From Deltaproteobacteria bacterium (lineage in GTDB: Bacteria; Desulfobacterota; Dissulfuribacteria; Dissulfuribacterales; QOAL01): a stretch of 64,000 nucleotides of DNA. The notes below the pieces were generated by a model. That model was not told the origin of the DNA. It searched no databases and was given only the letters and a program-made list of their open reading frames with translations. The stretch lies in contig WGDC01000001.1 in assembly GCA_015493475.1 (NCBI GenBank), positions 12,968-76,967 of the forward strand. Reading direction: 5' to 3'. A program made the translations under genes and the position numbers. Of the stretch, positions 1-64,000 are shown one piece after another (position 1 is the first letter of the stretch; every line of letters starts with the position of its first letter).

Positions 1-152
1 CGAGCAGGAGACGGCGCATCGCTAGAGGAAGCGGCACAAGGGTCCAGGACGTGAACCAGCTACTTAAAAACTATGCCGAGATGAACAAGATGCTCAAGAA
101 ATTCGGAAAGGGTGGCTTCAAAAAGATACCGAGGGGACTCTTTCCCTTCTGA
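1..152 (+). CDS. ffh: signal recognition particle protein Ffh, C-terminal fragment (5' end outside window)
   Basis: Frame-3 translation reads ...[49 protein letters not shown] (stop 150-152), a typical Ffh M-domain tail. It is followed by rpsP, as in the common ffh-rpsP-rimM-trmD-rplS cluster. Confidence 0.85.
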
Positions 153-238
153 TAAGGCTTGCATCCTTGTAGTAGAATTAGTAATTAGGGACTTCCCAAA
201 GGGAAGCAAAATGCATAAAATTTAGATTGGAGGAATAA

Positions 239-484
239 ATGGCAGTCAGAATTCGTTTATCACGAGGCGGACGCAAGAAGAAGCCTTTCTACCGTATTGT
301 CGCGGCGTACTCGGAATCTCCGAGAGACGGACGTTTTTTAGAGGTGTTGGGTACTTACGATCCCTTAAAAGAGCCGGCCGAGATAAAACTCGACCACGAA
401 AAAGTCAAGAAATGGATAGAGAAAGGGGCCAGGCCATCCGAGACCGTGCGTTCACTGTTTTCAAAGGCCGGATGCGCGGTTTAA
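239..484 (+). CDS. rpsP: 30S ribosomal protein S16
   Basis: [23 protein letters not shown]... is the canonical S16 N-terminus. GGAGG lies upstream of the ATG. Confidence 0.97.
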
Positions 485-537
485 TTCCTGCCCTGTACCT
501 GTAGCACTTGACGGCGGGTTATGTGGAGGTGAAAAAA

Positions 538-768
538 ATGAAGGACTTGATAGAACACATCGCAAAGGCTCTCGTTGATTATCCTGATCAGGTTGAAGTA
601 AACGAAGTCGAGGGTCAGCAGACCTCTGTCATCGAGCTCAAGGTTGCCAAGGAAGACCTTGGCAAGATAATTGGCAAGCAGGGCAGAACGGCCCGGGCCA
701 TGAGGACCATCTTGAGCGCAGCCTCCACGAAATTGAAAAAACGGGCTGTTCTGGAAATACTTGAATGA
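538..768 (+). CDS. KH-domain RNA-binding protein (YlqC/UPF0109 family)
   Basis: [26 protein letters not shown]...[26 protein letters not shown] contains the GKxGR KH motif. The position between rpsP and rimM is conserved. The ORF-track start at 508 is probably too far upstream; the ATG at 538 is preferred. Confidence 0.85.
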
Positions 769-825
769 CCCGGGAGGTGAGGCCTTTTTGTTTGAAGGCC
801 ATCCTCTCCCATTATCTTGACAGAT

Positions 826-862
826 AAAAGAGGCCGACTGTTACAAACAGGCGGCCTCTTTT
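826..862 (+). terminator. strong GC-rich hairpin (terminator/attenuator-like) between the KH gene and rimM
   Basis: AAAAGAGGCCG (826-836) is the perfect reverse complement of CGGCCTCTTTT (852-862). The loop has additional CTGT/ACAG pairing. The flanking A-run and T-run give a bidirectional-terminator shape. Confidence 0.5.
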
Positions 863-895
863 ATCCCGGCTTACTCCCCCTCCCCAAAAAAGTAA

Positions 896-1438
896 ATGGA
901 TGGACGGTTCATAACCATAGGTTACATAAAAAGGGCCGTAGGACTCAAGGGAGAAGTACTGGTAAGGGTATTTTCTGCCGTTGAAAACCTTACATGTCCT
1001 CGTTGCCTCTTTTTGAAGGCCGGTTCTGATTTCAAGAAACTTGGGATAGTCCGTTTCAGGATAAAAAGGCGAAAGGAAGCAGTTTGCCTCCTTGCAGGCG
1101 TAGATAACAGGAGCAAGGCTGAAAAGATGGTAGGATTCAAGATATTTCAACAAAAATCCCTTTTGCCCCGACTCCACGAAGGCGAATACTTCTGGTACGA
1201 GCTCGAAGGATTAAGGGTAAGGAATATGAATGGCGTGGACCTCGGCACTATCAACTGTATCATGGAGACGGGGGCGCATGATGTCTTGGTTGTAAGAAAC
1301 AGATACAGAGAGATACTGGTCCCCATGGTGGAGGGTTTTATAAAGGATATTGACACCAGGGCCGGACTGTGCCTTGTGGAACTCCCCCCTGGGCTGTTGG
1401 AGGCTACCGGGACTGCGCTAAAAAGGAAAAAGGATTGA
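896..1438 (+). CDS. rimM: 16S rRNA processing protein RimM
   Basis: ITIGYIKRAVGLKGEVLVRVFS...EGEYFWYELEGLRV...HDVLVV matches the RimM/PRC-barrel pattern. Its synteny with trmD also supports the call. Confidence 0.9.
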   Translation: MDGRFITIGYIKRAVGLKGEVLVRVFSAVENLTCPRCLFLKAGSDFKKLGIVRFRIKRRKEAVCLLAGVDNRSKAEKMVGFKIFQQKSLLPRLHEGEYFWYELEGLRVRNMNGVDLGTINCIMETGAHDVLVVRNRYREILVPMVEGFIKDIDTRAGLCLVELPPGLLEATGTALKRKKD

Positions 1439-2175
1439 TATTCCACGTCATCTCCATATTCCCTGGTTATTTTGACTCGCCTCTCAGGCAAGGAGTAATC
1501 GGCAGGGCCATAAATAAAGGCATCATAAAGGTCAATCCCGTCGATCTCCGCACCTTCACGTCGGACCGGCATAAGACCACGGATGACCGTCCCTACGGAG
1601 GCGGAGCAGGGATGGTAATGATTCCCCAGCCTATAGCCAAGGCCATATTGTCAGTCAAAGGGGAACGAAATGATGTGCCGGTCATACTTTTTTCTCCTGC
1701 CGGGATACCCTTCAATCATGTAGTAGCCTCACATCTTGCGCGTAAAAAAGAGCTCATATTACTATGCGGCCGCTATGAAGGGGTGGACCAGAGAGTCATA
1801 GAACGTTTCGTGGACATGGAGTTGTCAATCGGAGACTATGTGATCACCGGTGGGGAACCTGCCGCCCTTGTGCTAATCGATGCTGTCGGAAGGCTCATAC
1901 CTGGTGTCCTCGGGTGCAATGAATCCGCAGACAACGATTCCTTTGCTACAGGTATTCTCGAACATCCACATTACACTAGGCCGAGACGCTTCATGGGAAT
2001 GGATGTACCGGAGGTTCTTTTGAGCGGAGACCACAAAAAAATAGGAGAATGGAGAAGGAAAAAGTCCATAGAAATCACCCTCAGGCGGAGGCCAGAACTT
2101 CTTGACAAGGCCTGTCTTTCTCCGGCCGATATCAAGCTCCTCGACGAACTAAAAAGGGATGCGGAGGCAAAATGA
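1435..2175 (+). CDS. trmD: tRNA (guanine37-N1)-methyltransferase TrmD
   Basis: LIFHVISIFPGYFDSPL...DDRPYGGGAGMVM...LLCGRYEGVDQRV...IGDYVITGGE are TrmD signatures. A TTG start at 1435 overlaps the rimM stop by 4 nt. The ORF-track start at 1369 lies inside rimM. Confidence 0.94.
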   Translation: MIFHVISIFPGYFDSPLRQGVIGRAINKGIIKVNPVDLRTFTSDRHKTTDDRPYGGGAGMVMIPQPIAKAILSVKGERNDVPVILFSPAGIPFNHVVASHLARKKELILLCGRYEGVDQRVIERFVDMELSIGDYVITGGEPAALVLIDAVGRLIPGVLGCNESADNDSFATGILEHPHYTRPRRFMGMDVPEVLLSGDHKKIGEWRRKKSIEITLRRRPELLDKACLSPADIKLLDELKRDAEAK

Positions 2176-2744
2176 AGGCAGCCAAGCTGTATTTATCCTT
2201 AGTGCATTACCCTGTAATAAACCGGTCGGGAGAAAAGATCTGCTCTGCCATAACCAATCTTGATATCCACGACATTGCCCGCACATGCACTACTTATGGA
2301 ACAGATGCCTTCTTCGTAGCAACTCCATCACCCGAGCAAAGGGCCCTTGCCAAAAAGGTAGTGCAGCACTGGATTACCGGGGTTGGAGCACAGTTTAACC
2401 CCGACCGTAAACGGGCCTTTGAACAGATTCGGGTGGCGGATTCGATAGGAGATGTCATATCGGCTATAGGTGTTCCGAGGGAAAAGATGGCAGTGCTCGC
2501 AACGTCCGCCCGTGAGACGGCAGGATGCATCGACTGGAAAAAGCTTGAAAAAATGGTGTACAATTCCAAGTTTGAATGTATATTACTGCTCTTTGGAACG
2601 GCCTCGGGGCTCCACGAAGAATGCTTAACGGAGTGTGATGGGATAATTTGCCCTGTTTACGGGCCCACCGACTATAATCACCTTTCCGTACGAAGTGCCG
2701 TTGCCATTACACTTGACAGAATTTCAGGAATCAGGAGGCAATAA
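2172..2744 (+). CDS. conserved SPOUT-like putative SAM-dependent RNA methyltransferase (family found between trmD and rplS in Geobacter-type genomes)
   Basis: [39 protein letters not shown]... The gene is translationally coupled to trmD (ATGA overlap). The family assignment comes from memory of the PF09936-like group and is not verified. Confidence 0.6.
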
Positions 2745-2745
2745 A

Positions 2746-3102
2746 ATGGATGTGATACGTCGTCTGGCCTTTGAAGAAATGAGAACGGACATCCCACCCT
2801 TCAAACCAGGAGATACGGTAAAGGTCCACGTAAAAATCAGGGAGACTGCGGAAAAGGAAAGGATCCAGGTTTTTGAGGGTGTTGTAATAAGCCGCAAGGG
2901 CAGCGGCATCTCTGAAACCTTCACAGTCAGGAAGATATCCTACGGGGTTGGCGTGGAAAGGATATTCCCTGTCAATTCCCCGAGGATAGAGAAGATAGAG
3001 ATAGTCCAGAGCGGCCGCCACAACAGATCAAAGCTCTTCTACCTGCGTAACCTTCGTGGAAAGGCCATGAGGCAAAAAATCAGGAACAAAAGGACCATGT
3101 AA
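2746..3102 (+). CDS. rplS: 50S ribosomal protein L19
   Basis: [33 protein letters not shown]...[11 protein letters not shown] is a canonical L19 sequence. The ATG at 2746 is preferred over the ORF-track start at 2695. Confidence 0.95.
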
Positions 3103-3103
3103 C

Positions 3104-3748
3104 TTGACCAGGTCCCTGTTTGATCAGGATACACTTGATCCGGCGCATGGGGCCTGGCACTTTGAACATATACTTCAGGATCAGGGCCTTTGGCCAGCAG
3201 CCGGCGTGGACGAAGTAGGAAGGGGCTGCATAGCCGGCCCAGTAGTGGCTGCGGCAGTAATACTGCCACATGATATCTCCACGCAGGGGGTGACGGATTC
3301 TAAAAAACTTACAGGCACCCGGCGTGAAGAGCTGTCGCAGTTGATAGAAAAGGTTGCCATTGACATTTCCATTGCCGAGGTAGGCCCCGAAAGGATTGAC
3401 AAGGTCAACATTCTCAGGGCAAGCCTTGAGGCCATGAAACTTGCTATAGAATCCCTGAAAACCCGTCCAAGGGCCGTTCTCATAGACGGAAACCAGCCGG
3501 TACCCGTTCAGATACCCCAAAAAAACATAATCAAGGGCGACAGCCGCTCATGCTCTATAGCCGCGGCCTCCATTGTTGCCAAGGTGTATAGAGACGGCCT
3601 TATGAAGGAATTTGGCCGCAGGTACCCCGTCTATCTCTTTGAAAAGCATAAGGGCTACGCCACAAGAGAGCACAGGGAACTGATAAAACGGTTCGGACCC
3701 TGCCCCATACACAGAAACAGCTTCAAGGGCGTATCGAAAGATGGCTGA
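3104..3748 (+). CDS. rnhB: ribonuclease HII
   Basis: AGVDEVGRGCIAGPVVAAAVIL...DSKKL...IDG...KGDSRSCSIAAASIVAKV...GYAT are RNase HII catalytic motifs. Confidence 0.93.
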   Translation: MTRSLFDQDTLDPAHGAWHFEHILQDQGLWPAAGVDEVGRGCIAGPVVAAAVILPHDISTQGVTDSKKLTGTRREELSQLIEKVAIDISIAEVGPERIDKVNILRASLEAMKLAIESLKTRPRAVLIDGNQPVPVQIPQKNIIKGDSRSCSIAAASIVAKVYRDGLMKEFGRRYPVYLFEKHKGYATREHRELIKRFGPCPIHRNSFKGVSKDG

Positions 3749-4112
3749 TCTCCTGCGCTTGAAAGGAAAGACCTTCGGTCACTCCTGCGAGGAACTGGCA
3801 GCCACATTCTTCAGACAACAGGGATATAACATCCTTGAAGTCAACTTCCGCGCAAGGTGTGGTGAGATAGACATAGTGGCTGAAAAAGACGGGTACATCG
3901 TCTTTATAGAGGTCAAGGCAAGGAAATCCACAAGGTACGGCCTCCCGCAGGAAGCGGTTACCCCGGCTAAACAGGCCGTTATCCGCAAAACAGCCACGGC
4001 TTTTCTGCAAAAAAGGAGCCTAATGGACAAGAAGGTCAGGTTCGACGTGCTCGCCATCACCTTTCCGAACAATGGCGGCCCGAGATTCAATCACATCCCC
4101 TTTGCCTTTTGA
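3741..4112 (+). CDS. YraN-family endonuclease (UPF0102)
   Basis: GEELAATFFRQQGYNILEVNFRARCGEIDIVAEKDGYIVFIEVKAR...RFDVLAI is the YraN pattern. It overlaps the rnhB end by 8 nt. Confidence 0.85.
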   Translation: MADLLRLKGKTFGHSCEELAATFFRQQGYNILEVNFRARCGEIDIVAEKDGYIVFIEVKARKSTRYGLPQEAVTPAKQAVIRKTATAFLQKRSLMDKKVRFDVLAITFPNNGGPRFNHIPFAF

Positions 4113-4191
4113 AAGGCCCTGGTCCTGCGCTTAACCCAAAAGAGCCCCATGCCTCCCCCAGTGGAAAGGATGTAAAAAAAATTTTCGCTTA

Positions 4192-4220
4192 TTGAAGTGG
4201 CGGAGTTTTAATAATATTAT
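4192..4220 (+). promoter_or_regulatory. candidate sigma70-type promoter upstream of the MarC-family gene
   Basis: TTGAAG (4192-4197), 17 nt spacer, TATTAT (4215-4220), in an AT-rich intergenic region. Confidence 0.35.
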
Positions 4221-4295
4221 TTGTGTATAATCGGGTTGTTCTGGCCGGCATGCCGCTGAAACACCTATGACCAACAGTCAACAGATGGAACATGT

Positions 4296-4925
4296 ATGGA
4301 ACCTACTGAAATATTAAAGAATTTTACCGGAATCCTGTCTATTGTAAACCCTATTGGCGCTATCCCCATCTTTATAGGCCTAACCTCAGACTGGACACAG
4401 AAGCAAAGAAACCGGACCGCCAATATCACGGCCCTTTCCACCAGTATTATACTCCTTATCTCGGCCTTTTTGGGAAACTATGTACTCAAGTTCTTTGGCA
4501 TACGCCTGTCTTCCTTCCAGGTAGGCGGCGGCATACTGCTCCTTCTTATCGCCATATCCATGCTGCACGCGAAGGTAAGCCATGCAAAACATACACCCCA
4601 GGAAGCCCAGGAGGCCGAAGACATGGAATCCATAGGGGTCGTTCCACTATCAATGCCCCTCCTGGCGGGTCCCGGCTCCATCAGCACCGTGATACTCTAC
4701 GCCCACTATGCACAGAAACTTCACGAAAAGGTGATCCTTGCAGGCATCATAATCTCCGTAGGCGCATTAGTATGGCTTTCGCTCCGCATGGCCGTGCCTA
4801 TCGGCTCAAGGCTTGGAGCTACGGGCATAAACATAGCCGTACGTATACTGGGACTCATCCTTGCAGCCATTTCTGTCGAATTCATGGCAGCCGGGCTAAA
4901 GAGTCTCTTTCCTGTCCTCAGGTAA
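4296..4925 (+). CDS. MarC-family (UPF0056) integral membrane protein
   Basis: 209 aa and polytopic. FTGILSIVNPIGAIPIFIGLT at the N-terminus is typical of MarC/UPF0056. Confidence 0.8.
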   Translation: MEPTEILKNFTGILSIVNPIGAIPIFIGLTSDWTQKQRNRTANITALSTSIILLISAFLGNYVLKFFGIRLSSFQVGGGILLLLIAISMLHAKVSHAKHTPQEAQEAEDMESIGVVPLSMPLLAGPGSISTVILYAHYAQKLHEKVILAGIIISVGALVWLSLRMAVPIGSRLGATGINIAVRILGLILAAISVEFMAAGLKSLFPVLR

Positions 4926-4932
4926 CTGACGC

Positions 4933-6006
4933 ATGATCTGTCGCCTCACAAGGGAAAAACTCTTTGGCATACTCTTCGAAGGCTTGCCCATAGGCTGTTT
5001 CTTAGTAAACAAGAAGTTTGAAATCATCGCCTTCAATAAATCTGCAGAAACACTGACGGGCTGGAAAAAGGAAGAGGTCATGGGGAAACCCTGTTCCGAG
5101 GTCATAAACAGCAACCTGTGTCATCAGTTTTGCCCCCTAAAGGAAGGAGCGCACACAAAAAAGAAATTCATTGCGAGGGAAGAAATCATAAAAGACCGGT
5201 TCGGAGAAGAGATCCCGGTCTGTTATTCAAGCTCTGCGGTATTTGACGAAAATGGCAATTTCGAAGCGGGCATAGAAATATTCAGGGAAAGGGGTGGTGA
5301 CGAGAGGCTTCAGACCCTCCGCAACCACATAATATCCATTTTCGCCCACGACATCAAAACCCCGTGCAGCGTCACCGGGGCCCTTATAAACAGGATTCTT
5401 TCCGGAAAAGCAGGGCCCATCACGGATCAGCAAAGGGAGTACCTGGAATTCATCATAAAGGAAAACAAACAGGTGGAGCTCCTGATCAACAACCTGTTGG
5501 AGCTTCTGCACATTGAAAGGGGTGGCAGCCCGGCGGAAAAAAGTCCAACCGACATCCACTGCTTTATCAAGGACATGGTTGGGGAAATGAGGCCCAAGGC
5601 AGAGGCCAACGGGATTAACATCGCATATGACATCGACAAACGCATCAACAGACCGGTGTTGATAGACAAAATCCAAATGAAAAGGGTGCTCCAGAACCTC
5701 ATTGACAATGCCATAAAATATTCAAGAAAAGGCGGCACCATCCATGTAAAGGCCGAGATACAGAACAACTGGCTCATCTTGAAGGTCCGGGACGAGGGTA
5801 TAGGGATTCCAAAGGATGACCTTCCTCATATATTCGAGTACTTTTTCAGAGCGAAGAATTCCCCCAAGAAGGCTGAGGGCACAGGCCTTGGACTTGCCTC
5901 GGCAAGGGCCATAGTGGAATCAAGCGGAGGCCGGATCTGGGCAAAAAGCAAGGAAGGCGTCGGAACCACCTTTTTCATACGCCTGCCCATAGAACTAGAC
6001 TCGTAA
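4933..6006 (+). CDS. PAS-domain sensor histidine kinase (no cognate response regulator adjacent)
   Basis: PAS-like N-terminus (NKSAETLTGWKKEEVMGKPC), H-box FAHDIKTP, N-box NLIDNAIKYS, G-box GTGLGLA. Confidence 0.85.
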   Translation: MICRLTREKLFGILFEGLPIGCFLVNKKFEIIAFNKSAETLTGWKKEEVMGKPCSEVINSNLCHQFCPLKEGAHTKKKFIAREEIIKDRFGEEIPVCYSSSAVFDENGNFEAGIEIFRERGGDERLQTLRNHIISIFAHDIKTPCSVTGALINRILSGKAGPITDQQREYLEFIIKENKQVELLINNLLELLHIERGGSPAEKSPTDIHCFIKDMVGEMRPKAEANGINIAYDIDKRINRPVLIDKIQMKRVLQNLIDNAIKYSRKGGTIHVKAEIQNNWLILKVRDEGIGIPKDDLPHIFEYFFRAKNSPKKAEGTGLGLASARAIVESSGGRIWAKSKEGVGTTFFIRLPIELDS

Positions 6007-6009
6007 ATC

Positions 6010-7551
6010 TTGTATTCCAAGCCAAGGGTGTCTGAAACATCCCCCAAAACGAGAATCGTGTTCACGGCGGCCCTGGAGGCAGAGTTGCCTTGCGGCTTCA
6101 TAAAACGTTGCGGCTGGCCCGTGGTAACAGCAAGAAAACTTGGAGAACGAGTTTTTCCCTCCATTGATACGTCGCCGGTTAACGACTCGGTGGTTTTCGT
6201 CATAACGGGAGTTGGAAGGAAGAGAAGCCAGGAGGCTGCCCTCGCCATAGCGAGACACCTCAAACCTCTTGCCGTGGTCAATCTTGGCGGCTGTGGGCTG
6301 AATCTACATACCAATGAAAAACCGGCCCTAGCCTCCATGTTTGTAGCTTCCAGCACCCGTATAGGGAGCCAGGTTCTTGACTGTCCAGTAAAACTCCCAT
6401 TTCCGCTTCCTCCCAATTTGCGTATGAAAGCCGTGGCAGTTCAGTCTGTAGAACGTCCGCTTTTAAGATATGACCCCTGCATCTTACCAGTGGTTGACAT
6501 GGAGGCGGGCTTTGAACACAGGATTTTCAGAAAACATTCCATACCCTTTTACTGTGTAAAGGTATCAGCGGACCTCTGCTCAAGCTCGAGCAGGCAACAA
6601 TTTGAGAACTGTCTTGAAGGGATACGCCGTTCCCTTGAAGGCCTCCTGTCCTTTCTTGATCCCTCCTCGCTGCCGGAAGACATATCTGTGGTTGTGCCTG
6701 TACATAACAGGCAGACTATGATGGAACGAGCCATCGCGTCCGTTGTGAACCAAAGCCACAAAGCCGCTGAAATAATCGTGGTTGATGACGCATCCACACC
6801 CATAGTAAGAGAAACCATGAACAGAGAAATGAGGCGGCATGTAAAGATAGTAACGCTTTCGGAAAGGGGAGGAGTGTCTGCTGCAAGGAATGCCGGCATT
6901 AGAAAGGCGTCATCGAAATGGATAGCACTTCTTGACTCTGACGATGAATGGACGAAGAAAAAACTCGAAAATCAACTCTCTTACCTGAGAAAAAGACCAT
7001 TTTTCGAAACGGTGCAATGCGAAGAGATATGGATCAGGAAGGGCAAAAGGGTCAATAGGTGCAGCCGTCACCGAAAAGAACAAGGCTGGATATGGAAAAA
7101 GTGCGTAGAAATGTGCGCTATAAGTCCCTCCGGCGTACTCATAAGGAAGGATATCTTCAACAGGATCGGTTATTTTCAAGAGGAATTTCCTGCCTGTGAA
7201 GACTATGAAATATGGCTAAGACTGAGCAGGCATATGCCGGTGGGATTAAATCCAGAACCGGACCTGATAAAATATGGGGGGCATGACGACCAGCTATCAA
7301 GGCGTTACCCGGCCATGGACAGGTTCAGGGTAGCGGCCCTTTTAAAAGCCCTTGAGGCAGAATCGGATCCTGCTTACAGGGATATAATAGTAAAAGACAT
7401 TAAGCGAAGACTGCTGATACTTTACAATGGCGCCAAAAAGAGAAACAAGACAGGTCCGGCATGGGCCTTCGAAGAGGTTCTATCCGAGGTCTCAAAAAAC
7501 AGGGCAGTATCATGGAAAGACTATCCCATCCTTCTGAAAAAATATTTCTAA
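6010..7551 (+). CDS. fusion protein: N-terminal PNP_UDP_1-type nucleosidase/phosphorylase-like domain + C-terminal family-2 glycosyltransferase
   Basis: N-terminal half: VVFVITGVGRKRSQEAALAIARHLKPLAVVNLGGCGL and VVDMEAGFEH...FYCVKVSADL (MtnN/MqnB/HpnG-type fold motifs). C-terminal half: VVVPVHNRQ...VVDDAST...ARNAGI...LLDSDDEW (GT2 DxD). TTG start 3 nt after the kinase stop. Confidence 0.7.
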   Translation: MYSKPRVSETSPKTRIVFTAALEAELPCGFIKRCGWPVVTARKLGERVFPSIDTSPVNDSVVFVITGVGRKRSQEAALAIARHLKPLAVVNLGGCGLNLHTNEKPALASMFVASSTRIGSQVLDCPVKLPFPLPPNLRMKAVAVQSVERPLLRYDPCILPVVDMEAGFEHRIFRKHSIPFYCVKVSADLCSSSSRQQFENCLEGIRRSLEGLLSFLDPSSLPEDISVVVPVHNRQTMMERAIASVVNQSHKAAEIIVVDDASTPIVRETMNREMRRHVKIVTLSERGGVSAARNAGIRKASSKWIALLDSDDEWTKKKLENQLSYLRKRPFFETVQCEEIWIRKGKRVNRCSRHRKEQGWIWKKCVEMCAISPSGVLIRKDIFNRIGYFQEEFPACEDYEIWLRLSRHMPVGLNPEPDLIKYGGHDDQLSRRYPAMDRFRVAALLKALEAESDPAYRDIIVKDIKRRLLILYNGAKKRNKTGPAWAFEEVLSEVSKNRAVSWKDYPILLKKYF

Positions 7552-8501
7552 TTGTCCCGGACCGGCTTGACCTTTCCCTCGATTTCTCGCAGATACTTGA
7601 GAAACTCGGCGTTGAGGACTCCTCCAACTTGATAAAAAGCCTTGACGAAAACTCCATACTCTCGCCCATCCTTACAGCCGGCTTCCAGGGCGGGGAGAAA
7701 CCATTACTGGTAATCGATGGATTCAAGCGTCTTAGATGGGCACGCGGCAGAGGGCTTGCCCGGCTACCCGTCCTTCGGACCGGGATCATGGACAAGGAAC
7801 GGCTAATCCTGTTTCTCCTTGCAAAATACTCAGGCGGCCTCAAGGGATGCGCAGCAAAGGCCCTTTTCCTTGACTACCTCGTCAGGGCAGGCTTCCATAG
7901 ATCCCTGCTTACCGGCATGGCAATGGACGCCCTCGGCCTTGAGAAACATGGAGGCCTCCTTGATAGGTACCTGCGTGTGGCAGAGCTTCCCGGAGAGATT
8001 CTCAGGTTTTGCCATGAAAAGGATTTTTCTCTGAAAAAGTGCCTGAACCTTACATACCAGCCAAGGCAACTACTTGAAAAAATAATTGAATCAAGGCGAA
8101 GGATATCCCTGTCCGCAAGCCTCCTGTTGGAACTTTGCGACAATATCACGGACATAATGAGACGTGACCAAATAGACACGCATGAATTTTTTCAGCGCCA
8201 GGACGTTAAGGAGGTACTATGTACCAGGATGGACATCGGCCAGAGAACCAGGCTCTTCAGACAGCTTGTAATAAGGCTGCGATTCCCTGTGTTGACCCGT
8301 CTTCAGGACGAAGTAGGCAGGGTCAGCAGAGCATATTTTCATGACAGTCCATTTTCTGTCAGGTGGGATGAAACACTTGAAAACAGGAAAATTACCCTTT
8401 CCGTCACGCTTCGCGACTTATCCGAGCTCTCGGAGTTGAAAGAGGCCCTGTCAAGCAGTGAAACCGAAGAGGGACTTAAAAGACTCCTTTCGTACTTTTG
8501 A
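7512..8501 (+). CDS. ParB/Srx-fold (ParB N-terminal-like) domain protein, divergent
   Basis: LIKSLDENSILSPILTA...PLLVIDGFKRLRWARGRGLARLPVL resembles the ParB box (GERRxRAA is here GFKRLRWA). The rest is helical. The ATG at 7512 overlaps the upstream gene end. Confidence 0.55.
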   Translation: MERLSHPSEKIFLIVPDRLDLSLDFSQILEKLGVEDSSNLIKSLDENSILSPILTAGFQGGEKPLLVIDGFKRLRWARGRGLARLPVLRTGIMDKERLILFLLAKYSGGLKGCAAKALFLDYLVRAGFHRSLLTGMAMDALGLEKHGGLLDRYLRVAELPGEILRFCHEKDFSLKKCLNLTYQPRQLLEKIIESRRRISLSASLLLELCDNITDIMRRDQIDTHEFFQRQDVKEVLCTRMDIGQRTRLFRQLVIRLRFPVLTRLQDEVGRVSRAYFHDSPFSVRWDETLENRKITLSVTLRDLSELSELKEALSSSETEEGLKRLLSYF

Positions 8502-8505
8502 AAAC

Positions 8506-9621
8506 ATGAAATTTCGCAGTATCACCATTCATCCTAAGGTCAGAGACACGGAAATAGCCAAGAGGCTTGGCGGCACAGCCGCCGTGGGGCCAGGTCCAGG
8601 GCTTTCAGACTACAGGCAGGGGAAACGTCATCTCTTTGCGACCCCAAAGCGCGGTGAGCTTTTTCATGTCTGTGCGTCTCTCGATCCACGCTACGTCTGC
8701 TGCAGCACCCATGTCGTCTCGCAGATAAGCAACTGCCCCTTCGAGTGTACTTACTGCTTCCTGCAAAATTACCTAACGGATACCACCCTGACCGTGGTGG
8801 CCGACACACGGGCCATAATCAGGGAAATCATGCAGAAGACCTCAGAGCAGCCCTGGAGGCTTTTCAGGATCGGGACATGGGAACTTGGTGATAGCCTTGC
8901 AGTTCCTCCCCTTAACGAGGCAGCCATAGGACTTGTACGGGAATTCCGGAACTTGGACAACTGCATTCTGAAACTCAGAACGAAGGGCAGCGCCGTGGAA
9001 CCACTGCTCGACGTCGACCACCAAGGTAAAACTGTAGTCTCCTGGACGGTGAATCCCCCGGAAATCATTCGCGGAGAGGAGATAGGCACCGCACCTTTGG
9101 AAGAAAGACTGCGCGCCATGGAACTTGTGTCGAGGGCGGGCTACCCGGTGGGACTCCATTTTGACCCCATGATCCTCTTTAAAGGCTGGGAAAAGGCGTA
9201 CAGGAAGCTGGTCCGTTCCATCTTTTCGGCCATAGGCCCGGAAAACTGCATCTGGATATCCATCGGAAGCCTAAGGTTCAACCCGGAAATGAAGAAAAAG
9301 ATCGAGAACAACTATCCTTTTTCGAGGATAACGGCTCAAGAGATGGTCCTTGGGGATGACAATAAGCTTCGCTATCTGCGTCCCGTCCGGGAAGAGATGT
9401 ACTCTTTTTTACTGCAATGTATAAAAGAGGTGGGCTGCGGGGAATGTTTTACATACCTTTGCATGGAAAGATGGAACGTGTGGGAAAAGGTATTCGGACG
9501 GTCTCCGTTTTCAATTGGCCACTTGGATTACCTCATGGCGAGGTCGGTCCACGAAAGATTCCCTGAAACAGCCAAAAAGGCCCCTGAAAAAAAACTGTAC
9601 CTTTCTCTGCGATATGGATGA
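8506..9621 (+). CDS. spore-photoproduct-lyase-family radical SAM protein (SplB-like)
   Basis: CPFECTYCFLQNY is a CxxxCxxC radical-SAM cluster in the SPL-type context (cf. C..C.YCYLQ). About 370 aa. The ATG at 8506 is 4 nt after the upstream stop. Confidence 0.75.
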   Translation: MKFRSITIHPKVRDTEIAKRLGGTAAVGPGPGLSDYRQGKRHLFATPKRGELFHVCASLDPRYVCCSTHVVSQISNCPFECTYCFLQNYLTDTTLTVVADTRAIIREIMQKTSEQPWRLFRIGTWELGDSLAVPPLNEAAIGLVREFRNLDNCILKLRTKGSAVEPLLDVDHQGKTVVSWTVNPPEIIRGEEIGTAPLEERLRAMELVSRAGYPVGLHFDPMILFKGWEKAYRKLVRSIFSAIGPENCIWISIGSLRFNPEMKKKIENNYPFSRITAQEMVLGDDNKLRYLRPVREEMYSFLLQCIKEVGCGECFTYLCMERWNVWEKVFGRSPFSIGHLDYLMARSVHERFPETAKKAPEKKLYLSLRYG

Positions 9622-9633
9622 AAATCCCGTATT

Positions 9634-10569
9634 CTAAAATAGGGGCCTTTTCCTGTTCCTGTGCCAGTTGAGTATGAGATTCCATGCCTCCTCGGCGCTG
9701 TCAGCAAAGGAAAATATGTTCAGGTCCCTTGCAGCGATACTCCCCTCCTCAACGAGGAAATCAAAATCGATCAGCCTGCTCCAATATCTCCTGCCTAGCA
9801 TTACAATGGGCATGGGTTCCTGCTTGCGGGTCTGTACAAGGGTCAATGTCTCAAAAAGTTCATCGAGAGTGCCAAAACCGCCGGGATAAACCACGAGGGC
9901 CTTTGCCCTGTTCAGGAAATGCAGCTTCCTCATTGCAAAATAATGGAACTGAAAACAAAGTCCCGGGGTGATGTAAGGATTGGGGTACTGTTCATGGGGA
10001 AGCTTGATGTTAAGGCCGATGGACTTTGCGCCAACGTCGTAGGCACCGCGGTTTGCCGCTTCCATGATACCGGGGCCTCCTCCTGTCATGAGAATAACCC
10101 TGCAATCCTCCGGACCTCTTCCGCTTTTGCCCACAAGGCGGCCAAACTGTCTCGCATCATCGTAATAGACGCTCTTTTCAACCATCTTCTCCGCCACCGA
10201 CAGCCTGCGAAGGAGACCATCAGATTCTCCATGGGACTCTATCTTCTTCTGGACCGCTTCGAGCTCCTTGAGGGCCGTGGCTTTCTCGAGAATCCTAGCA
10301 CTGCCAAAAACCACAATGGTGTGCTCTACGCCGAGCTCCTGAAGCCTGAGTTCCACCTTTAGATAGTCGAGTTGGAGCCTAATGCCCCGTGCCCTACGGG
10401 ACTTGATAAATTCCAGATCCTCCTCGGCCATGCGGTAGCTTGGGTCTTCCATTATCCTTTTTATAAGCTCCATGGCCTTGGGATCTTCTTCCCGGCGCTT
10501 TGGCTTCTGCCAGGGAAGCATGGTATCGTTTTGGCCCATGCCGGAATTCTGTTTCGTTTTTTTTGCCAT
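9634..10569 (-). CDS. LOG/TIGR00730-family Rossmann-fold nucleotide-binding protein (lysine-decarboxylase-like)
   Basis: VVFGSAR...GGGPGIMEAANRGA...PGGFGTLDELFE are LOG family motifs. Confidence 0.8.
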   Translation of the reverse strand: MAKKTKQNSGMGQNDTMLPWQKPKRREEDPKAMELIKRIMEDPSYRMAEEDLEFIKSRRARGIRLQLDYLKVELRLQELGVEHTIVVFGSARILEKATALKELEAVQKKIESHGESDGLLRRLSVAEKMVEKSVYYDDARQFGRLVGKSGRGPEDCRVILMTGGGPGIMEAANRGAYDVGAKSIGLNIKLPHEQYPNPYITPGLCFQFHYFAMRKLHFLNRAKALVVYPGGFGTLDELFETLTLVQTRKQEPMPIVMLGRRYWSRLIDFDFLVEEGSIAARDLNIFSFADSAEEAWNLILNWHRNRKRPLF

Positions 10570-10579
10570 GATTAACCTG

Positions 10580-11137
10580 TCAGTCCTTCTCCCCTTTTAT
10601 GTCGCGGGAAAGCTCCAATAGTTCTATGCCTGATTCTTTCAGCATCTCCAGCGACATGTCGTCCGGATAGCCTTCCTCATAATATATGCGCCTTATGCCT
10701 GCATTTATAAGCATCTTGGTACAGATGGAACAGGGAAGATTGGTACAGTAAAGTACCGAATCCACAACGGCTATACCATGATAGGCCGCCTGGATAAGGA
10801 CGTTCTGTTCAGCATGGAGGGCGCGGCAAAGCTCGTGCCTCTGACCTGACTTTATGCCGAGCTTCTCTCTTAGACATCCGATTTCAAGACAGTGTTTCAG
10901 ACCAGCCGGGGCCCCATTATAACCTGTACTAAGGACCCTCTTGTCCTTTACCAGCACCGCCCCAACCTTTCTCCTGAGACAGGTGGAACGCCCGGCGACA
11001 AGCCTTGCTATGGACATGAAGTACTCGTCCCAGCTTGGCCTACTGTCACGCCCGGCGCGCCTGTTACCAGTCACTTTCTCACTCGTTCTTCGTGCAATCT
11101 TCCAGGCTTTGCTCGTACCTTTTGAGCCGGGATTCAT
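10580..11137 (-). CDS. deoxycytidylate (dCMP) deaminase
   Basis: [20 protein letters not shown]...[10 protein letters not shown]...[13 protein letters not shown] are zinc-deaminase HAE/PCxxC motifs. The start is uncertain: the ATG at 11137 still overlaps the glyA 3' end, so the true start may be a downstream non-ATG codon. Confidence 0.85.
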
Positions 11138-12365
11138 ATAATGGGAACCTGCTACAGATGTCCGACACCTTCTGCCTGATCCTCTTGGCCAGGTCCGCGT
11201 CATCCGGATTTAGAAGGAGATCGGCAATAAAACCGCCTACTTCCCTGATCTCGTCTTCCTTAAGGCCCCTCGTGGTTACGGCAGGGGTTCCTATGCGAAT
11301 CCCGCTTGTAACACTCGGCGGCTGAGGATCAAAGGGTATGGTATTCTTATTTACAGTGATGCCCGCCCTCTCGAGTATCTTTTCCGCATCAGCCCCGGTA
11401 ATGGCCTTGTCAGAAAGGTCCACAAGAATGAGATGGTTGTCAGTGCCCCCTGAAACCAGTCTGAACCCCCTGTCAATCAGGACCTGTGATAATATCTTTG
11501 CATTGGACACAATCCGCTGGCAGTAAAATTTGAACTCATCTCCAAGTGCCTCCTTGAAGGCGACCGCCTTGGCGGCAATAACCTGCATCAATGGGCCTCC
11601 CTGGATACCAGGAAATATCTGGCTGTTCAAGAGCCTTGAATACTTTTCGGTCGACAGGATGAAACCGCCCCGTGGCCCCCTGAGAGTCTTGTGGGTGGTT
11701 GATGTAACAAATTCCGCAAAAGGAACCGGAGAAGGGTGAATCCCTGCTGCCACGAGTCCGGAAATATGGGCCATGTCCACCATAAGGTAAGCCCCAACCT
11801 CATCTGCGATCATACGAAAGATGGAGAAATCGATACTCCGTGGATAGGAGCTGGCTCCAGCTACTATGAGTTTTGGCCTGTGTTTTCGGGCCAGTTCCGC
11901 CACCTGGTCGAAATCTATGATTTCGCTCTCCCTGTCTACACCGTAATGCACCACGTTGAACAGCCTACCGGAAAAACTTACAGGAGAACCGTGGGAAAGA
12001 TGGCCTCCATGGGCGAGATTCATGGAGAGGATGGTGTCCCCAGGGTTGAGAACGGCGAAATAGACAGCCATGTTGGCCTGGCTGCCTGAATGAGGCTGGA
12101 CGTTGGCATACTCGGATCCGAATAGCATGTTTAGACGGTCAATGGCAAGCTGTTCCACCACATCCACGTTTTCACAGCCGCCATAGTAACGTCTGCCAGG
12201 ATAACCCTCGGCGTACTTGTTCATGAATACGCTTCCCTCGGCCTGCATGACCGCCTCGCTGGCAAAATTTTCCGAGGCTATCATCTCAAGCTGACCGGTC
12301 TGCCGCCCAATTTCCGCCCTAAGGGCATTGAATATCTGGTAATCAGTCTCGCACAGCTCTTTCAT
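11079..12365 (-). CDS. glyA: serine hydroxymethyltransferase
   Basis: [40 protein letters not shown]...[14 protein letters not shown] are canonical SHMT motifs. Confidence 0.97.
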
Positions 12366-12390
12366 TTCCGCACCTGCATAAGAATATGGA

Positions 12391-12837
12391 TCAGGAACAC
12401 TCCTGCTCCTCGCTGTCTATCTGGCACAAGCGCCTCGAGTGCCTTCCTCCCTCAAAAGGGGTGGCAAGCCATACCTTAACCATCTCCATGGCAAGACCCG
12501 GCCCTGTTACCCTGCCTCCCATGCACAGAATGTTTGAATCGTTGTGCCTCCTGCTCATCTCCGCTGTAAAAAGGCCGTGGCAAAGGGTCGCCCTTATCCC
12601 CGGGGTCCTGTTGGCAGCAATGGACATGCCTATCCCGGTTCCACAAATCAGTATCCCCCTGTCGGCCTTTCCATCCCTGACAAGGCTAACCACCTTTTTG
12701 GCCTCCAATGGATAGTCTACCGACTCAAGGGAATAGCAGCCAACATCGTCCACTTCGTGCCCGAGCTCTCCAAGGAGTGGCTTAACGAGCTCCTTTAACT
12801 CAAAACCACCATGATCGGAACCAATAGCAATCTTCAT
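12391..12837 (-). CDS. rpiB: ribose-5-phosphate isomerase B
   Basis: [16 protein letters not shown]...[16 protein letters not shown]...[12 protein letters not shown] is the RpiB/LacAB pattern. Confidence 0.93.
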
Positions 12838-12842
12838 AAGGA

Positions 12843-14102
12843 TCACGCCCTCTTGAATATCAATACGCCGTTGGTACCACCAAAGCCGAAGGAGTTACTC
12901 ATTGCGGTGTGAATATCCATCTTTCTCGCCTCGTTGGGCACGTAATCTAGGTCGCACTCGGGATCCGGATGCTCATAGTTGATGGTTGGAGGCACAACCC
13001 CGTCCTCTAAGGCCTTTACGCTAAATACGGCCTCAACCCCGCCTGCACCGCCGAGGAGATGGCCGGTCATGGACTTGGTGGAACTTACGGGGATCTTGTA
13101 CGCATATTCACCAAATACTGCCTTTATGGCCTTTGTTTCGCAGCTGTCGTTTAGCGGAGTACTGGTACCGTGGGCATTTATATAGTCAATGTCCTGCGGT
13201 GTCATGCAAGCGTCCTTAAGCGCCTCCTTCATGGCCCGGGCCCCTCCCTCGCCGTCGTCGGGAGGCGCGGTCATGTGAAAAGCGTCGCCGCTCAGGCCGA
13301 ACCCGCCGATTTCAGCCCTTATCCTTGCCCCACGTCTTTCCGCATGATCGAGGCTTTCAATAATCAGAATGCCGGCACCCTCACCGATGACAAAGCCATC
13401 ACGGTCCCGCTCGAAGGGACGCGATGCCCTGTCAGGTTCTTCATTCCTTGTGGACAGGGCCTTGAGAGACGCAAATCCGGCCAGGGCAAGCTCGGTAATC
13501 ACTGCCTCGGTGCCTCCGCAGAACATTATATCTGCCGCACCCCTTTGTATCTCTTTGAATGCCTGGCCAATGGCATGGGTGCCTGCCGCACACGCGGTGC
13601 AAACCACCGTGTTGGGGCCCTTGGCATTAAACAATATGGAAATCTGTCCTGACGCCATGTTTGGGATAGCCATAGGAATAAAAAAGGGACTCACCCGTCT
13701 CGGCCCTCTGTTGACCAAGATATCCCTGAAATATTCTATGGAGCTTAACCCGCCAAGACCGCAGCCTGTGATGACACCTATTCTCTCCGGGTCAGCGGTG
13801 CTGGAATCGAGGCCGGAATCCTCCCAGGCCTCCTTTGAAGCAACAATTGCATACTGAACAAATGGATCAAGCCTCTTTACGAGCTTTGCATTAATGAACC
13901 GTTCCGGCTCGAAATCCTTAACCTCGCCTGCAATGCGGCAGCTATAACCTTTGGTGTCAAATTTAGTGACCGGACCTATGCCCGATCTGCCGGATACTAT
14001 ATTATCCCAGCCCTCCTTGACCCCAATTCCTACCGGGGACACCAGACCAAGACCAGTCACAACAACCCTGCGGCTACAATCTTGTGCGCCCATAAAAGTC
14101 AC
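12843..14102 (-). CDS. fabF: 3-oxoacyl-ACP synthase II
   Basis: [13 protein letters not shown]...[13 protein letters not shown] (active-site Cys)...NAHGTSTP...[12 protein letters not shown]. Confidence 0.95.
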
Positions 14103-14114
14103 TTTTCCTAATCC

Positions 14115-14351
14115 CTATTTTCCCATGTGCTGTTTCACATAATCTATGGTGTCCTGCACGGTCTGGAGCTTTTCGGCATCTTCGTCGGCTATTTCCATCC
14201 CATATTCCTCTTCCATGGCCATGACAAGCTCCACGAGATCAAGGCTGTCTGCACCGAGATCATCAGTGAACGATGCCTGGGGTACGACCTTCTCCTTCGG
14301 AACGCTAAGCTGGCTCGAGATTATCTCAATAATTTTTTCCTGAACATCCAT
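14115..14351 (-). CDS. acpP: acyl carrier protein
   Basis: [15 protein letters not shown]...[20 protein letters not shown] contains the DSL phosphopantetheine site. The ATG at 14351 is preferred to the ORF-track start at 14402. Confidence 0.95.
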
Positions 14352-14373
14352 TTTTGTTTCCTCCTGTATATCC

Positions 14374-15129
14374 TTATTGGCAGACAAGCCCGCCGTTAAC
14401 ATGCAAGGTATGCCCCGTTATGTAGGCGGCATCCTCAGACGCCAGAAAAGACACGGCTGCCGCGACCTCGTGGGGCTGCCCCATCCTGCCAAGTGGAATC
14501 TCTCCAATAAGGCGCTCCTTTATTTTATCGGGCAAAACCGCCGTCATGTCTGTTTCTATAAAACCAGGTGCTACAAGATTCACGGTAATGCCCCGGGAGG
14601 CCATCTCCTTGGCAACGGTCTTGGTTAAACCGGCAAGACCCGCCTTCGCAGCAGCGTAGTTGGCCTGCCCTGGGTTCCCAGAGACGCCGACAACTGAACC
14701 TATGTTAATGATCCTGCCCCACCTGGCCTTCATCATGGCCATGGCGCAGGCCTGCATACAGTTAAAGGCCCCCTTGAGATTAACTGAGACGACCTTATCC
14801 CAGTCCGACTCCTTCATCCTTGCAACAAGGGCGTCCCTTGTTATCCCTGCATTGTTTACAAGTATCTGGATAGGGCCGTTTTCCTTTATGAAACCCGATA
14901 CCTTTTCCTTGACAGAAGATGCATCCGATACGTCAAAGGGAAGAAGTGAACCGCTTCCTCCCTGGGCCTCAACCCTGTCAAGGACTTCCATGGCTGCGTC
15001 CTCGTTTGACGCATAGTTTATGATTACGTGAGCACCATCCCCGGCAAGCTTGAGGCAAATGGCCCTTCCAATGCCCCTTGAGCCTCCCGTGATCAGTGCA
15101 TTTTTTCCTTTCAGCCTTTTTTCACACAT
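14374..15129 (-). CDS. fabG: 3-oxoacyl-ACP reductase
   Basis: [14 protein letters not shown]...NNAG...[20 protein letters not shown] (SDR YxxxK)...HVNGG. Confidence 0.93.
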
Positions 15130-16330
15130 CCTTTATCCCGCGCTCCTCGCTAACTTTCCTTATCAGGGCAGGGAGCACCTCCCTAACATCCCCTACTATA
15201 GCATAGGTGGCAACATCGAATATGGGGGCATCCTTATCCTTGTTTATGGCTACAATGATGTCAGACCCCTGCATACCTACAAGATGCTGAATGGCTCCGC
15301 TTACGCCGCAGGCTATGTAGAGCCTCGGAGAAACCGTCACACCTGTTTGCCCGATTTGGTGATTTGCGGAGATCCACCCGGCCTCTGTCACAGCCCTCGT
15401 CGCACCAATGCCCGCATCAAGGCAGTGAGCCAGCCTTTCCACGAGATGCAGATTCTCCTTCTGCTCAAGTCCCCTTCCTGCAGTAACAACTATTTCCGCA
15501 TCGGTAAGCCCGGGCCCGTCAGACTCCTCTGTAACCGACTCAACAACCTTGACCCTGTGCTCAAGAAGCTCAGCAGAAGGCTCAAACTCCACGATTTCTC
15601 CCTGCCTCGACTCATCAGGCTCCAGGGCCTTCAGGACATGAGGGCGTACCGTGGCCATCTGAGGCCTGTGTTCATCGCATATTATAGTGGCCATAAGATT
15701 CCCTCCAAAGGCGGGACGAGTCTGAAGGAGGTTCCTGCCTTCTTCCTCTATCTTAAGACCCGTGCAGTCGGCGGTAAGCCCTGTCTCGAGCATGGTGGCT
15801 ACCTGGGGAATAAAAGCCCTGCCCATGGCGGTAGCACCAGCAAGGATAATCTCTGGCCGTTCTTTCCTTGCAAGATGGGAGACTATCTTTGAATACGCCT
15901 CGTCCACGAAGTTTGAAAGCCCTGGATGGTCCACCACTATTACCCTGTCTGCACCCCTTGCCACAAGATCAGGAGCCATCTCCTTCACCGCACTGCCGAG
16001 AACCACTGCCGTGACAGGCACAGAAAGCCTATCCGCAAGCTGGCGCGCCTTTCCCAGAAGTTCAAAGGTAACCGGAGCAAAACCGTTTCCCCTTACCTCT
16101 GCCACCACCCAGACGCCGCTCCATGCGCTAAAATCCTGCTTTTCCTTCCCGGGACCCTCCGATTCCATCTCCAGGGCCTCTTCCGGACATGTATCCACAC
16201 AGGTACCGCACAAAGAACAAAGCTCCGGGTCCACTTTTGCCTTATCATCAAGAACGGTAATGGCCCCAAAGCTGCATACCTCTTCACATTCGCCGCAGCC
16301 AGTGCATTTTTCAATATCTACCTTCAGCAT
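15122..16330 (-). CDS. etfA: electron transfer flavoprotein alpha subunit with N-terminal 2x[4Fe-4S] ferredoxin domain
   Basis: N-terminus: CTGCGECEEVC and CSLCGTCVDTCP. C-terminus: PRLYIACGVSGAIQHLVGMQGSDIIVAINKDKDAPIF (EtfA FAD motif). Confidence 0.87.
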   Translation of the reverse strand: MLKVDIEKCTGCGECEEVCSFGAITVLDDKAKVDPELCSLCGTCVDTCPEEALEMESEGPGKEKQDFSAWSGVWVVAEVRGNGFAPVTFELLGKARQLADRLSVPVTAVVLGSAVKEMAPDLVARGADRVIVVDHPGLSNFVDEAYSKIVSHLARKERPEIILAGATAMGRAFIPQVATMLETGLTADCTGLKIEEEGRNLLQTRPAFGGNLMATIICDEHRPQMATVRPHVLKALEPDESRQGEIVEFEPSAELLEHRVKVVESVTEESDGPGLTDAEIVVTAGRGLEQKENLHLVERLAHCLDAGIGATRAVTEAGWISANHQIGQTGVTVSPRLYIACGVSGAIQHLVGMQGSDIIVAINKDKDAPIFDVATYAIVGDVREVLPALIRKVSEERGIKDV

Positions 16331-17118
16331 CAGATGATTCCCGCCTCTTTCAACCTCTCCACCAAGGCATCGGCCTGCTCTTCAGCTCCCCCTTCTATGA
16401 ACTCGCGCCTCGCCTCAAACTTCGGGATAAATGTAGAGTAAACCTTTGTTGGAGAACCCGACAGGCCGATTTTGTCTAAGCTAGCATCGATGTCCGATGC
16501 GCTCCACAAGGGGACCTCGGCCTTTTTGGCCCTCATCTTTCCCTTAAGCGACGGCACTCTCGGCGTATTCAAGGAAGAAAGCACGGTAACAACCACGGGA
16601 AATTCCACCTCAACCACGTCGAAACCGTGCTCAGATATGCGTCTGATTCTGAGTCCCCTTTCCCCGTCTAGGATATCCATCTGGCTCGCGTACGTAACAC
16701 ATGGGAAGCGTAGTCGAACCGCAAGCCCGGGACCCACCTGGGCTGTATCGCCGTCAATAGCCTGTTTCCCGCAAAATACAACGTCCACGTCGCCGAGCTT
16801 TTTAATAGCCTGTGCAAGAGTGTAGGTGGTTGCAAGTGTGTCAGCCCCTGCAAAGGCCCTGTCAGACACAACCACGCCGCCATCCACGCCCATTGACATG
16901 GCCTCACGAATGGCTTCCTGGGCCTGGGGGGGACCCATTGTAACCGCTATCACCTTTCCACCAAGCTCGTCCTTCAGCGTAAGGGCAGCCTCGATGGCAT
17001 GGTAGTCAAAGGGGTTAATAACGCTCTTTACGCCATCTCTTATGAGTGTCCCTGTCTTGTGATCCCACTTGACACTCTCCGCATCTGGGACCTGTTTTAT
17101 GCAAACTACTATATCCAT
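16330..17118 (-). CDS. etfB: electron transfer flavoprotein beta subunit (carries the DGDTAQVGP motif associated with bifurcating Etf)
   Basis: MDIVVCIKQVPD...VFCGKQAIDGDTAQVGPGLA. The stop overlaps the etfA start. Confidence 0.9.
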   Translation of the reverse strand: MDIVVCIKQVPDAESVKWDHKTGTLIRDGVKSVINPFDYHAIEAALTLKDELGGKVIAVTMGPPQAQEAIREAMSMGVDGGVVVSDRAFAGADTLATTYTLAQAIKKLGDVDVVFCGKQAIDGDTAQVGPGLAVRLRFPCVTYASQMDILDGERGLRIRRISEHGFDVVEVEFPVVVTVLSSLNTPRVPSLKGKMRAKKAEVPLWSASDIDASLDKIGLSGSPTKVYSTFIPKFEARREFIEGGAEEQADALVERLKEAGII

Positions 17119-17123
17119 TTGTC

Positions 17124-18287
17124 CTATCTTCTTGCATACTCCTTGTTGAGGGCCTGACCTATGACGTTTCTTTGTATCTGATTGGTGCCCTCGTATATCT
17201 GGAGTATCTTTGCATCCCGCATCATCTTCTCCACAGGATAATCCTTCATGTACCCGTAACCGCCAAGTATCTGTACCGCATCTGTTGTCACCTTCATAGC
17301 TACATCTGTCGGAAACAGCTTCGCCATGGCGGATATCTTGGAAATGTCCTTTTCACCTGAGTCTATCGTGCGCGCCACAGAATAAACAAGCGCCCGCGCC
17401 GCCTCTATGTGGGTGGCCATGTCGGCAAGCATATGCTGTATAGCCTGAAATGATATGATTGGCTGCCCGAACTGGACGCGTTGACGCGCATAGGTGGCCG
17501 ACTCGTCAAGGGCTGCCTGGGAAAGCCCCACGCCAATGGCACCGATTCCTGGACGGGCTAGGTCCAAAGTCTTCATGGCGATTATAAAACCAAGCCCCCT
17601 CCTGCCTAGCAACCTGTCCTTTGGGATGCGGCAGTCGTTGAACACGAGCTCCCTAGTGGCCGAGGCACGAAGCCCCATCTTCTTCTCCTTCTTACCAAAG
17701 GTGAAACCATCGTCTCCCTTTTCCAATATAAAGGCAGAAGCACCTCTGGCGCCCTTATTTTTATCCGTAAGCGCTATAATGGTGTAAATTTCCGCTTCTC
17801 CGCCGCTCGTAATCCACTGTTTTGTCCCGTTCAGCACCCAGTAGTCACCATCCTCAACGGCGGTCGTCTTTATGGCTGCCGCGTCACTGCCGGCTCCTGC
17901 CTCTGTAAGGCCAAAAGCTGCAAGCCTTGCACCAGAAGCAATATCAGGCAGGTACCTCTTTTTCTGCCCCTCTGTACCGTACATAACAATGGGATATCCA
18001 CCAAGTGCGCTTGCAGCAAAAGTAGTTGTTACAGCGATACATCCATAGGCGAGCTGCTCTACTGCTATGCAGTTTTCAAAGCAGCCTCCCCCGAGACCTC
18101 CAAACTCTTCGGGAATATAGAGGCCGAACAGGTCCGCCTGAGCCAGGTCCTTCATGATGTCCCATGGAAACTCCTCGGTTTCATCGAGCCTTGCCCGAAC
18201 AGGTATGATCTTTTCGTGCGCGATCTGCCTTGCCAGATCCACAATCATCTGCTGTTCTTCAGTGAGAAAATAGTTTACGTTTGACAT
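17124..18287 (-). CDS. acyl-CoA dehydrogenase (short-chain/butyryl-CoA dehydrogenase-like)
   Basis: FGLTEAGAGSDAAA...WITSGG...QILGGYGYMKDYPVEKMMRDAKILQIYEGTNQIQ contains the catalytic Glu context. Confidence 0.9.
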   Translation of the reverse strand: MSNVNYFLTEEQQMIVDLARQIAHEKIIPVRARLDETEEFPWDIMKDLAQADLFGLYIPEEFGGLGGGCFENCIAVEQLAYGCIAVTTTFAASALGGYPIVMYGTEGQKKRYLPDIASGARLAAFGLTEAGAGSDAAAIKTTAVEDGDYWVLNGTKQWITSGGEAEIYTIIALTDKNKGARGASAFILEKGDDGFTFGKKEKKMGLRASATRELVFNDCRIPKDRLLGRRGLGFIIAMKTLDLARPGIGAIGVGLSQAALDESATYARQRVQFGQPIISFQAIQHMLADMATHIEAARALVYSVARTIDSGEKDISKISAMAKLFPTDVAMKVTTDAVQILGGYGYMKDYPVEKMMRDAKILQIYEGTNQIQRNVIGQALNKEYARR

Positions 18288-18320
18288 TAAAAGCCCTCTC
18301 CTTCCTTTAAGAACTGCAAA

Positions 18321-19304
18321 TTACCAGCTCATGGTGACACCAGCCCAGGTAAAACCGCCTCCGAAAGAAACCAGCAGCACCTTGTCCCCGGCCATCAGTC
18401 TGCCTTGCCGATTGGCCTCATCAAGGGCTATGGGTATACTCGCCGCTGAGGTATTACCATACTTGTGGATATTGATAAAGACCTTGTCCCTCGGCAAAGA
18501 AAGCCTTTCTCTCAGGTGTTCCAGTATCCTTATATTCGCCTGATGGGCTATGAGAAGATCTATCTCTTCCATGGACCATCCTGATGCATCAACCGCCTCT
18601 AAGGCTACCGATTCCAGGGCCTTTACCGCGTGCTTGAACACGTCTCTTCCCTGCATCTCTATGTATTGCCAACCCTTTTCAAGAATGGAAGCGTCAACCG
18701 GATGCGCAGTGCCAAGCCCTCTTATGGTAAGAAGTTCCCACAGGGTTCCATCCGCATGCAAACAGGTAGAGACAATGCCCCTTTCGCCTTCTCCACCTGT
18801 TACTACCGCCGCCCCTGCCCCGTCTGCAAAGAGCACACACGTGGTCCTGTCCCGCCAGTTGGTCCTTCTTGAAAGGACCTCGCTTCCTATGACCAAGACC
18901 TTCATGTCGGGCTCAGATCTCACGAACTTGTCTGCTATGGATAGCCCGTAAAGAAAACCGGAACATGTAGCTGATACATCCATGGCGCCTGCCTTTTTAG
19001 CACCCAAAGCCTGCTGCACAAGGCAGGCTACAGATGGCATAGGCATGTCCGGGCTAAGCGTTCCCACTATTATCAGGCCGAGGTCATCAGGAGAAATCGT
19101 AGCCATTTTAAGGGCTGCCCTTGCTGCCCCTACGGCCAGATCAGAATTATTTTCTCCCTGCTCCACTATATGCCTTTCCTTTATGCCGGTCCTTGTAGTT
19201 ATCCACTCGTCGCTGGTATCGATAATTTTCTCAAGGTCCTTGTTCGTTAGCACCTTTTCAGGCACACACGATCCGGTTCCCACGATTTTTGCCCTAATTG
19301 TCAT
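18321..19304 (-). CDS. fabH: 3-oxoacyl-ACP synthase III
   Basis: GTGSCVPEKVLTN...DVSATCSGFLYGL (active Cys)...AHQANIRI...GNTSAASIP. Confidence 0.95.
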   Translation of the reverse strand: MTIRAKIVGTGSCVPEKVLTNKDLEKIIDTSDEWITTRTGIKERHIVEQGENNSDLAVGAARAALKMATISPDDLGLIIVGTLSPDMPMPSVACLVQQALGAKKAGAMDVSATCSGFLYGLSIADKFVRSEPDMKVLVIGSEVLSRRTNWRDRTTCVLFADGAGAAVVTGGEGERGIVSTCLHADGTLWELLTIRGLGTAHPVDASILEKGWQYIEMQGRDVFKHAVKALESVALEAVDASGWSMEEIDLLIAHQANIRILEHLRERLSLPRDKVFINIHKYGNTSAASIPIALDEANRQGRLMAGDKVLLVSFGGGFTWAGVTMSW

Positions 19305-19313
19305 GATTGAAAA

Positions 19314-20324
19314 TTAAATAATCCTGAGAACGTCTTTGCGGTTCGACATCGAGGCCTCGAGTTTCTCGGCAAGCTTTAGGGATGCCAGATTGTAAGCCAC
19401 ACCTATGGCGTTCATAACAGCCTTTGGCTCCGAGCTTCCATGGCAAATTATCGCCGTCCCGCCAACGCCGAGCAGCGGCGCGCCACCATACTCCGCGTAG
19501 TCCACTCTCTTTTTGAACCTCTTGAAGGCCTTCTTTGCCAAACCGTAACCCATGGTAGCTAGCAGGTTCCCTTCTATCTCGTTTCTGAGCATTGCTATCA
19601 CGGACTCTGCAAGACCCTCACTGAGTTTCAGACAGATATTGCCTACGAAGCCGTCGCACACAATTACGTCCACCTCTCCCCTGAAAACGTCCCTGCCCTC
19701 TACATTTCCACAAAAATTAAGATTACTGGTATCCAATAGATCGTAGGCCTTTTTTACCTGGGTATTTCCCTTACGTCCCTCCTCTCCTATGCTTAAAAGG
19801 CCTACCCTCGGACGTTCCTTTATCAGGAACTCCCTTACAAAAAGCGAGCCCATTATGCCGAACTGGAGGAGATGATGAGGCTTGCAATCTACGTTGGCCC
19901 CTACGTCTATCAGAAGGGCGGGTTCCCTAAGTGTGGGGATCAGGGTGGCAATGGCTGGCCTGACGCCCTTAATACGGCCAAGGATGAACATGGCCGTCGC
20001 AAGAGTCGCCCCTGAATTCCCGGCGCTCACAACACCTTGCGCCTTGCCGGCCCTGACGAGATCAAAGGCCACCCTTACAGAAGAATCCTTTTTGCGCCTC
20101 AAGGCGTCGGCGGGAGACTCAGCCATGCCGACCACCTCGGATGCGTGTTCAATCGTAATGGGCAGCTTCTCTATGGATGGAACAGTTGACAGCGCCTCTT
20201 CCAGGATATCCTTCTTTCCAACAAGGATTATCTCAGTCCCATGTTGCATAGCCGCCAACACCGCTCCCTTGACAAGGGGTAAAGGCCCCTTGTCACCGCC
20301 CATGGCATCAAGCGCAATAATCAT
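19314..20324 (-). CDS. plsX: phosphate acyltransferase PlsX
   Basis: MIIALDAMGGDKGP...SAGNSGA...GAPLLGVGG..ICHGSS. Confidence 0.95.
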   Translation of the reverse strand: MIIALDAMGGDKGPLPLVKGAVLAAMQHGTEIILVGKKDILEEALSTVPSIEKLPITIEHASEVVGMAESPADALRRKKDSSVRVAFDLVRAGKAQGVVSAGNSGATLATAMFILGRIKGVRPAIATLIPTLREPALLIDVGANVDCKPHHLLQFGIMGSLFVREFLIKERPRVGLLSIGEEGRKGNTQVKKAYDLLDTSNLNFCGNVEGRDVFRGEVDVIVCDGFVGNICLKLSEGLAESVIAMLRNEIEGNLLATMGYGLAKKAFKRFKKRVDYAEYGGAPLLGVGGTAIICHGSSEPKAVMNAIGVAYNLASLKLAEKLEASMSNRKDVLRII

Positions 20325-20332
20325 ATACCTTC

Positions 20333-20515
20333 CTATTCTACATTCTCTCCGGTAAATACCTTACCCTTGTAGGTTCCACAATGGGGACATATCCTGTGCG
20401 GGGCCTTTGGCTCTGCGCACTGGGGACACAAGGAAACAGCGGGTTTCTTAAGGGAATCGTGGGAACGCCTGTTACCCCTTCTTGCCCTCGATATTTTTCT
20501 TTTTGGAACAGCCAT
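20333..20515 (-). CDS. rpmF: 50S ribosomal protein L32
   Basis: [20 protein letters not shown]...[18 protein letters not shown]. Confidence 0.95.
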
Positions 20516-20547
20516 ATTCTATTTTCCTCCATTTATAAAAAAATGTT

Positions 20548-21084
20548 TTATCGAGATACCTTTAACACGGCAAGTGCTGCAAACGGGCCATCATTTACCT
20601 GCCTTGAGCAACTGCACTGCGCTTCGTTCAAATTTATACCGCAACTTGGACATAGCCCCTTGCAACTTTCACTGCATAGCATACGCATGGGGAGCTGCAA
20701 GATTATCTGCTCCCTGAATATTTCCTCACCCCTTATCTCCCCATCCTCATACCAGTATACATCTACTTCGTCGTGTGAAAGCCGGTGATCCGTTTCAAGG
20801 CCCGCGCCAAAATCCTTTCTAGGCTGCAAAAGGTAAAAAAAGGAAGTTTCCACGTTCTTGTGAAACCTGCCAAGGCACCTATCGCATGTGAGAAGCACCC
20901 TGCTCTTAACCGACCCCCTGACCTCAATATTGTTACCGGACTTGTGAATCTCAAGACGGCCTTTGGTATTCCCGATCTTTACGAACCCATCTACTTCGGG
21001 AATGACATGAGAAAGCTCAGAGAAATTTAAATAAAGCCCCTCTTCAGGGACATCAGCTACCTGAATACGCGTTTCTATCTGCAT
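20548..21084 (-). CDS. yceD: YceD/DUF177 family protein
   Basis: 178 aa with LTCDRCLGRF...CSESCKGLCPSCGINLN Cys motifs. Conserved position upstream of rpmF. Confidence 0.85.
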   Translation of the reverse strand: MQIETRIQVADVPEEGLYLNFSELSHVIPEVDGFVKIGNTKGRLEIHKSGNNIEVRGSVKSRVLLTCDRCLGRFHKNVETSFFYLLQPRKDFGAGLETDHRLSHDEVDVYWYEDGEIRGEEIFREQIILQLPMRMLCSESCKGLCPSCGINLNEAQCSCSRQVNDGPFAALAVLKVSR

Positions 21085-21191
21085 GTTTTCGAGTTTTTGC
21101 CCCTTGGCAAAAAACAGCTATTCCGAGTTTTTTAGAAAAACCACAATATATGGATTGGGGCGTGATTGTCAAGTAACGAGTGACTCAAAAC

Positions 21192-21941
21192 CTATCTTCT
21201 CGATGACAAGCGCGCAATTACTATTCCAATTTCGTAAAGAAAGTAGAGCGGCAGGCCCATTAACGCCATATTTATAACGTCAGGTGTAGGTGTAAGGATC
21301 GCCGCGAGTATAGCAATAATAAGAATAGCATAGCGCCTACCCTTTTTGAAAACGGAGTAAGAACAGACACCGAGCCTGCACAGGACAGTCATCACAAGGG
21401 GAAGCTCGAAGATCAAGCCAAAACCGAGGATAAAAAGACCCACGAAATTTACAAATTTTCCGACGCTGATAACTGGTTTTATGTGTTCCGACTGGTACCC
21501 AAGAAGAAAATTTATGCCAAATGGGAGGGTAATAAAAAAGCAAAATGCCGCACCCGCGTAAAAAAGCAACAGGGCTGTAGCCACAAGAAAGATACTGAAG
21601 GTTCGCGATATGCCAAAATTCCCAGCCAGGACCTGTGTAATCCTGAAAAGTATCCAGGGCATAAGCAAAATTATTGCCATAACACAGGCGATCTTCAGAA
21701 GGGATACGATCGGTTCCATGACACCGAAAAAGGCCAGTTTCTGATCAAGATGTAACTGGAAAAAGTAGAGGATATCAGGAGCAATCCAGTAGAATGCAAA
21801 GCTGAGGATCACAAAGGCTATGACGACCTCAAGGACAAAGCGCCTGAACATGTACAGGAAAACCGCAAGCTTTCTCGCTACAGATTCCTCGTCTTGAGAA
21901 GCGATTTGTACAGAACTATATCTAATCTGAGACCTGCTCAT
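21192..21941 (-). CDS. tatC: twin-arginine translocase subunit TatC
   Basis: Polytopic. FELPLVMTVLCRLGV...AAILTPTPDVINMALMGLPLYFLYEIG matches the conserved TatC C-terminal motifs. Confidence 0.85.
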   Translation of the reverse strand: MSRSQIRYSSVQIASQDEESVARKLAVFLYMFRRFVLEVVIAFVILSFAFYWIAPDILYFFQLHLDQKLAFFGVMEPIVSLLKIACVMAIILLMPWILFRITQVLAGNFGISRTFSIFLVATALLLFYAGAAFCFFITLPFGINFLLGYQSEHIKPVISVGKFVNFVGLFILGFGLIFELPLVMTVLCRLGVCSYSVFKKGRRYAILIIAILAAILTPTPDVINMALMGLPLYFLYEIGIVIARLSSRR

Positions 21942-21964
21942 TTCTGTAACTCAACTTTCGGAAC

Positions 21965-22440
21965 CAATTTTCATCCCTGATCTGAGTTGAAGATTTCTGG
22001 ACAGCCATATAAGGATAGAACACGTTCAAGACAGCTTATGCAAAACTCCGTGTCCAAGATGTCTGAAATGCTCCATAATTGCACTTTTTTACTGTACCAG
22101 TCCAATGATTACGCATAATTGCATGAAATCTCCCGGCATGTGCAACTACGATATATACACCATTTTTCTTGTAAGGAGTATCAAGCTGCTTTTTAAAGCT
22201 TTTCTCCTCACTCTTGTTCTTGTCAAAGACAAGAGGAGCATTTTTTAAGAATTCTCTTGTCCATGGCCTTACTCGACCCGGATAAATTCCAAATCCTGAG
22301 GCTATCTGAATAGTGGTCTCCTCCTTGATAGCTGCCAGTGCTGCCTTCGCCTTAAACTTTGAACTGTACTTTTCTTTGCCATTTGCATTTCTCCTTTCAC
22401 TGTTTTCCTGTTACTTCATACAACGAAAGCGAACAATACA
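21965..22440 (-). mobile_element. decayed IS3-family insertion sequence remnant (frameshifted orfA plus an internally deleted, truncated orfB fragment)
   Basis: My own minus-strand translation. From 22383: ATGGCAAAGAAAAG then, after a 1-nt frameshift, KYSSKFKAKAALAAIKEETTIQIASGFGIYPGRVRPWTREFLKNAPLVF (IS3/IS911 HTH transposase orfA). Further down in another frame: LDTEFCISCLERVLSLYGCPEIFNSDQG* (ending at 21971), the start of the IS3 integrase core (..PEIFNSDQGSQF..). The DDE domain is absent. The region is AT-richer than its flanks. The outer boundary is approximate. Confidence 0.75.
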
Positions 22441-22564
22441 TGTTGTCGAAAAATTGGGACCACCTCAAATGATGCCAAAATTATATTTCTGACGAGATAG
22501 TTCCGATTTCTATATCATGAATCCGTAAAAGCAACATTCCACAAAATCAAAAGGAGGAGCTTAG

Positions 22565-23455
22565 TTGAAGTACAAGACATTCCATATAGCCTGTTTATCC
22601 TTGTTGAGCATTGTCCTGTTCCTGCTGCCCATTTCATCTTGCACAGGCAAGACCATGAAGGTGGGAGTGCTTGCTAAGAGGGGAAAGGCGAGGGCAATAA
22701 AGCAATGGAGCGCCCACATGACATATCTTGGCACTAAAACCGGGCAGCACTTCGTACTGGTCCCCCTGGCCTTCGATGAAATTTTCTCATCGGTTGCACT
22801 CAGAAAAATCGATTTTATCATTACGAATCCCGGTTTTTTCGTGGTGCTGAAAAAGAAATTCGGAGTAAGACCCATTGCGAGCCTGCTCAACTACAGGCAG
22901 GGCAAGCCACTTAATAAGTTCAGCGGCGTGATCTTTACTCGTGCGGGAAGCAGGATAAGATCCTGCCGGGATCTTCGCAACACCACCTTCATGTGTGTAA
23001 AAATGACTTCATTCGGTGGGGCGCAGATGGCGTTCAAATACCTCATAGACAAAGGAATTAACCCCTTCGAGGACTTAAAGGCCCTGAGAGAGGGGGGCAC
23101 TCATGACGCAGTAGTATATGCAGTCAGAAACGGCGTGGTGGACGCCGGAACGGTAAGATCAGACACCTTAGAAAGGATGGCAGCAGAGGGCAAGATCAAG
23201 ATGTCCGAATTCAAGATAATAAACCCCGCAAAAGACTCGTTTCCCTTTGTCCATACGACAGCGCTTTACCCTGAATGGCCCTTTGGAGTCCTGAGCCATA
23301 CCGATCCAAGGGTGATCCAAAAGGTGAAAAAGGCCCTACTGAGCATGAAACCCACTGAACCGGCCGCACGCGCTGCGAAGATTGCCGGATGGTCGGAGCC
23401 GCTTGATTACAGAATAGTGGCACGGTGCCTGCAGAAGGTCAAAAACGCCCCATAG
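22565..23455 (+). CDS. PhnD-like periplasmic substrate-binding protein (phosphonate-bd fold), orphan
   Basis: Signal peptide followed by lipobox-like SSCTG. MKVGVLAKRG...DFIITNPGFF...VKMTSFGGAQMAF...DAGTVRSDTLERM resembles the PhnD/PF12974 domain. No ABC permease or ATPase is adjacent. Confidence 0.6.
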   Translation: MKYKTFHIACLSLLSIVLFLLPISSCTGKTMKVGVLAKRGKARAIKQWSAHMTYLGTKTGQHFVLVPLAFDEIFSSVALRKIDFIITNPGFFVVLKKKFGVRPIASLLNYRQGKPLNKFSGVIFTRAGSRIRSCRDLRNTTFMCVKMTSFGGAQMAFKYLIDKGINPFEDLKALREGGTHDAVVYAVRNGVVDAGTVRSDTLERMAAEGKIKMSEFKIINPAKDSFPFVHTTALYPEWPFGVLSHTDPRVIQKVKKALLSMKPTEPAARAAKIAGWSEPLDYRIVARCLQKVKNAP

Positions 23456-23500
23456 AAAATACTATGCAAAGGAAGGCTGTCTTCAAGGCACTTCCACCTG

Positions 23501-24007
23501 TTACATTTTGTACTTAAAGGCGCTGGGATCAAGTTCCTCAAGGATCTTGTTCCATGTATCCTCGTCTTTTTCCTCCCCAGAACCTGTTACCACGGTAGGC
23601 TGAGACCCCACCCCAGTCGAGGATTTCAGGACCTCCTCATTTACAAAGATGTCCGCCCCCGCCCTAAGCGCCAGGGCTACCGCATCACTCGGCCTTGAAT
23701 CGACCCGAACGAGCTTATCCCCGGTGTCAAGCGTTATCTGTGCATAGTATGTATTGTCCTTTAGTTCCGTAACATCTATGCGAACAAGCCTCACCCCTGC
23801 TGCACTCAAAAGGTTTACGGCCAGATCGTGGGTCATGGGCCGGGCAAACTCCAACTTCTCCATCTCCGTGGCAATGGCTGTGGCCTCGAGCAGCCCTATC
23901 CATATTGGCAGGGTCCTTTCACCCTTATCTTCTTTCAATATTAGTATTGGGGAATTGGACTGGGGGTCCAAGGTTATGGCGTGAATTTTCATACGTATTG
24001 CCTTCAT
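23501..24007 (-). CDS. bifunctional nuclease family protein (DUF151/BFN)
   Basis: MKIHAITLDPQSNSPILILKE...RTLPIWIGLLEATAIA...RPMTHDL...RPSDAVALALR is the BFN family pattern. Confidence 0.75.
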   Translation of the reverse strand: MKAIRMKIHAITLDPQSNSPILILKEDKGERTLPIWIGLLEATAIATEMEKLEFARPMTHDLAVNLLSAAGVRLVRIDVTELKDNTYYAQITLDTGDKLVRVDSRPSDAVALALRAGADIFVNEEVLKSSTGVGSQPTVVTGSGEEKDEDTWNKILEELDPSAFKYKM

Positions 24008-24022
24008 GGACTTAATACCTCA

Positions 24023-25378
24023 TCAGTGTATGATTGTGCCAATCAGTGAATGGTGGCATGCCCTTTCAATGTAAACATTTACCAACCTTCCAACAAGGCC
24101 CTCTCTCCCTTCCATGTTCACCACATGGTTTCCCCTGGTCCTACCGGTCACCTTCGGGCCGGAACAAGACTCTATAAGAACCTTACATACAGAGCCCTGA
24201 AGCCGTCCATACTGCTCAAGCCCTATCTGGTTCTGCAGCTTTAAAAGCCTGGTAAGACGTCTCGATTTTACCTCCTCGGGCACCTTTTCCTGGAACCTTA
24301 CCGCAGCGGTGCCGGGCCTTTCGGAATACTTGAAGGCAAAGGCCTGATCAAAACGCACCTCTTCCAACAGGGACATGGTCTGGCGAAAATCCTCCTCGGT
24401 TTCTCCAGGGAAACCCACTATGAGATCAGTGGTTATGGTGATATCAGGACAAACATTTCTCAGTTTTTTCACCTTCTCGAGATACTGCGCCCTGCTATAT
24501 CGCCTTTTCATGCGTTTTAATATCCTGTCAGAGCCGGACTGGACGGGAAGATGCAGGTGTTCACAGAGGGTTGATAGGCTTCCGAAGCACCCTATCAACC
24601 GGTCTGAAATGTCCTTTGGATGACTCGTGGTAAAACGAAGCCTTATCCCTGGAAAGGCACGGTCGATCTCCAGGAGAAGAGAAGGAAAATCAACGCATTT
24701 ACTCAGGTTCTTCCCATAGGAGTTTACGTTTTGACCGAGCAAGGTCACATCCTTGACTCCCTGCTCAACAAGGGAGCCTATTTCCCGCAAAATGTCTTCA
24801 ACAGGCCTGCTAATTTCCCGCCCCCGCACGAGCGGCACGATGCAGTATGTACAGTAGTTATCACAGCCCTGCATTATGGTTACAAAGGCCCGCACGTCCC
24901 CTTTTCTCGGAAGGAGCGCATCGATGTATGGTATCTGGAAATCCCCTTGGAGACCCGTATCGTGGAGCCGGTCATTACCCCCTTGAAGCCTCTCCATGAG
25001 CATGGGTAACCTGTAAATACCCTGTGGGCCCACCACGAAATCCACCTGAGGCGCCCTTTGGAAGAGCTTGGCGCCAAGCTGCTGCGCAACGCAGCCAGCC
25101 ACCCCTATTTTCAGGACTGGATTGGAACATTTGAACCTTTTCAGGCGTCCGAGCAGGCTGTAGAGCTTGTGCTCGGCCTTTTCCCGGATAGAGCACGTAT
25201 TCACTATGATGAGGTCGGCCTGGTCCATGTAGGGAGTAAGGCAGTAGCTTGCCATGAGCATCTGGGCCATACGCTGGGAGTCATATTCATTCATCTGACA
25301 GCCGAAGGTAACTATATGCAGCCTGCCAGGGGCAGAACTCCATGGGAGTTTATCGTTTTCTCTCACCAGGCTTTTCAT
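24023..25378 (-). CDS. miaB: tRNA-2-methylthio-N6-dimethylallyladenosine synthase MiaB
   Basis: HIVTFGCQMNEYDS...NTCSIREKAE...IMQGCDNYCTYCIVP (radical SAM)...TTDLIVGFPGETEEDF, plus a TRAM-like C-terminus. Confidence 0.93.
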   Translation of the reverse strand: MKSLVRENDKLPWSSAPGRLHIVTFGCQMNEYDSQRMAQMLMASYCLTPYMDQADLIIVNTCSIREKAEHKLYSLLGRLKRFKCSNPVLKIGVAGCVAQQLGAKLFQRAPQVDFVVGPQGIYRLPMLMERLQGGNDRLHDTGLQGDFQIPYIDALLPRKGDVRAFVTIMQGCDNYCTYCIVPLVRGREISRPVEDILREIGSLVEQGVKDVTLLGQNVNSYGKNLSKCVDFPSLLLEIDRAFPGIRLRFTTSHPKDISDRLIGCFGSLSTLCEHLHLPVQSGSDRILKRMKRRYSRAQYLEKVKKLRNVCPDITITTDLIVGFPGETEEDFRQTMSLLEEVRFDQAFAFKYSERPGTAAVRFQEKVPEEVKSRRLTRLLKLQNQIGLEQYGRLQGSVCKVLIESCSGPKVTGRTRGNHVVNMEGREGLVGRLVNVYIERACHHSLIGTIIH

Positions 25379-25390
25379 GCTAATTGAACC

Positions 25391-27004
25391 TCAGGAAATC
25401 GGGAATTGATACAAACGGGTCTTCCAGCCCCCTTTTGTCTTGTCGGTAACCCCAATTATAATCCCTTCCCGCGTCATTGACACTCCGCACAGGGTACCCC
25501 TGAGACCGGAATCGGCTCTGAAAAACTCGTAACCGCCTGACAATGGAAAATAGAACAGGCCGTTGAGACCCTTTCCCTTTTCTTCGGGAATGACACCGTT
25601 AAAAAGTATCCCGCGGCCCAGGATCAAAAAATCCGCCTTTGCGGGCCCGCAGCATGGCCTGTCTGCCACCACTGGGAAAAGCGATGTCCACTGGTGGGAA
25701 CCGTTGGCATAGACCTTGAAAAAACCGTCAAAGCTTACATAGAAAAGTGTGCATGTACCGTTTACAGACTGGGCATCCGTGCTTGCTATGCTGAAATCGT
25801 TTGGAAACTCCTGCTGTTCCAAATATTCAATCCCGCTGTCGGTAGGCTTCAAGGAAAATACACGCTGGCCCCTGAAACGTTCCTTTTCATATTCCTGCCC
25901 CATAAGCTCGGGGCCGGCCTGCCCGCATCGAGTTCGCGCAAAGGAAAGCCACAGGTTTATCTCGTCCTGGACCAGGTGCAGCCGCCCGGCCCTGTAACTG
26001 AAAAGCTTCGATGTAAGGCCAGCGCCTTTTATGGCAACGTTAATCACAATCCATCCCCTTGAAAATGAAAGGCCACAGGGACATTCAAAATCGCCGAACC
26101 GGTAAAATTCCGCCCGGCCCCTGCGCCTGTATGGAGCCACTCCTACCTCGTTTTCCATCAGGTAGACAATCTCCTCCTGCCCGTCGCCGTCCAAGTCTGC
26201 CACTGCCACCTGAAGTACCTTTCCATTAAGCGTGCCCACGACTTTGGCCCTGGAAAAATCAAAAGAAAAGGGGGCCGGGGCCACCCTTGTTTCTATCAGG
26301 CTTGGCCTTTTCTCTGCCTTCTCCATAACGCTTTCCCCGGCAGAAGGTACCTTGTACACGGAAAACTCCTCCATGTCTGGACCGTAAACGTGAAGCGAGT
26401 CGTCCTGAAGGTCAAACATAAGGTCTATGCCAAAGGCCTCCATGGAACTTTTTGTCGGCACTGGCACCGGACCGCTTGACGGCTCTACCCAGTCGAGGTT
26501 TGGAAGAAGCTTGCGAAGGGAATAGCTGGAAAAAACAGGGGAGACGAGCCTTCCATCTATGAAGAGAGCCGCCCTCATACCTGTAAATCTCATGGCCTCC
26601 AAGCGGGGAGGCAACTTGCGGGAGCTCGAATAGACGGTACAGGCAGAGGAAGCGGGCGTGACCCGTGTAACCCTGCACTTTCCAACAACCTTGTCCTGGT
26701 AACCCAACACCCTTTTAGTGCCGGGCACATAAATAGGCATTCCCTTATCCACAAGGGCAAAAAGGTCTCCCGGCCTTACGCTCGAACGAGATCCCCTATC
26801 AAGGACGAACTGTTCCTCGCCGCTCTTCATAGCCATAGCAATGACGGGGCGAAAATCCACGGCGAGCTGCCTGAGCTGCTGAGCAGCCCCTGCATCAACC
26901 GGGCAATGCGCAATCAACGCGAAAACGAGAAAAAAGAGGACGCGCCGTAGTTTTACGGGGCAAACAGGGGCTGTCCGTTCCGGTGGGCTTTTATATGCAG
27001 CCAT
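25391..27004 (-). CDS. secreted hypothetical protein with FG-GAP/VCBS-like motif
   Basis: Signal-like VLFFLVFALIAHCPVDAGAA. VAVADLDGDGQEEIVY is an FG-GAP-type Ca-binding loop. The start at ATG 27004 is preferred to the ORF-track start at 27115. Function unknown. Confidence 0.5.
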   Translation of the reverse strand: MAAYKSPPERTAPVCPVKLRRVLFFLVFALIAHCPVDAGAAQQLRQLAVDFRPVIAMAMKSGEEQFVLDRGSRSSVRPGDLFALVDKGMPIYVPGTKRVLGYQDKVVGKCRVTRVTPASSACTVYSSSRKLPPRLEAMRFTGMRAALFIDGRLVSPVFSSYSLRKLLPNLDWVEPSSGPVPVPTKSSMEAFGIDLMFDLQDDSLHVYGPDMEEFSVYKVPSAGESVMEKAEKRPSLIETRVAPAPFSFDFSRAKVVGTLNGKVLQVAVADLDGDGQEEIVYLMENEVGVAPYRRRGRAEFYRFGDFECPCGLSFSRGWIVINVAIKGAGLTSKLFSYRAGRLHLVQDEINLWLSFARTRCGQAGPELMGQEYEKERFRGQRVFSLKPTDSGIEYLEQQEFPNDFSIASTDAQSVNGTCTLFYVSFDGFFKVYANGSHQWTSLFPVVADRPCCGPAKADFLILGRGILFNGVIPEEKGKGLNGLFYFPLSGGYEFFRADSGLRGTLCGVSMTREGIIIGVTDKTKGGWKTRLYQFPIS

Positions 27005-27260
27005 AGAAATAAGGGTCCAAGAGAAACAGATTGAGACTCCTGAAAATCTGTCTTTTTTATCCAATGACTTAGTTATATTTGCGAAAAAAACGGTCAAACA
27101 CCTTGAACATTTCACACTTTTCCGCTCAAGCAGGGCTTGATCTCGAAAAAGGTGCTTTTCTAATGTCTCCAGTTGCCACAGAGTATCCTGAGCGAAAATT
27201 TAACAGCCAATATAACAAGACGGGGAAAAAAGGAAACAAAAAGGTATATGGGGATGGGTA

Positions 27261-27296
27261 ATAAAAAAGGCCCCTCATCTTGCGGAATCAGGGCCT
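27261..27296 (-). terminator. Rho-independent terminator downstream of dsrC
   Basis: On the minus strand, AAGGCCC...GGGCCTT (7-bp stem, plus-strand coordinates 27266-27272 / 27290-27296) is followed by TTTTTTATT. Confidence 0.7.
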
Positions 27297-27319
27297 TGAA
27301 CTGACAAGTTTCGCAACGC

Positions 27320-27640
27320 CTACACACAACCGGTGGGCTTTGGAAGTCCAGCCATCTTGCAGGCTCCCTTGCCTGGTCCTGAGGGAAAAAGCTCGTATAT
27401 CTTCTTAAGGGGGTAACCCGTGGTCTTGGAAAGAATCCTGACCATGGGAGCAATTCCATTCTTCTTGAAATAGTCCTGGAGGACCTCGATAACCTTCTTG
27501 TGATCCTCGGTCAGCTCGCTGATACCCTCCTGCTCCATGACGTATTCTACCCAGTTTTCATCCCACTGCTCCATTCCCTTTGTAAGAAAACCGTCTTCAT
27601 CGACTTCATAAGCCTTGCCTTTGTACTCTATAGTTGCCAT
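27320..27640 (-). CDS. dsrC: dissimilatory sulfite reductase gamma subunit DsrC (TusE/DsrC family with both conserved C-terminal cysteines)
   Basis: MATIEYKGKAYEVDEDGFL...C-terminal arm GACKMAGLPKPTGCV, with a penultimate Cys and a Cys 11 residues upstream, the DsrC hallmark. Strong GGAGGG RBS. Confidence 0.92.
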   Translation of the reverse strand: MATIEYKGKAYEVDEDGFLTKGMEQWDENWVEYVMEQEGISELTEDHKKVIEVLQDYFKKNGIAPMVRILSKTTGYPLKKIYELFPSGPGKGACKMAGLPKPTGCV

Positions 27641-27859
27641 ATTGCCCTCCTTTTGGATTATTCTCTTATGTATGTCATGGCATATCGAGACAGTTTCTTA
27701 CTATAACCAAATATCTTTGTCAAGGCTCGTTAATTTTTTTTCAAGTTTGCGAAACGAAAAAAAATACTGTTATTTAAAGAGGTTATAACGAACAAAATCA
27801 CCAGAGTGGGGTTTTTTTGAATAGTTATTCATTTTTTTCACAATCAAGGATAAGAGAGT

Positions 27860-29584
27860 TTAGCCCTGCCCTTGAAGGGCCTTAAGATGTTCCCTGGCCC
27901 ACTCTATGGAGGGATCGATTTCCAAGGCCATCCTATACCACTTAATGGCGGCAGGTATCAACCCGAGCTTCCTTAGGTTACTGCCTATGTTTGCATAGTC
28001 CACGGCGGAGCCTGGATCGATAGATATGACCTTCTCGAAACACTCGATTGCATCGGTGTACCTGCCCATTTCGTACAGGCACGTGCCAAGTATGTTATGG
28101 ATCTCCTTGAGCCGAGGATCAAGCCCCCTTGCAATCTCAAGCTGTTTCGCCGCATCTTCCAGCCTTCCAAGCTGGCGTAAACAGTTCCCGAGGTTACAGT
28201 AAAGGCTTGCAAGCTCACTGTCCGGGGGAGAAAGGGAAAGGGCCGCTTGGTATCTCTTAAGGGCAGAAGAGATATCGCCCATAGACTCAAGCAGATGTCC
28301 CATGTAAAACTCGATCTCGAATCTGCCTGGATAGGCCGCCTTCAGCCTTTCCAGCACCCCGGATGCACTTGCGGGAGCGAGATAGCCGCCGGATGCCGCA
28401 ACGCGCGCCATGTGAAACGGGAGGTCTATACCGAGAGTACGGTTGCGGAAATGGCTACCGGGAATCATGGCGTACACAACAGGAATGCATAGATCCCGAC
28501 AAGTTACCTCTGCAATATAAACCGGGAGATCCGCCCTGCCGAGGGCACCGGCCAGAAGCTCCACCTCCCCCCTGAAATTCCGGGAAGAACAGTCAGGAAG
28601 CTCGGCAAGACGTGTCACAGCGCCTGATTTAACAACGTAATCCGCCTCTTCCAGGGTGGCGAACTTTGGCAGGCCGCTTTCAATGTACTTACCGTCCGTA
28701 TCAAAATCACCGGCGAGCTGCGCAATTTCGGTAATGGCCCTGATGGCCGCCCTTTCCGGGCTTGTGGAGGTGCCGGCCGTATAGACTATCTCGCTTCTGT
28801 CGGGATAGGTGGAAGGGTCCCATGCGATGGCTCCAACGGTGGGAATGCCTGTGCCGAGAGAAAAATCCTTAAGCAACAACTCTACGCCGTTTGCTTTAAA
28901 CCTTTCAATGAGTTCAACGAGCAGCCCATCCCTTATGCTCTGCTGATCTATAGTGGGGGTCCTGATCCTTCCATAGGTTATGAGGGAACAGACATGACGC
29001 TCCACCACCTCGCAAATCGCCTGGACCGCCGCCTCCTCAAGGCTGTTGCCTGCCGCAGAGCCGTTGTATTCAAAAATAGGCCACATCCAGGAAAAAGGGA
29101 CCCGGCAAGGGACGTTTAACATTGCATCAAGCCCCTCAGCCCATCCTATGGGGAATTCATGGAGTAGTTGGCTTTCCGTGTCACCAAGGCGTTCCTTAAG
29201 GTGAATGGCCTTCAGCAGGTGCTCTGGCGGAAAGCCATCCTCGCCTGTTTCTCCGCACGAGGCAACGTCAAGGGAGGCATCCTGCAAAAAGCGGAAAAAG
29301 CTGTACCGCTCCGCAATCTCCATAACAGCGCTGGCCTTGGCCTGGGCCTCTGTAACGCCCTTCCCCATCTGCTTCATGGTTCCGGTAACCGCTGCTGCCT
29401 CGGGGGAATAGCGGCTCACATAAACGGGAATGCCAAGCCTGCCCTTGTCCACCCTTTTGACCTCCATCAGGACCGGCACAGACATGGAAGAAAACCTTTC
29501 AATCACCCATTCCAGGGTCTGTGTGGGTGTCCTGACCTTGTCAAAGGACAGACCTGACTCTTTAAATGAATCACATAGCCTCAT
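27860..29584 (-). CDS. YcaO-domain protein fused to C-terminal TPR repeats
   Basis: GKGVTEAQAKASAVMEIAERYSFF is the YcaO ATP/Mg-binding motif context. The YcaO core covers about 400 aa. The C-terminal ~160 aa carry 4-5 TPR units (YYMGHLLESMGDISSALKRYQAAL..., LGNCLRQLGRLEDAAKQLE..., LGTCLYEMGRYTDAIECFEKVI...). Confidence 0.85.
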   Translation of the reverse strand: MRLCDSFKESGLSFDKVRTPTQTLEWVIERFSSMSVPVLMEVKRVDKGRLGIPVYVSRYSPEAAAVTGTMKQMGKGVTEAQAKASAVMEIAERYSFFRFLQDASLDVASCGETGEDGFPPEHLLKAIHLKERLGDTESQLLHEFPIGWAEGLDAMLNVPCRVPFSWMWPIFEYNGSAAGNSLEEAAVQAICEVVERHVCSLITYGRIRTPTIDQQSIRDGLLVELIERFKANGVELLLKDFSLGTGIPTVGAIAWDPSTYPDRSEIVYTAGTSTSPERAAIRAITEIAQLAGDFDTDGKYIESGLPKFATLEEADYVVKSGAVTRLAELPDCSSRNFRGEVELLAGALGRADLPVYIAEVTCRDLCIPVVYAMIPGSHFRNRTLGIDLPFHMARVAASGGYLAPASASGVLERLKAAYPGRFEIEFYMGHLLESMGDISSALKRYQAALSLSPPDSELASLYCNLGNCLRQLGRLEDAAKQLEIARGLDPRLKEIHNILGTCLYEMGRYTDAIECFEKVISIDPGSAVDYANIGSNLRKLGLIPAAIKWYRMALEIDPSIEWAREHLKALQGQG

Positions 29585-29621
29585 CTACTACTTTGTTGTA
29601 AGGAATGTACCTGGAACCCCG

Positions 29622-30119
29622 CTATTCCTGCTTGTACTTCTCGCAAACGGCTTCAATTATTTCCTCAGCCCTGAACCAGTCCTCCTGATCTGCTCCCGGC
29701 TCCATGCCCCTGCGTTCATACAACGTATGGGCCACCGCGGCAACCCATTTTTGCCGGCCTTCCTCGCAGGCATGGTCAACGAAACGGATTCTCGTCATCC
29801 CACGGCCCGGCGCCCCCTGTATCTGAAGCCCGGCCACAGGATTAGCGGCCTCATCGTCACTTATGAGATAAATTGCCCTCGGAACCTCCACTGCATGAGC
29901 AAGATGCACAAGATTATCGGGGTCGGTGGTTCCCAAAAATATCTCTACCCTCCTTCCCCTTTCATCATAATCTATTCCAAGCAGCGGCATTCCGGGCTCT
30001 CCAAGTATGAAATCGTCACCTATCTGAACCACCGCAGTCCTGTATTGATTCATCCTATTAAAATCTTTAATAAAACTTTCCCATTCCTTTTTCAAAATCC
30101 GTGTTTTTTTCTCGGCCAT
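29622..30119 (-). CDS. hypothetical protein with C-terminal DUF2934-like motif
   Basis: 165 aa. The C-terminal AHTLYERRGMEPGADQEDWFRAEEII resembles the DUF2934 consensus (YxxWExRGxPxGxDxxDWxxAE). The N-terminal domain is unrecognised. Confidence 0.5.
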   Translation of the reverse strand: MAEKKTRILKKEWESFIKDFNRMNQYRTAVVQIGDDFILGEPGMPLLGIDYDERGRRVEIFLGTTDPDNLVHLAHAVEVPRAIYLISDDEAANPVAGLQIQGAPGRGMTRIRFVDHACEEGRQKWVAAVAHTLYERRGMEPGADQEDWFRAEEIIEAVCEKYKQE

Positions 30120-30240
30120 CTCGTGTACCTCCCTTGCACTTGGATAAAAGTAAGCTAAACACTCCCCACTATTGTGTCAAAAGCCGGAGACGAATTCCCC
30201 TTGCCGACGCAGCCTGAAAAAACACGGGGTTTCAAGGAGG

Positions 30241-33200
30241 CTACTGCCTGAGAACAGCAATGCGCCTTAGGTACTCTAAGGTCATAGAATCTGCCCCAGA
30301 ACCAAGAAAATCGTAAAGGGGACCCTGGAAAAGCAGCCTTCCACCACGCCTCCCTCCACCCGGACCAAGATCAATAATCCAGTCCGACCCCGCTATCATG
30401 GAGAGATTGTGCTCTACAACGACTACCGTGTTGCCGAGCCCGGCAAGCCTTGTCAGGCAAGCAGAAAGCCTTTGCACATCCTCCATGTGGAGGCCGACAC
30501 TCGGCTCATCGAGAAGGTACAGCCTTGCCTGGGTAACGGTCTTGGACAGCTCCTTTGCTATCTTGAGTCTCTGGGCCTCGCCTCCCGAAAGGGACGGGCT
30601 TGGCTGGCCAAGGCGCAGGTAGCATAGCCCGAGGTCTTTCATCACCATGAGTCCCCTCTTTATGGCAGGAACGGTGCCGAAAAATTCAAGGGCCTCGGAA
30701 ACGGTCATATCAAGAATCTGGCTTATGTCCCGTGATTTCCACCGTATGGACAGGACCTCTTGTCTGAATCTTTTGCCGAGGCAGACAGGACACTTGACAT
30801 AAACGTCTGGAAGTATGCCGAGTCTTTGCCTTAGCTGACCTTGGCCCCTGCATTCGGGACATGCCCCCTGTGTCGTGTTAAAGGAAAAGTGCGAGGGGCC
30901 AAACCCCCTTACCCGTGCGGCCGGCGTACATGAAAAAAGCTTGCGGATATAGGAAAATATCCCAATGAACGTGGCCGGACAGGACCTCGGCGTCCTGCCA
31001 ATAGGACCGTGGTCAACGTAAAGAGCACCACTTACCGCCTCGGCTCTTCTTATTCCTTTGATACATAAAACATCCCCTTCCACTGCCCCCTGTAACGCCT
31101 CCATGAGGCTGGTTTTCCCGGAGCCGGATACTCCGGTGAATACGGTTACCGCGCCAATGGGTATCATGGCGTCGATGGCCGAAAGGTTATGCCTGCTTAC
31201 ACCACGGAGCTCGAGAAAATCCGTGTCGGACCCAAGCCTCCTGCTTCTCTCAATGACGGCCTTTCCATGCCTTAATCCCCTTGCGGTCCTCGATTCGGGA
31301 TGTTTCAAAAGCCCCTCCACGTCGCCCGAGTAAATCACCCTCCCCCCCTGACTTCCTCCCCCGGGACCAAGATCCACCACGAAATCAGCATGGAGGATAG
31401 TCTCTTCATCATGCTCTACAACTATCACGCTGTTGCCCCTGCGTGACAGGTCCTTGAGAATATGGACAAGACGCCGGTTGTCAGAAGGATGCAGGCCTAT
31501 AGTCGGCTCATCAAGTACAACGGTAATACCCGTAAGACTCGATGCGCTTTGTGAGGCAAGGCTGACCCTCTGGGCCTCTCCACCTGAAAGGCTGTCCCCC
31601 GACCTGTCCAGGCCGAGATACCCGAGGCCCAGTTCAGACATCAGCCTGAGCCTCTCCATGACCTGGCCGGTGAGCATCATAAGCAGATCTTTCCTTTCCA
31701 CCTGGAACTTCTTCACAGAACGCCAGTCCTCAAGACGCCCCATAGCCTCGTCCACCTCCATCCTGAAAAACGACGCAATATCAAGGCCGTTTATTTGCCA
31801 GGACAGGGCATATTTGGAAAGCCTTGCCCCCATGCATACAGAACAGGCGTCTTCATTGCCATTCCTGCCAGTTCCGAGACATGCCGGGCATCTGCCCACC
31901 TTGCTATGAAAGGAAAAGAGAAGGGGATCCGGATCCTCCAAGGACACATGGCACTCGGGGCAGAAGTACCTGATGCTGAACCACCTCTTTCCAACACCGG
32001 GGAAGAGACAAAATACAGTACCCCGCCCAGCCCTGACAGCCGCAGACAGGACCTGTCTAAACTCCTTAACGGAGACGCCTTCTCTGAAAGGTCCCCAGAC
32101 CCAGGAGACATCGTGTTCCGTGTACATAGAGATAGACAGCTCCTGGCCACGTTGAAAGAGCCTGTCATCCACAAGCACGAAATCCGCCCCGGCAGCAAAC
32201 CCCATTTCAACCTCCCGCCGGTGCCTGCCTTTTCTGTGACGAACACGGGGCGCCCCGATGTAGAAGGCATCTGCGCCAAGAAGCCTCTCAATCCCCTTTT
32301 CTATCTGGTCCATGTTCGCATGGCCCATGGGCATGGAGCACTCGGGACAGACAGGACTCGAGCAATGGGCATAAAGGAGCCTCATGTAATGGGCCGTCTC
32401 CGATAGAGTCGCCACCGTTGACATGGGGCTTCCTCTGCAAGCCCTCTGTTCTATGGCAACCGATGGGCTTAGTCCCCTAACCTCGTCTGCGTCAACCCTT
32501 TCATGAAGCCTCACGAACTGCTTCATGTAGGAAGGGAGGCTTTCCATGTAGCGCCTCTGGGCTTCCTTATAAATGAGGTCAAATGCCATGGACGATTTAC
32601 CGGATCCGGAAACCCCAGTCACTACAACGAGCCTGTTCCTTGGTATCTTGATGTCTATGTTTTTGAGGTTATGATGCCTTGCCCCCTTTATCTCGATAAC
32701 ATTACCAGACTGCCCCCTGCCTTTTCTCTCCATCTTCCCTGCTTGGCACTGCCCGTCCCTTCCTGAGCCGCCGTATTCCCGAATGGCCCGGGCTGTTGGC
32801 GTATCCTCATTGAGAAGCCATTCAGGGCTACCCTGAAAGAGCAGGTAACCGCCATTATCTCCACCCCCTGGGCCAAGCTCAATAACCTGGTCGGATGAAA
32901 GAATGGTCGAGAGATCATGCTCCACCACCACCACGGTATGGCCGTGACGACAAAGGCCCCTTACCTGCCTTATAAGGCCCTGCACCTCGGTATGGTAAAG
33001 CCCCATGGTCGGTTCATCAAGAATGAACAGGCACCTGCCTTTCCCAGAAATGAGGTGCCTTGCTATCTTAAGCCTTTGGGAATCACCTGCGGAAAGGGTG
33101 TTAAGGGGCTGGCCGAGAAGCAGATGGCCAAGGCCGAGTTCAAGGGCAGGGCCAAGGATCTTTGCCACCGCCCTTTGGCTGCCAAGGGCACCCGCCACCT

Positions 33201-35475
33201 CGGAAAGGGTCATCTCAAGCCACTCGTTCATATTTTTACCCTTCAGCCTTATCTCAAGTGCCCTATCAGAAAACCTTCTTCCCTTACAGTCGGCGCAAGG
33301 CACCATGACATCGGGCAAAAACTGCATGTCAAGAAGCTCGTAACCCTGCCCGCCGCAGCTCTGGCACCTGCCTCCAACAACATTGAGAGAAAAATAGCCG
33401 GGCCTGAGCCCGAGGGATATCGCCTTCCGGGTTTTGGAAAAGAGCCTCCTAAGCGGATCAAGGATCTTGAGATAGGTTCCCGGACAACCTCGCGGGGTTC
33501 TCGAGGCAGGCTCCTGATCTATAAAGACCACAGAGTCAAATGGCTCGGGTATGATTATGGACTTAAACCTCCCGGGCTCGGAACAGGGCCGCCCCATCAT
33601 CCTTAAAAGCCCCCTGTAGATGCACTGCTCAACGAGGGTGGACTTTCCAGAGCCGGACACCCCGCAGACGCACGTCACCATCCCCATCGGGATTCGGCAC
33701 GTTATGTCTTTCAGGTTATTCTCGGTAAGCCCCCTGATCTCAAGAAAACTCGGGGAACCATCCATTGGCCGTCTCCCCTTGATAGCTACTGCATGAGGCG
33801 GCTCCAGCGTGTCTTGGGAAGGATGGCCCTCCGCAACCACGCGGCCTCCGTGCCTCCCGGACCCAGGACCCAGGTGGATAATCCTGTTTGCGCACCGGGC
33901 CATTAAGGGATCGTTCTCTGTCATCAGAACGGTATTGCCTGATTTCCTCAAGCCCTCAATTACTTCCCTTACGCCCTTAACGTCTGCGGGGTGAAGCCCA
34001 GAAGAAGGCTCATCTATACAATAAAGGGTCGCGGAAAGATTTGCGGATACGCCCTTTGCGATACAGAGCCGGGAAAGCTCCCCGCCCGAAAGGGTGCGCG
34101 AGCGCCTGTGAAGGGCAAGGTAGCCAAGGCCCGCCTGCCTTATTAAGGAAAGCCTCCTTTCAAGGTCTTGGAGCAGGGAACGGGAGGCCTCATCAAGACC
34201 CTCCCGTTCCCCGAGCCCCCTGCACCATTTAAGGGCGTCATGGACACTTAGCGCATAAAACCCGGCTATACTCAACCCTGAAAGCCTGTAGGACAGGGCC
34301 TCCTCGTTAAACCTAGCCCCCTTGCAGGAAGGACAAATATTGTATGCCCTGTATCTTGAAAGCAGAATTCGTATGTGGGCCTTGTATCTTTTTGATTCAA
34401 GCCGGCGAAAAATCTCCCTTACGCCGTACCACTCCTCCTTTCCAAAGAGGATGGCGTCTCTGTCCTGCTGGGAAAGCTCCCTCCAGGGCCTCGTGGCATC
34501 CATGCCCCACTTGCTACAGCAGGCGAGGAGAAACTCCTTTTCATCCTCCCAGTTTTCAAGGGGTCTTATTGCCCCTTCAATGACAGAGAGTGACTTGTCA
34601 GGAATCACTATGTCATAATCTATGTCCATTACCCTTCCGAAACCGCTACATGATGGGCACGCCCCCTCTACGGAATTGAACGAAAAAAGAAGCATTCCCG
34701 GAGGTTTCTTTTCGGTCCCGCACTCCGGACATACAGCCCCTTCGTGAAAGGCCCTTGTCTCCACCTTTCCGCCATCCGCGGGGAACACCGCGTACAGACT
34801 CCCGCCCGAAAGGCTGAAGGCGGTCTCAACCGCCTCCTTGACCCGCTGAATAGAAAGGGATTTAAGGGATAGTCTTTCAATAATCACGTAATGATTCTTG
34901 TGATCCGAAAGCCGCCGTACATCTACCTCGGACCCGTCCACCACACGGCCGTCCACAAGAATGCGCCTGTAGCCTTCCCCCACGAGGTCGTCGAGACGCT
35001 GAGCCCCTGCCTCTATACAGATGTAGCCGCAGGTGAAACCATTGCAGGCCGCCTCCTTGAAACAGTCAAACACGTCCTTTGGGCCGCACCGTCTTACCGG
35101 CACCCGGCAGCGTGTACAATAACCCGTGGCGTTTCTGAAAAAGAGCATCCTTGCCGGAAAGCTTACCTCGGAAAGAGTGGCCACTGTTGACCGGGAATTT
35201 CTCACCGGGTTGGACTGACCCACACCTATGGCAGCGGGAAGATTTTCCACCCGCCGTACCCTCGGCCTCGGTAGCCTTTCTAGAAACTGGCGCACATAGG
35301 GAGAAAAGGTCTCCATGAACTGTCTCTGGGCCTCACAGTAAATGGTGTCAAAGACAAGCGAGGACTTTCCTGAGCCGGAAGGACCGCAGAATGCGCAAAT
35401 GGAACCAGCCTCTATCTCAAGGTCGACGTCCTTCAGGTTGTGCTCCATGGCTCCGCTGATAATTAGGGCCTTCAT
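30241..35475 (-). CDS. tandem-duplicated UvrA-like ABC ATPase (two UvrA units, four nucleotide-binding domains, in one 1744-aa polypeptide)
   Basis: Walker A x4 ([36 protein letters not shown]). ABC signatures x4 ([36 protein letters not shown]). Walker B x4. UvrA zinc modules (CPECG...[15 protein letters not shown] and [20 protein letters not shown]). The second unit starts near 32700 ([15 protein letters not shown]). The ATG at 35475 ([17 protein letters not shown]) is preferred over the ORF-track start at 35721. Confidence 0.9.
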
Positions 35476-35614
35476 GGGAAAAGAAGATAAGACATGCTGG
35501 ATTTTCCTCAAGGCCCGGCAGGCGCGCAAGCGTTCGATGGCAGCTCCGAAACCTTTATGTAAAAGTGATTGCATGATAAGCTTACGTCTATTCCCGTCAA
35601 AAAGGAGAAAACTC

Positions 35615-38308
35615 ATGGGCATGACCGGCCTGTCGCATCTATTGTCGCCTTCAAGGATAGCAGTGTTCTCAAGTTCCCAGATTGACCAAAGATTTGAAAA
35701 AAGGCTCTTCCAGAACATCATCTCCTCCGGTTTCCGGGGGCCAATCTATCCCATCGACATAGAAAGGGAGGCGGTATGCGGGATCCCCGCCCACCGGACC
35801 ATAAAGGCCATAAAGAAGAGGCCGGACCTGGCGCTTGTCACAGGGTCACCGGACTTGGTACCGGGGGTCCTCGAAGAGTGCGGCAAGGCGGAAATACCTG
35901 CCGCCATCATATTTTCGATGGATTTCAGGCACAGGACTGCGGACAGTAAAAAGATCGCATCGAGGATAAAGGATATTTGCAAGGACTACAACATCCGGTG
36001 CATAGGCCCAAATTCCCTCGGAATCATAAGACCGGGCAATAACATAAATATCAGCGTGAGTCTCAAGGCGCCGCCAAGGGGAAAGGTGGCCTTCCTGTCC
36101 CAGAGTTCCACGCTTGCAGCCTCCATTCTCGACTATGCGGCGTCCAAGCACGTGGGGATGAGCACCTTCGTGTCCCTTGGGGCACAACTTGATGTCGACT
36201 TTTCAGACATCATCGACTTCCTGGCCATGGACCCGGAAACGAGGGGAATCATCCTCTACCTCGAATCCATAAAAAACGGCCGCAAATTCATCAGCGCAAG
36301 CCGCTCCTTTACCCGGACAAAGCCCATGGTGGTAATTAAGGGGGGCAGGTTTGAACAATCAAGACTCGTCTCCTTCAGCCGCATGGGCTCCCTTGCCGGC
36401 GAGGACATGGTTTACGATGCTGTGTTCAAAAGGGCGGGCATGGTCAGGGTGAAAGACGTGCTCGAGCTTTTCAACACCTCCGAGGCCCTTTCAAAACAGC
36501 CCGCTCCCAAGGGTAACCACCTCGCAATAGTCACCAACGCCGGAGGGCCGGCCGTTCTGGCGATAGATGTCCTCATAAAAAAGGGCGGGCACCTTGCCAC
36601 CCTGGAAAAGGAAACCGTTGACAGGATAAAAAAGGCCCTTCCTCCCACGGCCCCTGTTTCAAACCCTGTTGACTGCCTGTCTGACGCCTCGGCCTCGAGA
36701 TTTTCAGACGTGATAGACGCCCTTCTCCAGGATGATACCTCGGACGGGGTCCTCGTGATAGTGACGCCCCAGCCCTACACGGAACCTGGCGATACGGCCC
36801 AGACGCTTATAGGGCTTTCCCGCAGGCATCCCTACAAAACCATCCTTGCATGCTGGATGGGCAGTGAAGACATGGACCGGGCAAGGAAGATCCTTAACGA
36901 GAATGGGATACCCACCTTCGTAGCCCCGGAACAGGCGGTCAAGAGCTTCCTTTACATGTACGAATACGAGGCCAACAGGCAGATGCTGTCCCAGACACCT
37001 TCCAACATCCTCGTGGATTTTCATCCGGACAAGGAAAGGGCCCTTTCCATCTTCAAATCCGTTGCAAAGGACGGAAGGCTGTTCTTGCTTGAGCGGGAGA
37101 CTAAGCAGGTACTCGAGGCCTACGGCATCGAAACCACTCCCATGGCCCTGGCAAGGAGTCCGGAAGAGGCCCTCAAGATTGCGAGGAAAACTGGATTTCC
37201 CGTGGCTCTCAAGATAGAATCCCCGGACGTTCCCAACAAGAGCAAGGCGGGAGGGGTAAGACTGCACCTTTTGGAGGAGGATGTGAAAAAGGCGTTCCGG
37301 GAACTCAAGACCAACCTCAAGAAGTACATGCCTAATGCCGATTTTCACGGTTGCACTGTGGAACCTATGATACTTGGCATGGGGTACGAATTCGCAATGG
37401 GCGCCCAGAAAGACCCTACCTTCGGCTCGGTAATAGTCTTCGGGCTGGGGGGCCAGCTCCTCGAGGCGGAAAAGGACTACGCGGTAGGCCTCCCGCCGCT
37501 TAACCAGGCAGTTGCAAGGCGCCTTATGCAAGACACAAGGATATGCAAGTACTTATCGGAGGAACAGGACGGCCTCGAGATGATGGAAATCTTAGAAAAG
37601 GCACTGGTGCGTTTCTCCATACTCGTGGCAGACTTTTCGTTCATCAAGGAGATAGAAATCAACTCCTTTTTCCTTGAAAAGCAACGGGGTGTGTGCCTTG
37701 ACGGAAGGATCGTGCTCGAAGAAGAAGTACTCGAAGGTGTACGGGTTGGCCAGGGAAGTACCTGCCCGGAACACCTGGTAATATGCCCGTATCCCTGCCA
37801 GTACATAGACACCATGAAGCTGAAGGAGGGAACCCCTTACACCATCCGCCCCATCAAGCCGGAGGATGAACCCCTCATGGCTGAACTCTTTTCCACCTTC
37901 TCCGAGCAAACCATCATCAACAGATTCTTTCAGCTAAAGAAGAGCCTCACCCACGATGAATTGGCGAGATATTGCCAAGTGGATTATGATAGGGAAATCG
38001 CCCTCGTGGCGGTATTAGAATCCCAGGACAGGGAACGGATAATCGGCGTATGCAGGCTAACCATAATGCCTGACGGGGAAAACGCCGAGCTTGCAGTGGT
38101 AATAGGAGACCCATGGCAGGGACACGGCATCGGGAAGGCCCTCATGGCCAAGACCATTGAAGTGGCAAGGGAAAAGGGCCTGAAAAATATCTGGATGGAT
38201 GTTTTGAGAGACAACAACCCCATGAAAGGCCTCGCCAGGAAATTTGGCTTTAAGCTCGCGGAGTCCGAGGATCCGGATATCCTGCGCTTTGTCCTAGGGA
38301 ACCTTTGA
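35615..38308 (+). CDS. Pat-type protein acetyltransferase (ADP-forming acyl-CoA synthetase-like domains + C-terminal GNAT)
   Basis: AAGGAG RBS then ATG at 35615. LLSPSRIAVFSSS (CoA-binding start), succinyl-CoA-ligase-like and ATP-grasp regions, and a C-terminal GNAT (IGVCRL...VVIGDPWQGHGIGKALM). The ORF-track start at 35342 overlaps the divergent uvrA-like gene. Confidence 0.85.
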   Translation: MGMTGLSHLLSPSRIAVFSSSQIDQRFEKRLFQNIISSGFRGPIYPIDIEREAVCGIPAHRTIKAIKKRPDLALVTGSPDLVPGVLEECGKAEIPAAIIFSMDFRHRTADSKKIASRIKDICKDYNIRCIGPNSLGIIRPGNNINISVSLKAPPRGKVAFLSQSSTLAASILDYAASKHVGMSTFVSLGAQLDVDFSDIIDFLAMDPETRGIILYLESIKNGRKFISASRSFTRTKPMVVIKGGRFEQSRLVSFSRMGSLAGEDMVYDAVFKRAGMVRVKDVLELFNTSEALSKQPAPKGNHLAIVTNAGGPAVLAIDVLIKKGGHLATLEKETVDRIKKALPPTAPVSNPVDCLSDASASRFSDVIDALLQDDTSDGVLVIVTPQPYTEPGDTAQTLIGLSRRHPYKTILACWMGSEDMDRARKILNENGIPTFVAPEQAVKSFLYMYEYEANRQMLSQTPSNILVDFHPDKERALSIFKSVAKDGRLFLLERETKQVLEAYGIETTPMALARSPEEALKIARKTGFPVALKIESPDVPNKSKAGGVRLHLLEEDVKKAFRELKTNLKKYMPNADFHGCTVEPMILGMGYEFAMGAQKDPTFGSVIVFGLGGQLLEAEKDYAVGLPPLNQAVARRLMQDTRICKYLSEEQDGLEMMEILEKALVRFSILVADFSFIKEIEINSFFLEKQRGVCLDGRIVLEEEVLEGVRVGQGSTCPEHLVICPYPCQYIDTMKLKEGTPYTIRPIKPEDEPLMAELFSTFSEQTIINRFFQLKKSLTHDELARYCQVDYDREIALVAVLESQDRERIIGVCRLTIMPDGENAELAVVIGDPWQGHGIGKALMAKTIEVAREKGLKNIWMDVLRDNNPMKGLARKFGFKLAESEDPDILRFVLGNL

Positions 38309-38395
38309 CGGGTAGCCGTGTCCGTCGTGGGAATAAACGAAAAAACTGGCACCTGCTGACGGTTTTCCAACACATCCGCGAGAGGTAAAAGATAT

Positions 38396-39361
38396 ATGGC
38401 ACAGTTCAAGCAGATAAACATGATATATTCAGACCGGTTCCTGGACCATGACACCGGGGGACAGGACCATCCAGAATCCCCGGAGAGGCTGACGCGGATC
38501 ATTAACCACCTGCGCAAGGGCCCGCTCAAGGACTCCCTGAATTTTACGGAGCCTTCGTCTTCAGGTACCGCAGATATTCTCCCAGTCCATTCACGTGAAT
38601 ACCTGCTTCGCTTTGAAGAGGCGTGCCTTTCTGGCAGAGAAACCTTTGGCCACTCTGACAACAGGATATGCTACGACACATATGAGGTGGCCCTTCTCGC
38701 GGCAGGCGCCAGCGAAATGGCCGTGGATATCGCAGAGGAAGCAACGGGCCAGGTGATCTTCAGCCTTGCACGCCCCCCGGGGCACCATGCGGAAGCCGCC
38801 CTCCCCCTCGGCTTCTGCTTCCTCAACAACGTGGCCATTGCAGCAAGATACTGGCAGAGGAAATACGCGAGGAAGCGAATCTTTATCATGGATTTCGACG
38901 CCCACCATGGAAATGGTATCCAGGAAACCTTCGACGAGGATCCAAAGGTGTTCTATGCTAGCATCCACGAACATCCCACCTTCAGTTTTCCTGGTACTGG
39001 ATACGAGGAGGACACGGGCAGCGGCGCCGGCGAGGGATTCACCATGAATATGGCCCTGCCTCCGGGTGCCGCGGAATCTCTTGTGCTTAAGACCCTCAAG
39101 GAGAGAGTAGAGCCAGCCATGGAACAGTTCCAGCCTGACTGCATTATCGCTGCGGCTGGCTTTGACGGCCACGAGGCCGATGACATGTCAGGACTTGCCT
39201 ACTCAACCTCGCTCTTTGGCCACATAGGCTCGTTTCTCGCCGTCTTGGCTGATAGGGTATGCCAAGGCAGGTTGATCAGCATACTTGAAGGCGGGTACAA
39301 CCTTGACTTCCTCGGCCCCTCGGTGGAGATGTACCTTGGCGGTCTTGCAGTAAAAATCTAA
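38396..39361 (+). CDS. histone-deacetylase-family (class II HDAC/AcuC-like) Zn-dependent deacetylase
   Basis: ARPPGHHAE (catalytic His pair), FIMDFDAHHGNGIQ (Zn ligands), ILEGGYNL (catalytic Tyr). Confidence 0.88.
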   Translation: MAQFKQINMIYSDRFLDHDTGGQDHPESPERLTRIINHLRKGPLKDSLNFTEPSSSGTADILPVHSREYLLRFEEACLSGRETFGHSDNRICYDTYEVALLAAGASEMAVDIAEEATGQVIFSLARPPGHHAEAALPLGFCFLNNVAIAARYWQRKYARKRIFIMDFDAHHGNGIQETFDEDPKVFYASIHEHPTFSFPGTGYEEDTGSGAGEGFTMNMALPPGAAESLVLKTLKERVEPAMEQFQPDCIIAAAGFDGHEADDMSGLAYSTSLFGHIGSFLAVLADRVCQGRLISILEGGYNLDFLGPSVEMYLGGLAVKI

Positions 39362-39377
39362 ATCAGAGGTAAAAATT

Positions 39378-40022
39378 ATGTTCGTTACCGGCTACATGAC
39401 AAAAGGGCCCATCACGGTTTCTCCTGAAACCCTTGTTCCCGATGCGAGGAAGATACTCAAGGAAAACGGCTTCAGGCACTTGCCCGTGACAGGCCGAGAC
39501 GGAGAACTGCTTGGCATGGTCACAGACAGGGATATCAGGTCTGCCTTCCCGTCCTCCATTCTTGGAGATAGCGAGAGGAAAAAGATACTGGACCAGGTCA
39601 ACCAATCACCTGTAAGCTCCATCATGAGCACCACGATTTCATGCCTGAACCTGAGATCTACCATAGACGACGCGCTCATCCTCCTTGAAAAACAGAACGT
39701 GGGAGCACTGCCAGTGGTGGACGACGCAAATAAGGTGATCGGCATATTCTCCGTGAGGGACCTGATGGGCGCCTACGGCGAGCTTTTCGGCCTCCACGAA
39801 AAGGGAAGCACCCTCATAAGTATCATGGACAAGAAACAGGGTGCCATCAACAAAGCCTTGAGGGTGCTTAACGAAAAGGGCATCCCCTTCGCCAGGGTTA
39901 TAAGGGCATACCATCCGCTCGAAGACGAAAAGCTGCACCCGGTCATACACGTTAGGGTTCAAACCATGAATCTGCCAGCCGTGAAAAAAGCCATGAAACA
40001 GGCAGGCCTCGAGGTACTGTAA
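39378..40022 (+). CDS. CBS-pair domain protein with ACT-like C-terminus (AcuB-like)
   Basis: YMTKGPITVSP...FRHLPVTGRDGELLGMVTDRDI and IMSTTISCL...GALPVVDDANKVIGIFSVRDL are two CBS motifs. The C-terminal ~70 aa form a small regulatory-type domain. Confidence 0.8.
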   Translation: MFVTGYMTKGPITVSPETLVPDARKILKENGFRHLPVTGRDGELLGMVTDRDIRSAFPSSILGDSERKKILDQVNQSPVSSIMSTTISCLNLRSTIDDALILLEKQNVGALPVVDDANKVIGIFSVRDLMGAYGELFGLHEKGSTLISIMDKKQGAINKALRVLNEKGIPFARVIRAYHPLEDEKLHPVIHVRVQTMNLPAVKKAMKQAGLEVL

Positions 40023-40030
40023 GGGCCATT

Positions 40031-40741
40031 ATGAAGGTATTCATAGCGGGAACTGACACTGGTGTCGGAAAGACCTATGTCACGACGGCCGTCAGTTCTC
40101 TGCTCCTCAGGCAGGGGCTCCATGTCGGGGTCATGAAGTGGGTGGGAACCGGTGGCAAGACTATCAACCCGGACATCACCTATGTAATTGAGAAGACAGG
40201 CATGGCCCGTCTAGTACCAGGCTCACGGCTTTCAGTGTCCTGCCCCTACAATTTCTCCTTCCCAGCCTCTCCGCACCTTTCAGCAACCCTTGAAGGCAGG
40301 AAGATAGACCCAGATTACCTCATGGAAAAGACCAAAGAGGTGGAAAACGAATGCGACGTGGTCATAGTCGAGGGTGTAGGCGGCCTCATGGTTCCGCTTA
40401 CAGAGGAAATCCTCATAGTGGATCTCGTAGAGGCCAGCCGGTGCCCTGTCATCCTCGTTTCACGAAGCGGCCTTGGAACAATAAATCATACACTGCTGTC
40501 GATTGACCTCATCAGAAGAAAGGGCATTGAACTTTACGGCGTGGTTATGAATCGGGCCGGATACGAAGGCAAAAAGGACGAGACGGACGAAAAGATAGTC
40601 AGGGACAACTGTTTAATCATTTCAAAACTTACGAAGGCAGCGGTTTACGGCCCGATTCCCTATGGAGCCGAGCCAGTCTCGGAAATGGCTGCGAGTGTTG
40701 TTGATCCCCTTTCAAAAAGGATACTAAGGAGGATCAAGTGA
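40031..40741 (+). CDS. bioD: dethiobiotin synthase-like ATPase
   Basis: MKVFIAGTDTGVGKTYVT (P-loop), VVIVEGVGGLMVP, RSGLGTINHT. Confidence 0.78.
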   Translation: MKVFIAGTDTGVGKTYVTTAVSSLLLRQGLHVGVMKWVGTGGKTINPDITYVIEKTGMARLVPGSRLSVSCPYNFSFPASPHLSATLEGRKIDPDYLMEKTKEVENECDVVIVEGVGGLMVPLTEEILIVDLVEASRCPVILVSRSGLGTINHTLLSIDLIRRKGIELYGVVMNRAGYEGKKDETDEKIVRDNCLIISKLTKAAVYGPIPYGAEPVSEMAASVVDPLSKRILRRIK

Positions 40742-41520
40742 AGGAAAGCCGATCCGCCGGAGCAGGGCGTCTAAGCATAGTTGGCCTTGGCCCCGGTGAA
40801 ACCCAGTGGATGTGCCGCCCCGCTCTTGAGGCAATAAGGGACGCGGAGGTGGTCTGCGGATACAAGACATACCTGGAGCTTATCGAAGCAATAATCGGGC
40901 CACGACAGGAGATAGTCCAAACGGGCATGAACAGGGAAAAGGACAGGTGCCAAAAGGCAATAGAGCGCGCCCTTGCCGGTAAACGCGTCGCTCTCGTCTG
41001 TAGCGGGGACCCGGGAATCTACGCACTTTCCGGCCTTGTCTTCGAGATACTTAAAAAGATGGACATAACGAGCGAGAGGCTAAGGGTGGACGTAATCCCC
41101 GGTATTCCAGCCCTCAGTGCCTGTGCAGCCCTTCTTGGCGCACCACTCATGCACGATTTTTCCGTGATCAGCCTGAGCGACCTTCTGACACCCTGGCAAA
41201 CAATAGAAAGGCGCATAGAATCTGCCGCCGCCGCAGATTTTGTCACCGTATTTTACAACCCCAGGAGCAGAAAACGCCGAGACCACCTTTCAATGGCCCT
41301 CAAGATCATTTCAAGATACCGGGACGGTAATACTCCTGTAGGAATAGTTACCAAAGCCATGAGGCCAGGGCAGAAGGTTGCCATAACCACCTTATCGGAA
41401 ATTTCCTTGTCCGGGCCTGATGGCTGGAATATAGGGATGCAGTCTCTTGTAATTGTCGGGAACTCCCAGAGCTTCATTTCGAACGGCCGAATCGTGACAC
41501 CGAGGGGATATGAAGTATAG
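40738..41520 (+). CDS. cbiH: precorrin-3B/cobalt-factor III C17-methyltransferase
   Basis: LSIVGLGPGETQWMCRPALEAIRDAEVVCGYKTYLELI...VALVCSGDPGIYA. The GTG start overlaps the bioD stop (GTGA). Confidence 0.85.
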   Translation: MKESRSAGAGRLSIVGLGPGETQWMCRPALEAIRDAEVVCGYKTYLELIEAIIGPRQEIVQTGMNREKDRCQKAIERALAGKRVALVCSGDPGIYALSGLVFEILKKMDITSERLRVDVIPGIPALSACAALLGAPLMHDFSVISLSDLLTPWQTIERRIESAAAADFVTVFYNPRSRKRRDHLSMALKIISRYRDGNTPVGIVTKAMRPGQKVAITTLSEISLSGPDGWNIGMQSLVIVGNSQSFISNGRIVTPRGYEV

Positions 41521-42409
41521 ACTGGTCCCTTTCACTATCATTGCGGCCCTTGTCATTGTGCAGGCATTGGTTGAAACGGCGGCCTTGCCTCAGGTGAATA
41601 CAGCCGAAAAGGGAATAAAGCAGCCGGGACAGTGCGGTAACGAAACCGCCATCACCCTGTCAGGGGTGTATTCCCCATACTCGGTCCACCTTATAAAGGC
41701 TGAGGTTTCCGGTCATGTCGTCAAAATAAACGCCAGGGAAGGACAGATACTCAATGCCGGAGTGCCCATCATGGAAATAGACTGTTCCTCCCTTGAAAAA
41801 GAGCTTGGAAGCTTAGAGGACGTGCTTAACGCCCTTATATCAGAGAGGAAACTGCTACTTCAGGATCTCGAGCTGGCCAGGAAAAAATACGAAAGGTACC
41901 TCAAGCTCAAGAAGGAAGGCCACATAGAGCAGCAGCTCGTGGAAGACATAGAGACCCAAGTCATTTCTGCCGAAAGAGCCGTTATCGGAAACAGGCAAAG
42001 CCAAGCGGAGACAAAGCGTGCCATTGCCGAGATAAAAGACAAAATAAAAAAATCAAGGCCCCGTTTTGACAAACCCCTCTACGTCTCCCAAAACTTCAAG
42101 GAGGTTTACGAAACAGTGGTCCCGGGTGAAAATCTTTCGCGGCTCCTTGACGTATCGCGGGCCAAGATACACATCATACTTTCGCTGTCATGTTTCAAGA
42201 AGCTCGAAACATCCCTGAGGACGCACAGGCCCTTGGCCTTCTCCATCCTGCTGCCGGGTGGCGAACAAATCAAGGCCAGTGGAAGGGCAGAAAAACTCAA
42301 GGTGGACCCTGACAACAGCTACCTCTACAGCTACGGTTTTGACCTTGTGTTTGCCCCCATCAAGGGGCTTTTGTGGGGCCAGGTGGTGCGCATCAAGATA
42401 GAGCTGTAG
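41510..42409 (+). CDS. efflux RND transporter periplasmic adaptor (HlyD/MFP family)
   Basis: N-terminal TM/signal, lipoyl-like hairpin (VSGHVVKINAREGQILNAGVPIMEID), long coiled coil, beta-barrel tail. It precedes the RND pump. Confidence 0.7.
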   Translation: MKYRLVPFTIIAALVIVQALVETAALPQVNTAEKGIKQPGQCGNETAITLSGVYSPYSVHLIKAEVSGHVVKINAREGQILNAGVPIMEIDCSSLEKELGSLEDVLNALISERKLLLQDLELARKKYERYLKLKKEGHIEQQLVEDIETQVISAERAVIGNRQSQAETKRAIAEIKDKIKKSRPRFDKPLYVSQNFKEVYETVVPGENLSRLLDVSRAKIHIILSLSCFKKLETSLRTHRPLAFSILLPGGEQIKASGRAEKLKVDPDNSYLYSYGFDLVFAPIKGLLWGQVVRIKIEL

Positions 42410-42419
42410 CTGCTGTCTC

Positions 42420-45400
42420 ATGAGGATTTCCTCGGACAAAAAAGGCATCCCGGCCTATCTCGTAGGCTTTTTCGTAGACAGGCGGCCTCTTGCCCACACC
42501 CTTACCCTGCTCTTCGTGCTCACCGGCATAATCGCCTATTTCCAACTTCCCCAAGAACTCTTTCCCCCCATTCCCACCAACAAGATAGAGGTAAACGCCT
42601 ACTATCAGGGCACCTCTGCCAATACCTTTGACGACATCGTTACGAGCAGGATAGAGGACGAGGTCCAGAACATCGAGGGTGTCAAGCTCGTTGAATCTGT
42701 AACGAGAGAAGGTTCATGTCTCATCACCATTACCCTTGACGATTCCACCCCGGTGGAAGACACGCTTTTCAAGGTAAGGGATGCCATTGACCGGGTAAAG
42801 CCCGATTTTCCTGAAGACATGGACGACCCAACGGTGGTCAGGAAGATAGAAAAGTATCCCCTTCTCACCCTGTCAATAAGCGGTGCCCCTGAAGAAAAAC
42901 TTCAGGACATAGCAGATGATATCAGGAAGGAAGTGGAGAGGATTCCGGACATCTCAAAGGCCACCATCAACGGAAAGGCCAAGAGGGAGGTGCACATATA
43001 CCTTAAAAACGACGTGCTTGAGGCCCTTGGCATTTCCCCCTTTCAGGTCAAGGAGCTCATCCGTTCCTGGGTAAACAACAGCCCCCTTGGAGAGATAAAG
43101 GAGACGGGAAACCACATATTTATTACGACTCCGGGGGGGAGGCCCTCCCTGTCCTTCTGGAATTCCTTGATCCTTCATACAGGAGGAAAAAAGCTGTTCC
43201 TGTCAAGTATTGCAGACGTGCGCCTTGAGCTTTCCGAGGTAAAGAGCCTTTCACATTTCAACGGAAAGCGGAACATTTCCCTTACCATCTTCAAGACAGC
43301 AAAGGGGTCTTCCATTTACCTGTCAAACAAAATCAGGAAGTTGGTTAAGGAGTGGAAGAAACGCTACAAGGGCCTTGACTTCTCGGTCTACAGCGACCTT
43401 TCCGTTTACATACGAAACAGGCTAAACACGGTCAAATCCTCTGCCGTTGTAGGGCTTATCCTGGTAACCATCTCCCTTTACCTCTTCCTGAACCTGAGGG
43501 TATCCATAACGGTGCTCCTTGGAATCCCCACTGCCTTTCTCATATCCTTTGTATACCTTTACTACAGGGGCGAGACCATAAACATGCTCTCTCTCTTCTC
43601 CTTTCTCATGGCCCTTGGAATGGTGGTAGATGACGCCATAGTCATTGGAGAAAACATCTACAGGAAGATGGAAGCTGGCCTTTCCCACAAGGAGGCCGCA
43701 ATAGAGGGGACCGCAGAGGTGTTCTGGCCAGTGTGCGCAGCAACCTTCACCACTGTTGCCGCCTTTCTTCCCCTCCTCATGGTGGGTGGAGATATTGGAA
43801 AGTTCCTGAAAATAATCCCGGTATTCGTGAGCACAGCACTTCTCGCCTCCCTTGTAGAGGCGCTCTTCATCCTGCCGGTTCACGCAGTAGAGCTTTACAG
43901 GACAGGAGTGGGCAGAAGCCCTTTTTCAAACTGGGAGCCACTTAGAAGTGCGTATTCGGCCCTTCTTGGAAGGCTGATTGACCACAAACGTGCCGCCATT
44001 TCAGGGGCGCTCCTTGTATTTGTTCTCGCCATCCTTGCAATGAAGTTATTCCTCACCTTTACCCTTCTTCCCCAATTTGATGCGGACCAGATATACATAA
44101 GGGGCAAGCTTGCCTCACGCTACGGCATTGAGGATACGGAAAAGGTGGTCTCTGTCATAGAAAAGAGGGTGAAGGAGTGTTTGCCACCTGAAGATCTCGA
44201 CTCCATTGCCACACACATCGGCACATCATTTAACGACAAGATGGAATTTGACGTGGGAGAGGACCTCTTCCAGATATTTGTAAACCTTGAAAAGCCTGCG
44301 CCGCAGAACTTTCTTGAGCGCTTTGTCTATCCTGTAATAATGTTTGGCACCTATACCTTTGGCACAAGGAAACATACGGCAATGGAGCTTGTTAAGGTAA
44401 TCGAGGACCACCTGAAAGACATAAAGATACAGCATCTTACTGTCACAAAGCCAAAGGCGGGAATTGTCCGGGCAGACATAGAGGTATCATTTTCCTATCC
44501 GGGAAAGGATAAGGATCTTGCCTTAAAGAAGATGGTAAAGGCGGCGAAGCTCTTGGAAGAGGCGCTCTCAGAGATAAATGGGGTTGAAAACATTGCGGAC
44601 AACTACGACCCTGGAAAGATCGAGCTTGAACTTCATCTTAACAGGAGGGGAAGGGAGCTTGGATTTTCTGAGGCCTCCTTGGCATCTGCCCTCATTCCCT
44701 ATTATCTCAACATAAAGACGGCCCGCATCATGAAGGATGTCAACAGGGATGTTGTGGTAAGGACCTACCTCCAGGACCGAAAGGACCTTTCAAGGTTTTT
44801 GAAGCTAAGGCTCGAGGTGCCTGGAACGAAACGCCTTGTCTACATAACAGACATCTGCAAAATAGTGCCAAAGAGGGGACTTTCAAGGATATGGAAGGAA
44901 AACGGCGTGCGCCAGATAACGGTCACTGCATCAATTGACACAAAGATCAACACAAGCCGCCAGATCATGGACCTTCTCAGGCCAACCTTTATGAAAATAA
45001 AGAAACTCGGGGTCATAACGGAGATAAAGGGGGAAGAGAAGGTGGCTGGCCGGACCCTCAGGGACCTTGCCCTTGCAGGCACAGTGGCCATTCTTGGCAT
45101 ACTCATTGTGCTTCTTCTCCAGTTCAACTCCTTTGGCGACTCCTTTATAGTGCTTGTCTCTGTGCCCTTTGCCTTTGTTGGAGTAATTGCCGGACATATC
45201 ATAATGGGAAAGCACATATCCATCACATCCCTGCTCGGCTTCGTTGGCCTTTCAGGTGTTGCCGTAAACGACGCCATCATCATGGTGGACTTCTTAAAAA
45301 GACATCTCAAGGAAAACCCGGCCATGGACTTTTTCCTGAAGGCCGCGGCCATCAGGCTAAGGCCAATAATCCTTACATCTGTAACCACCATCCTTAGCCT

Positions 45401-45563
45401 TACCCCTCTCATCTTCTTTGCCACAGGCCAGGCAATGATACTCTCCCCCATGGCCATATCCTTTGGCTACGGCCTCCTTGCTGCAACCATTGGCAATCTC
45501 TTCCTTGTTCCCACTCTCTACTGCCTGGTACACAGAGTCAGGTTCGCCCAGGGGGAGAAGTAG
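42420..45563 (+). CDS. RND efflux permease (AcrB/AcrD/AcrF family)
   Basis: 1047 aa with 12-TM architecture. MALGMVVDDAIVIGENI and GLSGVAVNDAIIMVDF are the conserved RND TM4/TM10 motifs. Confidence 0.92.
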   Translation: MRISSDKKGIPAYLVGFFVDRRPLAHTLTLLFVLTGIIAYFQLPQELFPPIPTNKIEVNAYYQGTSANTFDDIVTSRIEDEVQNIEGVKLVESVTREGSCLITITLDDSTPVEDTLFKVRDAIDRVKPDFPEDMDDPTVVRKIEKYPLLTLSISGAPEEKLQDIADDIRKEVERIPDISKATINGKAKREVHIYLKNDVLEALGISPFQVKELIRSWVNNSPLGEIKETGNHIFITTPGGRPSLSFWNSLILHTGGKKLFLSSIADVRLELSEVKSLSHFNGKRNISLTIFKTAKGSSIYLSNKIRKLVKEWKKRYKGLDFSVYSDLSVYIRNRLNTVKSSAVVGLILVTISLYLFLNLRVSITVLLGIPTAFLISFVYLYYRGETINMLSLFSFLMALGMVVDDAIVIGENIYRKMEAGLSHKEAAIEGTAEVFWPVCAATFTTVAAFLPLLMVGGDIGKFLKIIPVFVSTALLASLVEALFILPVHAVELYRTGVGRSPFSNWEPLRSAYSALLGRLIDHKRAAISGALLVFVLAILAMKLFLTFTLLPQFDADQIYIRGKLASRYGIEDTEKVVSVIEKRVKECLPPEDLDSIATHIGTSFNDKMEFDVGEDLFQIFVNLEKPAPQNFLERFVYPVIMFGTYTFGTRKHTAMELVKVIEDHLKDIKIQHLTVTKPKAGIVRADIEVSFSYPGKDKDLALKKMVKAAKLLEEALSEINGVENIADNYDPGKIELELHLNRRGRELGFSEASLASALIPYYLNIKTARIMKDVNRDVVVRTYLQDRKDLSRFLKLRLEVPGTKRLVYITDICKIVPKRGLSRIWKENGVRQITVTASIDTKINTSRQIMDLLRPTFMKIKKLGVITEIKGEEKVAGRTLRDLALAGTVAILGILIVLLLQFNSFGDSFIVLVSVPFAFVGVIAGHIIMGKHISITSLLGFVGLSGVAVNDAIIMVDFLKRHLKENPAMDFFLKAAAIRLRPIILTSVTTILSLTPLIFFATGQAMILSPMAISFGYGLLAATIGNLFLVPTLYCLVHRVRFAQGEK

Positions 45564-45611
45564 CCTTCCGGTTTTGAATCTGTTGCCATTTAAGGTAGAG
45601 TTGTCCTTCCC

Positions 45612-47402
45612 ATGAAGAATGTAACTGCGAAAAGAAAACAAGTATCAAGCCCGTTTCTTCCCGCCACAAGGAAGGAGATGGAACAGAGGGGATGGGAAAG
45701 GCCCGATATAGTGGTCGTTACAGGAGACTCTTACGTTGACCACCCCTCCTTTGGTGTGGCCTTAATAGGAAGGTGGCTTGAGGCCTTTGGCTACCGCGTG
45801 GCCATCCTCTCACAGCCAAGATACCAGGATGAGACGGATTTCAAACGCTTTGGAAGGCCAAGGCTCTTTTTGGGCATCACCTCCGGGAACCTCGACTCCA
45901 TAGTTTCAAACTACACGGGAAACGCCCGGGTGAGGAAAAGGGACGCCTACAGCCCCTACGGGGACCCATATTTTCCAGGCCTAAGAACAAAGGGCAACAG
46001 GAGGCGGCCTGACAGGGCCGTCATGGTCTATGCAAACCTTGCAAGAAGGGCATATCCAGGGGTTCCAATAGTGCTTGGAGGCATTGAGGCATCCCTCAGG
46101 AGGTTCATCCACTACGATTACCAGCAGGAAAGGCTGAGAGGCTCGGTCCTTACGGATTCAAAGGCGGACATCCTGGTCTATGGAATGGGTGAGCGCGCCT
46201 GCCTTGAGATAGCAAGACGCATTGAAAAGGGGCGGGAACTTTCCGGGATTGATGGCACATGCACAAGGCTAAGCCCAAAAGAGAAGCTGCCAGAAGGGTG
46301 CCTTTCCCTTCCTTCCTGGGACGACATAACCAAAAACAAGGCACTTTTTCTAGATGCAGAGCTTCAAATAGACAAAAGTGCAAGGAGTGGCACGGCCACT
46401 CCCCTTGTCCAGGCCCAGAAGGGAGGCATGTTGGTTTTGCAAAACCCGCCGGCAAGGCCCATTACGGGTAAGGAAATGGATTTTCTGTACGAGCTTCCCT
46501 TTACCCGCCGACCACATCCGGCCTTTAAAAGGGTGCCCGCCTGGGAGATGATAAAGGACTCCATAACGGTTGTCAGGGGCTGCTTTGGAAACTGCTCCTT
46601 TTGCGCAATTGCCAGGCACCAGGGGCCTGTTGTGACCTCAAGGAGCAAAAAGTCTGTTCTCAGGGAGGTGGAGAGGATTTCAAAAGACAGCTCCTTTTCT
46701 GGCACCATAACAGACCTTGGCGGCCCCACTGCAAACCTATATGGAGTTTCGTGCAAACTGAATAAGAACTGCCGCAAAAGGGACTGCCTCTTTCCAAAGG
46801 TGTGCAAAAACCTTGAGACAAACGAAGAGGGGATGAGGGGCCTTTTGAAGGCAGTGGCAGGGCATCCGGCCGTAAAGCGGGTCTTCATCTCATCTGGTCT
46901 AAGAATGGAGCTTCTTCTTAGGACCCCAAGGCTCCTTGAGGACATACTCAAAAACTACACCCCCGGTGCACTGAAGATAGCTCCTGAGCATACCGAGGAG
47001 GAGGTGCTCATGCTGATGCACAAACCAGGGGCGCTTGTGCTTGAAGAGTTTATTGAAAAGGCAAGGCATGTATTAAGAAGGCTTGGGAAACAAAGGGAAA
47101 TCACCGCCTATTTCATGACATCTCACCCGGGCTGCACACTTTCCCACATGGAGGCCATGAAGAAAAAACTCAAAAGGCTAAGGCTCCCTGTCAGGCAGTT
47201 TCAGGACTTTACCCCCACTCCAGGCACCATATCAACTGCCATGTATGTTACAGGCCTTGACAGGTACCACAAAAGGCCCATCTTTGTGGCCAGAAAAAGG
47301 GGGGAAAGGATGGCACAAAGAAGAATCCTGGAGTCTGTCATGAAAGAGACAAAGAGCGAAAAGACGGATGTTCAGTCACAGGGTAAAAATAGGAAAACTT
47401 GA
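45612..47402 (+). CDS. ygiQ: YgiQ-family radical SAM protein (UPF0313)
   Basis: FLPATRKEMEQRGWERPDIVVVTGDSYVDHPSFGVALIGR is the YgiQ N-terminus. Radical SAM cluster GCFGNCSFCAI. Confidence 0.9.
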   Translation: MKNVTAKRKQVSSPFLPATRKEMEQRGWERPDIVVVTGDSYVDHPSFGVALIGRWLEAFGYRVAILSQPRYQDETDFKRFGRPRLFLGITSGNLDSIVSNYTGNARVRKRDAYSPYGDPYFPGLRTKGNRRRPDRAVMVYANLARRAYPGVPIVLGGIEASLRRFIHYDYQQERLRGSVLTDSKADILVYGMGERACLEIARRIEKGRELSGIDGTCTRLSPKEKLPEGCLSLPSWDDITKNKALFLDAELQIDKSARSGTATPLVQAQKGGMLVLQNPPARPITGKEMDFLYELPFTRRPHPAFKRVPAWEMIKDSITVVRGCFGNCSFCAIARHQGPVVTSRSKKSVLREVERISKDSSFSGTITDLGGPTANLYGVSCKLNKNCRKRDCLFPKVCKNLETNEEGMRGLLKAVAGHPAVKRVFISSGLRMELLLRTPRLLEDILKNYTPGALKIAPEHTEEEVLMLMHKPGALVLEEFIEKARHVLRRLGKQREITAYFMTSHPGCTLSHMEAMKKKLKRLRLPVRQFQDFTPTPGTISTAMYVTGLDRYHKRPIFVARKRGERMAQRRILESVMKETKSEKTDVQSQGKNRKT

Positions 47403-48369
47403 GGTATCCCCTCCCCTTTTCCTTGCACCAATGGCAGGCCTTACCCACAGCGGCCTGAGACAGCTCATTTTGGATTTTGGAGGTGTTGGCCTCCTTTCAA
47501 CCGAGATGCTTTCCGCCTCAAGCCTTCCCCAGGAAAACCCCTCCATATCCCCATACCTTTTTAGGGCCCAAAGGGAACGCCCCATGAGCTATCAGCTCCT
47601 TGTCTACAGTGCCAGACATGTGGAAAAGGCAGTGGAGAAAATAGAGGAACTTGGCGCAGACGCCGTGGACATAAACCTTGGCTGTGGCGCACCAAAGGTG
47701 GTGAAGAAGGGAGGTGGAGTCGCCCTATCAAGAGACGTGAAAAGACTCCGCGAGATAGTCTCGAAAGTAAAAGAGACCACGGCTCTTCCTGTTACGGTAA
47801 AGATAAGGCTTGGGCCAAGAACGGATGTTAAGGCATTTGAGGACAGGTGCCGCATCCTTGAAGACCTTGGCATTGACGCACTTTACGTCCATGCACGTTT
47901 TGACAAGGAACCATTTGCAAGGCCACCAAGGTGGGAGATTGCGGCAAGCGCCAAAAGGGCGCTTTCCATCCCTGTCATCATTAACGGTGGCATCTTTTCC
48001 ATAGAGGACGCAAAAAGATGCCTTGAGATTACCGGCGCAGACGGGATCATGATAGGAAGGGGTGCGGCCATCAGGCCTTGGATATTCAGGCAGATAAAAG
48101 AAACCCTATTTGATGGAAAGGGTGACTTTGATGCCTCAAAAGTCAACCTGCTGGAGGTATGGCTAAGGTTTTTTGACTATCTCGAGGGGCTTTTTCTGCC
48201 AGAAAGACGCCTTGGAAGGCTAAAGGAGTTTACCCACTACTTCTCACAAAACTACGCCTTTGGAAACAGGTTTGCCATGGCGGTCCAACGCTCCAGGACC
48301 ATGGAGGAGGCAAGATCACGGGCAATGGAATTTTTCGAAAAAAACGAGACGCCTCGAGTCCTTGCATAA
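47368..48369 (+). CDS. tRNA-dihydrouridine synthase
   Basis: PLFLAPMAGLTH...AVDINLGCGAPKV...VTVKIRLG...IPVIINGGI...GIMIGRGA are Dus family motifs. Confidence 0.9.
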   Translation: MFSHRVKIGKLEVSPPLFLAPMAGLTHSGLRQLILDFGGVGLLSTEMLSASSLPQENPSISPYLFRAQRERPMSYQLLVYSARHVEKAVEKIEELGADAVDINLGCGAPKVVKKGGGVALSRDVKRLREIVSKVKETTALPVTVKIRLGPRTDVKAFEDRCRILEDLGIDALYVHARFDKEPFARPPRWEIAASAKRALSIPVIINGGIFSIEDAKRCLEITGADGIMIGRGAAIRPWIFRQIKETLFDGKGDFDASKVNLLEVWLRFFDYLEGLFLPERRLGRLKEFTHYFSQNYAFGNRFAMAVQRSRTMEEARSRAMEFFEKNETPRVLA

Positions 48370-48572
48370 TGGCATTTGAAAACACCCTGGGGCCTTCTTA
48401 TTTGTTATGGTATATCGTAAGCATAGTGAAAAGGTTCAGCCAGACTGGTACCATTGTTTCAGTTACATGCCAGGCCTTATTAATAGAAACCAGCGGACTG
48501 GGTACTAAATGCCCATAGGGAGGCTGACGAAAAAAAGATACCAGGGAGTATAAAAAACTCGAACACAAGATA

Positions 48573-48890
48573 TTGTCCTATGCAAAAAAGATGGGCATGG
48601 AGAAGTACGTGGACTTCGAGCCTAAATATGACATGTATTTCCATTCAAGGTTTTTTGAGGACACCAGACGGGCACAGGAGTTCATTGACGAATTTGAAAA
48701 CGACTGTTTCTGGGAAGAGCTTATCAATAGACTTGCTGAAAGGGACTTTCTTGAATCCTTTTCAGAAAAGGAAATAAAGGAGATGGATCCATATACACGC
48801 CTTGAAAGGCTTCTTGAACTTTCCGAAAAGTACTCAGATGAATTTGAGAAAAACGGGCTGAAGAATATCTTAGTCAAAAAGGCCAGCTAG
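48573..48890 (+). CDS. hypothetical acidic protein (no recognised family)
   Basis: ORF only. AT-richer than its neighbours. Possible ATG starts at 48591 or 48597. No motif recognised. Confidence 0.35.
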   Translation: MSYAKKMGMEKYVDFEPKYDMYFHSRFFEDTRRAQEFIDEFENDCFWEELINRLAERDFLESFSEKEIKEMDPYTRLERLLELSEKYSDEFEKNGLKNILVKKAS

Positions 48891-48937
48891 TCTGTCATAC
48901 CAGTAACCCCCTCTGTGCCTGCCCAGGATTGTCGGCC

Positions 48938-49756
48938 TTAGACACTATCTTTATTCCTTCTAAGATGCCTTTTCATCATCCAGGTGGCCTTTTTCTCTAT
49001 ATCCCTGAAGAGCCTTCTGTCCTTCCTGATGTCAAAGCCGATTTCACCGCAGTAGCTGTCCAAAAGGTGGACAATCTCCTCCTCAGAAAGGACCAGCCTT
49101 GATGAAAAAAGAAGCTGGGCAATGTCCTTCATGGCCCAGCGCCTTCTCAGGTTTTTCTGGATGACAACCCTTTGAAGATCAATGAGAAATGGCACCATGT
49201 CTGGAAGTTTCACGAAAAAGTGAAGCAGGTAGAGGTCCTGGTGGGCAAATCCCTTCTTGTGCATCCTGGCAGCGTAGGCGCCTATCTTTTCTATAAGACT
49301 TAGCCGCTCGCTGGGAGAAAGCCTTGAGCCCTCATCCAGAAGCCTTGAGGCCCTTTCATAGTTCTTGAGCCCCAGGGTAACGCAAAAGGTGTTCCTGCCC
49401 GCCCTTCCTGCTGCCACCGGAATCAGGGTTGGAAGCATGTTTTTGTGGAAAAGGACCAGGGCCCTCCATTCGTGAAGGCCGTCATGATGCTCCCATTTAA
49501 GGGAAAAAAGCCCCTTGAGTCTGGAAGATAAGGAAAGCGGCCTGTATTTCTTGATGAAAAACTCAACACCTTCACCCTGCCCCCTTTTGAGGAAAAACCT
49601 GCCTGTCCTTCTTTCAGGAACTTCCGCCTTTACCGGCTCATCATCCATGTCCCAAAAGGAAAAGGGGCTTAAAAGGCCGTTTTCTTCAAGGATACCGAGA
49701 AAGTCCTCGTTGATTACAAGGCTTCCATCTTCCAGGAATTTCCCCCTGATTTTCAC
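48938..49756 (-). CDS. lipopolysaccharide kinase (Kdo/WaaP/InaA) family protein
   Basis: FFLKR...VEFFIKKY...MHKKGFAHQDLYLLHFF...IDLQR is the kinase catalytic-loop pattern of the LPS kinase family. Confidence 0.75.
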   Translation of the reverse strand: MKIRGKFLEDGSLVINEDFLGILEENGLLSPFSFWDMDDEPVKAEVPERRTGRFFLKRGQGEGVEFFIKKYRPLSLSSRLKGLFSLKWEHHDGLHEWRALVLFHKNMLPTLIPVAAGRAGRNTFCVTLGLKNYERASRLLDEGSRLSPSERLSLIEKIGAYAARMHKKGFAHQDLYLLHFFVKLPDMVPFLIDLQRVVIQKNLRRRWAMKDIAQLLFSSRLVLSEEEIVHLLDSYCGEIGFDIRKDRRLFRDIEKKATWMMKRHLRRNKDSV

Positions 49757-50590
49757 TTATCCCTCAGCCTTAATGGACTTTATCTTCTCCTCCACGAATT
49801 CTGAAAGATCGAGGGGTGCAGTCATTGGTCTGCCGCTTTGATCATAAAACCTTCCGTCCTTTAGGACGATCCTTCCGTCTGAAAATGCCTTGAGGGTCTC
49901 GACAATGAGAGGAAGCTCCCTGATCTCTCCCTCCTCTCTTATTTTCCTGAAAAGGGCAAGATCCTCTCCCAACTCCCCTTTAATGTATTCTATTGAATGT
50001 TTGGCCCTCAGTCTTTCAAACTCCGCCCAAGGCTTTTCCCATCCCCTTCCCTTTATGTTAAAGGCAAAAAAGGTGACAGCAGGCCCTTTGTCCAGCTCAG
50101 GCGTTACAAGGTGCATCATGGCCCCTGTCCGTTCCGCACCCTGCTCAAGAAGCTGCCAGATTACCTCCTGCCACGTACCGGCAGGCCCACCGGGAAGGGC
50201 AGGATGAAGGTTAATTGCCGAAATCTTTTGGCATATCTCAGGGCTCAGGACCCACATATAGCCGGCAAGTATTGCAAGGGGGCACCCAAAGGGCTCAATG
50301 CTTTTGTATAACTCCTCATGGTAACGGGTGCGCCATTTGGCCCTGTCACGTTTCCTTAATTCAGGCTCGAATTCAAGGGCGGAAAACCGTACCAGGGGTA
50401 TACATCTTTTTTCTGCGACTCTTGCGATCTCATCGCTGAAGGGGCCTTCACCTTCCCTTCTCGAAAGGAAGAGGTAGCAAAAACAGCCATTTATCTCCCC
50501 TTCCCTTACGGCCTCGAAAACCGTGTTAAACAGGTTTACCGCCGCCTCATCCCTGCCTGTTGTCCACCAACCGAAGCGAAAATCTTTCAT
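49757..50590 (-). CDS. formyltransferase-fold (PurN-like) family protein
   Basis: ILAGYMWVLSPEICQKISAINLHPALPGGPAG resembles the formyl_trans_N HxSLLP region. Its stop directly abuts the LPS-kinase start codon. Confidence 0.55.
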   Translation of the reverse strand: MKDFRFGWWTTGRDEAAVNLFNTVFEAVREGEINGCFCYLFLSRREGEGPFSDEIARVAEKRCIPLVRFSALEFEPELRKRDRAKWRTRYHEELYKSIEPFGCPLAILAGYMWVLSPEICQKISAINLHPALPGGPAGTWQEVIWQLLEQGAERTGAMMHLVTPELDKGPAVTFFAFNIKGRGWEKPWAEFERLRAKHSIEYIKGELGEDLALFRKIREEGEIRELPLIVETLKAFSDGRIVLKDGRFYDQSGRPMTAPLDLSEFVEEKIKSIKAEG

Positions 50591-50810
50591 GGTTCACCCC
50601 TACACCAAAAGTATGTCTAAAAAAACAACCTCAAATTAAAGGAACTAACCTGCCCTGTGATGCAAAACAATAGCAGCCCTACAAACCAGAGGCAAAAGAT
50701 TCCTCTTTCAATGGATAACAGGTGATAAAAAAATTTGAACCTTTTTCACCCCACTGGGTACCAATAACAAAAAGGACTTGAAACAAAAAAAGAAAGGAGG
50801 AGAAAGAATT

Positions 50811-51707
50811 ATGAGAAACAAAAAGTCTTCGGTCATTATTTTAACCATCCTTTTCCTGATAGTGACCGTTACCTGTGCGGCATACGCGGGGAAAAAGGAA
50901 ATGAACATTAAACCACCCAAAACCACCTTTGACAGAAACATCCAAAACATGGTTAGGCCCCCCAGGCCAGACCTCATTGTGACAGACATTAAGGCCAAGG
51001 ACGATCCTAAGGGCTGTTTTTTGCAGGTCACCTTGAAAAACAATGGACCAGGTAAAATCCCTGAGACCTACTACCATAAACCGCCAAGGGTGGCCATCCA
51101 GATGTATAATGGCAATAATCCCTGGGGAGGAATAGTCCTTTTTGGTTTTGACCCTTATAAGAAAGTACAAAATCCCGGTGGGATGGCAACTTGGGACTGG
51201 TTTCCCGGAGCCCAGAACCTGAGACTGCATCCAGGCTATTACACCATCAAGGTGGTGGCAGATAGTAACCACGAACTTGCAGAGGCGAATGAAAACAATA
51301 ATTCCCTGGCGAGAAAGGTCTCATGCGGTTGCAATGTCAGGCTACCAAAACCAGTGATAAGATATAGCAATAGGGACTCCAAGGGCAGGGTCTATATTCC
51401 TGTTGTAAACTGGGCAAGCTTCCCAAATGAACTCTTTCAGCCTGCTCCATATCTGCCGCCTTGTGGACTGAACAAGAACTCCTCAAGGACCTGGGTGAAC
51501 ATCTATGATGCGCAGACCAACCAGCGGCTTTATGGTTTCTGTGCCCTAGGCCATAGCAAGAATCTACAGGGTATTTGGTTCATGCCCCCTTCCAACGCCA
51601 AAGTAAAGGCCGTTTACGTCGAGATTAAAGACAGGGCCTGCGGCCGTAGTCAACGCTCAAACGTGGTAAATATATCCAAGTCCATGGGCATGGTAAAAAT
51701 ACGCTAA
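50811..51707 (+). CDS. secreted protein with CARDB-like domain
   Basis: AGGAGG RBS then ATG at 50811, followed by a signal peptide. PDLIVTDIKA...VTLKNNGPGKIP...GYYTIKVVADSNHELAEANENNNSL is the CARDB pattern. The C-terminal half is Cys-containing and unassigned. Confidence 0.6.
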   Translation: MRNKKSSVIILTILFLIVTVTCAAYAGKKEMNIKPPKTTFDRNIQNMVRPPRPDLIVTDIKAKDDPKGCFLQVTLKNNGPGKIPETYYHKPPRVAIQMYNGNNPWGGIVLFGFDPYKKVQNPGGMATWDWFPGAQNLRLHPGYYTIKVVADSNHELAEANENNNSLARKVSCGCNVRLPKPVIRYSNRDSKGRVYIPVVNWASFPNELFQPAPYLPPCGLNKNSSRTWVNIYDAQTNQRLYGFCALGHSKNLQGIWFMPPSNAKVKAVYVEIKDRACGRSQRSNVVNISKSMGMVKIR

Positions 51708-51718
51708 TCCTAAAGTAA

Positions 51719-51763
51719 GTGCCGAGCCTGCCACTCTAAGCCAGTCAGGATCGGCACTTTTTT
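51719..51763 (+). terminator. Rho-independent terminator after the CARDB gene
   Basis: GTGCCGA (51719-51725) pairs with TCGGCAC (51751-51757), followed by TTTTTT (51758-51763). Confidence 0.7.
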
Positions 51764-51813
51764 GTAAAATTTGAAACATCCTCCCTTCCCACACTCTGCT
51801 TGTGAATAATTTA

Positions 51814-51842
51814 TTGACAAAACCAACCTGCTCCATTAAAAA
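51814..51842 (+). promoter_or_regulatory. candidate sigma70-type promoter of the cytochrome c3 gene
   Basis: TTGACA (51814-51819), 17 nt spacer, TAAAAA (51837-51842), about 55 nt upstream of the ATG at 51897. Confidence 0.35.
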
Positions 51843-51896
51843 CAGAATCTGTACATGAATCATTATTCACAAAATAGAAGAAAGGAGGAGCGAGAA

Positions 51897-52265
51897 ATGC
51901 ACACCACCAAGGTGTTGTCAGTACTGTTTGCGCTGCTTTTCGGCTTGGCTGTAGCTGGTCTCGCAGCGGCAGGGGAGGGTCCGGAGGTTATAACGCTAAA
52001 GGCCAAGAAGGGAGACATCACTTTCCCGCATCACAAGCACCAAAAGATTACAAAGTGCGGTGAATGTCACCATGGACCAAACCATTCCCCATACAAGCCA
52101 GGTATGAAGATCCAGACCTGCGACAAGTGCCACAACAAGGACTTCCCCAACAAGAAGCTTAACAGCGTTATGAAGGCCCTGCACAAAAATTGCCGCGGCT
52201 GCCACAAAAAGCACAAGGCAGAGGGTGCACCAACAAAGTGCAGCGGCTGCCACAAAAAGAAATAA
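51897..52265 (+). CDS. periplasmic tetrahaem cytochrome c3-family protein
   Basis: AGGAGG RBS and a signal peptide. Four CxxCH (CGECH, CDKCH, CRGCH, CSGCH). ITFPHHKH distal-His motif. Lys-rich, 122 aa. Confidence 0.9.
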   Translation: MHTTKVLSVLFALLFGLAVAGLAAAGEGPEVITLKAKKGDITFPHHKHQKITKCGECHHGPNHSPYKPGMKIQTCDKCHNKDFPNKKLNSVMKALHKNCRGCHKKHKAEGAPTKCSGCHKKK

Positions 52266-52748
52266 CAAGGCAAAAAAACACAAGGAGGCAGGGCGTGCGC
52301 TCTCAAGGCAGGCCAGTTCCCCTATTTGCTTGGAACAAATTACTTTCAGAATCCTGATGCTGATCCCGCTCAAAATACCAGCCTTGGCATATTCCGTCTT
52401 TCAACAACAGCCCTTCTCCTTTTACGGGAAGAAAACACACAATCCAAACACAAGGAGTACTTGCAGCCACGGGAGAGGAGACTGGCCATCTGCGGGACAT
52501 GAAGTAAAAAAGGTTACTCACTTTTCTGTTGCAATTTATTCGTCTTTGTATTATGTAGGGACCTCAAATTTTGATCCGTAGCATATTTTCCCGGCCCATG
52601 CTGTCACCGCGGTGCTGACAGAGGAGGGTTCAATGTTCATTTAAGCCCGGAATGGCTCACCTGACGAGTTAAAACCGGGCGAGGGATGATAGTACGCTTT
52701 TTTCTTCTTTATGTCACAAACTACGAAAAAACAGGGAGAGCATGTTTC

Positions 52749-53459
52749 ATGAAGGTCACTAAAATGGTGTTCTTGGTCCTGGGTATGGTGGCGTCAGCCG
52801 CTCTTTTGGCTAATGGTATCGGACAGGCAAAATCCGAACAGGCAGCGGAGGCATCTCGGAAATGTGTAATCCGCAAGCAGCCGCCGAAGGAGGTCATTTG
52901 GGACAAGCCAAACAAGGCCGTTTTTAATCATGCCTACCATGTAGATGAGGTGGGCCTTGAATGCACCGACTGTCATAACCGCCTCTTTACCAAAAAAATA
53001 GGAGCCGCCTTAGGCAGAAAGGACTTCAACATGGACTCTTTCGCTAAGGGGAAATACTGCGGAGCGTGCCATAACGGCGAGGAGGCATTTAATGCCCAAA
53101 CCGAGTGCGATGCCTGCCACTTCGCGCCCAAAACGAGAATTGTGTTCACCAAACCGGTCAAGGCCGTGGTCTTTGAACACAAGATCCACGTGGGCAAGGC
53201 CAAGATAAAGTGCGAGACCTGCCATAAGAAGGTCTTTATCATGAGAAAAGCTGTCTTTGCCCACCTTAAGCCCGTGGAAACCGGAAGCATAGAGCTGAAG
53301 GACAGATACCTTGAAAAGCTGCACAAGAGGTTTTGTGGAACGTGCCATGACTCCCACAGGGCCTTTGGTTTTGCCACAAGGTGTACTGTCTGTCATATCG
53401 GGGTCAAGGGGTACACGCTTCTCAACAAGGAGGGCAAGCTCCCGGAAGACCATCAATAG
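52749..53459 (+). CDS. hexahaem cytochrome c built from two trihaem (c7-type-like) modules
   Basis: Signal/anchor MVFLVLGMVASAALLA. Two repeated blocks: VFNHAYHV..CTDCH..CGACH..CDACH and VFEHKIHV..CETCH..CGTCH..CTVCH. Confidence 0.85.
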   Translation: MKVTKMVFLVLGMVASAALLANGIGQAKSEQAAEASRKCVIRKQPPKEVIWDKPNKAVFNHAYHVDEVGLECTDCHNRLFTKKIGAALGRKDFNMDSFAKGKYCGACHNGEEAFNAQTECDACHFAPKTRIVFTKPVKAVVFEHKIHVGKAKIKCETCHKKVFIMRKAVFAHLKPVETGSIELKDRYLEKLHKRFCGTCHDSHRAFGFATRCTVCHIGVKGYTLLNKEGKLPEDHQ

Positions 53460-53543
53460 TTAAGAGCGAGAAGCCGGTTCTCAGCCATAAGGTAAGGAAA
53501 TGATTCCATAACACTAACATAAGTAACGGGAGAGGAAATACCT

Positions 53544-54851
53544 ATGAGCGAAGTGGAAATAAGCATTTCGGAAAAATGGGGTTACAACGGCCTTGCGGCC
53601 ATAAAAGAAGCCAGCACGGCCTACAAGATGGCCATGGGGTTTTTCGCGCTGCTGTTCTTGGTAGGCCTAGCCTTCGGCCTTCACGGGTTTTTCGTTGGCT
53701 ACAGGCATGTTTACGGGGTTACGCGGGAGATAGCGTGGGGACTCCTCATCTCCACATACATCTTTTGTGTCGTTACCTCCACGGGTCTTTGCATAGTGTC
53801 ATCGTTTGGCCACGTCTTTGGCAACGTGGCATTCATGCCCATTGCAAAAAGGGCGGTATTCATGTCCATAGTGTTTCTTGTCGGGGGATTCTGCATCATA
53901 TTCTTTGACCTGGAAAACCCCTTCAGACTGTTTATATGGAACGTGGTTTCACCGAACCTGCGCTCTAACATGTGGTGGATGGGAACCCTGTACGGTGCCT
54001 ACATGGTATTCATGATGCTGGAGTACTACTGCCTGCTCAACCAGAACCACTCGGTATCGAGAATAATGGGCTTCTTGGGCCTCGCCGTTGGTATAGCGGC
54101 GCACAGCAACCTCGGGGGCATCTTTGGCATGCTGCACGGCAGGCCATTCTGGTATGGTCCCTACCTTCCCATCTATTTCATATTTTCCGCTGCAATGTCA
54201 GGAGGCTGCGCCATTCTCTTCTTCACCACCCTCGGGGCAAGATTCAACCCGGAAGTAATGAACGAAACCATGCAGCGGGCGGTAAAGGCCATCACCCTTC
54301 TCACCATCTACTTTATTGTGGTTATCATGTTTTTCACCCTTTGGAAGATTATCACTGGACTCGTGTCAGAGGGAAAGGCACCGGTCATCGAATCCTTTCT
54401 CTATGGCAAATACGCGGTCAACTTCTGGTTCTTCGAGGTCTTTCTCGGGATGATCCTGCCCCTTGCCCTCTTAATCATTTCAAAGGGCAGGAAATACAAC
54501 CTAATAATGTGGGTTACCGGCATCCAGATGATAGGAATCTTCTTCATGCGCTATGACATCGTGATACCTGGCCAGATGGTTCCTGTATACCACTCCCTCG
54601 GGGTAGTGGAGGCCTCCCATCTGCTGAGTTATACGCCGTCGTGGCACGAGATAATGATATCCATCTACGGGGTATCCTTTGTGGCCTTGTTATACCTGGC
54701 CGGAGAAAGGTTGTTTAACAGCCACCAGCTCCAAAAACACGAAATCGTTCCAGAAGGGGCGTACGTGTGCCCAGGTTGTGGCGCTATCCACTATATGAAG
54801 GAGGGCGAGACGATAGAAGAGGCCATGAAACGTCACCACGGCGGTTGGTAA
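53544..54851 (+). CDS. NrfD/PsrC/DsrP-family polytopic quinone-interacting membrane subunit
   Basis: 435 aa, about 10 TM. Its position between the cytochrome c and FeS subunits supports the call. It has a C-terminal soluble tail with CPGCG. Confidence 0.8.
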   Translation: MSEVEISISEKWGYNGLAAIKEASTAYKMAMGFFALLFLVGLAFGLHGFFVGYRHVYGVTREIAWGLLISTYIFCVVTSTGLCIVSSFGHVFGNVAFMPIAKRAVFMSIVFLVGGFCIIFFDLENPFRLFIWNVVSPNLRSNMWWMGTLYGAYMVFMMLEYYCLLNQNHSVSRIMGFLGLAVGIAAHSNLGGIFGMLHGRPFWYGPYLPIYFIFSAAMSGGCAILFFTTLGARFNPEVMNETMQRAVKAITLLTIYFIVVIMFFTLWKIITGLVSEGKAPVIESFLYGKYAVNFWFFEVFLGMILPLALLIISKGRKYNLIMWVTGIQMIGIFFMRYDIVIPGQMVPVYHSLGVVEASHLLSYTPSWHEIMISIYGVSFVALLYLAGERLFNSHQLQKHEIVPEGAYVCPGCGAIHYMKEGETIEEAMKRHHGGW

Positions 54852-54922
54852 GAACTTGGCGCCTATTGACACAGACAAATCATGTTAGAGGATACCTTTG
54901 AACTTTCAGGAGGCATTTGGAT

Positions 54923-55744
54923 ATGCGGATTCACGGAATAAAATTCGATGATACGAAAAACGAGGGCACGGGATCGGTTACCAAGATGGAAAGGAGAAAA
55001 TTCCTTAAAATGGGCTTTGCCATAGCAGGCGTCTTTGCTGGAGGCAAAATACTTGGCCTGACCTCCATCGTGGGCTCGGCAAGGGCCTCTGACGGCATCG
55101 AGGTGGAGGCCTACCCTTACAGCCCCCATTACAGCATGGTGGTGCGCCAGGCAATATGCATAGACTGCGAGCGTTGCGTGGATGCCTGCAAGAAGACCAA
55201 CCATGTACCGGATTACGGTTACAGGACGCGCATACTCACGAAAAAATACGAGGGCAAGTGGGACAAGGCCGTGGAGTTTATCCCGGTCCTGTGCAACCAT
55301 TGCAACAATCCCCCCTGCGTCAGGGGATGTCCCACAAAGGCCACCTACAAGGACCCCATAACAGGTATCGTACGAATGAACAGCAAGAAGTGCATTGGAT
55401 GCAAGACATGCATACTTGCCTGCCCCTATGACGCCAGGTACTTCTGTGAAGAAAAGCGTGCGATAGACAAGTGTGATTTCTGCTGGGACGAGAGACTGTC
55501 AAAGGGAGAGAAGCTCACTGCCTGTGCCGCTGCCTGTCCCACAGGGGCAAGGACCTTCGGCAATATCGCGGACCCTGATGACATAGTGTACAAGCTAGTC
55601 CACCAGGCCGAGGAGGTGGTGTGGGTCCTGCGCCCGGAAGATAACACCAAGCCCAATGTATTCTACATGAAGGGGACCATCGGATCGGTGGAAAGGATAC
55701 TCAAGGGTACCAAGTACCGATACTTTGACCCCACCAAGATCTGA
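54923..55744 (+). CDS. Tat-exported 4x[4Fe-4S] ferredoxin subunit (NrfC/DsrO/HybA/PsrB-like)
   Basis: Twin-arginine signal ERRKFLKMGFAIAGVFAG. Four Cys clusters (CIDCERCVDAC, CNHCNNPPCVRGCP, CIGCKTCILACP, CDFC...CAAACP). Alternative start at 54986. Confidence 0.9.
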   Translation: MRIHGIKFDDTKNEGTGSVTKMERRKFLKMGFAIAGVFAGGKILGLTSIVGSARASDGIEVEAYPYSPHYSMVVRQAICIDCERCVDACKKTNHVPDYGYRTRILTKKYEGKWDKAVEFIPVLCNHCNNPPCVRGCPTKATYKDPITGIVRMNSKKCIGCKTCILACPYDARYFCEEKRAIDKCDFCWDERLSKGEKLTACAAACPTGARTFGNIADPDDIVYKLVHQAEEVVWVLRPEDNTKPNVFYMKGTIGSVERILKGTKYRYFDPTKI

Positions 55745-55771
55745 TATCCCCTCATAAAACGTCCCCTCTTT

Positions 55772-55815
55772 AAGAAAGGCAATTGGCAGCGAGAAAAGGT
55801 CCGGTTGCCTTTCTT
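55772..55815 (+). terminator. hairpin downstream of the FeS-subunit gene (possible terminator)
   Basis: AAGAAAGGCAA (55772-55782) is the perfect reverse complement of TTGCCTTTCTT (55805-55815). The loop is 22 nt and there is no clean T-run. Confidence 0.4.
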
Positions 55816-56123
55816 GCCTCGCCTTCCGTATGGCAAACAGCCCGCCGTAAGCCCGCCCCCTGTCTGCCACTGTTTTCTGATAGAACCAGGAATTACCTTT
55901 GCGCCACCGGCTCAAGAGAGCTATTCTCCATATAGAAATCCAGCAGTGTCCCTGTACAGGGGACTTACGGTAGGTTTTGCGGGGAAGGGCTGGCTATGCC
56001 CGTTCCGCTATTTATGACAATGAGCTTGAACAAAAAAGATATTCTCCTAACAATACGTATTCAATGTCTTTGTTCACTATTTGTTTTTTTGCAAAATATT
56101 ATATTAATAGTGAAAAATTTCCC

Positions 56124-56152
56124 TTGACATATTTGCGCTAATTCGTTATCAA
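56124..56152 (+). promoter_or_regulatory. candidate sigma70-type promoter of the 19-haem cytochrome operon
   Basis: TTGACA (56124-56129), 17 nt spacer, TATCAA (56147-56152), within a markedly AT-rich stretch (56040-56200). Confidence 0.4.
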
Positions 56153-56228
56153 ATTCACAATGAATTATCATTCATTTTTCACCATGACCTAACTTCTTGC
56201 TTAAACTGCCGGGTGGGAGGAGGCCATA

Positions 56229-58238
56229 TTGCAGTGGCCATTTCTTGGATCATTATTGAAAAGGATAAGCGACATGAAAAGAGATGCATGGAAAGGGAAA
56301 GGGTTTCTAAAAGGACTCTTCTTGATTTTGCTCCTCGGGCTGACCATAGATAGCCACAACGCGCTCGCCATGACCAACGAGGAATGCCTCGAATGTCACA
56401 GTGACGAAGGAATCACTCGGGAGGCGGATGACAGCTCGGTTTACGTAAACCCTGATGTCTTCGCCAAGTCGGTACATGGGGGAGAAGATTGCATGTCATG
56501 CCACACGGACGCAAAGGGTGAGGATGAGCATCCACCGCACCTAAAGAAGGTACAATGTTCCATGTGCCATGAGGACATAGCCAAAACATTTGATGGGATC
56601 ATTCACGGCAAGGCGCATGGGGACAAGAAGCAGACTGCCCCAAGTTGCAAGAGCTGCCACGGAACCCATGATATCCTTCCCCCGGATGATCCAGCCTCAA
56701 AGGTATACATACTAAACATACCGGCCACGTGCAGCAGGTGCCACTGGAAGGAAAAGGCCGGCGGGGGAAAGGGTACACTTCCCAAAAACGCCATGAACAT
56801 CCACGGCAAGGCAATAGAGGGAGGGATCACGGTTGCTGCGGTTTGTACCACGTGCCACGGATCCCACGATGTAGTCGCCTACACAAACCCCGCTTCTCCG
56901 GTAAGCTATAAAAAACTGAAGAAAACCTGCACGAGGTGCCACGCAGGCCTTCCTGCCATCCATAAAAATGTCATAAAGCCTTCCATATGGGTGAAGGACC
57001 CAGCCAAGATTCCCCTTTGCATCCAGTGCCACCTGCCTCACGGAAAGAGGAAGTTAAAGTACCCCCAGGTCTTCACGGATGACTACTGCCTAAAATGTCA
57101 CAGCAACCCGAACCTTATAAGGCCGGACAGGAAAGGAGGGATTGACAGCCTTTACGTAGATACGGATGAATACGACGAATTTGCCGGGACGATGCACAAG
57201 AAAAAGGGCCTCACCTGCGTCATGTGTCATCCCAAGATGGACAGGGAAGAAAACCCCGTGTGCAAGAACGCGGGGCCAGTGGACTGCTCCACGTGTCACG
57301 CTGATGTCTTCAATGACTACCTGCACAGTGTACACGGCATAAAACGTTCCGGCGAACTCGATCCCAACGCACCTTCTTGCGTGGATTGTCACGGTAAACA
57401 TGCCATCCTGGCAAAGGACAACCCGGACTCCCTAATAAATCCCATAAACATCCCGAGACTTTGCGCTTCCTGCCATGCCAAAGGGGAAAAGGCATCCATA
57501 AGGCGCGGAGAAGGCGTGGACGTGGTCTCTACATACCTGAAGAGCGTTCACGGAGACGGGTTGGAAAACGGCGGGCTGGTGGTTTCTGCCTCCTGCGTGG
57601 ATTGTCACGGCGGCCACAAAATCCTCCCCTCTTCCAACCCCAAGTCAACCGTGAACAAGGGCAACATCCGCCAAACCTGCGAAAAATGCCACTACGGCGT
57701 GGGAATAAAACTGGCCCAATCGGTCCACAATCCTCCTTTCGGTGCGGACAAGTCCCTTTTCCCTGCCTGTACCGACTGCCACACGTCGCATGAGATTTTG
57801 AGAGGCACGGATCCAAACTACAGGAGGCATGAAATCCAGGCATGCGCAAAGTGCCATCCAGAGGAGGCGGAAACCTACCTCGAAAGCTACCACGGAAAGG
57901 CTGCGTTTCTCGTGGGTGGCGAAAGAGTTGCCCATTGTTCAGACTGCCACGGCAGCCACGACATTCTTGCGGTGACAGACCCACTGTCCACCCTTTCCGG
58001 TGAGAATGCGGTAAAGACATGCCGAAAGTGCCATCCAAAGGCAAACCTGAGCTTTACCACGTACAGGACCCACGCCTCGCACTGGGACAAGGAAAAGAAC
58101 CCGGACATGTACTACTCCTTCATCGCCATGACCTCCCTGCTGCTTGGAACCTTCGCGATTTTCGGCATTCACACCATCCTCTGGATACCGCGTTCGTTGA
58201 AGGAGAGATTGAAAATGAAAAAAGACTCCGATGCATAA
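56229..58238 (+). CDS. membrane-anchored multihaem cytochrome c with 19 CxxCH motifs
   Basis: I counted 19 CxxCH motifs. N-terminal signal (LFLILLLGLTIDSHNALA). C-terminal TM helix (YYSFIAMTSLLLGTFAIFGIHTILWIP). Six repeats of CxxCH-[GT]-x-H-x-[IV] followed by a Pro/Ser-rich turn. GGAGG plus TTG at 56229, or ATG at 56274. Confidence 0.9.
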   Translation: MQWPFLGSLLKRISDMKRDAWKGKGFLKGLFLILLLGLTIDSHNALAMTNEECLECHSDEGITREADDSSVYVNPDVFAKSVHGGEDCMSCHTDAKGEDEHPPHLKKVQCSMCHEDIAKTFDGIIHGKAHGDKKQTAPSCKSCHGTHDILPPDDPASKVYILNIPATCSRCHWKEKAGGGKGTLPKNAMNIHGKAIEGGITVAAVCTTCHGSHDVVAYTNPASPVSYKKLKKTCTRCHAGLPAIHKNVIKPSIWVKDPAKIPLCIQCHLPHGKRKLKYPQVFTDDYCLKCHSNPNLIRPDRKGGIDSLYVDTDEYDEFAGTMHKKKGLTCVMCHPKMDREENPVCKNAGPVDCSTCHADVFNDYLHSVHGIKRSGELDPNAPSCVDCHGKHAILAKDNPDSLINPINIPRLCASCHAKGEKASIRRGEGVDVVSTYLKSVHGDGLENGGLVVSASCVDCHGGHKILPSSNPKSTVNKGNIRQTCEKCHYGVGIKLAQSVHNPPFGADKSLFPACTDCHTSHEILRGTDPNYRRHEIQACAKCHPEEAETYLESYHGKAAFLVGGERVAHCSDCHGSHDILAVTDPLSTLSGENAVKTCRKCHPKANLSFTTYRTHASHWDKEKNPDMYYSFIAMTSLLLGTFAIFGIHTILWIPRSLKERLKMKKDSDA

Positions 58239-58267
58239 CACCGGAAGCGTATAAAAGGGAGGTTTAA

Positions 58268-59113
58268 ATGAACAGCGGCGAAACTATATACGTTCAGAGG
58301 TTTAACGCCTTTGCCAGGATACTTCACTTTTTCGTTATAATAAGTTTCCTCACCCTGGCCCTCACGGGAATGTGCCTCAAGTTCTCCACGGAGTCATGGG
58401 CACAATGGACAGCTTCCATGTTTGGCAGTTTCAGGGTACTGGGCGTGCTTCACCGCATTGCCGCGGTAATAACCTTTGGATACTTTTTCGGCCATTTCAT
58501 CCTGGTCTACCATAACTACCGGAAAAGCGGGAAGCCCCTTTTGAGATTCATAATCGACGAAAACACCGGAATGGTTCCAAACCTGAGGGACCTCCAGGAG
58601 ATAGGTCAGACCATCAAGTGGTTTCTCGGCAAGGGGCCGCGGCCTGCATACGGACGCTGGACTTACTGGGAGAAGTTTGACTACCTCGCAGTGTTCTGGG
58701 GTGTTGCGGTCATCGGATTCACAGGACTATGCCTGTGGTTCCCGGTATTTGCCACTCGCTATCTTCCAGGATGGTTTCTCAACATCGCCACCATTGTTCA
58801 CAGTGACGAGGCGCTGCTTGCTACAGGCTTCATCTTCACCATACATTTCTACAATACCCACCTGAGGCCAGAAAAATTCCCCCTTGACAAGGTGATTTTT
58901 ACCGGGGTGGTAACCCTAGATGAACTGAAGCATGAAAGGCCCCGCGAATACGAGACCCTTGTAAGGGAAGGACGCTTAGACGAGGTTATCACGGATCCGC
59001 CTCCGAGGTGGCTAGTGATATTCGCATACGTCTTTGGGCTCTCTGCGGTTACCATAGGCCTGTCCCTCATATTCACCATATTTTTCACCCTGCTGAAATA
59101 CGGGTTGAGATAA
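58268..59113 (+). CDS. b-type cytochrome membrane subunit (FdnI/PhsC/Ni-hydrogenase cytochrome b family-like)
   Basis: GGAGG RBS. RFNAFARILHFFVIISF...VLHRIAAVITFGYFFGHF...TIVHSDEALLATGFIFTIHFYNTH shows conserved His residues on TM helices. 29 nt after the cytochrome c stop. Confidence 0.8.
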   Translation: MNSGETIYVQRFNAFARILHFFVIISFLTLALTGMCLKFSTESWAQWTASMFGSFRVLGVLHRIAAVITFGYFFGHFILVYHNYRKSGKPLLRFIIDENTGMVPNLRDLQEIGQTIKWFLGKGPRPAYGRWTYWEKFDYLAVFWGVAVIGFTGLCLWFPVFATRYLPGWFLNIATIVHSDEALLATGFIFTIHFYNTHLRPEKFPLDKVIFTGVVTLDELKHERPREYETLVREGRLDEVITDPPPRWLVIFAYVFGLSAVTIGLSLIFTIFFTLLKYGLR

Positions 59114-59209
59114 AGCAAAACGGGATCGCACCTTGAAAATGGTATACCTCAGACAACTTGACAACCCCCAGCGCCGGGAATACAGCGTCCTAACAAATGG
59201 TAACAGCCA

Positions 59210-59521
59210 ATGAACAGTAACGTGCCCTTAAAAAGAAGACTTGCCATATACGCCACGGAAATATTGATGGTGCTCCTTTTGATCTTAATGTTACGAAATT
59301 TCGTAAGCGCCATCTACTATAGCGTAAAGACCAGCACCGCAGAGATACAACGGTATTACGAGAAAGGGATAACAGACGCCACTGAGTTGAGCAAGAAAGG
59401 CAACATTCTTGAACCGGTACGGGATATCGCGAATCCCCTTCTGCTAAGGATGTACGAAAAGGGATTCCGGGACGGCATAGACTCGACAAGAAACGAAAGG
59501 AGTAAACATGAGAAGGGGTAA
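59210..59521 (+). CDS. small single-TM hypothetical protein
   Basis: 103 aa with one TM (IYATEILMVLLLILML). Its 3' end overlaps the next gene's start by 14 nt, which suggests translational coupling. Confidence 0.4.
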   Translation: MNSNVPLKRRLAIYATEILMVLLLILMLRNFVSAIYYSVKTSTAEIQRYYEKGITDATELSKKGNILEPVRDIANPLLLRMYEKGFRDGIDSTRNERSKHEKG

Positions 59522-60377
59522 TCTAATAATAGGGCTGATGATTTCTTTTCTCTCGGGTGCTTATCTGTCATCCGGAATCTCGGTGGCATCAACCATCCTC
59601 GACATACCTGCCATAGGCGCGGATAAGCTTAAACACGAGCTCTACGAAGGGCCTCCCATGGTGTGCGCCAACGCGCTAAGCCCCATTGAATTCCAGGACC
59701 TGACCATTAGGGGATCAGTGAACATCCCGTCGAGCAGGGTAAAGGACAATCCAAACCTCCCGGAGGACAAGGGAGAGCTCCTGGTCTTTTTCTGCAAGGG
59801 CCTCCCTACGTGACTTAAAAGCCACGAAGCCGCCAGGAAGGCGGTTAAACTTGGCTTTACCAACGTAAAGGTCTATTCCAAGGGCCTCCCGGACTGGATA
59901 CGGAGAAGATACCCCGTGATCCGTATGGTCAACTATCCCAAGGTTCGCATTCCCCTTATCCATCCTTCGCAGGTCATGAAGAAACTCAACGAGCTTACTA
60001 TCCTCGACATAGGTGGCGAGGAGCTCAATAAGATAGGGCAGTTCAAGAGGGGCAATGTTATTCACATCCCCATGGACGATCTCGAAGACGACTACAACAA
60101 GCTACCCAAGGACAGGACCCTGGTGATCACCGACGTAATGGGAAAGCAGGAACAGATCGCCGGGAGGTTCCTGTGGATGAAAGGATACAGAAAACTCTTG
60201 GCCATGAAGGGGGGTGGCCGCGCCTGGTTTGATACCGTGCGGGTACTGAAAAGAATCCAGACAGAGGAAGCTCCTATCGGAACAAAAAAGTTTAAAGAAA
60301 CGGAAAAACAGGTGAAAGAAAAGATAAAGGCCGAGCCGAAAGAGAAGAAGAAGAAGAACAGGTCAGCACCATGGTAA
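59508..60377 (+). CDS. periplasmic tandem rhodanese-domain protein, probable selenoprotein (in-frame UGA at 59811-59813 read as Sec)
   Basis: AGGAG RBS and a signal peptide. ORFs 59508-59813 and 59916-60377 share one frame, and there is no stop in 59814-59915. The TGA splits a single rhodanese fold inside the active-site loop: LLVFFCKGLPT-[UGA]-LKSHEAARKAVKLGFTNVKVYSKGLPDWIRRRYPV. A SECIS-like hairpin follows. The second rhodanese-like domain lacks Cys, and the tail is Lys-rich. Confidence 0.7.
59818..59858 (+). promoter_or_regulatory. putative bacterial SECIS element
   Basis: Lower stem AAAGCC (59818-23) / GGCTTT (59853-58). Internal loop. Upper stem AGCCGCC (59828-34) / GGCGGTT (59840-46, including one G-U pair). 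Apical loop AGGAA (59835-39), with GG about 23 nt after the UGA. Confidence 0.6.
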
Positions 60378-60468
60378 GGCTTCAAGGTCATAGACTTAGT
60401 AACCCGCACTGATTGCCCGAAAAATGATACGGGCCATGGGGAAAACTCCAGGCTGTTATAGTCAATCG

Positions 60469-60523
60469 CGCTTCATGGGGCTTAATCTAGAGACCCTACC
60501 CGCCCCATGAAGCGTTTACTTTT
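60469..60523 (+). terminator. hairpin plus T-rich tract downstream of the rhodanese gene
   Basis: CGCTTCATGGGG (60469-60480) is the perfect reverse complement of CCCCATGAAGCG (60503-60514). It is followed by TTTACTTTTAA. The 22-nt loop is large for a canonical terminator. Confidence 0.5.
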
Positions 60524-60635
60524 AATGCTTGATGCCGTGCCATCTTTCCATTCCTTCGGGCAGGGCAGACAACGGCCATGTGCCCTGCTTCACGGGCCTA
60601 CCCAAACAGACAGATAAAAAACTCGAAGCAAGTAG

Positions 60636-61397
60636 ATGAGAAATATCAAGCTTACCATCACATACAACGGCACCGGGTTTCACGGATGGCAAAGCCAGCA
60701 TAGGGTAAGAACCGTGCAGGCCTGCATAGAAGAAGCCATTTCCACCATGACGGGAGAGAAGGTAAAACTCCTGGGCTCAGGCCGTACCGACGCTGGGGTT
60801 CACGCCATCTGCCAAGTGGCAAACTTCCTTACAAATTCAAAAATTCCCGTCCGGGGCATGGAAAAGGGGCTGAACAGTCTGCTTCTAGAAGACGTGGCCA
60901 TCATTTCCGCAACGGAGGTCCCGTTGCAGTTTCATGCAAGGAAAAGCGCCAAGGGCAAGACCTACCGATACCGGATAGTTAAAAGCGACAAGAGGCTCCC
61001 ACTATTGCACAGGAAGGCATGGATTACACGGCGAACCCTGAAACTTGCCTCCATGCAGGAGGTGGCAAGCTTACTGCTTGGGACACACGACTTTTCTTCC
61101 TTCATGGCTGCAGGTTCAAGCGTCTCTACAACCATACGCACAATCAACACGATAGAAGTAAGACAGACCCTATGCCCCGAGTACCTGCCCTGTGAATTCG
61201 AAGAGTACCAGATCGAGATAAATGCCAACGGTTTCCTCAGATACATGGTAAGAAACATAACGGCCCTTTTAAAAGAGGTGGGCTGCGGACGTCTTTCTTC
61301 CCGGGACGCTAGCGCCATTGTCAAGGCACGGAACAGGGCTGCCTCTCCCCCAACCGCCCCTGCATGGGGCCTATATCTCGTCAAGGTTGACTATTGA
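60636..61397 (+). CDS. truA: tRNA pseudouridine(38-40) synthase TruA
   Basis: IKLTITYNGTGFHGWQSQ...LLGSGRTDAGVHA (catalytic Asp)...GTHDFSSF...FLRYMVRN. Confidence 0.93.
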   Translation: MRNIKLTITYNGTGFHGWQSQHRVRTVQACIEEAISTMTGEKVKLLGSGRTDAGVHAICQVANFLTNSKIPVRGMEKGLNSLLLEDVAIISATEVPLQFHARKSAKGKTYRYRIVKSDKRLPLLHRKAWITRRTLKLASMQEVASLLLGTHDFSSFMAAGSSVSTTIRTINTIEVRQTLCPEYLPCEFEEYQIEINANGFLRYMVRNITALLKEVGCGRLSSRDASAIVKARNRAASPPTAPAWGLYLVKVDY

Positions 61398-61565
61398 CCT
61401 GGCATTACGGCTCCTTTCCGCATGTCTGAAGTCATTGGCCAAACGTGGACGGAAAGGTGTGAAAAACCGCCGTGCAACCGTTTTAATCCTTGCCAAAAGT
61501 GGTTGTGCAAAGCGCCCCTCTTTAGTAAAAGTCAATATATCTTCATCAACCTTCAGGAGGAGCCA

Positions 61566-62771
61566 ATGAGCTGGAGCACACCGCTTGCAGAAAGAGTAAT
61601 AAACCTTAAGCCGTCCCCTACCCTTGCCGTTGACGCCAAGGCAAAGGCCTTGAAGGCCCAAGGGGCGGACATTGTGAACCTGTCTGCCGGAGAGCCGGAC
61701 TTCGACACGCCTGGCCATATCAAGGATGCGGCTATAAAGGCCATAAGACAGGGCTTTACCAAGTACACGCCTGTTGCAGGAATCGTGGAACTGCGCCAAG
61801 CCATCATCGACAAGCTCAAAAGGGACTACCACATTGAATACAAAACAGATGAGGTGGTGGTATCTACCGGCGGCAAGCAGGGGCTATACAACTGTTTCCA
61901 GGCGATACTCGATCCGGGCCACGAGGTCATCATACCGGTTCCGTACTGGGTTTCCTACCCGGCCATGGTGGAGCTTGCAGGAGGACGGCCGGTGTTTTTG
62001 CCATCAGAGGCGAAAAACGACTTCGATATCGATATGGACAGGCTTTGCTCCCTCGTCAATAACAGAACAAGGGCCCTGATAATCAACAGCCCCTCGAACC
62101 CCACGGGCGCTGTTTACAGTAGCTCCACCCTCAGGGCCATTGGACAGATGGCGGTGGAAAAGGGTATCTACGTGATTACGGATGACATTTACGACGAAAT
62201 AAGATTCGATGGCAAGGGACCTGAAAATCCCGTCTCCCTCTTTGAGGAGGCGAGAGAACACGTGATTATTGCAAACGGCGTGTCTAAAACCTACGCAATG
62301 ACAGGATGGAGAATAGGCTACCTTGCAGGGCCGCAGCCGGTCATAAAAGCCGCCACCAAGATCCAGAGCCAGAGCACATCCAACCCCAACTCGGTCGCCC
62401 AGAAGGCGGCCCATGCCGCCCTTTCAGGCCCGCAGGAATGCGTAACGGATATGGTGAAGGCATTCAGGGAAAGACGCGATTTCATGGTTGAAAGGCTGAA
62501 CAGCATTCCCGGCATACGGTGTAACGTGCCCCAGGGTGCCTTTTACGTATTCCCGGATGTATCCTCGTTTCTTGGCAAGTCAGCGGACGGTTTCGAGATA
62601 AAGGGCTCTCTCGAGCTTGCAGACTACCTCCTTGAAAAGGCCAAGGTTGCCTGCGTACCCGGCATTGCCTTTGGAGACGACAGGTTCATAAGATTTTCCT
62701 ATGCGACAAGCAAGGAGCAAATAGATGAGGGGCTTAACAGGATAGAAGCTGCCCTTGGAAACCTTTCCTGA
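61566..62771 (+). CDS. pyridoxal-phosphate-dependent aspartate aminotransferase (class I)
   Basis: AGGAGG RBS then ATG at 61566. LSAGEPDFDTP...NSPSNPTG...NGVSKTYAMTGWRIGY (PLP Lys)...RFSYA. The ORF-track start at 61422 is probably too long. Confidence 0.9.
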   Translation: MSWSTPLAERVINLKPSPTLAVDAKAKALKAQGADIVNLSAGEPDFDTPGHIKDAAIKAIRQGFTKYTPVAGIVELRQAIIDKLKRDYHIEYKTDEVVVSTGGKQGLYNCFQAILDPGHEVIIPVPYWVSYPAMVELAGGRPVFLPSEAKNDFDIDMDRLCSLVNNRTRALIINSPSNPTGAVYSSSTLRAIGQMAVEKGIYVITDDIYDEIRFDGKGPENPVSLFEEAREHVIIANGVSKTYAMTGWRIGYLAGPQPVIKAATKIQSQSTSNPNSVAQKAAHAALSGPQECVTDMVKAFRERRDFMVERLNSIPGIRCNVPQGAFYVFPDVSSFLGKSADGFEIKGSLELADYLLEKAKVACVPGIAFGDDRFIRFSYATSKEQIDEGLNRIEAALGNLS

Positions 62772-63429
62772 CAGGTTTCTTCAGCCACTTGGACAACATG
62801 CTCATGAACAAGGCCCTCGGGACGGGCCTTGCCCCGAAACGCTTCAGGTGCCCTGTTTCGACCTGGCAGTCAATGAGCCGGAGGCCTCTTTGCCTGAAGT
62901 TTCGCACGAAATGCACAAAGGCGACCTTTGATGCCTCCTTTTCCCCGGAGAACATGCTCTCACCGTAAAACACGCTCCCGAGAAACACGCCGTAAAGGCC
63001 CCCAACAAGGACGCCTTTCCGCCAGGCCTCCACGCTCAGGCCGTAGCCGAGCTCATGGAGCGCAGTGTAGGCATGGAGCATGTCCCTGTTTATCCAGGTT
63101 CCTTCCCCTCGCCTGCGCCTGATCTGGCCGCACGCCTCCATAACCTCATTGAAGGCAAGATTGCACGTGATGCGGAAACGATTCTGTCTGATCACCCTTT
63201 CAAGGCGCCGGGGCACGTGGAGTTCCTCTGGGAACAGAACAAGCCGGGGGTCTGGAGACCACCAGAGTAAAGGCTCACCCTCGTTATACCAGGGGAAGAT
63301 GCCCGCACTGTACGCGTTCAAAAGCCTGTTGACAGATAGGTCCCCTCCCACGGCGAGAAGCCCGTCTGACCTTGCAAGCTCCACTGGCGGAAATTCCGGG
63401 CTGTGGTCATCAAGCAGAAAAACTGGCAT
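62734..63429 (-). CDS. aat: leucyl/phenylalanyl-tRNA--protein transferase
   Basis: LLAVGGDLS...AYSAGIFPWY...WWSPDPR...GESMFS...IDCQ. Confidence 0.9.
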   Translation of the reverse strand: MPVFLLDDHSPEFPPVELARSDGLLAVGGDLSVNRLLNAYSAGIFPWYNEGEPLLWWSPDPRLVLFPEELHVPRRLERVIRQNRFRITCNLAFNEVMEACGQIRRRRGEGTWINRDMLHAYTALHELGYGLSVEAWRKGVLVGGLYGVFLGSVFYGESMFSGEKEASKVAFVHFVRNFRQRGLRLIDCQVETGHLKRFGARPVPRALFMSMLSKWLKKPVRKGFQGQLLSC

Positions 63430-63496
63430 AAGACCAAAATAGCCCCTTTACCTGTAGTGGCAAAGGGGCCATGGAAAACAATATCTGTAAAAGGGC

Positions 63497-64000
63497 CTAT
63501 AGCCCCGTGGGAAACTTTGGCAGGTCCCTGAGGGCCTCTTCTATCTTGTCCTCAGGATACTCGTAGTCCTTGAGCCTGCCCTCGAGATAATCGTCGTATG
63601 CTGCGAGATCGAAATGGCCATGGCCGCTGAAACAGCAGATTATGGCCTTTTCTTCCCCCTCTTCCCTGCACCTGACCGCCTCGTCTATCCACCCGCGCAG
63701 GGCATGTGATGTCTCTGGGGCCGGAATAATGCCCTCGGTCCTGGCAAAAAGCACAGCGGCCTCGAACACGGGGTTCTGAGTATAGGCCCGGGGTAACACC
63801 ACCCCGTTCTTCACCAGGTTACAAAGTATCGGGGCATCTCCATGGTACCTGAGCCCTCCCGCGTGAATTCCCGGTGGTTCAAAGGTGTGGCCGAGGGTGT
63901 ACATGAGCATCAGTGGAGTCATTCCCGCCGTGTCACCGTAGTCATACTGGTAAAGCCCCTTGGTAAGCGTAGGACAAGACTTTGGCTCCACCGCCACTAT
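63497..64000 (-). CDS. trpB: TrpB-like (TrpB2-type) tryptophan synthase beta subunit, C-terminal part (5' end outside window)
   Basis: [29 protein letters not shown]...[11 protein letters not shown]...[10 protein letters not shown] is characteristic of the TrpB2 clade. The frame is open to the window edge. Confidence 0.85.

Follow-up and report, generated by a model that had tools for sequence, protein, structure and literature searches.

The window, a 64-kb stretch of DNA, carries a row of genes for multihaem cytochromes, an NrfD-type membrane protein and a Tat-exported iron-sulfur (FeS) protein, which raises the question of which of these genes form one functional unit and what that unit does. 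The initial annotation (positions 51814-55815) had taken them for a c3:menaquinone oxidoreductase-type module outside the characterised families. The features on which it drew, namely the c3 gene, the gap behind it, the hexahaem cytochrome, the NrfD-type and Tat-FeS proteins, an unusual tail and a 19-haem/cytochrome b operon downstream, were all confirmed (Table 1), and the Cytochrom_CIII, Cytochrome_C7, NrfD and Fer4_11 profiles that it had proposed for searches all matched. Its bounds are wider than the genes: the c3 coding sequence begins only downstream of 51814, and 55815 lies 71 nt beyond the FeS stop codon (55744).

Table 1. Features of the locus, in coordinates of the window
Feature	Position	Strand	Description
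Tetrahaem cytochrome c3-type gene	51897..52265	+	4 CxxCH; Sec signal peptide; neighbour of the module
Intergenic gap, c3 to module	52266..52748	.	483 nt, given a hexahaem start at ATG 52749
Hexahaem cytochrome subunit	52749..53459	+	Two c7-type triheme domains; N-terminal Sec signal or signal anchor
NrfD/PsrC-type membrane core	53544..54713	+	Residues 1-390; 10 transmembrane helices
C-terminal tail of NrfD subunit	54714..54851	+	Residues 391-435; putative cytoplasmic Cys2His2 metal-binding mini-domain
Tat-exported NrfC/PsrB-type ferredoxin subunit	54917..55744	+	Four [4Fe-4S] motifs; alternative start ATG 54986
19-haem cytochrome	56229..58238	+	19 CxxCH; first gene of the neighbouring operon
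FdnI/HydC-type cytochrome b	58268..59113	+	Partner of the 19-haem protein
ORFs after cytochrome b	59210..60377	+	Co-travel with the 19-haem/cytochrome b pair in relatives

The unit that is conserved is the trio cytochrome–NrfD–FeS, found in the same order at about 60 of 70 genome loci, nearly all from Desulfobulbales, with cytochromes of six or nine haems. NrfD was present at 69 of these loci, the FeS gene adjoined it at 65, and a c7-type cytochrome gene lay directly upstream at 59; in more distant relatives the genes run NrfD-FeS-triheme. These data support the view, drawn from sequence and synteny, that the trio is a real, conserved module that is predicted to face the periplasm and to interact with quinone. 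The gene set as such is neither rare nor new: the genome paper on Desulfocapsa sulfexigens (PMC3739170) already reports operons with a cytochrome, a 4Fe-4S protein and a 'polysulfide reductase NrfD', and three-subunit analogues have been described as Nhc (PMC8076601), Geobacter Cbc4 (bioRxiv 10.1101/2025.04.14.648717) and the DsrOhPh-tetrahaem locus of cable bacteria (PMC13047784).

The tetrahaem c3 gene does not belong to this unit. Its product clearly matched Cytochrom_CIII in Pfam (53.2 bits, cut-off 22.9), and its ORF spans 51855-52265, with translation probably starting at ATG 51897, behind the ribosome-binding site AAGGAGG. The c3 gene adjoins the module only in the window and in L072 and L073, which form the window's own species group, and is unlinked to it at 67 of the 70 loci, so that its proposed role as a module component was not borne out. 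The sister locus L002 has a c3-like gene of 36% identity a few kb away on the opposite strand. The gap between c3 and the module probably carries the module promoter and 5' UTR. Its identity to L071-L073 is 72-79%, compared with 84-90% for the flanking genes; it had no match in Rfam, and neither a sigma-54 -24/-12 site nor a gene remnant nor a leftover third c7 domain was found in it.

For the hexahaem cytochrome, the start at ATG 52749 with the ribosome-binding site GGGAGAG agrees with the 236-aa product called by gene callers in 97%-identical relatives; a longer ORF runs from 52686. The protein contains six CxxCH motifs together with FNHAYH and FEHKIH, and matched Cytochrome_C7 in two stretches (95.9 bits) and TIGR04257 with 111 bits (cut-off 40). 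The closest PDB entry was GSU1996 (3ov0, E 1.2e-41), and the c7-like part of ActA was matched weakly in the PDB search. The triheme domain is common to the module cytochrome, the dodecahaem GSU1996 and PpcA-type c7 cytochromes. However, GSU1996 is a free periplasmic protein of four domains, whereas the module cytochrome has two (one or three in relatives) and is encoded in an operon with the NrfD and FeS subunits. Its orthologues have six haems at 28 loci and nine at 31.

The FeS protein carries the Tat motif RRKFLK at residue 26 and 16 cysteines in four motifs (residues 81-91, 126-138, 159-169 and 186-207), plus one extra cysteine. It scored 81 bits on Fer4_11 and was closest in the PDB to PsrB of PsrABC (2vpw_B, E 4e-42), and it fell under the cut-offs for NrfC, TtrB and DsrO (158 bits for DsrO, cut-off 200). 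The NrfD-like subunit of 435 aa scored 88.3 bits on Pfam NrfD, and AlphaFold2 modelled it with exactly 10 transmembrane helices (pLDDT 80.5, pTM 0.84). Its membrane core lacks any haem- or cluster-binding motif. A PDB profile search by sequence returned no match; in Foldseek the model was nearest to ActC of alternative complex III (6btm_C, E 2.5e-10, TM 0.74; sequence identity 14-17%), followed by ActF and PsrC (2vpw_C). The subunit stayed below every curated family cut-off (HmcC, DsrP, QrcD, NrfD), as did its 110 nearest cluster representatives. The best NCBIfam match, HmcC, was weak (53 against a cut-off of 550) and no better than E 1e-23 among those representatives; DsrP gave 35 bits against 350, and the QrcD model did not match. 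By profile cut-offs, the module indeed lies within no curated characterised family.

The C-terminal tail of the NrfD subunit, flagged earlier as unusual, proved strictly conserved when its conservation was checked. Its 45 residues follow the pattern HEIVP-x3-Y-[IV]-CPGCG-x-IH-x15-(H)H, with the core C-x2-C-x3-H-x15-H. In 159 distinct sequences C409, C412, H416 and H432 never vary, and H431 and H399 are conserved in 91% and 98%, respectively. The tail is kept in all homologues with at least 55% identity and marks one clade in a neighbour-joining tree; a variant has a full C4 zinc ribbon following the same CPGCGG. AlphaFold2 predicted a beta-hairpin and a helix (beta-beta-alpha; pLDDT 64-85). 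The tail had no match in Pfam and no significant Foldseek neighbour (all E-values above 2), and the top matches were nearly all small zinc fingers. By analogy with ActC topology (PMC8076601), it should lie at the cytoplasmic (N) side. There it may bind a metal, most likely structural zinc, and serve as a docking or regulatory element at this end of the subunit. The Cys2His2 tail is a previously undescribed feature of this membrane subunit.

The absence of a QrcB-like subunit, DsrMK or any adjoining catalytic subunit, noted at the outset, holds for the 64-kb window and for 68 of the 70 loci, and neither a molybdopterin nor another catalytic gene is conserved near the module. In L002 and L003, with 80% NrfD identity, the module is directly preceded, on the same strand, by genes for a TorD-like chaperone, a Tat-type PhsA-like molybdoenzyme (492 bits on PhsA, cut-off 694) and a PsrB-like FeS protein. 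This PhsAB-like enzyme lacks its own anchor, the module NrfD being the sole PsrC-type gene there. A catalytic gene in the operon, which the initial annotation had named as evidence against its reading, is thus not present in the window, and the L002/L003 arrangement comes close to it. Octahaem and c3-like genes are further neighbours in L002, L004 and L074. Since the partners vary by lineage, the module appears to be a generic hub and not a part of one enzyme.

The neighbouring operon begins with the 19-haem cytochrome, which has a C-terminal membrane helix (FAIFGIHTILW) with a histidine. Its partner cytochrome b scored 44.2 bits on Pfam Ni_hydr_CYTB (cut-off 30.1), with weak matches to FdnI, and the pair has a bc-type architecture like that of CbcBA (bioRxiv 10.1101/2021.04.15.440034). 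Behind it, two small ORFs (59210-59521 and 59508-59813) had no family match and a third (59916-60377) was weakly rhodanese-like (22.6 bits, cut-off 22.2); these ORFs are syntenic with the pair in L002, L003, L005, L047, L067, L071 and L072. The unit adjoins the module at 8 of the 70 loci, in two different orders, and additionally in L071/L072; the pair lies downstream in L001-L005 and L067 and upstream in L047, L061 and L063.

Among known systems, the module resembles Nhc and HmcABC of Desulfovibrio, in which a periplasmic class III multihaem cytochrome, a 4x[4Fe-4S] NrfC-type protein and a 10-helix NrfD-type protein also occur without a catalytic subunit; NhcABCD has been described as a TpIc3:quinone oxidoreductase (PMC8076601). 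However, the Nhc/Hmc cytochromes have c3-type tetrahaem domains, whereas that of the module has c7-type triheme domains (3, 6 or 9 haems), and the module lacks NhcD or HmcDEF genes and carries the Cys2His2 tail. Qrc (QrcABCD), the menaquinone reductase of sulfate reducers, shares the hexahaem cytochrome, the FeS subunit and the 10-helix NrfD-type subunit facing the periplasm, with c3 as a plausible partner, but its molybdopterin-fold QrcB has no counterpart in the window, and the module scored low on QrcA (22 bits, cut-off 180) and QrcC (86 bits, cut-off 400). In outline the module corresponds to the ActA/ActB2/ActC core of alternative complex III (ActABCDEF): the FeS domain of ActB matches the FeS subunit and ActA holds a c7-like domain, but the molybdopterin-like ActB1 domain, ActD/E and the second NrfD-type subunit (ActF) are missing. 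Cbc4 (CbcSTU) of Geobacter sulfurreducens is similar in its described set of three genes, which encode a cytochrome c, an integral membrane protein and a 4x[4Fe-4S] protein; it is proposed to act as a quinol:periplasmic-cytochrome oxidoreductase and likewise to lack a catalytic subunit (bioRxiv 10.1101/2025.04.14.648717). Its cytochrome CbcS, however, is a membrane-anchored NapC/NirT-type tetrahaem protein, whereas that of the module has a signal peptide and is a c7-domain dimer. In the same bacterial order, cable bacteria and some Desulfobulbales carry the DsrOhPh-tetrahaem locus, which likewise combines a cytochrome, an FeS and an NrfD-type protein and has been proposed to connect periplasmic cytochromes with the quinone pool (PMC13047784). 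Its clade, however, branches beside DsrP, on which the module NrfD scored so low, its gene order and cytochrome type differ, and the tail was not reported in that study.

Taken together, we consider it likely from the gene content that the products of the three genes at positions 52749-55744 form a complex in the cytoplasmic membrane, which joins the menaquinone pool to periplasmic multihaem cytochromes and does not itself include a catalytic subunit. The mechanism that we infer draws on the solved structures of PsrABC and alternative complex III and on experiments with Qrc. By fold analogy, a quinone/quinol site would lie in the NrfD subunit near the periplasmic face, beneath the FeS subunit, and the NrfD subunit would provide the route for the protons of the quinone reaction. 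From this site, electrons could travel along the four FeS clusters and then the six haems, and on to periplasmic partners that are either soluble or anchored. Candidate partners are c3 in the window; in the nearest relatives, octahaem and c3-like cytochromes and the PhsAB-like thiosulfate/polysulfide reductase that lacks an anchor; and, in several lineages, the 19-haem/cytochrome b pair. Electron flow is probably reversible. Quinol oxidation feeding periplasmic cytochromes or reductases is slightly favoured, and the c7-type haem domains and the neighbouring PhsAB genes of L002/L003 speak for it; the opposite, Qrc/Nhc-like flow from cytochrome to menaquinone has a little under an even chance and draws on the c3 neighbour and the weak HmcC match. 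The direction in the original label 'c3:menaquinone oxidoreductase' was an analogy and not a result, and these PhsAB genes point at least equally to quinol oxidation that feeds periplasmic reductases.

A module dedicated to oxidising cytochrome c3 with menaquinone, as a functional stand-in for Qrc or Nhc, is possible but doubtful. Low-potential haems of the c3/c7 type would make this direction downhill, and with proton uptake from the cytoplasm the reaction would be electrogenic. In the window and in 97%-identical relatives c3 immediately precedes the module, the subunit logic fits NhcABC (PMC8076601) and Qrc minus QrcB (PMC13059093), and HmcC and, weakly, QrcA are matched. Against it stand the unlinked c3 at nearly all other loci and the 483-nt gap, the low HmcC and QrcA scores with no QrcD match, the lack of hydrogenase or formate dehydrogenase genes in the window and the conserved neighbourhoods, and the anchor-less reductase beside the module in the nearest relatives. 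That reductase, encoded as TorD-PhsA-PhsB without PhsC, would fit a membrane anchor and electron supply of a Phs/Psr-type molybdoenzyme, the catalytic genes of which, in the genome of the window, have disappeared from the locus or are found at another place, as would the label 'polysulfide reductase' that public annotations give to the NrfD subunit. We regard this as rather unlikely: the arrangement occurs at just 2 of 70 loci, no homologue of the enzyme is present in the window, the gap before the module holds no gene remnant, and the module has its own FeS protein and multihaem cytochrome, superfluous for a classical PsrABC.

It is improbable that the module and the 19-haem/cytochrome b unit form one redox loop, in which menaquinone is reduced at one face and menaquinol oxidised at the other. 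Such a loop would build a proton gradient as electrons moved from one pool of periplasmic or extracellular cytochromes to another. The units adjoin in at least three lineages and in differing order, and the cytochrome b is FdnI/HydC-like. In formate dehydrogenase-N, this type of cytochrome b has its quinone site at the N side. Quinone sites of NrfD-type subunits are at the P side (PMC8076601), which also fits a loop. However, about 60 of 70 module loci have no such neighbour within 8 kb, and the two units are separated by about 480 nt, each resembling its own operon. Moreover, Geobacter CbcBA-type pairs have been described as quinol oxidases (bioRxiv 10.1101/2021.04.15.440034); if the same holds here, the two units would be parallel and not complementary. 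Least probable by far is a diverged DsrJOP-type unit partnering DsrMK in sulfite reduction or oxidation. The FeS subunit comes fairly near the DsrO cut-off and a separate DsrOP-like locus that includes a cytochrome occurs in cable bacteria (PMC13047784), but the DsrP score is a tenth of the cut-off, the cytochrome is of the c7 type and not DsrJ, dsrMK genes are near the module at no locus, and D. sulfexigens has a separate dsrPJKM locus (PMC3739170).

The best reading, by analogy with Nhc, Cbc4 or a minimal core of Qrc or alternative complex III, is therefore that the trio would act as a stand-alone unit connecting periplasmic cytochromes with the quinone pool. As such, the module is an uncharacterised, widespread variant within respiratory modules of known type.

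The region comprises four genes in the same direction, and the description of it in the initial annotation proved accurate: all listed features were found, and only the outer coordinates were slightly wide. Three of the genes, encoding a c-type cytochrome, an NrfD-type membrane subunit and a Tat-exported FeS protein, belong to the c7 triheme-domain cytochromes, the NrfD/PsrC family and the NrfC/PsrB-type ferredoxins, respectively, and are referred to here as the trio or module. Far upstream in the same window lies a UvrA-like ORF of about twice the normal UvrA length.

Positions of the features in the window and in the genome loci (L numbers) compared with it
Feature	Sequence	Position	Strand	Remarks
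UvrA-like ORF	window	30241-35721	-	1826 aa; UvrA interaction and DNA-binding domains, several ABC ATPase P-loops
Secreted protein	window	50778-51707	+	309 aa
Tetrahaem c3 gene	window	ORF 51855-52265, likely ATG 51897	+	AAGGAGG before the start, 4 CxxCH
Non-coding gap between c3 gene and module	window	52266-52748		483 nt
Hexahaem cytochrome	window	52749-53459		236 aa
NrfD-type subunit	window	53544-54851		435 aa
FeS protein	window	54917-55744		275 aa; RRKFLK Tat motif, 16 Cys in four cluster motifs
19-haem cytochrome	window	56229-58238		19 CxxCH
Its C-terminal membrane helix	window	58100-58238		FAIFGIHTILW
Cytochrome b	window	58268-59113		FdnI/HydC-type
Small ORFs	window	59210-60377	+	three ORFs
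PhsAB-like gene set	L002	3118-6817
PhsAB-like gene set	L003	1-1353
Upstream cluster, Desulfocapsaceae	L006	106-6560
Second module	L010	12993-15479	-	FeS 250 aa, single c7 triheme about 138 aa, tail-less NrfD 390 aa
NrfD-FeS pair, archaeal MAG	L070	7950-10547
NrfD-FeS pair, archaeal MAG	L069	7854-9769

The start codon of the hexahaem gene, ATG 52749, is the one on which the gene callers agree in 97%-identical relatives. The protein carries six CxxCH motifs (3 + 3), two F-x-H-x-x-H motifs and two c7-type triheme domains, and it matched both Pfam Cytochrome_C7 (95.9 bits) and TIGR04257 (111.1 bits, cut-off 40) in two stretches, as a c7 triheme-domain protein should. Its closest solved relative is the c7-domain polymer GSU1996 (3ov0, E 1.2e-41). 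The closest solved relative of the FeS protein is PsrB (2vpw_B, E 4e-42), and its gene begins 65 nt downstream of the NrfD-type gene, thus providing the adjoining NrfC/PsrB-type four-cluster gene that is characteristic of the NrfD/PsrC family.

Residues 60-346 of the membrane subunit matched Pfam NrfD (PF03916) with 88.3 bits (cut-off 25.8). The AlphaFold2 model, built with 63 homologues (pLDDT 80.5, pTM 0.84), showed ten transmembrane helices; members of the NrfD/PsrC family have 8-10 such helices in two four-helix bundles, the 10-helix type being ActC-like, and both the model and the Foldseek comparison place the subunit among them. The best Foldseek matches in the PDB were ActC of alternative complex III from three species (TM 0.73-0.74, best 6btm_C with E 2.5e-10), followed by ActF (E 6.3e-06 to 9.7e-05, TM 0.58-0.60) and the 8-helix PsrC (2vpw_C, E 9e-4, TM 0.45). 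PDB searches with the single sequence and with a 63-sequence profile returned no match even at E<=10, so that the subunit is linked to solved structures by fold comparison alone.

None of the NCBIfam cut-offs was reached by the membrane subunit: HmcC NF045714 scored 53.4 bits (cut-off 550), NrfD TIGR03148 44 bits (347.6) and DsrP NF045798 35 bits (350), and QrcD NF041784 gave no match at E<=0.01. HMMER, run exhaustively against 1.84 billion cluster representatives, yielded 1204 relatives, 119 of them at E<=1e-30. Of the best 150 of these 1204, the 110 that were full-length were scanned, and none matched any NCBIfam model at E<=1e-30; they resemble DsrP, HmcC, QrcD, HybB, NrfD and TtrC weakly and about equally, the best HmcC score being E 1.2e-23. 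Filing the subunit under a curated family thus fails for the protein itself and for all 110 representatives, and it therefore belongs to an NrfD subfamily of considerable size that lies outside the curated models. The profile tests run gave no sign of the outcome that the initial annotation had named as contradicting its reading, namely robust clustering within an already characterised family. One cluster representative, P0133, is an NrfD-type protein of 679 aa fused to a C-terminal multihaem cytochrome.

The trio also belongs to none of the characterised complexes tested, since each of them fails at least one defining feature. NhcABCD/HmcABC are among the closest in function and subunit logic, but the membrane subunit falls far under the HmcC cut-off. 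In subunit logic the trio resembles Qrc minus QrcB; however, the window contains no QrcB-like molybdopterin-fold gene, and the QrcA and QrcC models were not reached either (NF041781, 22.3 versus 180 bits; NF041782, 85.7 versus 400 bits). For DsrMKJOP, the FeS subunit scored 158 bits on DsrO (cut-off 200) and dsrMK and dsrJ were absent from every locus, and for NrfABCD it scored 168 bits on NrfC TIGR03149 (cut-off 377.6) with no NrfA- or NrfB-type gene adjacent. The ActA–ActB2–ActC core of alternative complex III is likewise similar in subunit logic, but ActB is a fusion of molybdopterin-like and FeS parts, whereas the FeS protein of the trio lacks the former domain; moreover, that complex contains ActF and ActD/ActE, whereas the window has one NrfD-type gene with unrelated neighbours. 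Also among the closest in subunit logic are the DsrOhPh–tetrahaem locus of cable bacteria (PMC13047784) and Geobacter Cbc4 (CbcSTU; bioRxiv 10.1101/2025.04.14.648717). The feature that separates the trio from Cbc4 is the haem subunit, a membrane-anchored NapC/NirT-type tetrahaem protein in Cbc4, whereas the trio cytochrome matches Cytochrome_C7/TIGR04257 and not NapC/NirT.

A pattern scan of one genome per species gave 70 loci encoding relatives of the NrfD subunit, two of them from isolates and nearly all from Desulfobulbales (Desulfocapsa, Desulfopila, Desulforhopalus, Desulfurivibrio, Desulfobia and other Desulfobulbaceae). The trio is inherited as a unit: the synteny counts gave NrfD for 69 loci, an FeS gene immediately after it for 65 and a c7-type cytochrome gene immediately before it for 59. 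Among L001-L068 this cytochrome differs by whole c7 domains, carrying three, six (28 loci) or nine haems (31 loci). The window cytochrome has six and its closest genome relatives, L001-L004, have nine; its two domains match domains 2 and 3 of the nonahaem protein. In more distant relatives, namely a Thermodesulfobacteriaceae MAG, a Desulfobacterales MAG, a Methanomassiliicoccales archaeon and one further bacterium, the NrfD gene is followed by the FeS gene and then by one for a single triheme domain. Archaeal MAGs thus also encode relatives of this NrfD-FeS pair, in a Methanomassiliicoccales locus (NrfD 41% identity, with a triheme c7 protein) and an Archaeoglobaceae locus (29% identity), and the module type therefore crosses domains. 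Nine loci (L007-L010, L012, L015, L019, L031 and L058) have, a few kb away from the main module, a paralogous second one whose NrfD branches in another clade.

In Desulfocapsaceae, a conserved cluster is located immediately upstream of the module in 42-47 loci (for example L006, L010, L058, L033 and L066). Its genes code for a histidine kinase, an NtrC-type sigma-54 response regulator of 602 aa, an FtsH paralogue of 623 aa, a hydrophobic protein of 70-86 aa in one to three copies and a membrane protein of 301 aa, the last two without a family. Because of this NtrC-type regulator we looked for sigma-54 control, and found no clear promoter in the cluster, no -24/-12 site upstream of the module in the window and three loose matches across all loci. 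A CpxP/Spy-like Metal_resist protein is encoded downstream of the module in 11 loci. This gene set was already noticed in passing in 2013: of the seven 'polysulfide reductase' genes of D. sulfexigens, four were reported to share operons with genes for a cytochrome c and a 4Fe-4S protein (PMC3739170). The orthologue of the window NrfD subunit in that organism is WP_015405243. New here is the definition of this widespread subfamily in Desulfobulbales, which combines a c7 cytochrome of modular size (3/6/9 haems) with an NrfD subunit bearing an invariant Cys2His2 tail that is probably cytoplasmic.

The gene upstream of the trio encodes a class III tetrahaem cytochrome, as judged by a Pfam Cytochrom_CIII (PF02085) score above the cut-off (53.2 versus 22.9 bits) and four CxxCH in about 100 mature residues; it scored below the cut-offs of the specific TmcA and c7 equivalogs. 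The initial annotation read the module as a stand-alone c3:menaquinone oxidoreductase, but this assigned too much to c3, as synteny places the gene outside the conserved unit and rules it out as a conserved subunit. It adjoins the module in the window and in no other genome locus of the 70; in L002 a c3-like gene, 36% identical, lies a few kb away on the opposite strand. Three metagenome contigs from near-identical organisms, L071-L073 (97%-identical NrfD, about 85% DNA identity), keep the 3' end of the c3 gene, a gap of equal length and the whole downstream arrangement. The linkage of c3 to the module is therefore real, but at the level of the species group only. These contigs are independent, and each of them breaks off at nearly the same point, within the c3 gene or just short of it, which suggests strain variation or an upstream repeat. 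The secreted protein encoded just upstream of the c3 gene has a weak CARDB match, no other family and no counterpart in the related loci.

The gap between the c3 gene and the module behaves like ordinary intergenic DNA, its identity to L071-L073 being 72-79% compared with 84-90% for the genes. In the whole window, gaps included, no Rfam family scored up to its gathering threshold. Since the closest relatives have nonahaem cytochromes, we considered that the gap might hold a decayed third c7 domain; tblastn with six nonahaem orthologues gave no match within it, and blastn against L001-L005 and L067 gave none there either.

A molybdopterin or other catalytic gene beside the module was absent from the window and from 68 of the 70 loci, and Pfam scans of the recurrent neighbours revealed regulators, the FtsH paralogue, transporters, the CpxP/Spy-like protein and other cytochromes, but no hydrogenase and no formate dehydrogenase. 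The module was thus correctly annotated as free of a catalytic subunit, although how unusual this is had been overstated. The exceptions are L002 and L003 (80% NrfD identity), where the nonahaem gene is directly preceded, 70 nt away and on the same strand, by three genes. They encode a TorD-like chaperone, a Tat-exported PhsA/PsrA-like molybdoenzyme of 766 aa (PhsA 492 bits, cut-off 694) that keeps the Fe4S4 and molybdopterin-binding domains, and a PsrB-like protein with four clusters and a hydrophobic helix at its C-terminus. These two loci contain no PsrC-type gene besides the module's own NrfD, and the set could be an 'active' counterpart of the Qrc/alternative complex III layout.

Other redox neighbours in this sub-clade vary. 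A divergent octahaem cytochrome is encoded near the module in L002, L004 and L074, and the pair of genes for a 19-haem cytochrome and a cytochrome b lies downstream of the module in L001-L003, L005, L067, L071 and L072 and upstream of it in L047, L061 and L063. The module thus adjoins different periplasmic redox partners in different lineages. In the window, the 19-haem protein has a His in its C-terminal membrane helix, and in CbcA the equivalent His is thought to ligate a b haem of the partner cytochrome b; the likeness to Geobacter CbcBA is one of architecture, a multihaem protein with a His-bearing C-terminal helix and a dihaem-type cytochrome b (bioRxiv 10.1101/2021.04.15.440034). Beyond the pair lie two small ORFs without a family match and a weak rhodanese-like ORF, which accompany it also in L002, L003, L005, L047, L067, L071 and L072 and hint at a sulfur-related role for the 19-haem operon.

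The membrane subunit ends in a tail (residues 391-435) without a Pfam match, the conservation of which the initial annotation had proposed to check. All homologues of at least 55% identity end HEIVP-x3-[YF]-[IV]-CPGCG-[AG]-IH-[FY]...EGE...RHH. Among 159 distinct tail-bearing sequences V, P, C409, G411, C412, G413, H416, E422, R430 and H432 are invariant, and H399 and H431 are 98% and 91% conserved. Of the invariant residues, C409, C412, H416 and H432 are the four candidate metal ligands. In an unbootstrapped neighbour-joining tree of the relatives, the tail-bearing sequences form one clade, the sister of which is a tail-less clade from Thermodesulfovibrionales and Thermodesulfobacteria, and the tail-less 390-aa paralogues of the same Desulfopila and Desulforhopalus genomes branch elsewhere. 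Both the full and the tail-only AlphaFold2 models (the latter with pLDDT 69.8) predict a beta-hairpin with the CPGC turn on it and, after this, a helix that terminates in HH; small Cys2His2 zinc fingers are laid out in this way. With the tail alone, Foldseek gave no significant match (best E 2.5), and its list consists almost entirely of small zinc fingers. In a metagenomic fragment, P0263, the same ...IVPPGGFICPGCGG runs on into a full four-cysteine topoisomerase-type zinc ribbon with a lysine-rich end, a continuation that supports a putative metal-binding knuckle in the tail. The tail should be cytoplasmic, because in ActC, which shares the 10-helix fold, the two termini lie on the N side (PMC8076601). 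No such tail is described in the NrfD literature examined (PMC8076601, PMC6303296, PMC13059093 and PMC13047784). We favour a putative structural zinc site at the cytoplasmic end, where it would serve in docking or regulation; since no cofactor bridges the membrane, a redox function is unlikely.

In export signals, cofactor motifs and folds, the trio proteins match a haem–FeS chain that faces the periplasm and rests on an NrfD-type membrane subunit. The initial interpretation was right in kind, but it went too far in fixing the direction of electron flow. By analogy with PsrABC, alternative complex III and Qrc (PMC8076601, PMC6303296, PMC13059093), the NrfD subunit would hold a P-side quinone site under the FeS subunit, electrons would travel along a path of quinone, four clusters, six haems and a soluble partner, and protons would move through the membrane subunit. 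Flow from the cytochrome to menaquinone would agree with the c3 neighbour and with the analogy to Nhc and Qrc, and we regard it as a serious contender that falls a little short of an even chance. The anchor-less PhsAB beside the module in the nearest relatives points the other way, from quinol to the periplasm, as do the c7-type domains, which are typical of Geobacter periplasmic carriers, and the physiology of sulfur-disproportionating relatives, in which sulfur reductases of the periplasm are fed from the quinol pool (PMC12142623). We therefore lean slightly towards quinol oxidation, with electron flow expected to be reversible.

The NrfD family is defined as cofactor-less. It is conceivable, though improbable, that the tail puts a metal centre on the cytoplasmic side of NrfD, gating proton uptake or docking a cytoplasmic partner, and that in this lineage the module and the adjacent 19-haem/cytochrome b pair form a redox loop. 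If true, such a cytochrome-to-cytochrome loop would conserve energy from electron transfer wholly outside the cytoplasm.

Qrc and alternative complex III retain a dead molybdopterin-fold subunit, and the active-looking PhsAB pair upstream of the module in two close relatives may offer a view of how these complexes originated. Sulfur disproportionators, sulfide oxidisers and cable bacteria all occur among the Desulfobulbales, and the link between the quinone pool and periplasmic cytochromes in this order is largely unsettled; the trio, as yet without a curated model, is among the most conserved candidates for that link. Its signature is recognisable (c7-domain cytochrome – NrfD with a CPGCG...H...HH tail – Tat FeS) and it has a cultured host, Desulfocapsa sulfexigens DSM 10523, so that it is directly testable by the proteoliposome assay established for Qrc (PMC6303296). 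Should the tail prove to bind metal, it would give an NrfD-type subunit its first cofactor-like element and offer a handle on how such subunits couple quinone chemistry to protons.

Follow-up and report, generated by a model that had tools for sequence, protein, structure and literature searches.

Does a four-gene unit that combines a multihaem cytochrome c, a b-type cytochrome, a small membrane protein and an exported rhodanese encode an undescribed quinol-linked sulfur module? The question was raised by the initial annotation of a 64,000-nucleotide stretch of DNA (the window) from a Deltaproteobacteria bacterium (GenBank assembly GCA_015493475.1, contig WGDC01000001.1).

Composition of the gene unit

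The features of the unit and of the genes adjoining it are as follows.

51855-55744, plus strand: second quinone module adjoining the c19 unit and recurrently co-located with it (Pfam, NCBIfam, haem counts)
51855-52265, plus strand: tetrahaem c3-like protein of the second module
52686-53459, plus strand: hexahaem c7-type protein of the second module
53544-54851, plus strand: NrfD of the second module
54917-55744, plus strand: Tat-exported NrfC/DsrO-like 4Fe-4S protein of the second module
56124-56152, plus strand: promoter-like TTGACA (56124-56129), 17 nt and TATCAA (56147-56152), read directly in a 484-bp AT-rich intergenic leader
56229-58238, plus strand: 19-haem cytochrome c (c19), 669 aa, TTG start, alternative ATG at 56274
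58268-59113, plus strand: FdnI/HydC-type dihaem cytochrome b, quinone-interacting subunit, 281 aa, about five TM helices
59210-59521, plus strand: 103-aa bitopic membrane protein, one TM helix, conserved motif NPLLxKxYxKGFRDGxD
59508-60377, plus strand: exported tandem rhodanese selenoprotein with a signal-peptide-like N-terminus and a Lys-rich C-terminal tail
59811-59813, plus strand: UGA selenocysteine codon, an in-frame TGA kept among orthologues
59818-59858, plus strand: bSECIS-like stem-loop with an AGGAA apical loop, beginning 5 nt past the UGA
60469-60526, plus strand: possible terminator, a 13-bp perfect inverted repeat with a 20-nt loop and a T-rich tract, read directly

Checked on the window sequence, the CxxCH motifs of c19 number exactly 19, and the signature CxxCH[GT]xHx[IV]..P occurs six times. 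Its N-terminus has a hydrophobic segment and a signal sequence, and residues 629-654 form a C-terminal TM helix, which carries an invariant His. Length, haem count, repeats, signal and anchor all agree with the initial annotation. In the alignment of homologues 19 extra His residues of c19 are invariant and thus candidate distal ligands, which is consistent with bis-His coordination of all haems, and no clade-specific extra haem ligand was seen; c19 therefore looks like a pure wire. By its sequence c19 is equivalent to the cytochrome-c portion of a CbcL/MtrH/MtoC-type protein, and its haem spacing is almost identical to that of fused 19-haem homologues of 913-951 aa (PMC6295460, Table S2).

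The cytochrome b gene starts 29 nt after c19. Its product matched Pfam Ni_hydr_CYTB (PF01292, E=2.4e-11), weakly formate dehydrogenase gamma (TIGR01583), and the FdnI structure 1kqf_C in the PDB (E=2.8e-4), in line with the FdnI/PhsC-type cytochrome with TM-embedded histidines that had been proposed. His20, His62, His178, His193 and His198 are invariant across phyla in the alignment.

Pfam and NCBIfam searches with the 103-aa protein found no family, and only 36 representatives occur among 1.84 billion proteins, making it clade-specific. The protein is kept in loci L002, L006, L010, L011 and L091 and in 14 of the 16 metagenome loci. Its predicted single TM helix and the 14-nt overlap of its gene with the rhodanese start were both borne out, and the overlap is kept in L002 and L091. 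Its probable role is to tether or dock the rhodanese. Two sublineage loci, L098 and L103, lack it, which counts against a sulfur module.

The flanking signals reported earlier fared unevenly. The promoter-like site is present in the AT-rich leader, but such matches are no commoner in the region than in shuffled sequence, and the site has no statistical weight; a consensus scan passed over it, since its -10 hexamer ends in A. The closing hairpin is likewise present, its arms at 60469-60481 and 60502-60514 giving a stem of 13 bp rather than the 12 bp first reported; the terminator scan missed it because its loop exceeds the maximum of 8 nt allowed. Profile searches of the cluster (Pfam and NCBIfam) found no molybdopterin or sirohaem subunit, as had been noted. 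The NrfD-NrfC pair of the second quinone module lies immediately 5′ of c19 in L011, L094, L101, L102 and L116 and is divergent to c19 in L002 and L091.

Selenocysteine in the exported rhodanese

The active-site loop of rhodanese domain 1 reads C-x5-U (FFCKGLPT-U-LKS). The rhodaneses of this group have the motif FFCKG..[U/C]xKS, and in their active-site loop Cys and Sec (or a second Cys) stand 4-5 residues apart. Domain 2 is inactive, with Asp in place of the active-site Cys (VITDVMGKQ). The tandem layout with a signal peptide thus stands as first described, with the correction that only domain 1 has the active-site Cys. An AF2 model of a Cys-form orthologue had a pLDDT of 91.9, and its Foldseek matches were tandem rhodaneses.

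L002, L006, L011 and about 10 metagenome loci share the in-frame TGA; the residue aligned with it is Cys in L010, L091, L101-L106 and P0123-P0128. The stem-loop past the UGA folds with -24.7 kcal/mol (z = -3.0). Four divergent Sec forms retain its apical stem, in which C:G has changed to U:A in compensation, and the Cys form L010 has lost it. Automatic gene callers make two ORFs of the rhodanese in every record, as would be expected if the TGA were a real stop in a split or decaying gene, but such a reading is extremely improbable given one TGA column shared by many divergent orthologues and filled by Cys in others, a conserved reading frame 3′ of it, and a hairpin that is conserved with compensation and gone in the Cys form. 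On this comparative evidence the UGA does encode selenocysteine, and what had been entered as a (seleno)rhodanese is a true selenoprotein. That the protein uses Sec favours redox catalysis over simple binding.

Gene linkage and distribution

Linkage of c19 and cytochrome b (c19/b) to the rhodanese was found in one clade of sulfur-cycling Desulfobulbaceae, at more than 20 loci, with the rhodanese always 3′ and usually after the small protein. The rhodaneses of these loci form Group I (the window, L001; L002/3, L006, L010, L011, L091 and 16 metagenome loci), and c19/b precede every one that has enough upstream DNA: among the metagenome loci, cytochrome b in 15/15 and c19 in 14/14. A Desulfobulbus MAG has DSY57_02870 to DSY57_02890 on one contig. 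All members come from MAGs or metagenomes, and because many Group I loci stem from a few related metagenome projects, the independent observations are fewer than the locus count. The consistent co-occurrence of c19, cytochrome b and rhodanese, which the initial annotation had proposed to survey, establishes the four genes as a genuinely co-conserved unit in which the rhodanese is no accidental neighbour.

Without exception, Group II paralogues of the rhodanese have downstream of them a methyl-accepting chemotaxis protein and the DoxX-like membrane protein MauE. In both groups, then, the rhodanese has a membrane partner that may be related to redox chemistry. The chemoreceptor beside Group II suggests sensing rather than catalysis, which counts against a sulfur module.

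The c19/b pair itself is far more widespread, occurring in at least 590 species genomes of many phyla, often as a fusion; cytochrome b is directly 3′ of c19 or fused with it in 78 of 80 genome loci (49-73% identity). In about 600 other genomes no rhodanese accompanies the pair, again a point against a sulfur module, and the generic role of c19/b is thus quinol-to-periplasm electron transfer, not sulfur chemistry. In other phyla the pair stands in clusters of the extracellular electron transfer (EET) type, with a porin-like protein, a 14-haem cytochrome, a Rieske/cytochrome b and an NrfH/NapC-type cytochrome resembling ImcH.

Possible function and relation to known systems

By homology, c19 and the dihaem b are shown to belong to the quinol oxidases or quinone reductases that move electrons between menaquinone and the periplasm. 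The reading we favour, at a probability of about 0.4, is a CbcL/CbcBA-type respiratory module with an acquired sulfur-handling end piece, whose Cys-Sec rhodanese would exchange electrons with the haem wire. Tethered to the cytochrome complex by the small protein, the rhodanese would load sulfane sulfur from polysulfide, S0 or thiosulfate onto its Cys as a persulfide; the adjoining Sec would resolve the persulfide, releasing sulfide and forming a selenenylsulfide, which menaquinol electrons would re-reduce through the haem wire. The membrane potential may assist through the transmembrane dihaem b, as in PhsC. The unit could also run in reverse, passing electrons from sulfide or sulfane oxidation to the quinone pool or to extracellular acceptors, a direction that would fit Desulfobulbaceae living by sulfur disproportionation or sulfide oxidation. 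The related Desulfurivibrio alkaliphilus raises expression of a CbcL homologue when it couples sulfide oxidation to iron reduction. The net result would be a periplasmic, molybdenum-free, selenium-dependent sulfane-sulfur oxidoreductase, and the gene content points to an undescribed molybdenum-free route from the quinone pool to sulfur compounds. In favour of this reading are the strict linkage of Group I to c19/b, the Sec/Cys alternation with its SECIS-like hairpin, the loop position shared with TsoB, the MauE partners of Group II, the up-regulated CbcL homologue and the precedent of the Geobacter ext cluster. Against this mechanism, we know of no proven precedent for direct electron transfer from a bis-His c-haem to a selenenylsulfide. 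The contrast with MccSep, which works with a Cys-ligated haem (PMC13510729, PMC5877670, PMC6148476), also counts against it, as does the finding that c19 shows no clade-specific haem ligand.

The unit could instead be a CbcL-type menaquinol oxidase for EET to Fe(III), Mn(IV) or partner cells, its rhodanese a housekeeping protein that exchanges no electrons with the wire and, for example, scavenges or detoxifies sulfide, polysulfide or cyanide harmful to the haems or the mineral acceptor. The EET-type settings of c19/b in other phyla and the ties of the CbcL family to EET in Geobacter and Desulfurivibrio (PMC6295460; bioRxiv ImcH paper) favour this; we consider it unlikely, since the absolute gene linkage, the translational coupling via the small protein and the investment in Sec are hard to explain for a loose helper, and the window cluster has no outer-membrane conduit genes. 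Reduction of selenium or tellurium oxyanions or other chalcogen species, with selenium carried by the rhodanese as a perselenide, is a still weaker candidate. Rhodaneses can bind selenium, and the rhodanese-like ExtH was linked with ExtI to selenite/tellurite reduction in Geobacter, but later work showed that the ext cluster encodes a polysulfide reductase which S0 respiration requires, the host lineage and the sampled habitats are sulfur-dominated, and the window holds nothing specific to selenium oxyanions.

We give the same low standing to a sensor, in which the Cys-Sec state would report sulfide, polysulfide or quinone-pool status and regulate or gate the cytochrome complex. The chemoreceptor and MauE following every Group II rhodanese, and chemotaxis clusters within 10 kb in L006 and L091, speak for it; the four-gene unit has no signalling domain or regulator, and Groups I and II are separate by orthology and share no gene context. 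Least probable of these functions is cytochrome maturation, the rhodanese and small protein keeping the 38 haem-binding cysteines reduced or repairing sulfur adducts on the wire. The rhodanese motif is of the redox-active dithiol type, and the E. coli periplasmic rhodanese PspE, which can feed thiol-redox pathways, is a precedent, but c19/b operons mature by the hundreds without a rhodanese, and known apocytochrome reductants have a thioredoxin fold.

How, then, does the respiratory module with a sulfur-handling rhodanese compare with described systems? Wolinella Sud/PsrABC and Salmonella PhsABC combine a periplasmic sulfur carrier of the rhodanese type with a membrane complex linked to quinol. 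Through PhsC, a dihaem b of the FdnI type, the proton-motive force can drive a low-potential sulfur reduction. The window unit differs from these systems in that it lacks a molybdopterin catalytic subunit, c19/b has no partner of the PsrB/PhsB kind, and the rhodanese carries a Cys-Sec pair, not a single Cys. The Mycobacterium DoxX-SseA complex joins a rhodanese to a quinone- or thiol-redox membrane protein; the partner is a DoxX/MauE protein there and in Group II, whereas in the window it is a haem b/c complex.

The CbcL/MtrH/MtoC quinol-oxidase family, including its 19-haem branch, was catalogued in 2018 (Zhong & Shi, PMC6295460), and c19/b is, as judged from sequence, a split form of that branch, whose members are known by sequence and none characterised. 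CbcL (GSU0274) and its family share with c19/b a periplasmic multihaem c domain, one TM helix, an FdnI/HydC-like dihaem b, conserved TM histidines and a proposed role in quinol-to-periplasm electron transfer; split CbcA/CbcB (GSU0593-0594), matched by architecture, also has the C-terminal TM helix on the cytochrome c subunit (bioRxiv ImcH paper). Haem numbers differ, with 19 in c19, 9 in CbcL and 7 in CbcA. The claim that the cytochrome pair is itself undescribed is therefore lost to a catalogued family (PMC6295460) and the CbcBA architecture, the very alternative that the initial annotation had named. Unlike the window unit, none of the described CbcL-family members is tied to a rhodanese or a selenoprotein.

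Rhodanese-type selenoproteins are also a catalogued class, with forms 1-5 (PMC13188914). The U-x-x-S signature of the window rhodanese matches form 1 (WP_010941598.1). In TsoB, a rhodanese/DsbD-fusion selenoprotein whose fusion partner is an electron-delivering membrane module (PMC13188914), the U-x4-U position corresponds to the C-x4-C/U pair of the window group. The window rhodanese scored 48.8 against rhodanese_LYCAU NF041203 (cut-off 115) and 45.7 against TsoB NF045694 (cut-off 805). Tandem active and inactive domains in an obligatory cytochrome context are not described for the catalogued rhodanese selenoproteins.

By analogy, the closest counterpart appears to be the Geobacter extHIJKLMNOPQS cluster with its MccSep/ExtKL polysulfide reductase, which serves S0/polysulfide respiration (PMC13510729, PMC5877670, PMC6148476). 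It too occurs in Desulfobacterota and has a rhodanese-like protein, a small protein of about 100 aa, selenocysteine, multihaem cytochromes and a quinol-oxidising cytochrome b complex. In Geobacter, however, Sec belongs to a soluble pentahaem cytochrome, one haem of which is Cys-ligated, and the rhodanese ExtH, a lipoprotein of the outer membrane, lacks it; the cluster there also has a porin and a b-cytochrome of the Rieske/bc type. In the window Sec resides in the exported rhodanese, the b-cytochrome is FdnI-type with an anchored 19-haem wire, and the unit has no porin. No published description of the c19/b and Sec-rhodanese combination was found in the literature, and it is for this conserved combination that the proposal of an undescribed quinol-linked sulfur module survives. 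The novelty is the attachment of a Sec/Cys rhodanese to c19/b, both the pair and the rhodanese-selenoprotein class being already known.

Gene organization and the 19-haem cytochrome c/cytochrome b pair

The initial annotation described four closely spaced co-directional genes, and re-reading of the sequence found this layout, together with the motif and repeat counts of the 19-haem cytochrome c (c19), exactly as described. The features of the region, in window positions, are:

51855-55744, + strand: second quinone-type module (tetrahaem c3-like cytochrome, hexahaem c7-type cytochrome, NrfD, Tat-exported NrfC/DsrO-like protein)
56124-56152, + strand: promoter-like TTGACA-17-TATCAA, read in the sequence, not statistically distinctive
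56229 (TTG; alternative ATG at 56274) to 58238, + strand: c19, 669 aa, 19 CxxCH motifs
58268-59113, + strand: cytochrome b, polytopic, 281 aa, beginning 29 nt after c19
59210-59521, + strand: small protein, 103 aa, single helix, overlapping the rhodanese start by 14 nt
59508-60377, + strand: tandem rhodanese with signal peptide, in-frame TGA at 59811-59813
60469-60526, + strand: inverted repeat with 13-bp stem, 20-nt loop and T-rich tail, read in the sequence, not statistically distinctive

The promoter and the closing hairpin proposed earlier are thus both present, but promoter and terminator scans missed the two features, and returned matches no commoner than in shuffled sequence. Scanned against Rfam, the stretch 55.7-60.7 kb yielded a chance IRES match alone, and no riboswitch or known RNA in the leader.

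The TTG start of c19 at 56229 is preceded by GGGAGGAGG. The protein has an N-terminal hydrophobic segment, six CxxCH[GT]xHx[IV]..P repeats and a C-terminal transmembrane helix (residues 629-654), which carries the invariant H633. All 19 CxxCH motifs are invariant among the 28 homologues compared. Besides the haem motifs, 19 further histidines are invariant in the homologue alignment, which makes bis-His ligation of every haem probable, with the protein serving as an electron wire; a catalytic non-bis-His haem is unlikely, since there are 19 invariant candidates for the distal ligand. The single extra cysteine, C330, is family-wide and not clade-specific, and the gene contains no internal UGA. 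A PDB sequence search with c19 as query gave no useful match.

In the haem-to-haem spacing of c19 the unit 37,23,30,28,45,28,30,23 is present twice and is followed by 30,28, an internal duplication. The C-terminal unit is identical with the final four spacings in the nine-haem CbcL, which suggests that a CbcL-like module was duplicated in tandem to give c19. In the homologous loci L028, L031, L063 and L070 there are variants that carry 21-23 haems.

Cytochrome b matches the Pfam family Ni_hydr_CYTB (PF01292, E=2.4e-11) and, weakly, the formate dehydrogenase gamma model TIGR01583; FdnI (PDB 1kqf_C) was also matched. His20, His62, His178 and His193 are invariant in the alignment.

Proteins of the CbcL/MtrH/MtoC family, known from 15 phyla, comprise 416-1034 aa with 3-23 CX2CH motifs, six transmembrane helices and conserved transmembrane histidines (PMC6295460). 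The window pair has 19 such motifs in the N-terminal periplasmic domain, one transmembrane helix after the c domain, an FdnI/HydC-like b part, about six transmembrane helices in total and the conserved transmembrane histidines. It is not a single polypeptide of the CbcL type: c and b are separate genes, as in CbcBA, a split arrangement in which the c subunit is held by a C-terminal helix (bioRxiv ImcH paper). Many fused 19-haem proteins, found with the founding members as queries, are listed in Table S2 of Zhong and Shi (PMC6295460), and the haem spacing of c19 is nearly identical to that of these entries. In the same comparison the four final spacings in Geobacter CbcL appear as a recurring repeat unit of the 19-haem proteins. 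Judged from its domain layout and from haem spacing, the latter an indirect link to the founding members GSU0274, MtrH and MtoC, the c19/b pair is probably a split-form member of the 19-haem branch of this family. The earlier idea of an undescribed module therefore fails for c19/b, because the core pair is already catalogued.

With c19 as query, more than 3,000 relatives were retrieved, of which the best 120 were all full length (37-91% identity); about half of these were fusions of 920-1060 aa with PF01292 at the C-terminus. Scanning species-representative genomes confirmed at least 590 c19 loci, spanning Acidobacteriota, Ignavibacteria/Melioribacter, Bacteroidota, KSB1, Calditrichota, Zixibacteria, Gemmatimonadota, Woeseiaceae, Nitrospiraceae and others. 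Of the 80 loci retained, 78 have cytochrome b (49-73% identity) directly 3′ of c19 or fused to it (neighbour statistics for high-GC loci are based on tblastn). With at least 590 species in more than 15 phyla, the 19-haem CbcL branch is among the most widespread quinol-cytochrome modules; none of its members is known to have been characterised, and a literature search on 19-haem cytochromes returned nothing relevant.

In other phyla c19/b is found among further electron-transfer genes, including those for an NrfH/NapC-type cytochrome of ~500 aa with ImcH-like architecture, Rieske and cytochrome b6-like subunits, a paralogue in which 16-haem c and b are fused, NrfCD modules, and a porin-like protein accompanied by a 14-haem cytochrome. 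Judged from this setting, the generic role of c19/b is electron transfer from quinol to the periplasm, not sulfur chemistry.

In Ignavibacteria/Melioribacter (loci L016-L018, L020, L021, L026 and L031) c19/b lies inside a conserved cluster of ~20 kb. The order is NrfC, NrfD, 13-haem cytochrome, histidine kinase, response regulators, c19, cytochrome b, 16-haem c/b fusion paralogue, 4-haem cytochrome, porin-like 422-aa protein, and 14-haem and 7-haem cytochromes. The cluster looks like a complete route that starts at the inner membrane and ends at the outer one.

An NrfD/NrfC/c7-type module lies directly upstream of c19/b in the window and in L011, L094, L101, L102 and L116, and is divergent from it in L002 and L091. 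The second quinone-type module of the window (51855-55744) recurs beside c19/b in the Desulfobulbaceae clade, and a similar set of NrfC, NrfD and a 13-haem cytochrome is found beside it in Ignavibacteria and Zixibacteria. Just upstream of the cytochrome island, 50778-51707 encodes an exported protein of 309 aa with a weak CARDB match. Between 35 and 51 kb lie uninformative housekeeping genes (acetyl-CoA synthetase-like/GNAT, deacetylase, RND pump, radical SAM, Dus).

The rhodanese and its in-frame UGA

The rhodanese matches PF00581 (E=7.4e-12) in two stretches. The two domains and the signal peptide of the tandem protein announced by the initial annotation were found, but the domains are not equivalent. 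In domain 1 the active-site loop begins with the invariant Cys96; in domain 2 the place of this Cys is taken by Asp, so domain 1 alone can be active. The loop does not follow the canonical C-R-x-G-x-[RT] pattern of thiosulfate sulfurtransferases. UGA and Cys alternate at one column of the alignment, which yields the family signature C-K-G-P-x-[U/C]-x-K-S; the window protein has one residue more (C-x5-U). The second redox residue occupies the position of the loop-closing Arg/Thr of canonical rhodaneses. For structure modelling a Cys-form orthologue was used in place of the window protein. With the AlphaFold (AF2) model of this orthologue (pLDDT 91.9) Foldseek retrieved generic tandem rhodaneses only, at 26% identity or less.

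L002, L006, L011 and some ten metagenome contigs share the TGA at this column, and their reading frame is conserved before and after it. Cys stands there in the homologous proteins P0123-P0128 and in L010, L091 and L101-L106, and the motifs of the Cys-containing orthologues and paralogues include FFCKGPVCVKS, FFCKGVICVKS and FYCKGPKCGKS. Folding of the 40 nt 3′ of the UGA gives a hairpin whose apical loop is AGGAA (-24.7 kcal/mol, z = -3.0). Four divergent Sec forms keep the SECIS-like apical stem, with a compensatory change of C:G to U:A among them; the Cys form L010 has lost it. On these sequence grounds the in-frame UGA encodes selenocysteine. Neither selA, selB, selC or selD nor any tRNA was found within the 64-kb window.

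The protein scored below the cut-offs of two NCBIfam models, rhodanese_LYCAU (NF041203; 48.8 against 115 bits) and TsoB (NF045694; 45.7 against 805 bits). A 2026 review distinguishes five forms of rhodanese selenoproteins; form 1 (U-x-x-S) resembles the U-L-K-S of the window, and TsoB has U-x4-U at the loop equivalent to the Cys/Sec loop (PMC13188914). The window rhodanese is a member of the known rhodanese-selenoprotein class, yet it falls below both curated cut-offs and its loop is non-canonical.

A Lys/Glu-rich C-terminal tail of ~40 residues (…KEKIKAEPKEKKKKNRSAPW; window 60255-60374) is shared with the closest relatives, P0121 and P0122, and is absent from the other orthologues.

Linkage of the rhodanese to c19/b

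The small protein has no family match in Pfam or NCBIfam. Its motif NPLLxKxYxKGFRDGxD is conserved, and it has 36 relatives among 1.84 billion representative proteins. The 14-nt overlap with the rhodanese start occurs in three divergent loci. L098 and L103, both Sec forms (FFCKSPG-U-LKS), lack the small protein gene, and the rhodanese follows cytochrome b after ~80 nt; the small protein is thus dispensable in one sublineage.

Among the matches listed, the small protein and the rhodanese follow c19 only where c19 is at least 48% identical to that of the window, and such homologues are all Desulfobulbaceae-affiliated where named. In a sister clade (L004 and L007, Thermodesulfobacteriota, c19 43-45% identical) a Band-7/SPFH gene lies directly upstream of c19, and downstream a 480-aa NrfH/NapC-type multihaem cytochrome takes the place of the rhodanese.

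The converse comparison was made with a rhodanese profile against metagenome contigs; it reached further than a single-sequence search (8 relatives), and gave a clean dichotomy. Group I (at least 50% identity, motif FFCK[GS]..[U/C]) has, where enough upstream DNA is available, cytochrome b in 15/15 and c19 in 14/14 loci. The co-occurrence of cytochromes and rhodanese that had been proposed as a check was thus borne out. The rhodanese is strictly linked to c19/b, and the operonic coupling to a selenoprotein is real. Group II (36-47% identity, motif FYC[KL]GPKC.KS), which includes the cultured Thiovibrio sp. JS02, always has a methyl-accepting chemotaxis protein downstream of it, usually MauE as well, and never cytochromes.

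The Group II members L008, L092 (Thiovibrio sp. JS02, GCA_053485635.1) and L107-L118 are exported tandem rhodaneses with one Sec form, L117; Thiovibrio has three consecutive rhodanese genes upstream. The chemoreceptor setting hints at sensing rather than catalysis, and the set of rhodanese, chemotaxis protein and MauE/DoxX-like protein may be a sulfur-compound chemosensory module. Chemotaxis sets (CheA/W/B/R and response regulators) also lie less than 10 kb from the c19-rhodanese unit in L006 (1-5971) and L091 (18051-20801), which could be fortuitous or a remnant of synteny shared with the paralogues linked to a chemoreceptor.

Proposed function and comparison with known systems

We consider, with a probability of roughly one in four, that the terminal catalyst is the Cys-Sec rhodanese itself, which would represent a respiratory sulfur enzyme of a new class, reducing or oxidising polysulfide, S0 or thiosulfate free of molybdenum and sirohaem and wired directly to the menaquinone pool through a membrane-anchored chain of 19 haems. 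In the mechanism we envisage by analogy, menaquinol would be oxidised at the dihaem cytochrome b and the electrons would pass along the 19-haem chain, while the small protein would tether the rhodanese. Cys96 would take a persulfide from polysulfide, S0 or thiosulfate; attack by Sec on this persulfide would release sulfide and leave a selenenylsulfide, which the haem wire would re-reduce. In PhsABC the transmembrane dihaem arrangement lets the membrane potential help low-potential reduction, and the FdnI/PhsC-type dihaem b could be assisted in the same way. Reduction of a selenenylsulfide by bis-His haems has no precedent known to us. Reverse flow would be equally compatible, with sulfane or sulfide oxidation delivering electrons to the quinone pool or to extracellular acceptors.

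To our knowledge, the enzymes by which Desulfobulbales respire or disproportionate S0 have been worked out only in small part. If the terminal-catalyst reading is true, the rhodanese could be a missing periplasmic step of sulfur disproportionation in Desulfobulbaceae or, alternatively, of sulfide oxidation linked with extracellular electron transfer. The operon would then be a gene marker by which electron transfer linked to sulfur could be traced in uncultured Desulfobulbaceae of hydrothermal and sediment settings, and a natural test bed for the question whether c-type haem wires can drive selenenylsulfide chemistry.

The c/b family and the rhodanese-selenoprotein class are already known; what is new is the strict coupling of a CbcL-type c19/b to a selenocysteine rhodanese. 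Our literature search found no paper on a CbcL-type complex linked to a rhodanese. In Desulfurivibrio, an analogy that speaks for the mechanism, a CbcL homologue is induced when the oxidation of sulfide is coupled to that of iron being reduced. The initial annotation had set aside Hmc, Tmc, Qrc, Nhc, Ohc and DsrMKJOP, rightly, for none of them is known to pair a dihaem b subunit with an anchored multihaem c; NCBIfam matches to models of these types were limited to the upstream NrfCD/c3 module, far below cut-off. Psr/Phs with Sud differs in having a molybdopterin catalytic subunit, PsrA/PhsA. The reported lack of such a subunit holds, as no ORF of this type lies between 35 and 64 kb of the window.

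Two further analogies speak for the mechanism, TsoB and the Geobacter ext cluster. In TsoB a rhodanese-type loop of the same kind is fused to a DsbD-like electron-delivering module (PMC13188914). The pentahaem Sec cytochrome of the Geobacter ext cluster, MccSep, is a polysulfide reductase essential for S0 respiration (PMC13510729, PMC5877670, PMC6148476); described in 2026, it is the first haem/selenium polysulfide reductase. MccSep/ExtKL is a soluble cytochrome of five haems that has a Sec in frame and one haem type ligated by Cys, whereas c19 has 19 haems and its gene no internal UGA. Like the window unit, extHIJKLMNOPQS encodes a rhodanese-like protein, a small protein (104 aa), multihaem cytochromes and a quinol-side cytochrome b complex (Rieske/cytochrome b). 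If our reading is true, the c19/b-Sec rhodanese operon would be a second, independent molybdenum-free solution besides MccSep.

Follow-up and report, generated by a model that had tools for sequence, protein, structure and literature searches.

The window analysed here, a 64-kb stretch of DNA, carries on its plus strand a gene for a tandem-rhodanese protein of 289 residues, very probably a selenoprotein, at positions 59508..60377. Translation of this interval gave a single stop symbol at codon 102 (TGA 59811-59813) among 289 sense codons, and the gene ends at the TAA 60375-60377; a Shine-Dalgarno sequence, AGGAG, stands 7 nt ahead of its ATG. The 34 codons between the TGA and the next possible start in the window (GTG 59916) contain no stop and no ATG, GTG, or TTG. 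An earlier note on this DNA had stated that two ORFs in this region share one frame, with the TGA as the sole interruption of 289 codons, and that this TGA falls inside one rhodanese fold. The translation agrees with the former statement, and the latter is borne out by the Pfam Rhodanese model PF00581, which scored 46 bits (cutoff, 22.2) over two stretches corresponding to two domains, the best stretch (residues 58-131) running directly across the UGA. ORF tracks cut the selenoprotein gene into 59508-59813 and 59916-60377; these two ORFs are one gene. Two minus-strand ORFs overlapping it (59642-59863 and 59715-60065) were set aside and disregarded because the substitution pattern tracks the frame of the plus strand. 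Further pairs of same-frame ORFs split by TGA were looked for across the window, which yielded only adjacent independent genes and noise, and promoter and terminator scans of 51500-60800 gave matches no more numerous than in shuffles.

All features described below lie on the plus strand. The protein begins with a probable Sec-type signal peptide (59508..59591, boundary approximate) composed of MRRG, a hydrophobic core, and SVAS, and a hydrophobic N terminus ending in small residues was found in all homologues aligned; export to the periplasm via this N-terminal signal peptide is probable. The N-terminal rhodanese domain, delimited to approximately residues 32-137 (59601..59918) by the alignment to the NCBIfam model NF041203 and by the rhodanese fold, is catalytically equipped. 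Its extended active-site loop, C-K-G-L-P-T-U-L-K-S, opens with Cys96 (codon TGC, 59793..59795), the canonical rhodanese catalytic Cys, which directly follows the central beta-strand (LLVFF-C) and whose column is invariant across 49 sequences. The UGA (59811..59813), which we read as Sec102, occupies the second position of the loop, an invariant Cys in full-length homologues and a TGA in related loci. The resulting C-x5-U arrangement (FFC96-KGLPT-U102-LKS) had been pointed out before; it is correct for the window protein but specific to its clade, since most relatives have C-x4-U or C-x4-C.

The C-terminal rhodanese domain (approximately residues 145-249; 59940..60254) was recognized by rhodanese-type matches over residues 143-249 and as the second domain of an AF2 model. 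It carries the invariant Asp209 in place of the catalytic Cys and is presumably non-catalytic. It is followed in the sequence alignment by a variable, Lys/Glu-rich C-terminal tail (60255..60374), of which a long version occurs, among the aligned sequences, in the clade of the window only (the window, L001, and L003); six Cys-form homologues (P0003-P0008) lack the tail. The AF2 model, computed for the Cys-form homologue P0003 (pLDDT 92, with an N-terminal helix of low confidence), locates the two Cys residues within the active-site loop and shows a strand at residues 83-87, C88 as the equivalent of Cys96, the loop, and a helix at residues 95-105. The top Foldseek matches were all rhodaneses.

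Comparison with homologues revealed that the column of the UGA is an invariant Cys in 48 full-length proteins (six in the first alignment), and that 21 related loci, mostly from Desulfobulbaceae, have an in-frame TGA at this column. These loci come from independent assemblies, encode proteins with 59-90% identity to the window protein, and represent, with the window included, 18 distinct sequences. Beyond the UGA, 16 of the distinct sequences run on to a stop after 159-187 open codons; this true stop is TAA or TAG in 15 of them, and L094 runs off the end of its locus after 129 codons. Differences in the post-UGA part of 17 sequences were distributed over the first, second, and third codon positions as 731:486:3086. 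The sequence downstream of the UGA evolves as coding sequence under purifying selection. The earlier note had proposed aligning the UGA column across orthologues, which yielded the pattern of Cys in 48 homologues and TGA in 21 loci, and had allowed for homologues that end at this site as genuine short proteins; this latter prospect is refuted by the continuing frame and the predominance of third-position changes. Across the wider family, the Sec motifs U-K-L-S, U-A-M-S, and U-L-R-S occur as well.

Directly downstream of the UGA, the transcript is predicted to form a SECIS-like hairpin. RNAfold of 59805-59870 returned a structure of -24.3 kcal/mol (z = -3.88), and none of 200 shuffles folded as well. 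The full hairpin (59818..59858) is two-tiered, with a lower stem at 59818-24/59852-58, an upper stem of 7 bp at 59828-34/59840-46, and the apical loop AGGAA at 59835-39, whose G residues lie 23-24 nt past the UGA, in agreement with the distance of about 23 nt estimated earlier. Of the two tiers described in the earlier note, both are thus returned by RNAfold in the window, but conservation in relatives extends to the upper stem and the loop only. The RNAalifold consensus defines the conserved SECIS core at 59829..59845, comprising a 6-bp stem (59829-34/59840-45; GCCGCC/GGCGGU) that begins 15 nt past the UGA and the loop AGGAA (59835-39). The lower stem was rejected as a part of the conserved element, with 62% of cells paired in relatives, and is probably local to the window's clade.

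In the 18 UGA sequences, the consensus stem contains no broken pair, and pair 24-36 is UA in 10 and CG in 8 of them. This switch between C-G and U-A falls on two synonymous Ala third positions and occurred at least two times on the neighbor-joining (NJ) tree, and the synonymous sites of codons +7 to +9 (GCC AGG AAG) are frozen, whereas neighbouring codons are variable. Another 28 Sec forms from the wider family carry a hairpin in the same register, built from other stem sequences. In this wider set of 40 sequences, pair 22-38 is represented by GU (15), UA (14), GC (4), and AU (2), and the covariation score was 0.26 compared to 0.108 for shuffles, with none of 500 shuffles reaching it. Every Sec form possesses a hairpin with a 6-bp stem at a fixed distance from the UGA with a G-containing loop, whereas Cys forms show no uniform hairpin (local energy of -7.3 versus -11.2 kcal/mol). 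Within the closest clade, covariation rests on a single base pair. Part of this structure may be owed to constraints on the coding sequence: the hairpin sits in codons for the conserved peptide AARKAV, and a comparable one is present in the Cys form L026. Rfam searches of the whole window at gathering thresholds and of 59700-59950 at E<=10 returned no SECIS or other family, with matches at chance level.

The element resembles bacterial SECIS of the Escherichia coli fdhF type, and the bSECISearch consensus, in being a stem-loop directly 3' of the UGA within coding sequence and in presenting an apical-loop G at a fixed distance (in the window, GG at nt 26-27, counting the U of the UGA as 1). The SECIS loop of fdhF contains G22 and G23, with G23-U24 as the critical pair. 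The window differs from this type in that its loop AGGAA lacks a GU dinucleotide, its conserved part has no evident bulged U, and its spacing is about one codon longer than that of fdhF.

The column of Cys residues, the 21 TGA loci, and the covarying hairpin support the earlier proposal of a probable Sec-containing rhodanese. Very likely, then, this is one gene in which the UGA at codon 102 is recoded as Sec and which specifies an exported product with two rhodanese domains. Decoding of UGA 59811-59813 as selenocysteine is strongly supported; Sec insertion itself we infer from the sequence comparisons. By the standard bacterial mechanism, the SECIS stem-loop just 3' of the UGA (6-bp GC stem and AGGAA loop, 59829-45) would recruit SelB, which would bring Sec-tRNA(Sec) to the ribosome, and the stop would be read through.

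The UGA might instead be read through without Sec, by a near-cognate Trp or Cys tRNA stimulated by the hairpin or by a suppressor tRNA, giving a Cys or Trp protein. Downstream hairpins can in general stimulate read-through, and Sec machinery was not found in the regions covered: selA, selB, and selD were not among the approximately 40 Pfam-annotated genes of the 64-kb window, and ARAGORN detected neither tRNA nor tRNA-Sec in the window and the 21 related loci, an absence that is uninformative about the genome as a whole. However, every homologue without the UGA has Cys in this column, the classic signature of a Cys/Sec pair, and a hairpin positioned directly 3' at fixed spacing, with a conserved G near the start of the apical loop, has the features of a SECIS. 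Moreover, UGA and hairpin recur at the same site in relatives from Nitrospirota, Desulfobacula, and Desulfovibrio, the nearest curated families are selenoproteins, and Desulfobulbales are known Sec users. Read-through without Sec is highly improbable in our assessment. Desulfobulbales also include a relative, Desulfotalea psychrophila. This species is a known Sec user, listed with 12 selenoproteins (PMC1794560).

Even less probable is a genuine stop, which would leave a truncated protein of 101 residues and a separate downstream protein, be it a split rhodanese or a decaying pseudogene. Gene callers treat the loci in this way, with fragments of 176 aa and approximately 149 aa stored as separate proteins (P0001, P0002, and P0099-P0118), and TGA is a normal stop in the window's organism. 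Yet termination at this site would sever a single rhodanese fold between the active-site loop and the helix, and the 34 post-UGA codons, although devoid of a start in the window, are highly conserved and change predominantly at third positions. No second lesion was found in the 18 distinct sequences that share this arrangement, with protein identities as low as 59%, and a pseudogene would not retain the covarying hairpin. A sequencing or assembly error or a reassigned code (e.g., UGA as Gly or Trp), for which the bare presence of an in-frame stop speaks and nothing more, is effectively refuted, as assemblies from ENA, Logan, JGI, and GenBank independently show the same TGA and as TGA terminates 13 of the 37 Pfam-supported genes in the window, which indicates the standard genetic code.

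In public data, this gene and no fewer than 21 relatives are mis-annotated, being either cut into two fragments or entered as truncated proteins. Metabolic reconstructions of the genomes concerned, mostly Desulfobulbaceae, consequently miss a probable exported selenoprotein.

Sec-containing rhodaneses and the recoding mechanism are already established, and the gene adds to a catalogued kind rather than introducing a new principle. Reviews list five Sec-containing rhodanese forms, including one with the motif UxxS (PMC9312934, PMC13188914), and the statement in the earlier note that rhodaneses are among the selenoprotein families was right. Form 1 is defined by PF00581 and the motif UxxS, with WP_010941598.1 of Geobacter sulfurreducens as the reference, following Zhang and Gladyshev 2005 as tabulated (PMC9312934, PMC13188914). 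The window protein combines a PF00581 domain with U102-L-K-S105 and belongs to form 1 by motif, the comparison with WP_010941598.1 being one of published motif description and not of sequence. It differs in its tandem domains, its C-x5-U loop, and its cytochrome operon, none of which appears in the accessible part of the published description of form 1. G. sulfurreducens was not among the matches listed in a protein search seeded with a Geobacter relative.

The two best NCBIfam matches of the window protein were rhodanese selenoprotein models, NF041203 (E = 5e-13) and NF045694 (E = 2.5e-12), which likewise represent rhodaneses with Sec in the active-site loop. Membership in either family was rejected. 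The protein scored 48.8 bits against the 115 of NF041203 (rhodanese_LYCAU, form 3), whose motif CxU differs from the C-x5-U of the window loop, and 45.7 bits against the 805 of NF045694 (TsoB, form 5, a rhodanese/DsbD fusion with the motif UxxxxU), over residues 84-140 only. The U-x4-U spacing of TsoB equals the C-x4-[C/U] spacing of the wider family studied here, but the DsbD-like membrane domain is absent from the window protein, and the first loop position of the latter is Cys, not Sec. Our data add to these a two-chalcogen rhodanese loop whose second position is a well-supported Sec/Cys pair; Sec stands there in several phyla-level lineages, each of which has a homologous SECIS hairpin.

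The rhodanese gene is the last of a conserved cytochrome module. Directly upstream, 59210..59521 encodes a protein of 103 aa that has a single predicted transmembrane helix and matches no family. The last 14 nt of this small gene overlap the start of the rhodanese gene, which suggests that their translation is coupled; the small gene occupies this position in nearly every locus with enough upstream sequence and a tblastn match above threshold. Further upstream are genes for a membrane cytochrome b of the FdnI/Ni-hydrogenase b-type (58268..59113), syntenic in Sec and near-Cys forms, and for a likewise syntenic multihaem cytochrome c of 669 aa (56229..58238) with 19 CxxCH motifs and a C-terminal hydrophobic anchor. 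This 19-haem cytochrome contains no UGA and has one invariant extra Cys (C345) outside the haem motifs. All Sec forms and the nearest Cys forms keep this module, made up of cytochrome c, cytochrome b, the small protein, and the rhodanese. The module is preceded in the window by genes at 52686..55744 for a cytochrome c7-like hexahaem protein (52686-53459), an NrfD-type membrane subunit (53544-54851), and an NrfC-type 4Fe-4S subunit (54917-55744), which together may form a quinol-linked electron-transfer module and which adjoin the cytochrome/rhodanese module also in L001, L006, L008, L009, L010, and L027.

Because the gene ends a cytochrome module beside NrfCD and cytochrome c7, a role in periplasmic sulfur redox processes is suggested, and a periplasmic Sec/Cys redox-active sulfur or selenium transferase, as put forward in the earlier note, would be a reasonable fit to this context. 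Cys96 of the N-terminal domain and the second chalcogen, Sec102 (Cys elsewhere), 5-6 residues on and just before the active-site helix, might act in concert, most plausibly as follows: Cys96 would accept sulfane sulfur from polysulfide, thiosulfate, or a persulfide, and Sec102 would serve as the resolving or attacking nucleophile, generating an Se-S or Se-S-S bridge. Electrons exchanged by the quinone pool and the periplasm via the co-transcribed cytochrome b, the 19-haem cytochrome c, and the NrfCD/c7 module might then reduce this bridge again or, with the flow reversed, oxidise it. Location, substrate, and electron path are inferred here, and we propose only tentatively that Cys96/Sec102 sulfane-sulfur chemistry is coupled to the quinone pool via the cytochromes. 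The conserved association with genes for the 19-haem cytochrome, cytochrome b, and NrfCD provides a concrete candidate for a cytochrome-based periplasmic sulfur redox system.

Sud is a polysulfide-sulfur transferase serving a periplasmic sulfur reductase. Like the Sud/PsrABC system of Wolinella succinogenes and PhsABC, the window protein would represent a periplasmic rhodanese fold serving a quinol-linked sulfur reductase, and the Sud structure (PDB 1qxn) matched its second rhodanese domain (E = 8e-5). Sud, however, is a single-domain, single-Cys protein, whereas the window cluster pairs its rhodanese with a 19-haem cytochrome and a cytochrome b. A Sud/Psr-type system was rejected for this cluster, which includes no molybdopterin subunit; only distant relatives have PhsA-like neighbours. 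That a catalytic sulfur reductase could not be recognised in the cluster counts against the proposed function as such.

A parallel in chemistry may be MccSep/ExtKL of G. sulfurreducens, a pentahaem selenoprotein polysulfide reductase that combines periplasmic Sec, Cys, and haem and whose cluster also encodes a rhodanese-like protein, ExtH (PMC13510729, PMC6148476). Both systems would be periplasmic and haem-fed and would use Sec with an essential Cys in sulfur-sulfur chemistry. They differ in that Sec lies within the cytochrome in MccSep and within the rhodanese in the window, where the cytochrome has no UGA; the family-profile matches of the window genes gave no sign of a sequence relationship between MccSep and the 19-haem cytochrome. 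The question is topical since the discovery in 2026 of MccSep as a Sec-dependent multihaem polysulfide reductase (PMC13510729). It is tempting to speculate, unlikely as we judge it, that the Sec-rhodanese is the substrate-handling or catalytic subunit of a Mo-free quinol-linked periplasmic sulfur oxidoreductase, whose Cys96/Sec102 loop would carry the sulfur chain and dock on the 19-haem cytochrome, with C345 ligating a catalytic haem. Such an arrangement, if true, would distribute over two proteins the kind of Sec, Cys, and haem active site that MccSep holds within one polypeptide. In the wider family, the surroundings of the gene vary: distant members adjoin genes for PhsA-like molybdoenzymes and NrfC-like genes in nine loci, in keeping with a sulfur redox role, and more distant Cys forms lie in an unrelated context, with MCP and MauE genes, which speaks against it.

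The earlier note had taken the locus at 59508-60377 (+) for a probable selenocysteine (Sec) rhodanese, an identification that proved correct in light of the Cys/Sec column, the coding pattern past the UGA, and the covarying hairpin. The locus is one gene of tandem rhodanese fold. Across its family Sec and Cys alternate at the second position of the active-site loop, the SECIS-like hairpin is conserved and covaries, and the operon with its quinone-linked cytochromes is conserved as well. We consider it very probable that UGA codon 102 is recoded. Translation gave 289 sense codons with a TGA at 59811-59813 (codon 102) as the sole interruption, confirming the single frame. The mechanical ORF track split the gene because the upstream ORF terminates at this TGA and the first later in-frame start in the window ORF list is GTG 59916; the 34 codons between them (LKSHEAARKAVKLGFTNVKVYSKGLPDWIRRRYP) hold neither a stop nor a start. 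The Pfam rhodanese model scored 46 bits (cutoff, 22.2), and its best stretch, residues 58-131, crosses the UGA, which places the TGA inside one rhodanese fold, as had been claimed. Some gene callers start relatives at a GTG where the window has the Val codon GTT, and thus no independent route to translate the conserved post-UGA segment exists here. TGA terminates 13 of the 37 Pfam-supported window genes, so UGA normally acts as a stop in this organism and has to be recoded locally at codon 102.

The search of a collection of 5.8 billion proteins yielded six full-length homologues (244-271 amino acids), all with Cys at the column aligned to the UGA (e.g., FFCKG-PVCVKS and FYCKGPKCGKS). A profile search returned 443 relatives, and both the catalytic C96 and the UGA column (C102) were invariant in an alignment of 48 full-length ones. 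We then scanned genome and metagenome collections, where the best match to the window among genome representatives stood at 69%, and read the codon at this column in three groups among 114 related loci. In-frame TGA was present in 21 loci (18 distinct sequences counting the window), from Desulfobulbaceae, Desulfobulbus, and Desulfocapsa MAGs in independent ENA, Logan, JGI, and GenBank assemblies. Sister lineages (FFCKGPVCVKS, FFCKGVICVKS) and a more distant FYCKGPKC[GST]KS group carried TGC or TGT. This is the comparison the earlier note had proposed, and the column holds either Cys or UGA. A neighbor-joining tree united the Sec forms in a single clade, with the Cys forms of the same operon type as its sister group. 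The C-x5-U arrangement noted before holds for the window's loop (LLVFF-C96-KGLPT-U102-LKS), but as a general pattern it is a clade-specific variant of C-x4-[C/U]: most TGA loci read FFCKGPG-U-LKS (C-x4-U), and FFCKGLPT-U-LKS is confined to the window's own clade.

P0001 and P0002, which rank closest among the database proteins, are 176-amino-acid fragments starting just past the UGA; they represent the same split gene, because their contigs read FFCKGLPT-stop-LKSHEAARKAVKLGY in frame. Many "rhodanese" fragments of 140-176 amino acids beginning at this point occur in public protein collections (P0001, P0002, and P0099-P0118; contigs checked for P0001 and P0002), and gene callers thus misannotate this family systematically.

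A pseudogene or non-coding spacer after the UGA is excluded by third-position-dominated substitution and a long open frame: over 44 post-UGA codons in 17 Sec-form sequences, pairwise differences at codon positions 1:2:3 were 731:486:3086, with 2447 synonymous versus 896 non-synonymous codon differences, and the frame stayed open for 159-187 codons in the 16 Sec-form sequences reaching a stop (TAA or TAG in 15 of 16), and in L094, the remaining one of the 17, it is still open where the locus ends, 129 codons past the UGA. The homologues therefore do not end at this position as short proteins, a possibility raised in the earlier note.

Recoding of codon 102 is further supported at the RNA level. 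RNAfold on 59805-59870 reproduced the two-tier hairpin described earlier (lower stem 59818-24/59852-58, upper stem 59828-34/59840-46, loop AGGAA) at -24.3 kcal/mol versus -13.5 +/- 2.8 for dinucleotide shuffles (z = -3.88; 0/200 as stable), but only the upper stem is the conserved SECIS candidate, the lower one being paired in 62% of cells and shifting register among sequences. RNAalifold on the 18 Sec-form sequences found one consensus helix, alignment columns 22-27/33-38 (window 59829-34/59840-45, loop AGGAA), without a single broken pair. Pair 24-36, which joins the third positions of two Ala codons, is U-A in 10 sequences and C-G in the other 8. On the tree C-G appears in two clades that lie apart, implying at least two double substitutions. 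Codons +7, +8, and +9 (GCC AGG AAG) make up the loop together with the 3' end of the 5' arm, and even their synonymous sites do not change (17/17, 17/17, and 16/16 of Lys codons); the flanking Leu, Lys, Ser, Val, and Gly codons are free to vary. The 30 nt holding the hairpin folded at -11.2 +/- 2.1 kcal/mol in 20 Sec forms versus -7.3 +/- 3.5 kcal/mol in 29 Cys forms taken as a control, and no hairpin in the SECIS register was found in these 29 except in L026. This TGC-bearing locus has GCCGCC-GGCAA-GGCGGU in the exact register (~8175-8235), perhaps either left over from a recent change of Sec to Cys or a by-product of encoding A-A-x-K-A-V. No Rfam model matches the hairpin. Bacterial SECIS elements lie directly 3' of the UGA inside the ORF at fixed spacing and carry a G in the apical loop, properties that the hairpin fits. 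The loop GG is at nt 26-27 here, compared with G22 and G23 in Escherichia coli fdhF, where G23-U24 is the critical pair.

The loop [FY]YC-x-G-x-x-[C/U]-x-x-S marks rhodanese domains of a wider family, detected in loci of Desulfobacula, Nitrospirota, Desulfovibrio/Pseudodesulfovibrio, Geobacter, and Betaproteobacteria. The same column holds Sec in some members and Cys in others, and in certain proteins both tandem domains carry Sec. A hairpin in the same register (nt 19-24 with 30-35 from the U of the UGA) was present in 28/28 distinct wider-family Sec forms with differing stems (UCCGCC/GGCGGA, GCUGCC/GGCAGA, CUCUGCC/GGCGGAG, GCCGCC/GGCGGC) and loops keeping G in the first two positions; these hairpins are independent replicates of the SECIS-like element. 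In a 40-sequence alignment, the core six pairs were formed in most cells (single pairs in 35-40 of the 40 sequences), pair 22-38 being GU15/UA14/GC4/AU2 and pair 24-36 CG18/UA16/UG3/GC1, and the covariation score was 0.26; shuffles gave 0.108 +/- 0.016 (0/500), and slid registers no more than 0.103. In MAGs of Desulfobacula type and of other deltaproteobacteria, certain tandem rhodaneses have an in-frame TGA at the corresponding loop position of each domain, every one with its own hairpin, which makes them double-Sec proteins (L033, 2480 and 2792; L034, 3907 and 4219; L035 and L049, both 8106 and 8418). The loop YCRSFx-U-LRS, with a GC-rich hairpin following the UGA, distinguishes a separate group (L059, ~7095; L069, ~9226; L071, ~9330; L079, ~9328; L078 has the Cys counterpart, ~9250). 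Its clusters also encode a PhsA-like molybdoenzyme, an NrfC-like protein, and a second tandem rhodanese, of Cys type.

The 64-kb window yielded no tRNA at all, and its ~40 annotated genes included no selA, selB, or selD; in the 21 related loci no tRNA-Sec was detected. We take Desulfotalea psychrophila to belong to the same order as the host. It has 12 selenoproteins (PMC1794560), and rhodanese selenoproteins are abundant in deltaproteobacterial symbionts (PMC1976440); the Sec-decoding trait of the host is argued from these reports together with the conserved UGA and SECIS signature.

The AlphaFold2 model of P0003, a Cys-form homologue from the same operon type (55% identical to the window protein), has two rhodanese domains (mean pLDDT 92.2). 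Its C88, equivalent to C96, directly follows central strand E83-87 at the canonical catalytic position, and C93, in the Sec column, lies five residues further on and two residues ahead of helix 95-105. The classical active-site cradle is C-x4-[R/T], and the loop here is 2-3 residues longer. The best solved relative, 6mxv, differs in a shorter loop without the second Cys (YCG--SGFRS), and no solved two-chalcogen loop was found. In the second domain an invariant Asp takes the catalytic position, and this domain is presumably non-catalytic. The N-terminus (MRRG, a hydrophobic stretch, SVAS) resembles a signal peptide of the Sec secretion pathway. We propose that, after SelB-dependent Sec insertion at codon 102, the protein would be exported to the periplasm, where Cys96 may take up sulfane sulfur and Sec102 may attack or resolve it via a Se-S intermediate, with electrons supplied or removed by the neighboring cytochromes. 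A specific sulfur-redox role is a tentative assignment.

Such recoding is textbook. Of the new elements, the operon context is the most interesting. The rhodanese ATG is overlapped by 14 nt by the end of a gene for a 103-amino-acid single-helix protein (59210-59521, +) without Pfam or NCBIfam match, which directly precedes the rhodanese in nearly all operon-linked loci. Upstream lie a cytochrome b of FdnI/Ni-hydrogenase type (58268-59113, +) and a 669-amino-acid cytochrome c (56229-58238, +) with 19 CxxCH motifs and a C-terminal hydrophobic segment, followed farther upstream, in order, by an NrfC-type 4Fe-4S protein, an NrfD-type membrane protein, a hexahaem c7-like cytochrome, and a tetrahaem c3. 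Every Sec form and the nearest Cys forms are set in the order cytochrome c, cytochrome b, small protein, rhodanese, and the c7-NrfD-NrfC module adjoins wherever the contig is long enough. All 16 orthologues of the large cytochrome examined (L001, L005-L010, L012, L013, L027, L085, L092-L094, L096, and L114) have 19 haem motifs and, beyond these, a single Cys: the invariant C345, which lies within P-[VI]-C-x3-G-P-V, 8 residues ahead of a haem motif. It is tempting to speculate that C345 might be a distal haem ligand. Distal Cys ligands are known from sulfur-transforming cytochromes such as TsdA, SoxA, and DsrJ. One was also described for MccSep (PMC13510729), a periplasmic pentahaem selenoprotein reported in 2026 to reduce polysulfide by Sec and a haem-ligating Cys, whose gene cluster includes a rhodanese-like lipoprotein gene (PMC13510729, PMC6148476); MccSep is a precedent for this style of chemistry, with no homology to window proteins demonstrated.

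In nine loci, distant rhodanese members adjoin an NrfC-like subunit and a molybdoenzyme; among NCBIfam models the latter matches thiosulfate reductase PhsA best, with 552 bits against a cutoff of 694. Next after the all-Cys FYC[KL]GPKC tandem rhodaneses come genes for an MCP-signal protein and for a MauE/DoxX-type membrane protein (L119, 8001-10673; L120, 437-3192), a partner set different from the cytochrome operon. With TsoB counted among them, the distant members give mixed signals; what they share is a periplasmic rhodanese loop with two chalcogens and, paired with it, a membrane partner for electron transfer. In L072, a Geobacter-type 467-amino-acid protein (7554-8957) with an N-terminal CxxCH, several rhodanese domains, and the loop FYCAGINCYMS directly precedes a Tat-signal molybdoenzyme (9125-11329; best match PhsA, sub-threshold).

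The earlier note's statement that rhodaneses are listed among selenoprotein families is borne out by two reviews, which give five Sec-containing forms: UxxS, UxxG, CxU, UxxG (COG2897), and UxxxxU/TsoB, the last a rhodanese/DsbD-like fusion (PMC9312934, PMC13188914). The window protein shares the UxxS motif with the first. Its best NCBIfam match was the CxU model (48.8; cutoff, 115), with TsoB also among the best (45.7; cutoff, 805); both scores being far below the cutoffs, it is a relative of these families and a member of neither. A full-text literature search combining rhodanese, selenocysteine, and Desulfobulbaceae found nothing. The protein adds to a known kind of Sec rhodanese and is possibly a new subfamily.

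Elsewhere in the window, 30241-35721 (-) encodes an 1826-amino-acid protein that combines multiple ABC/UvrA-type ATPase modules with domains for UvrA interaction and DNA binding. It is roughly twice the length of UvrA (~940 amino acids), and its 5' end overlaps ORF 35342-38308, which the mechanical track lists for the opposite strand. The region 24023-29584 (-) holds a fusion of a YcaO cyclodehydratase with TPR repeats (27860-29584), a 574-amino-acid protein without Pfam match (25391-27115), and a MiaB-like radical SAM enzyme (24023-25378).
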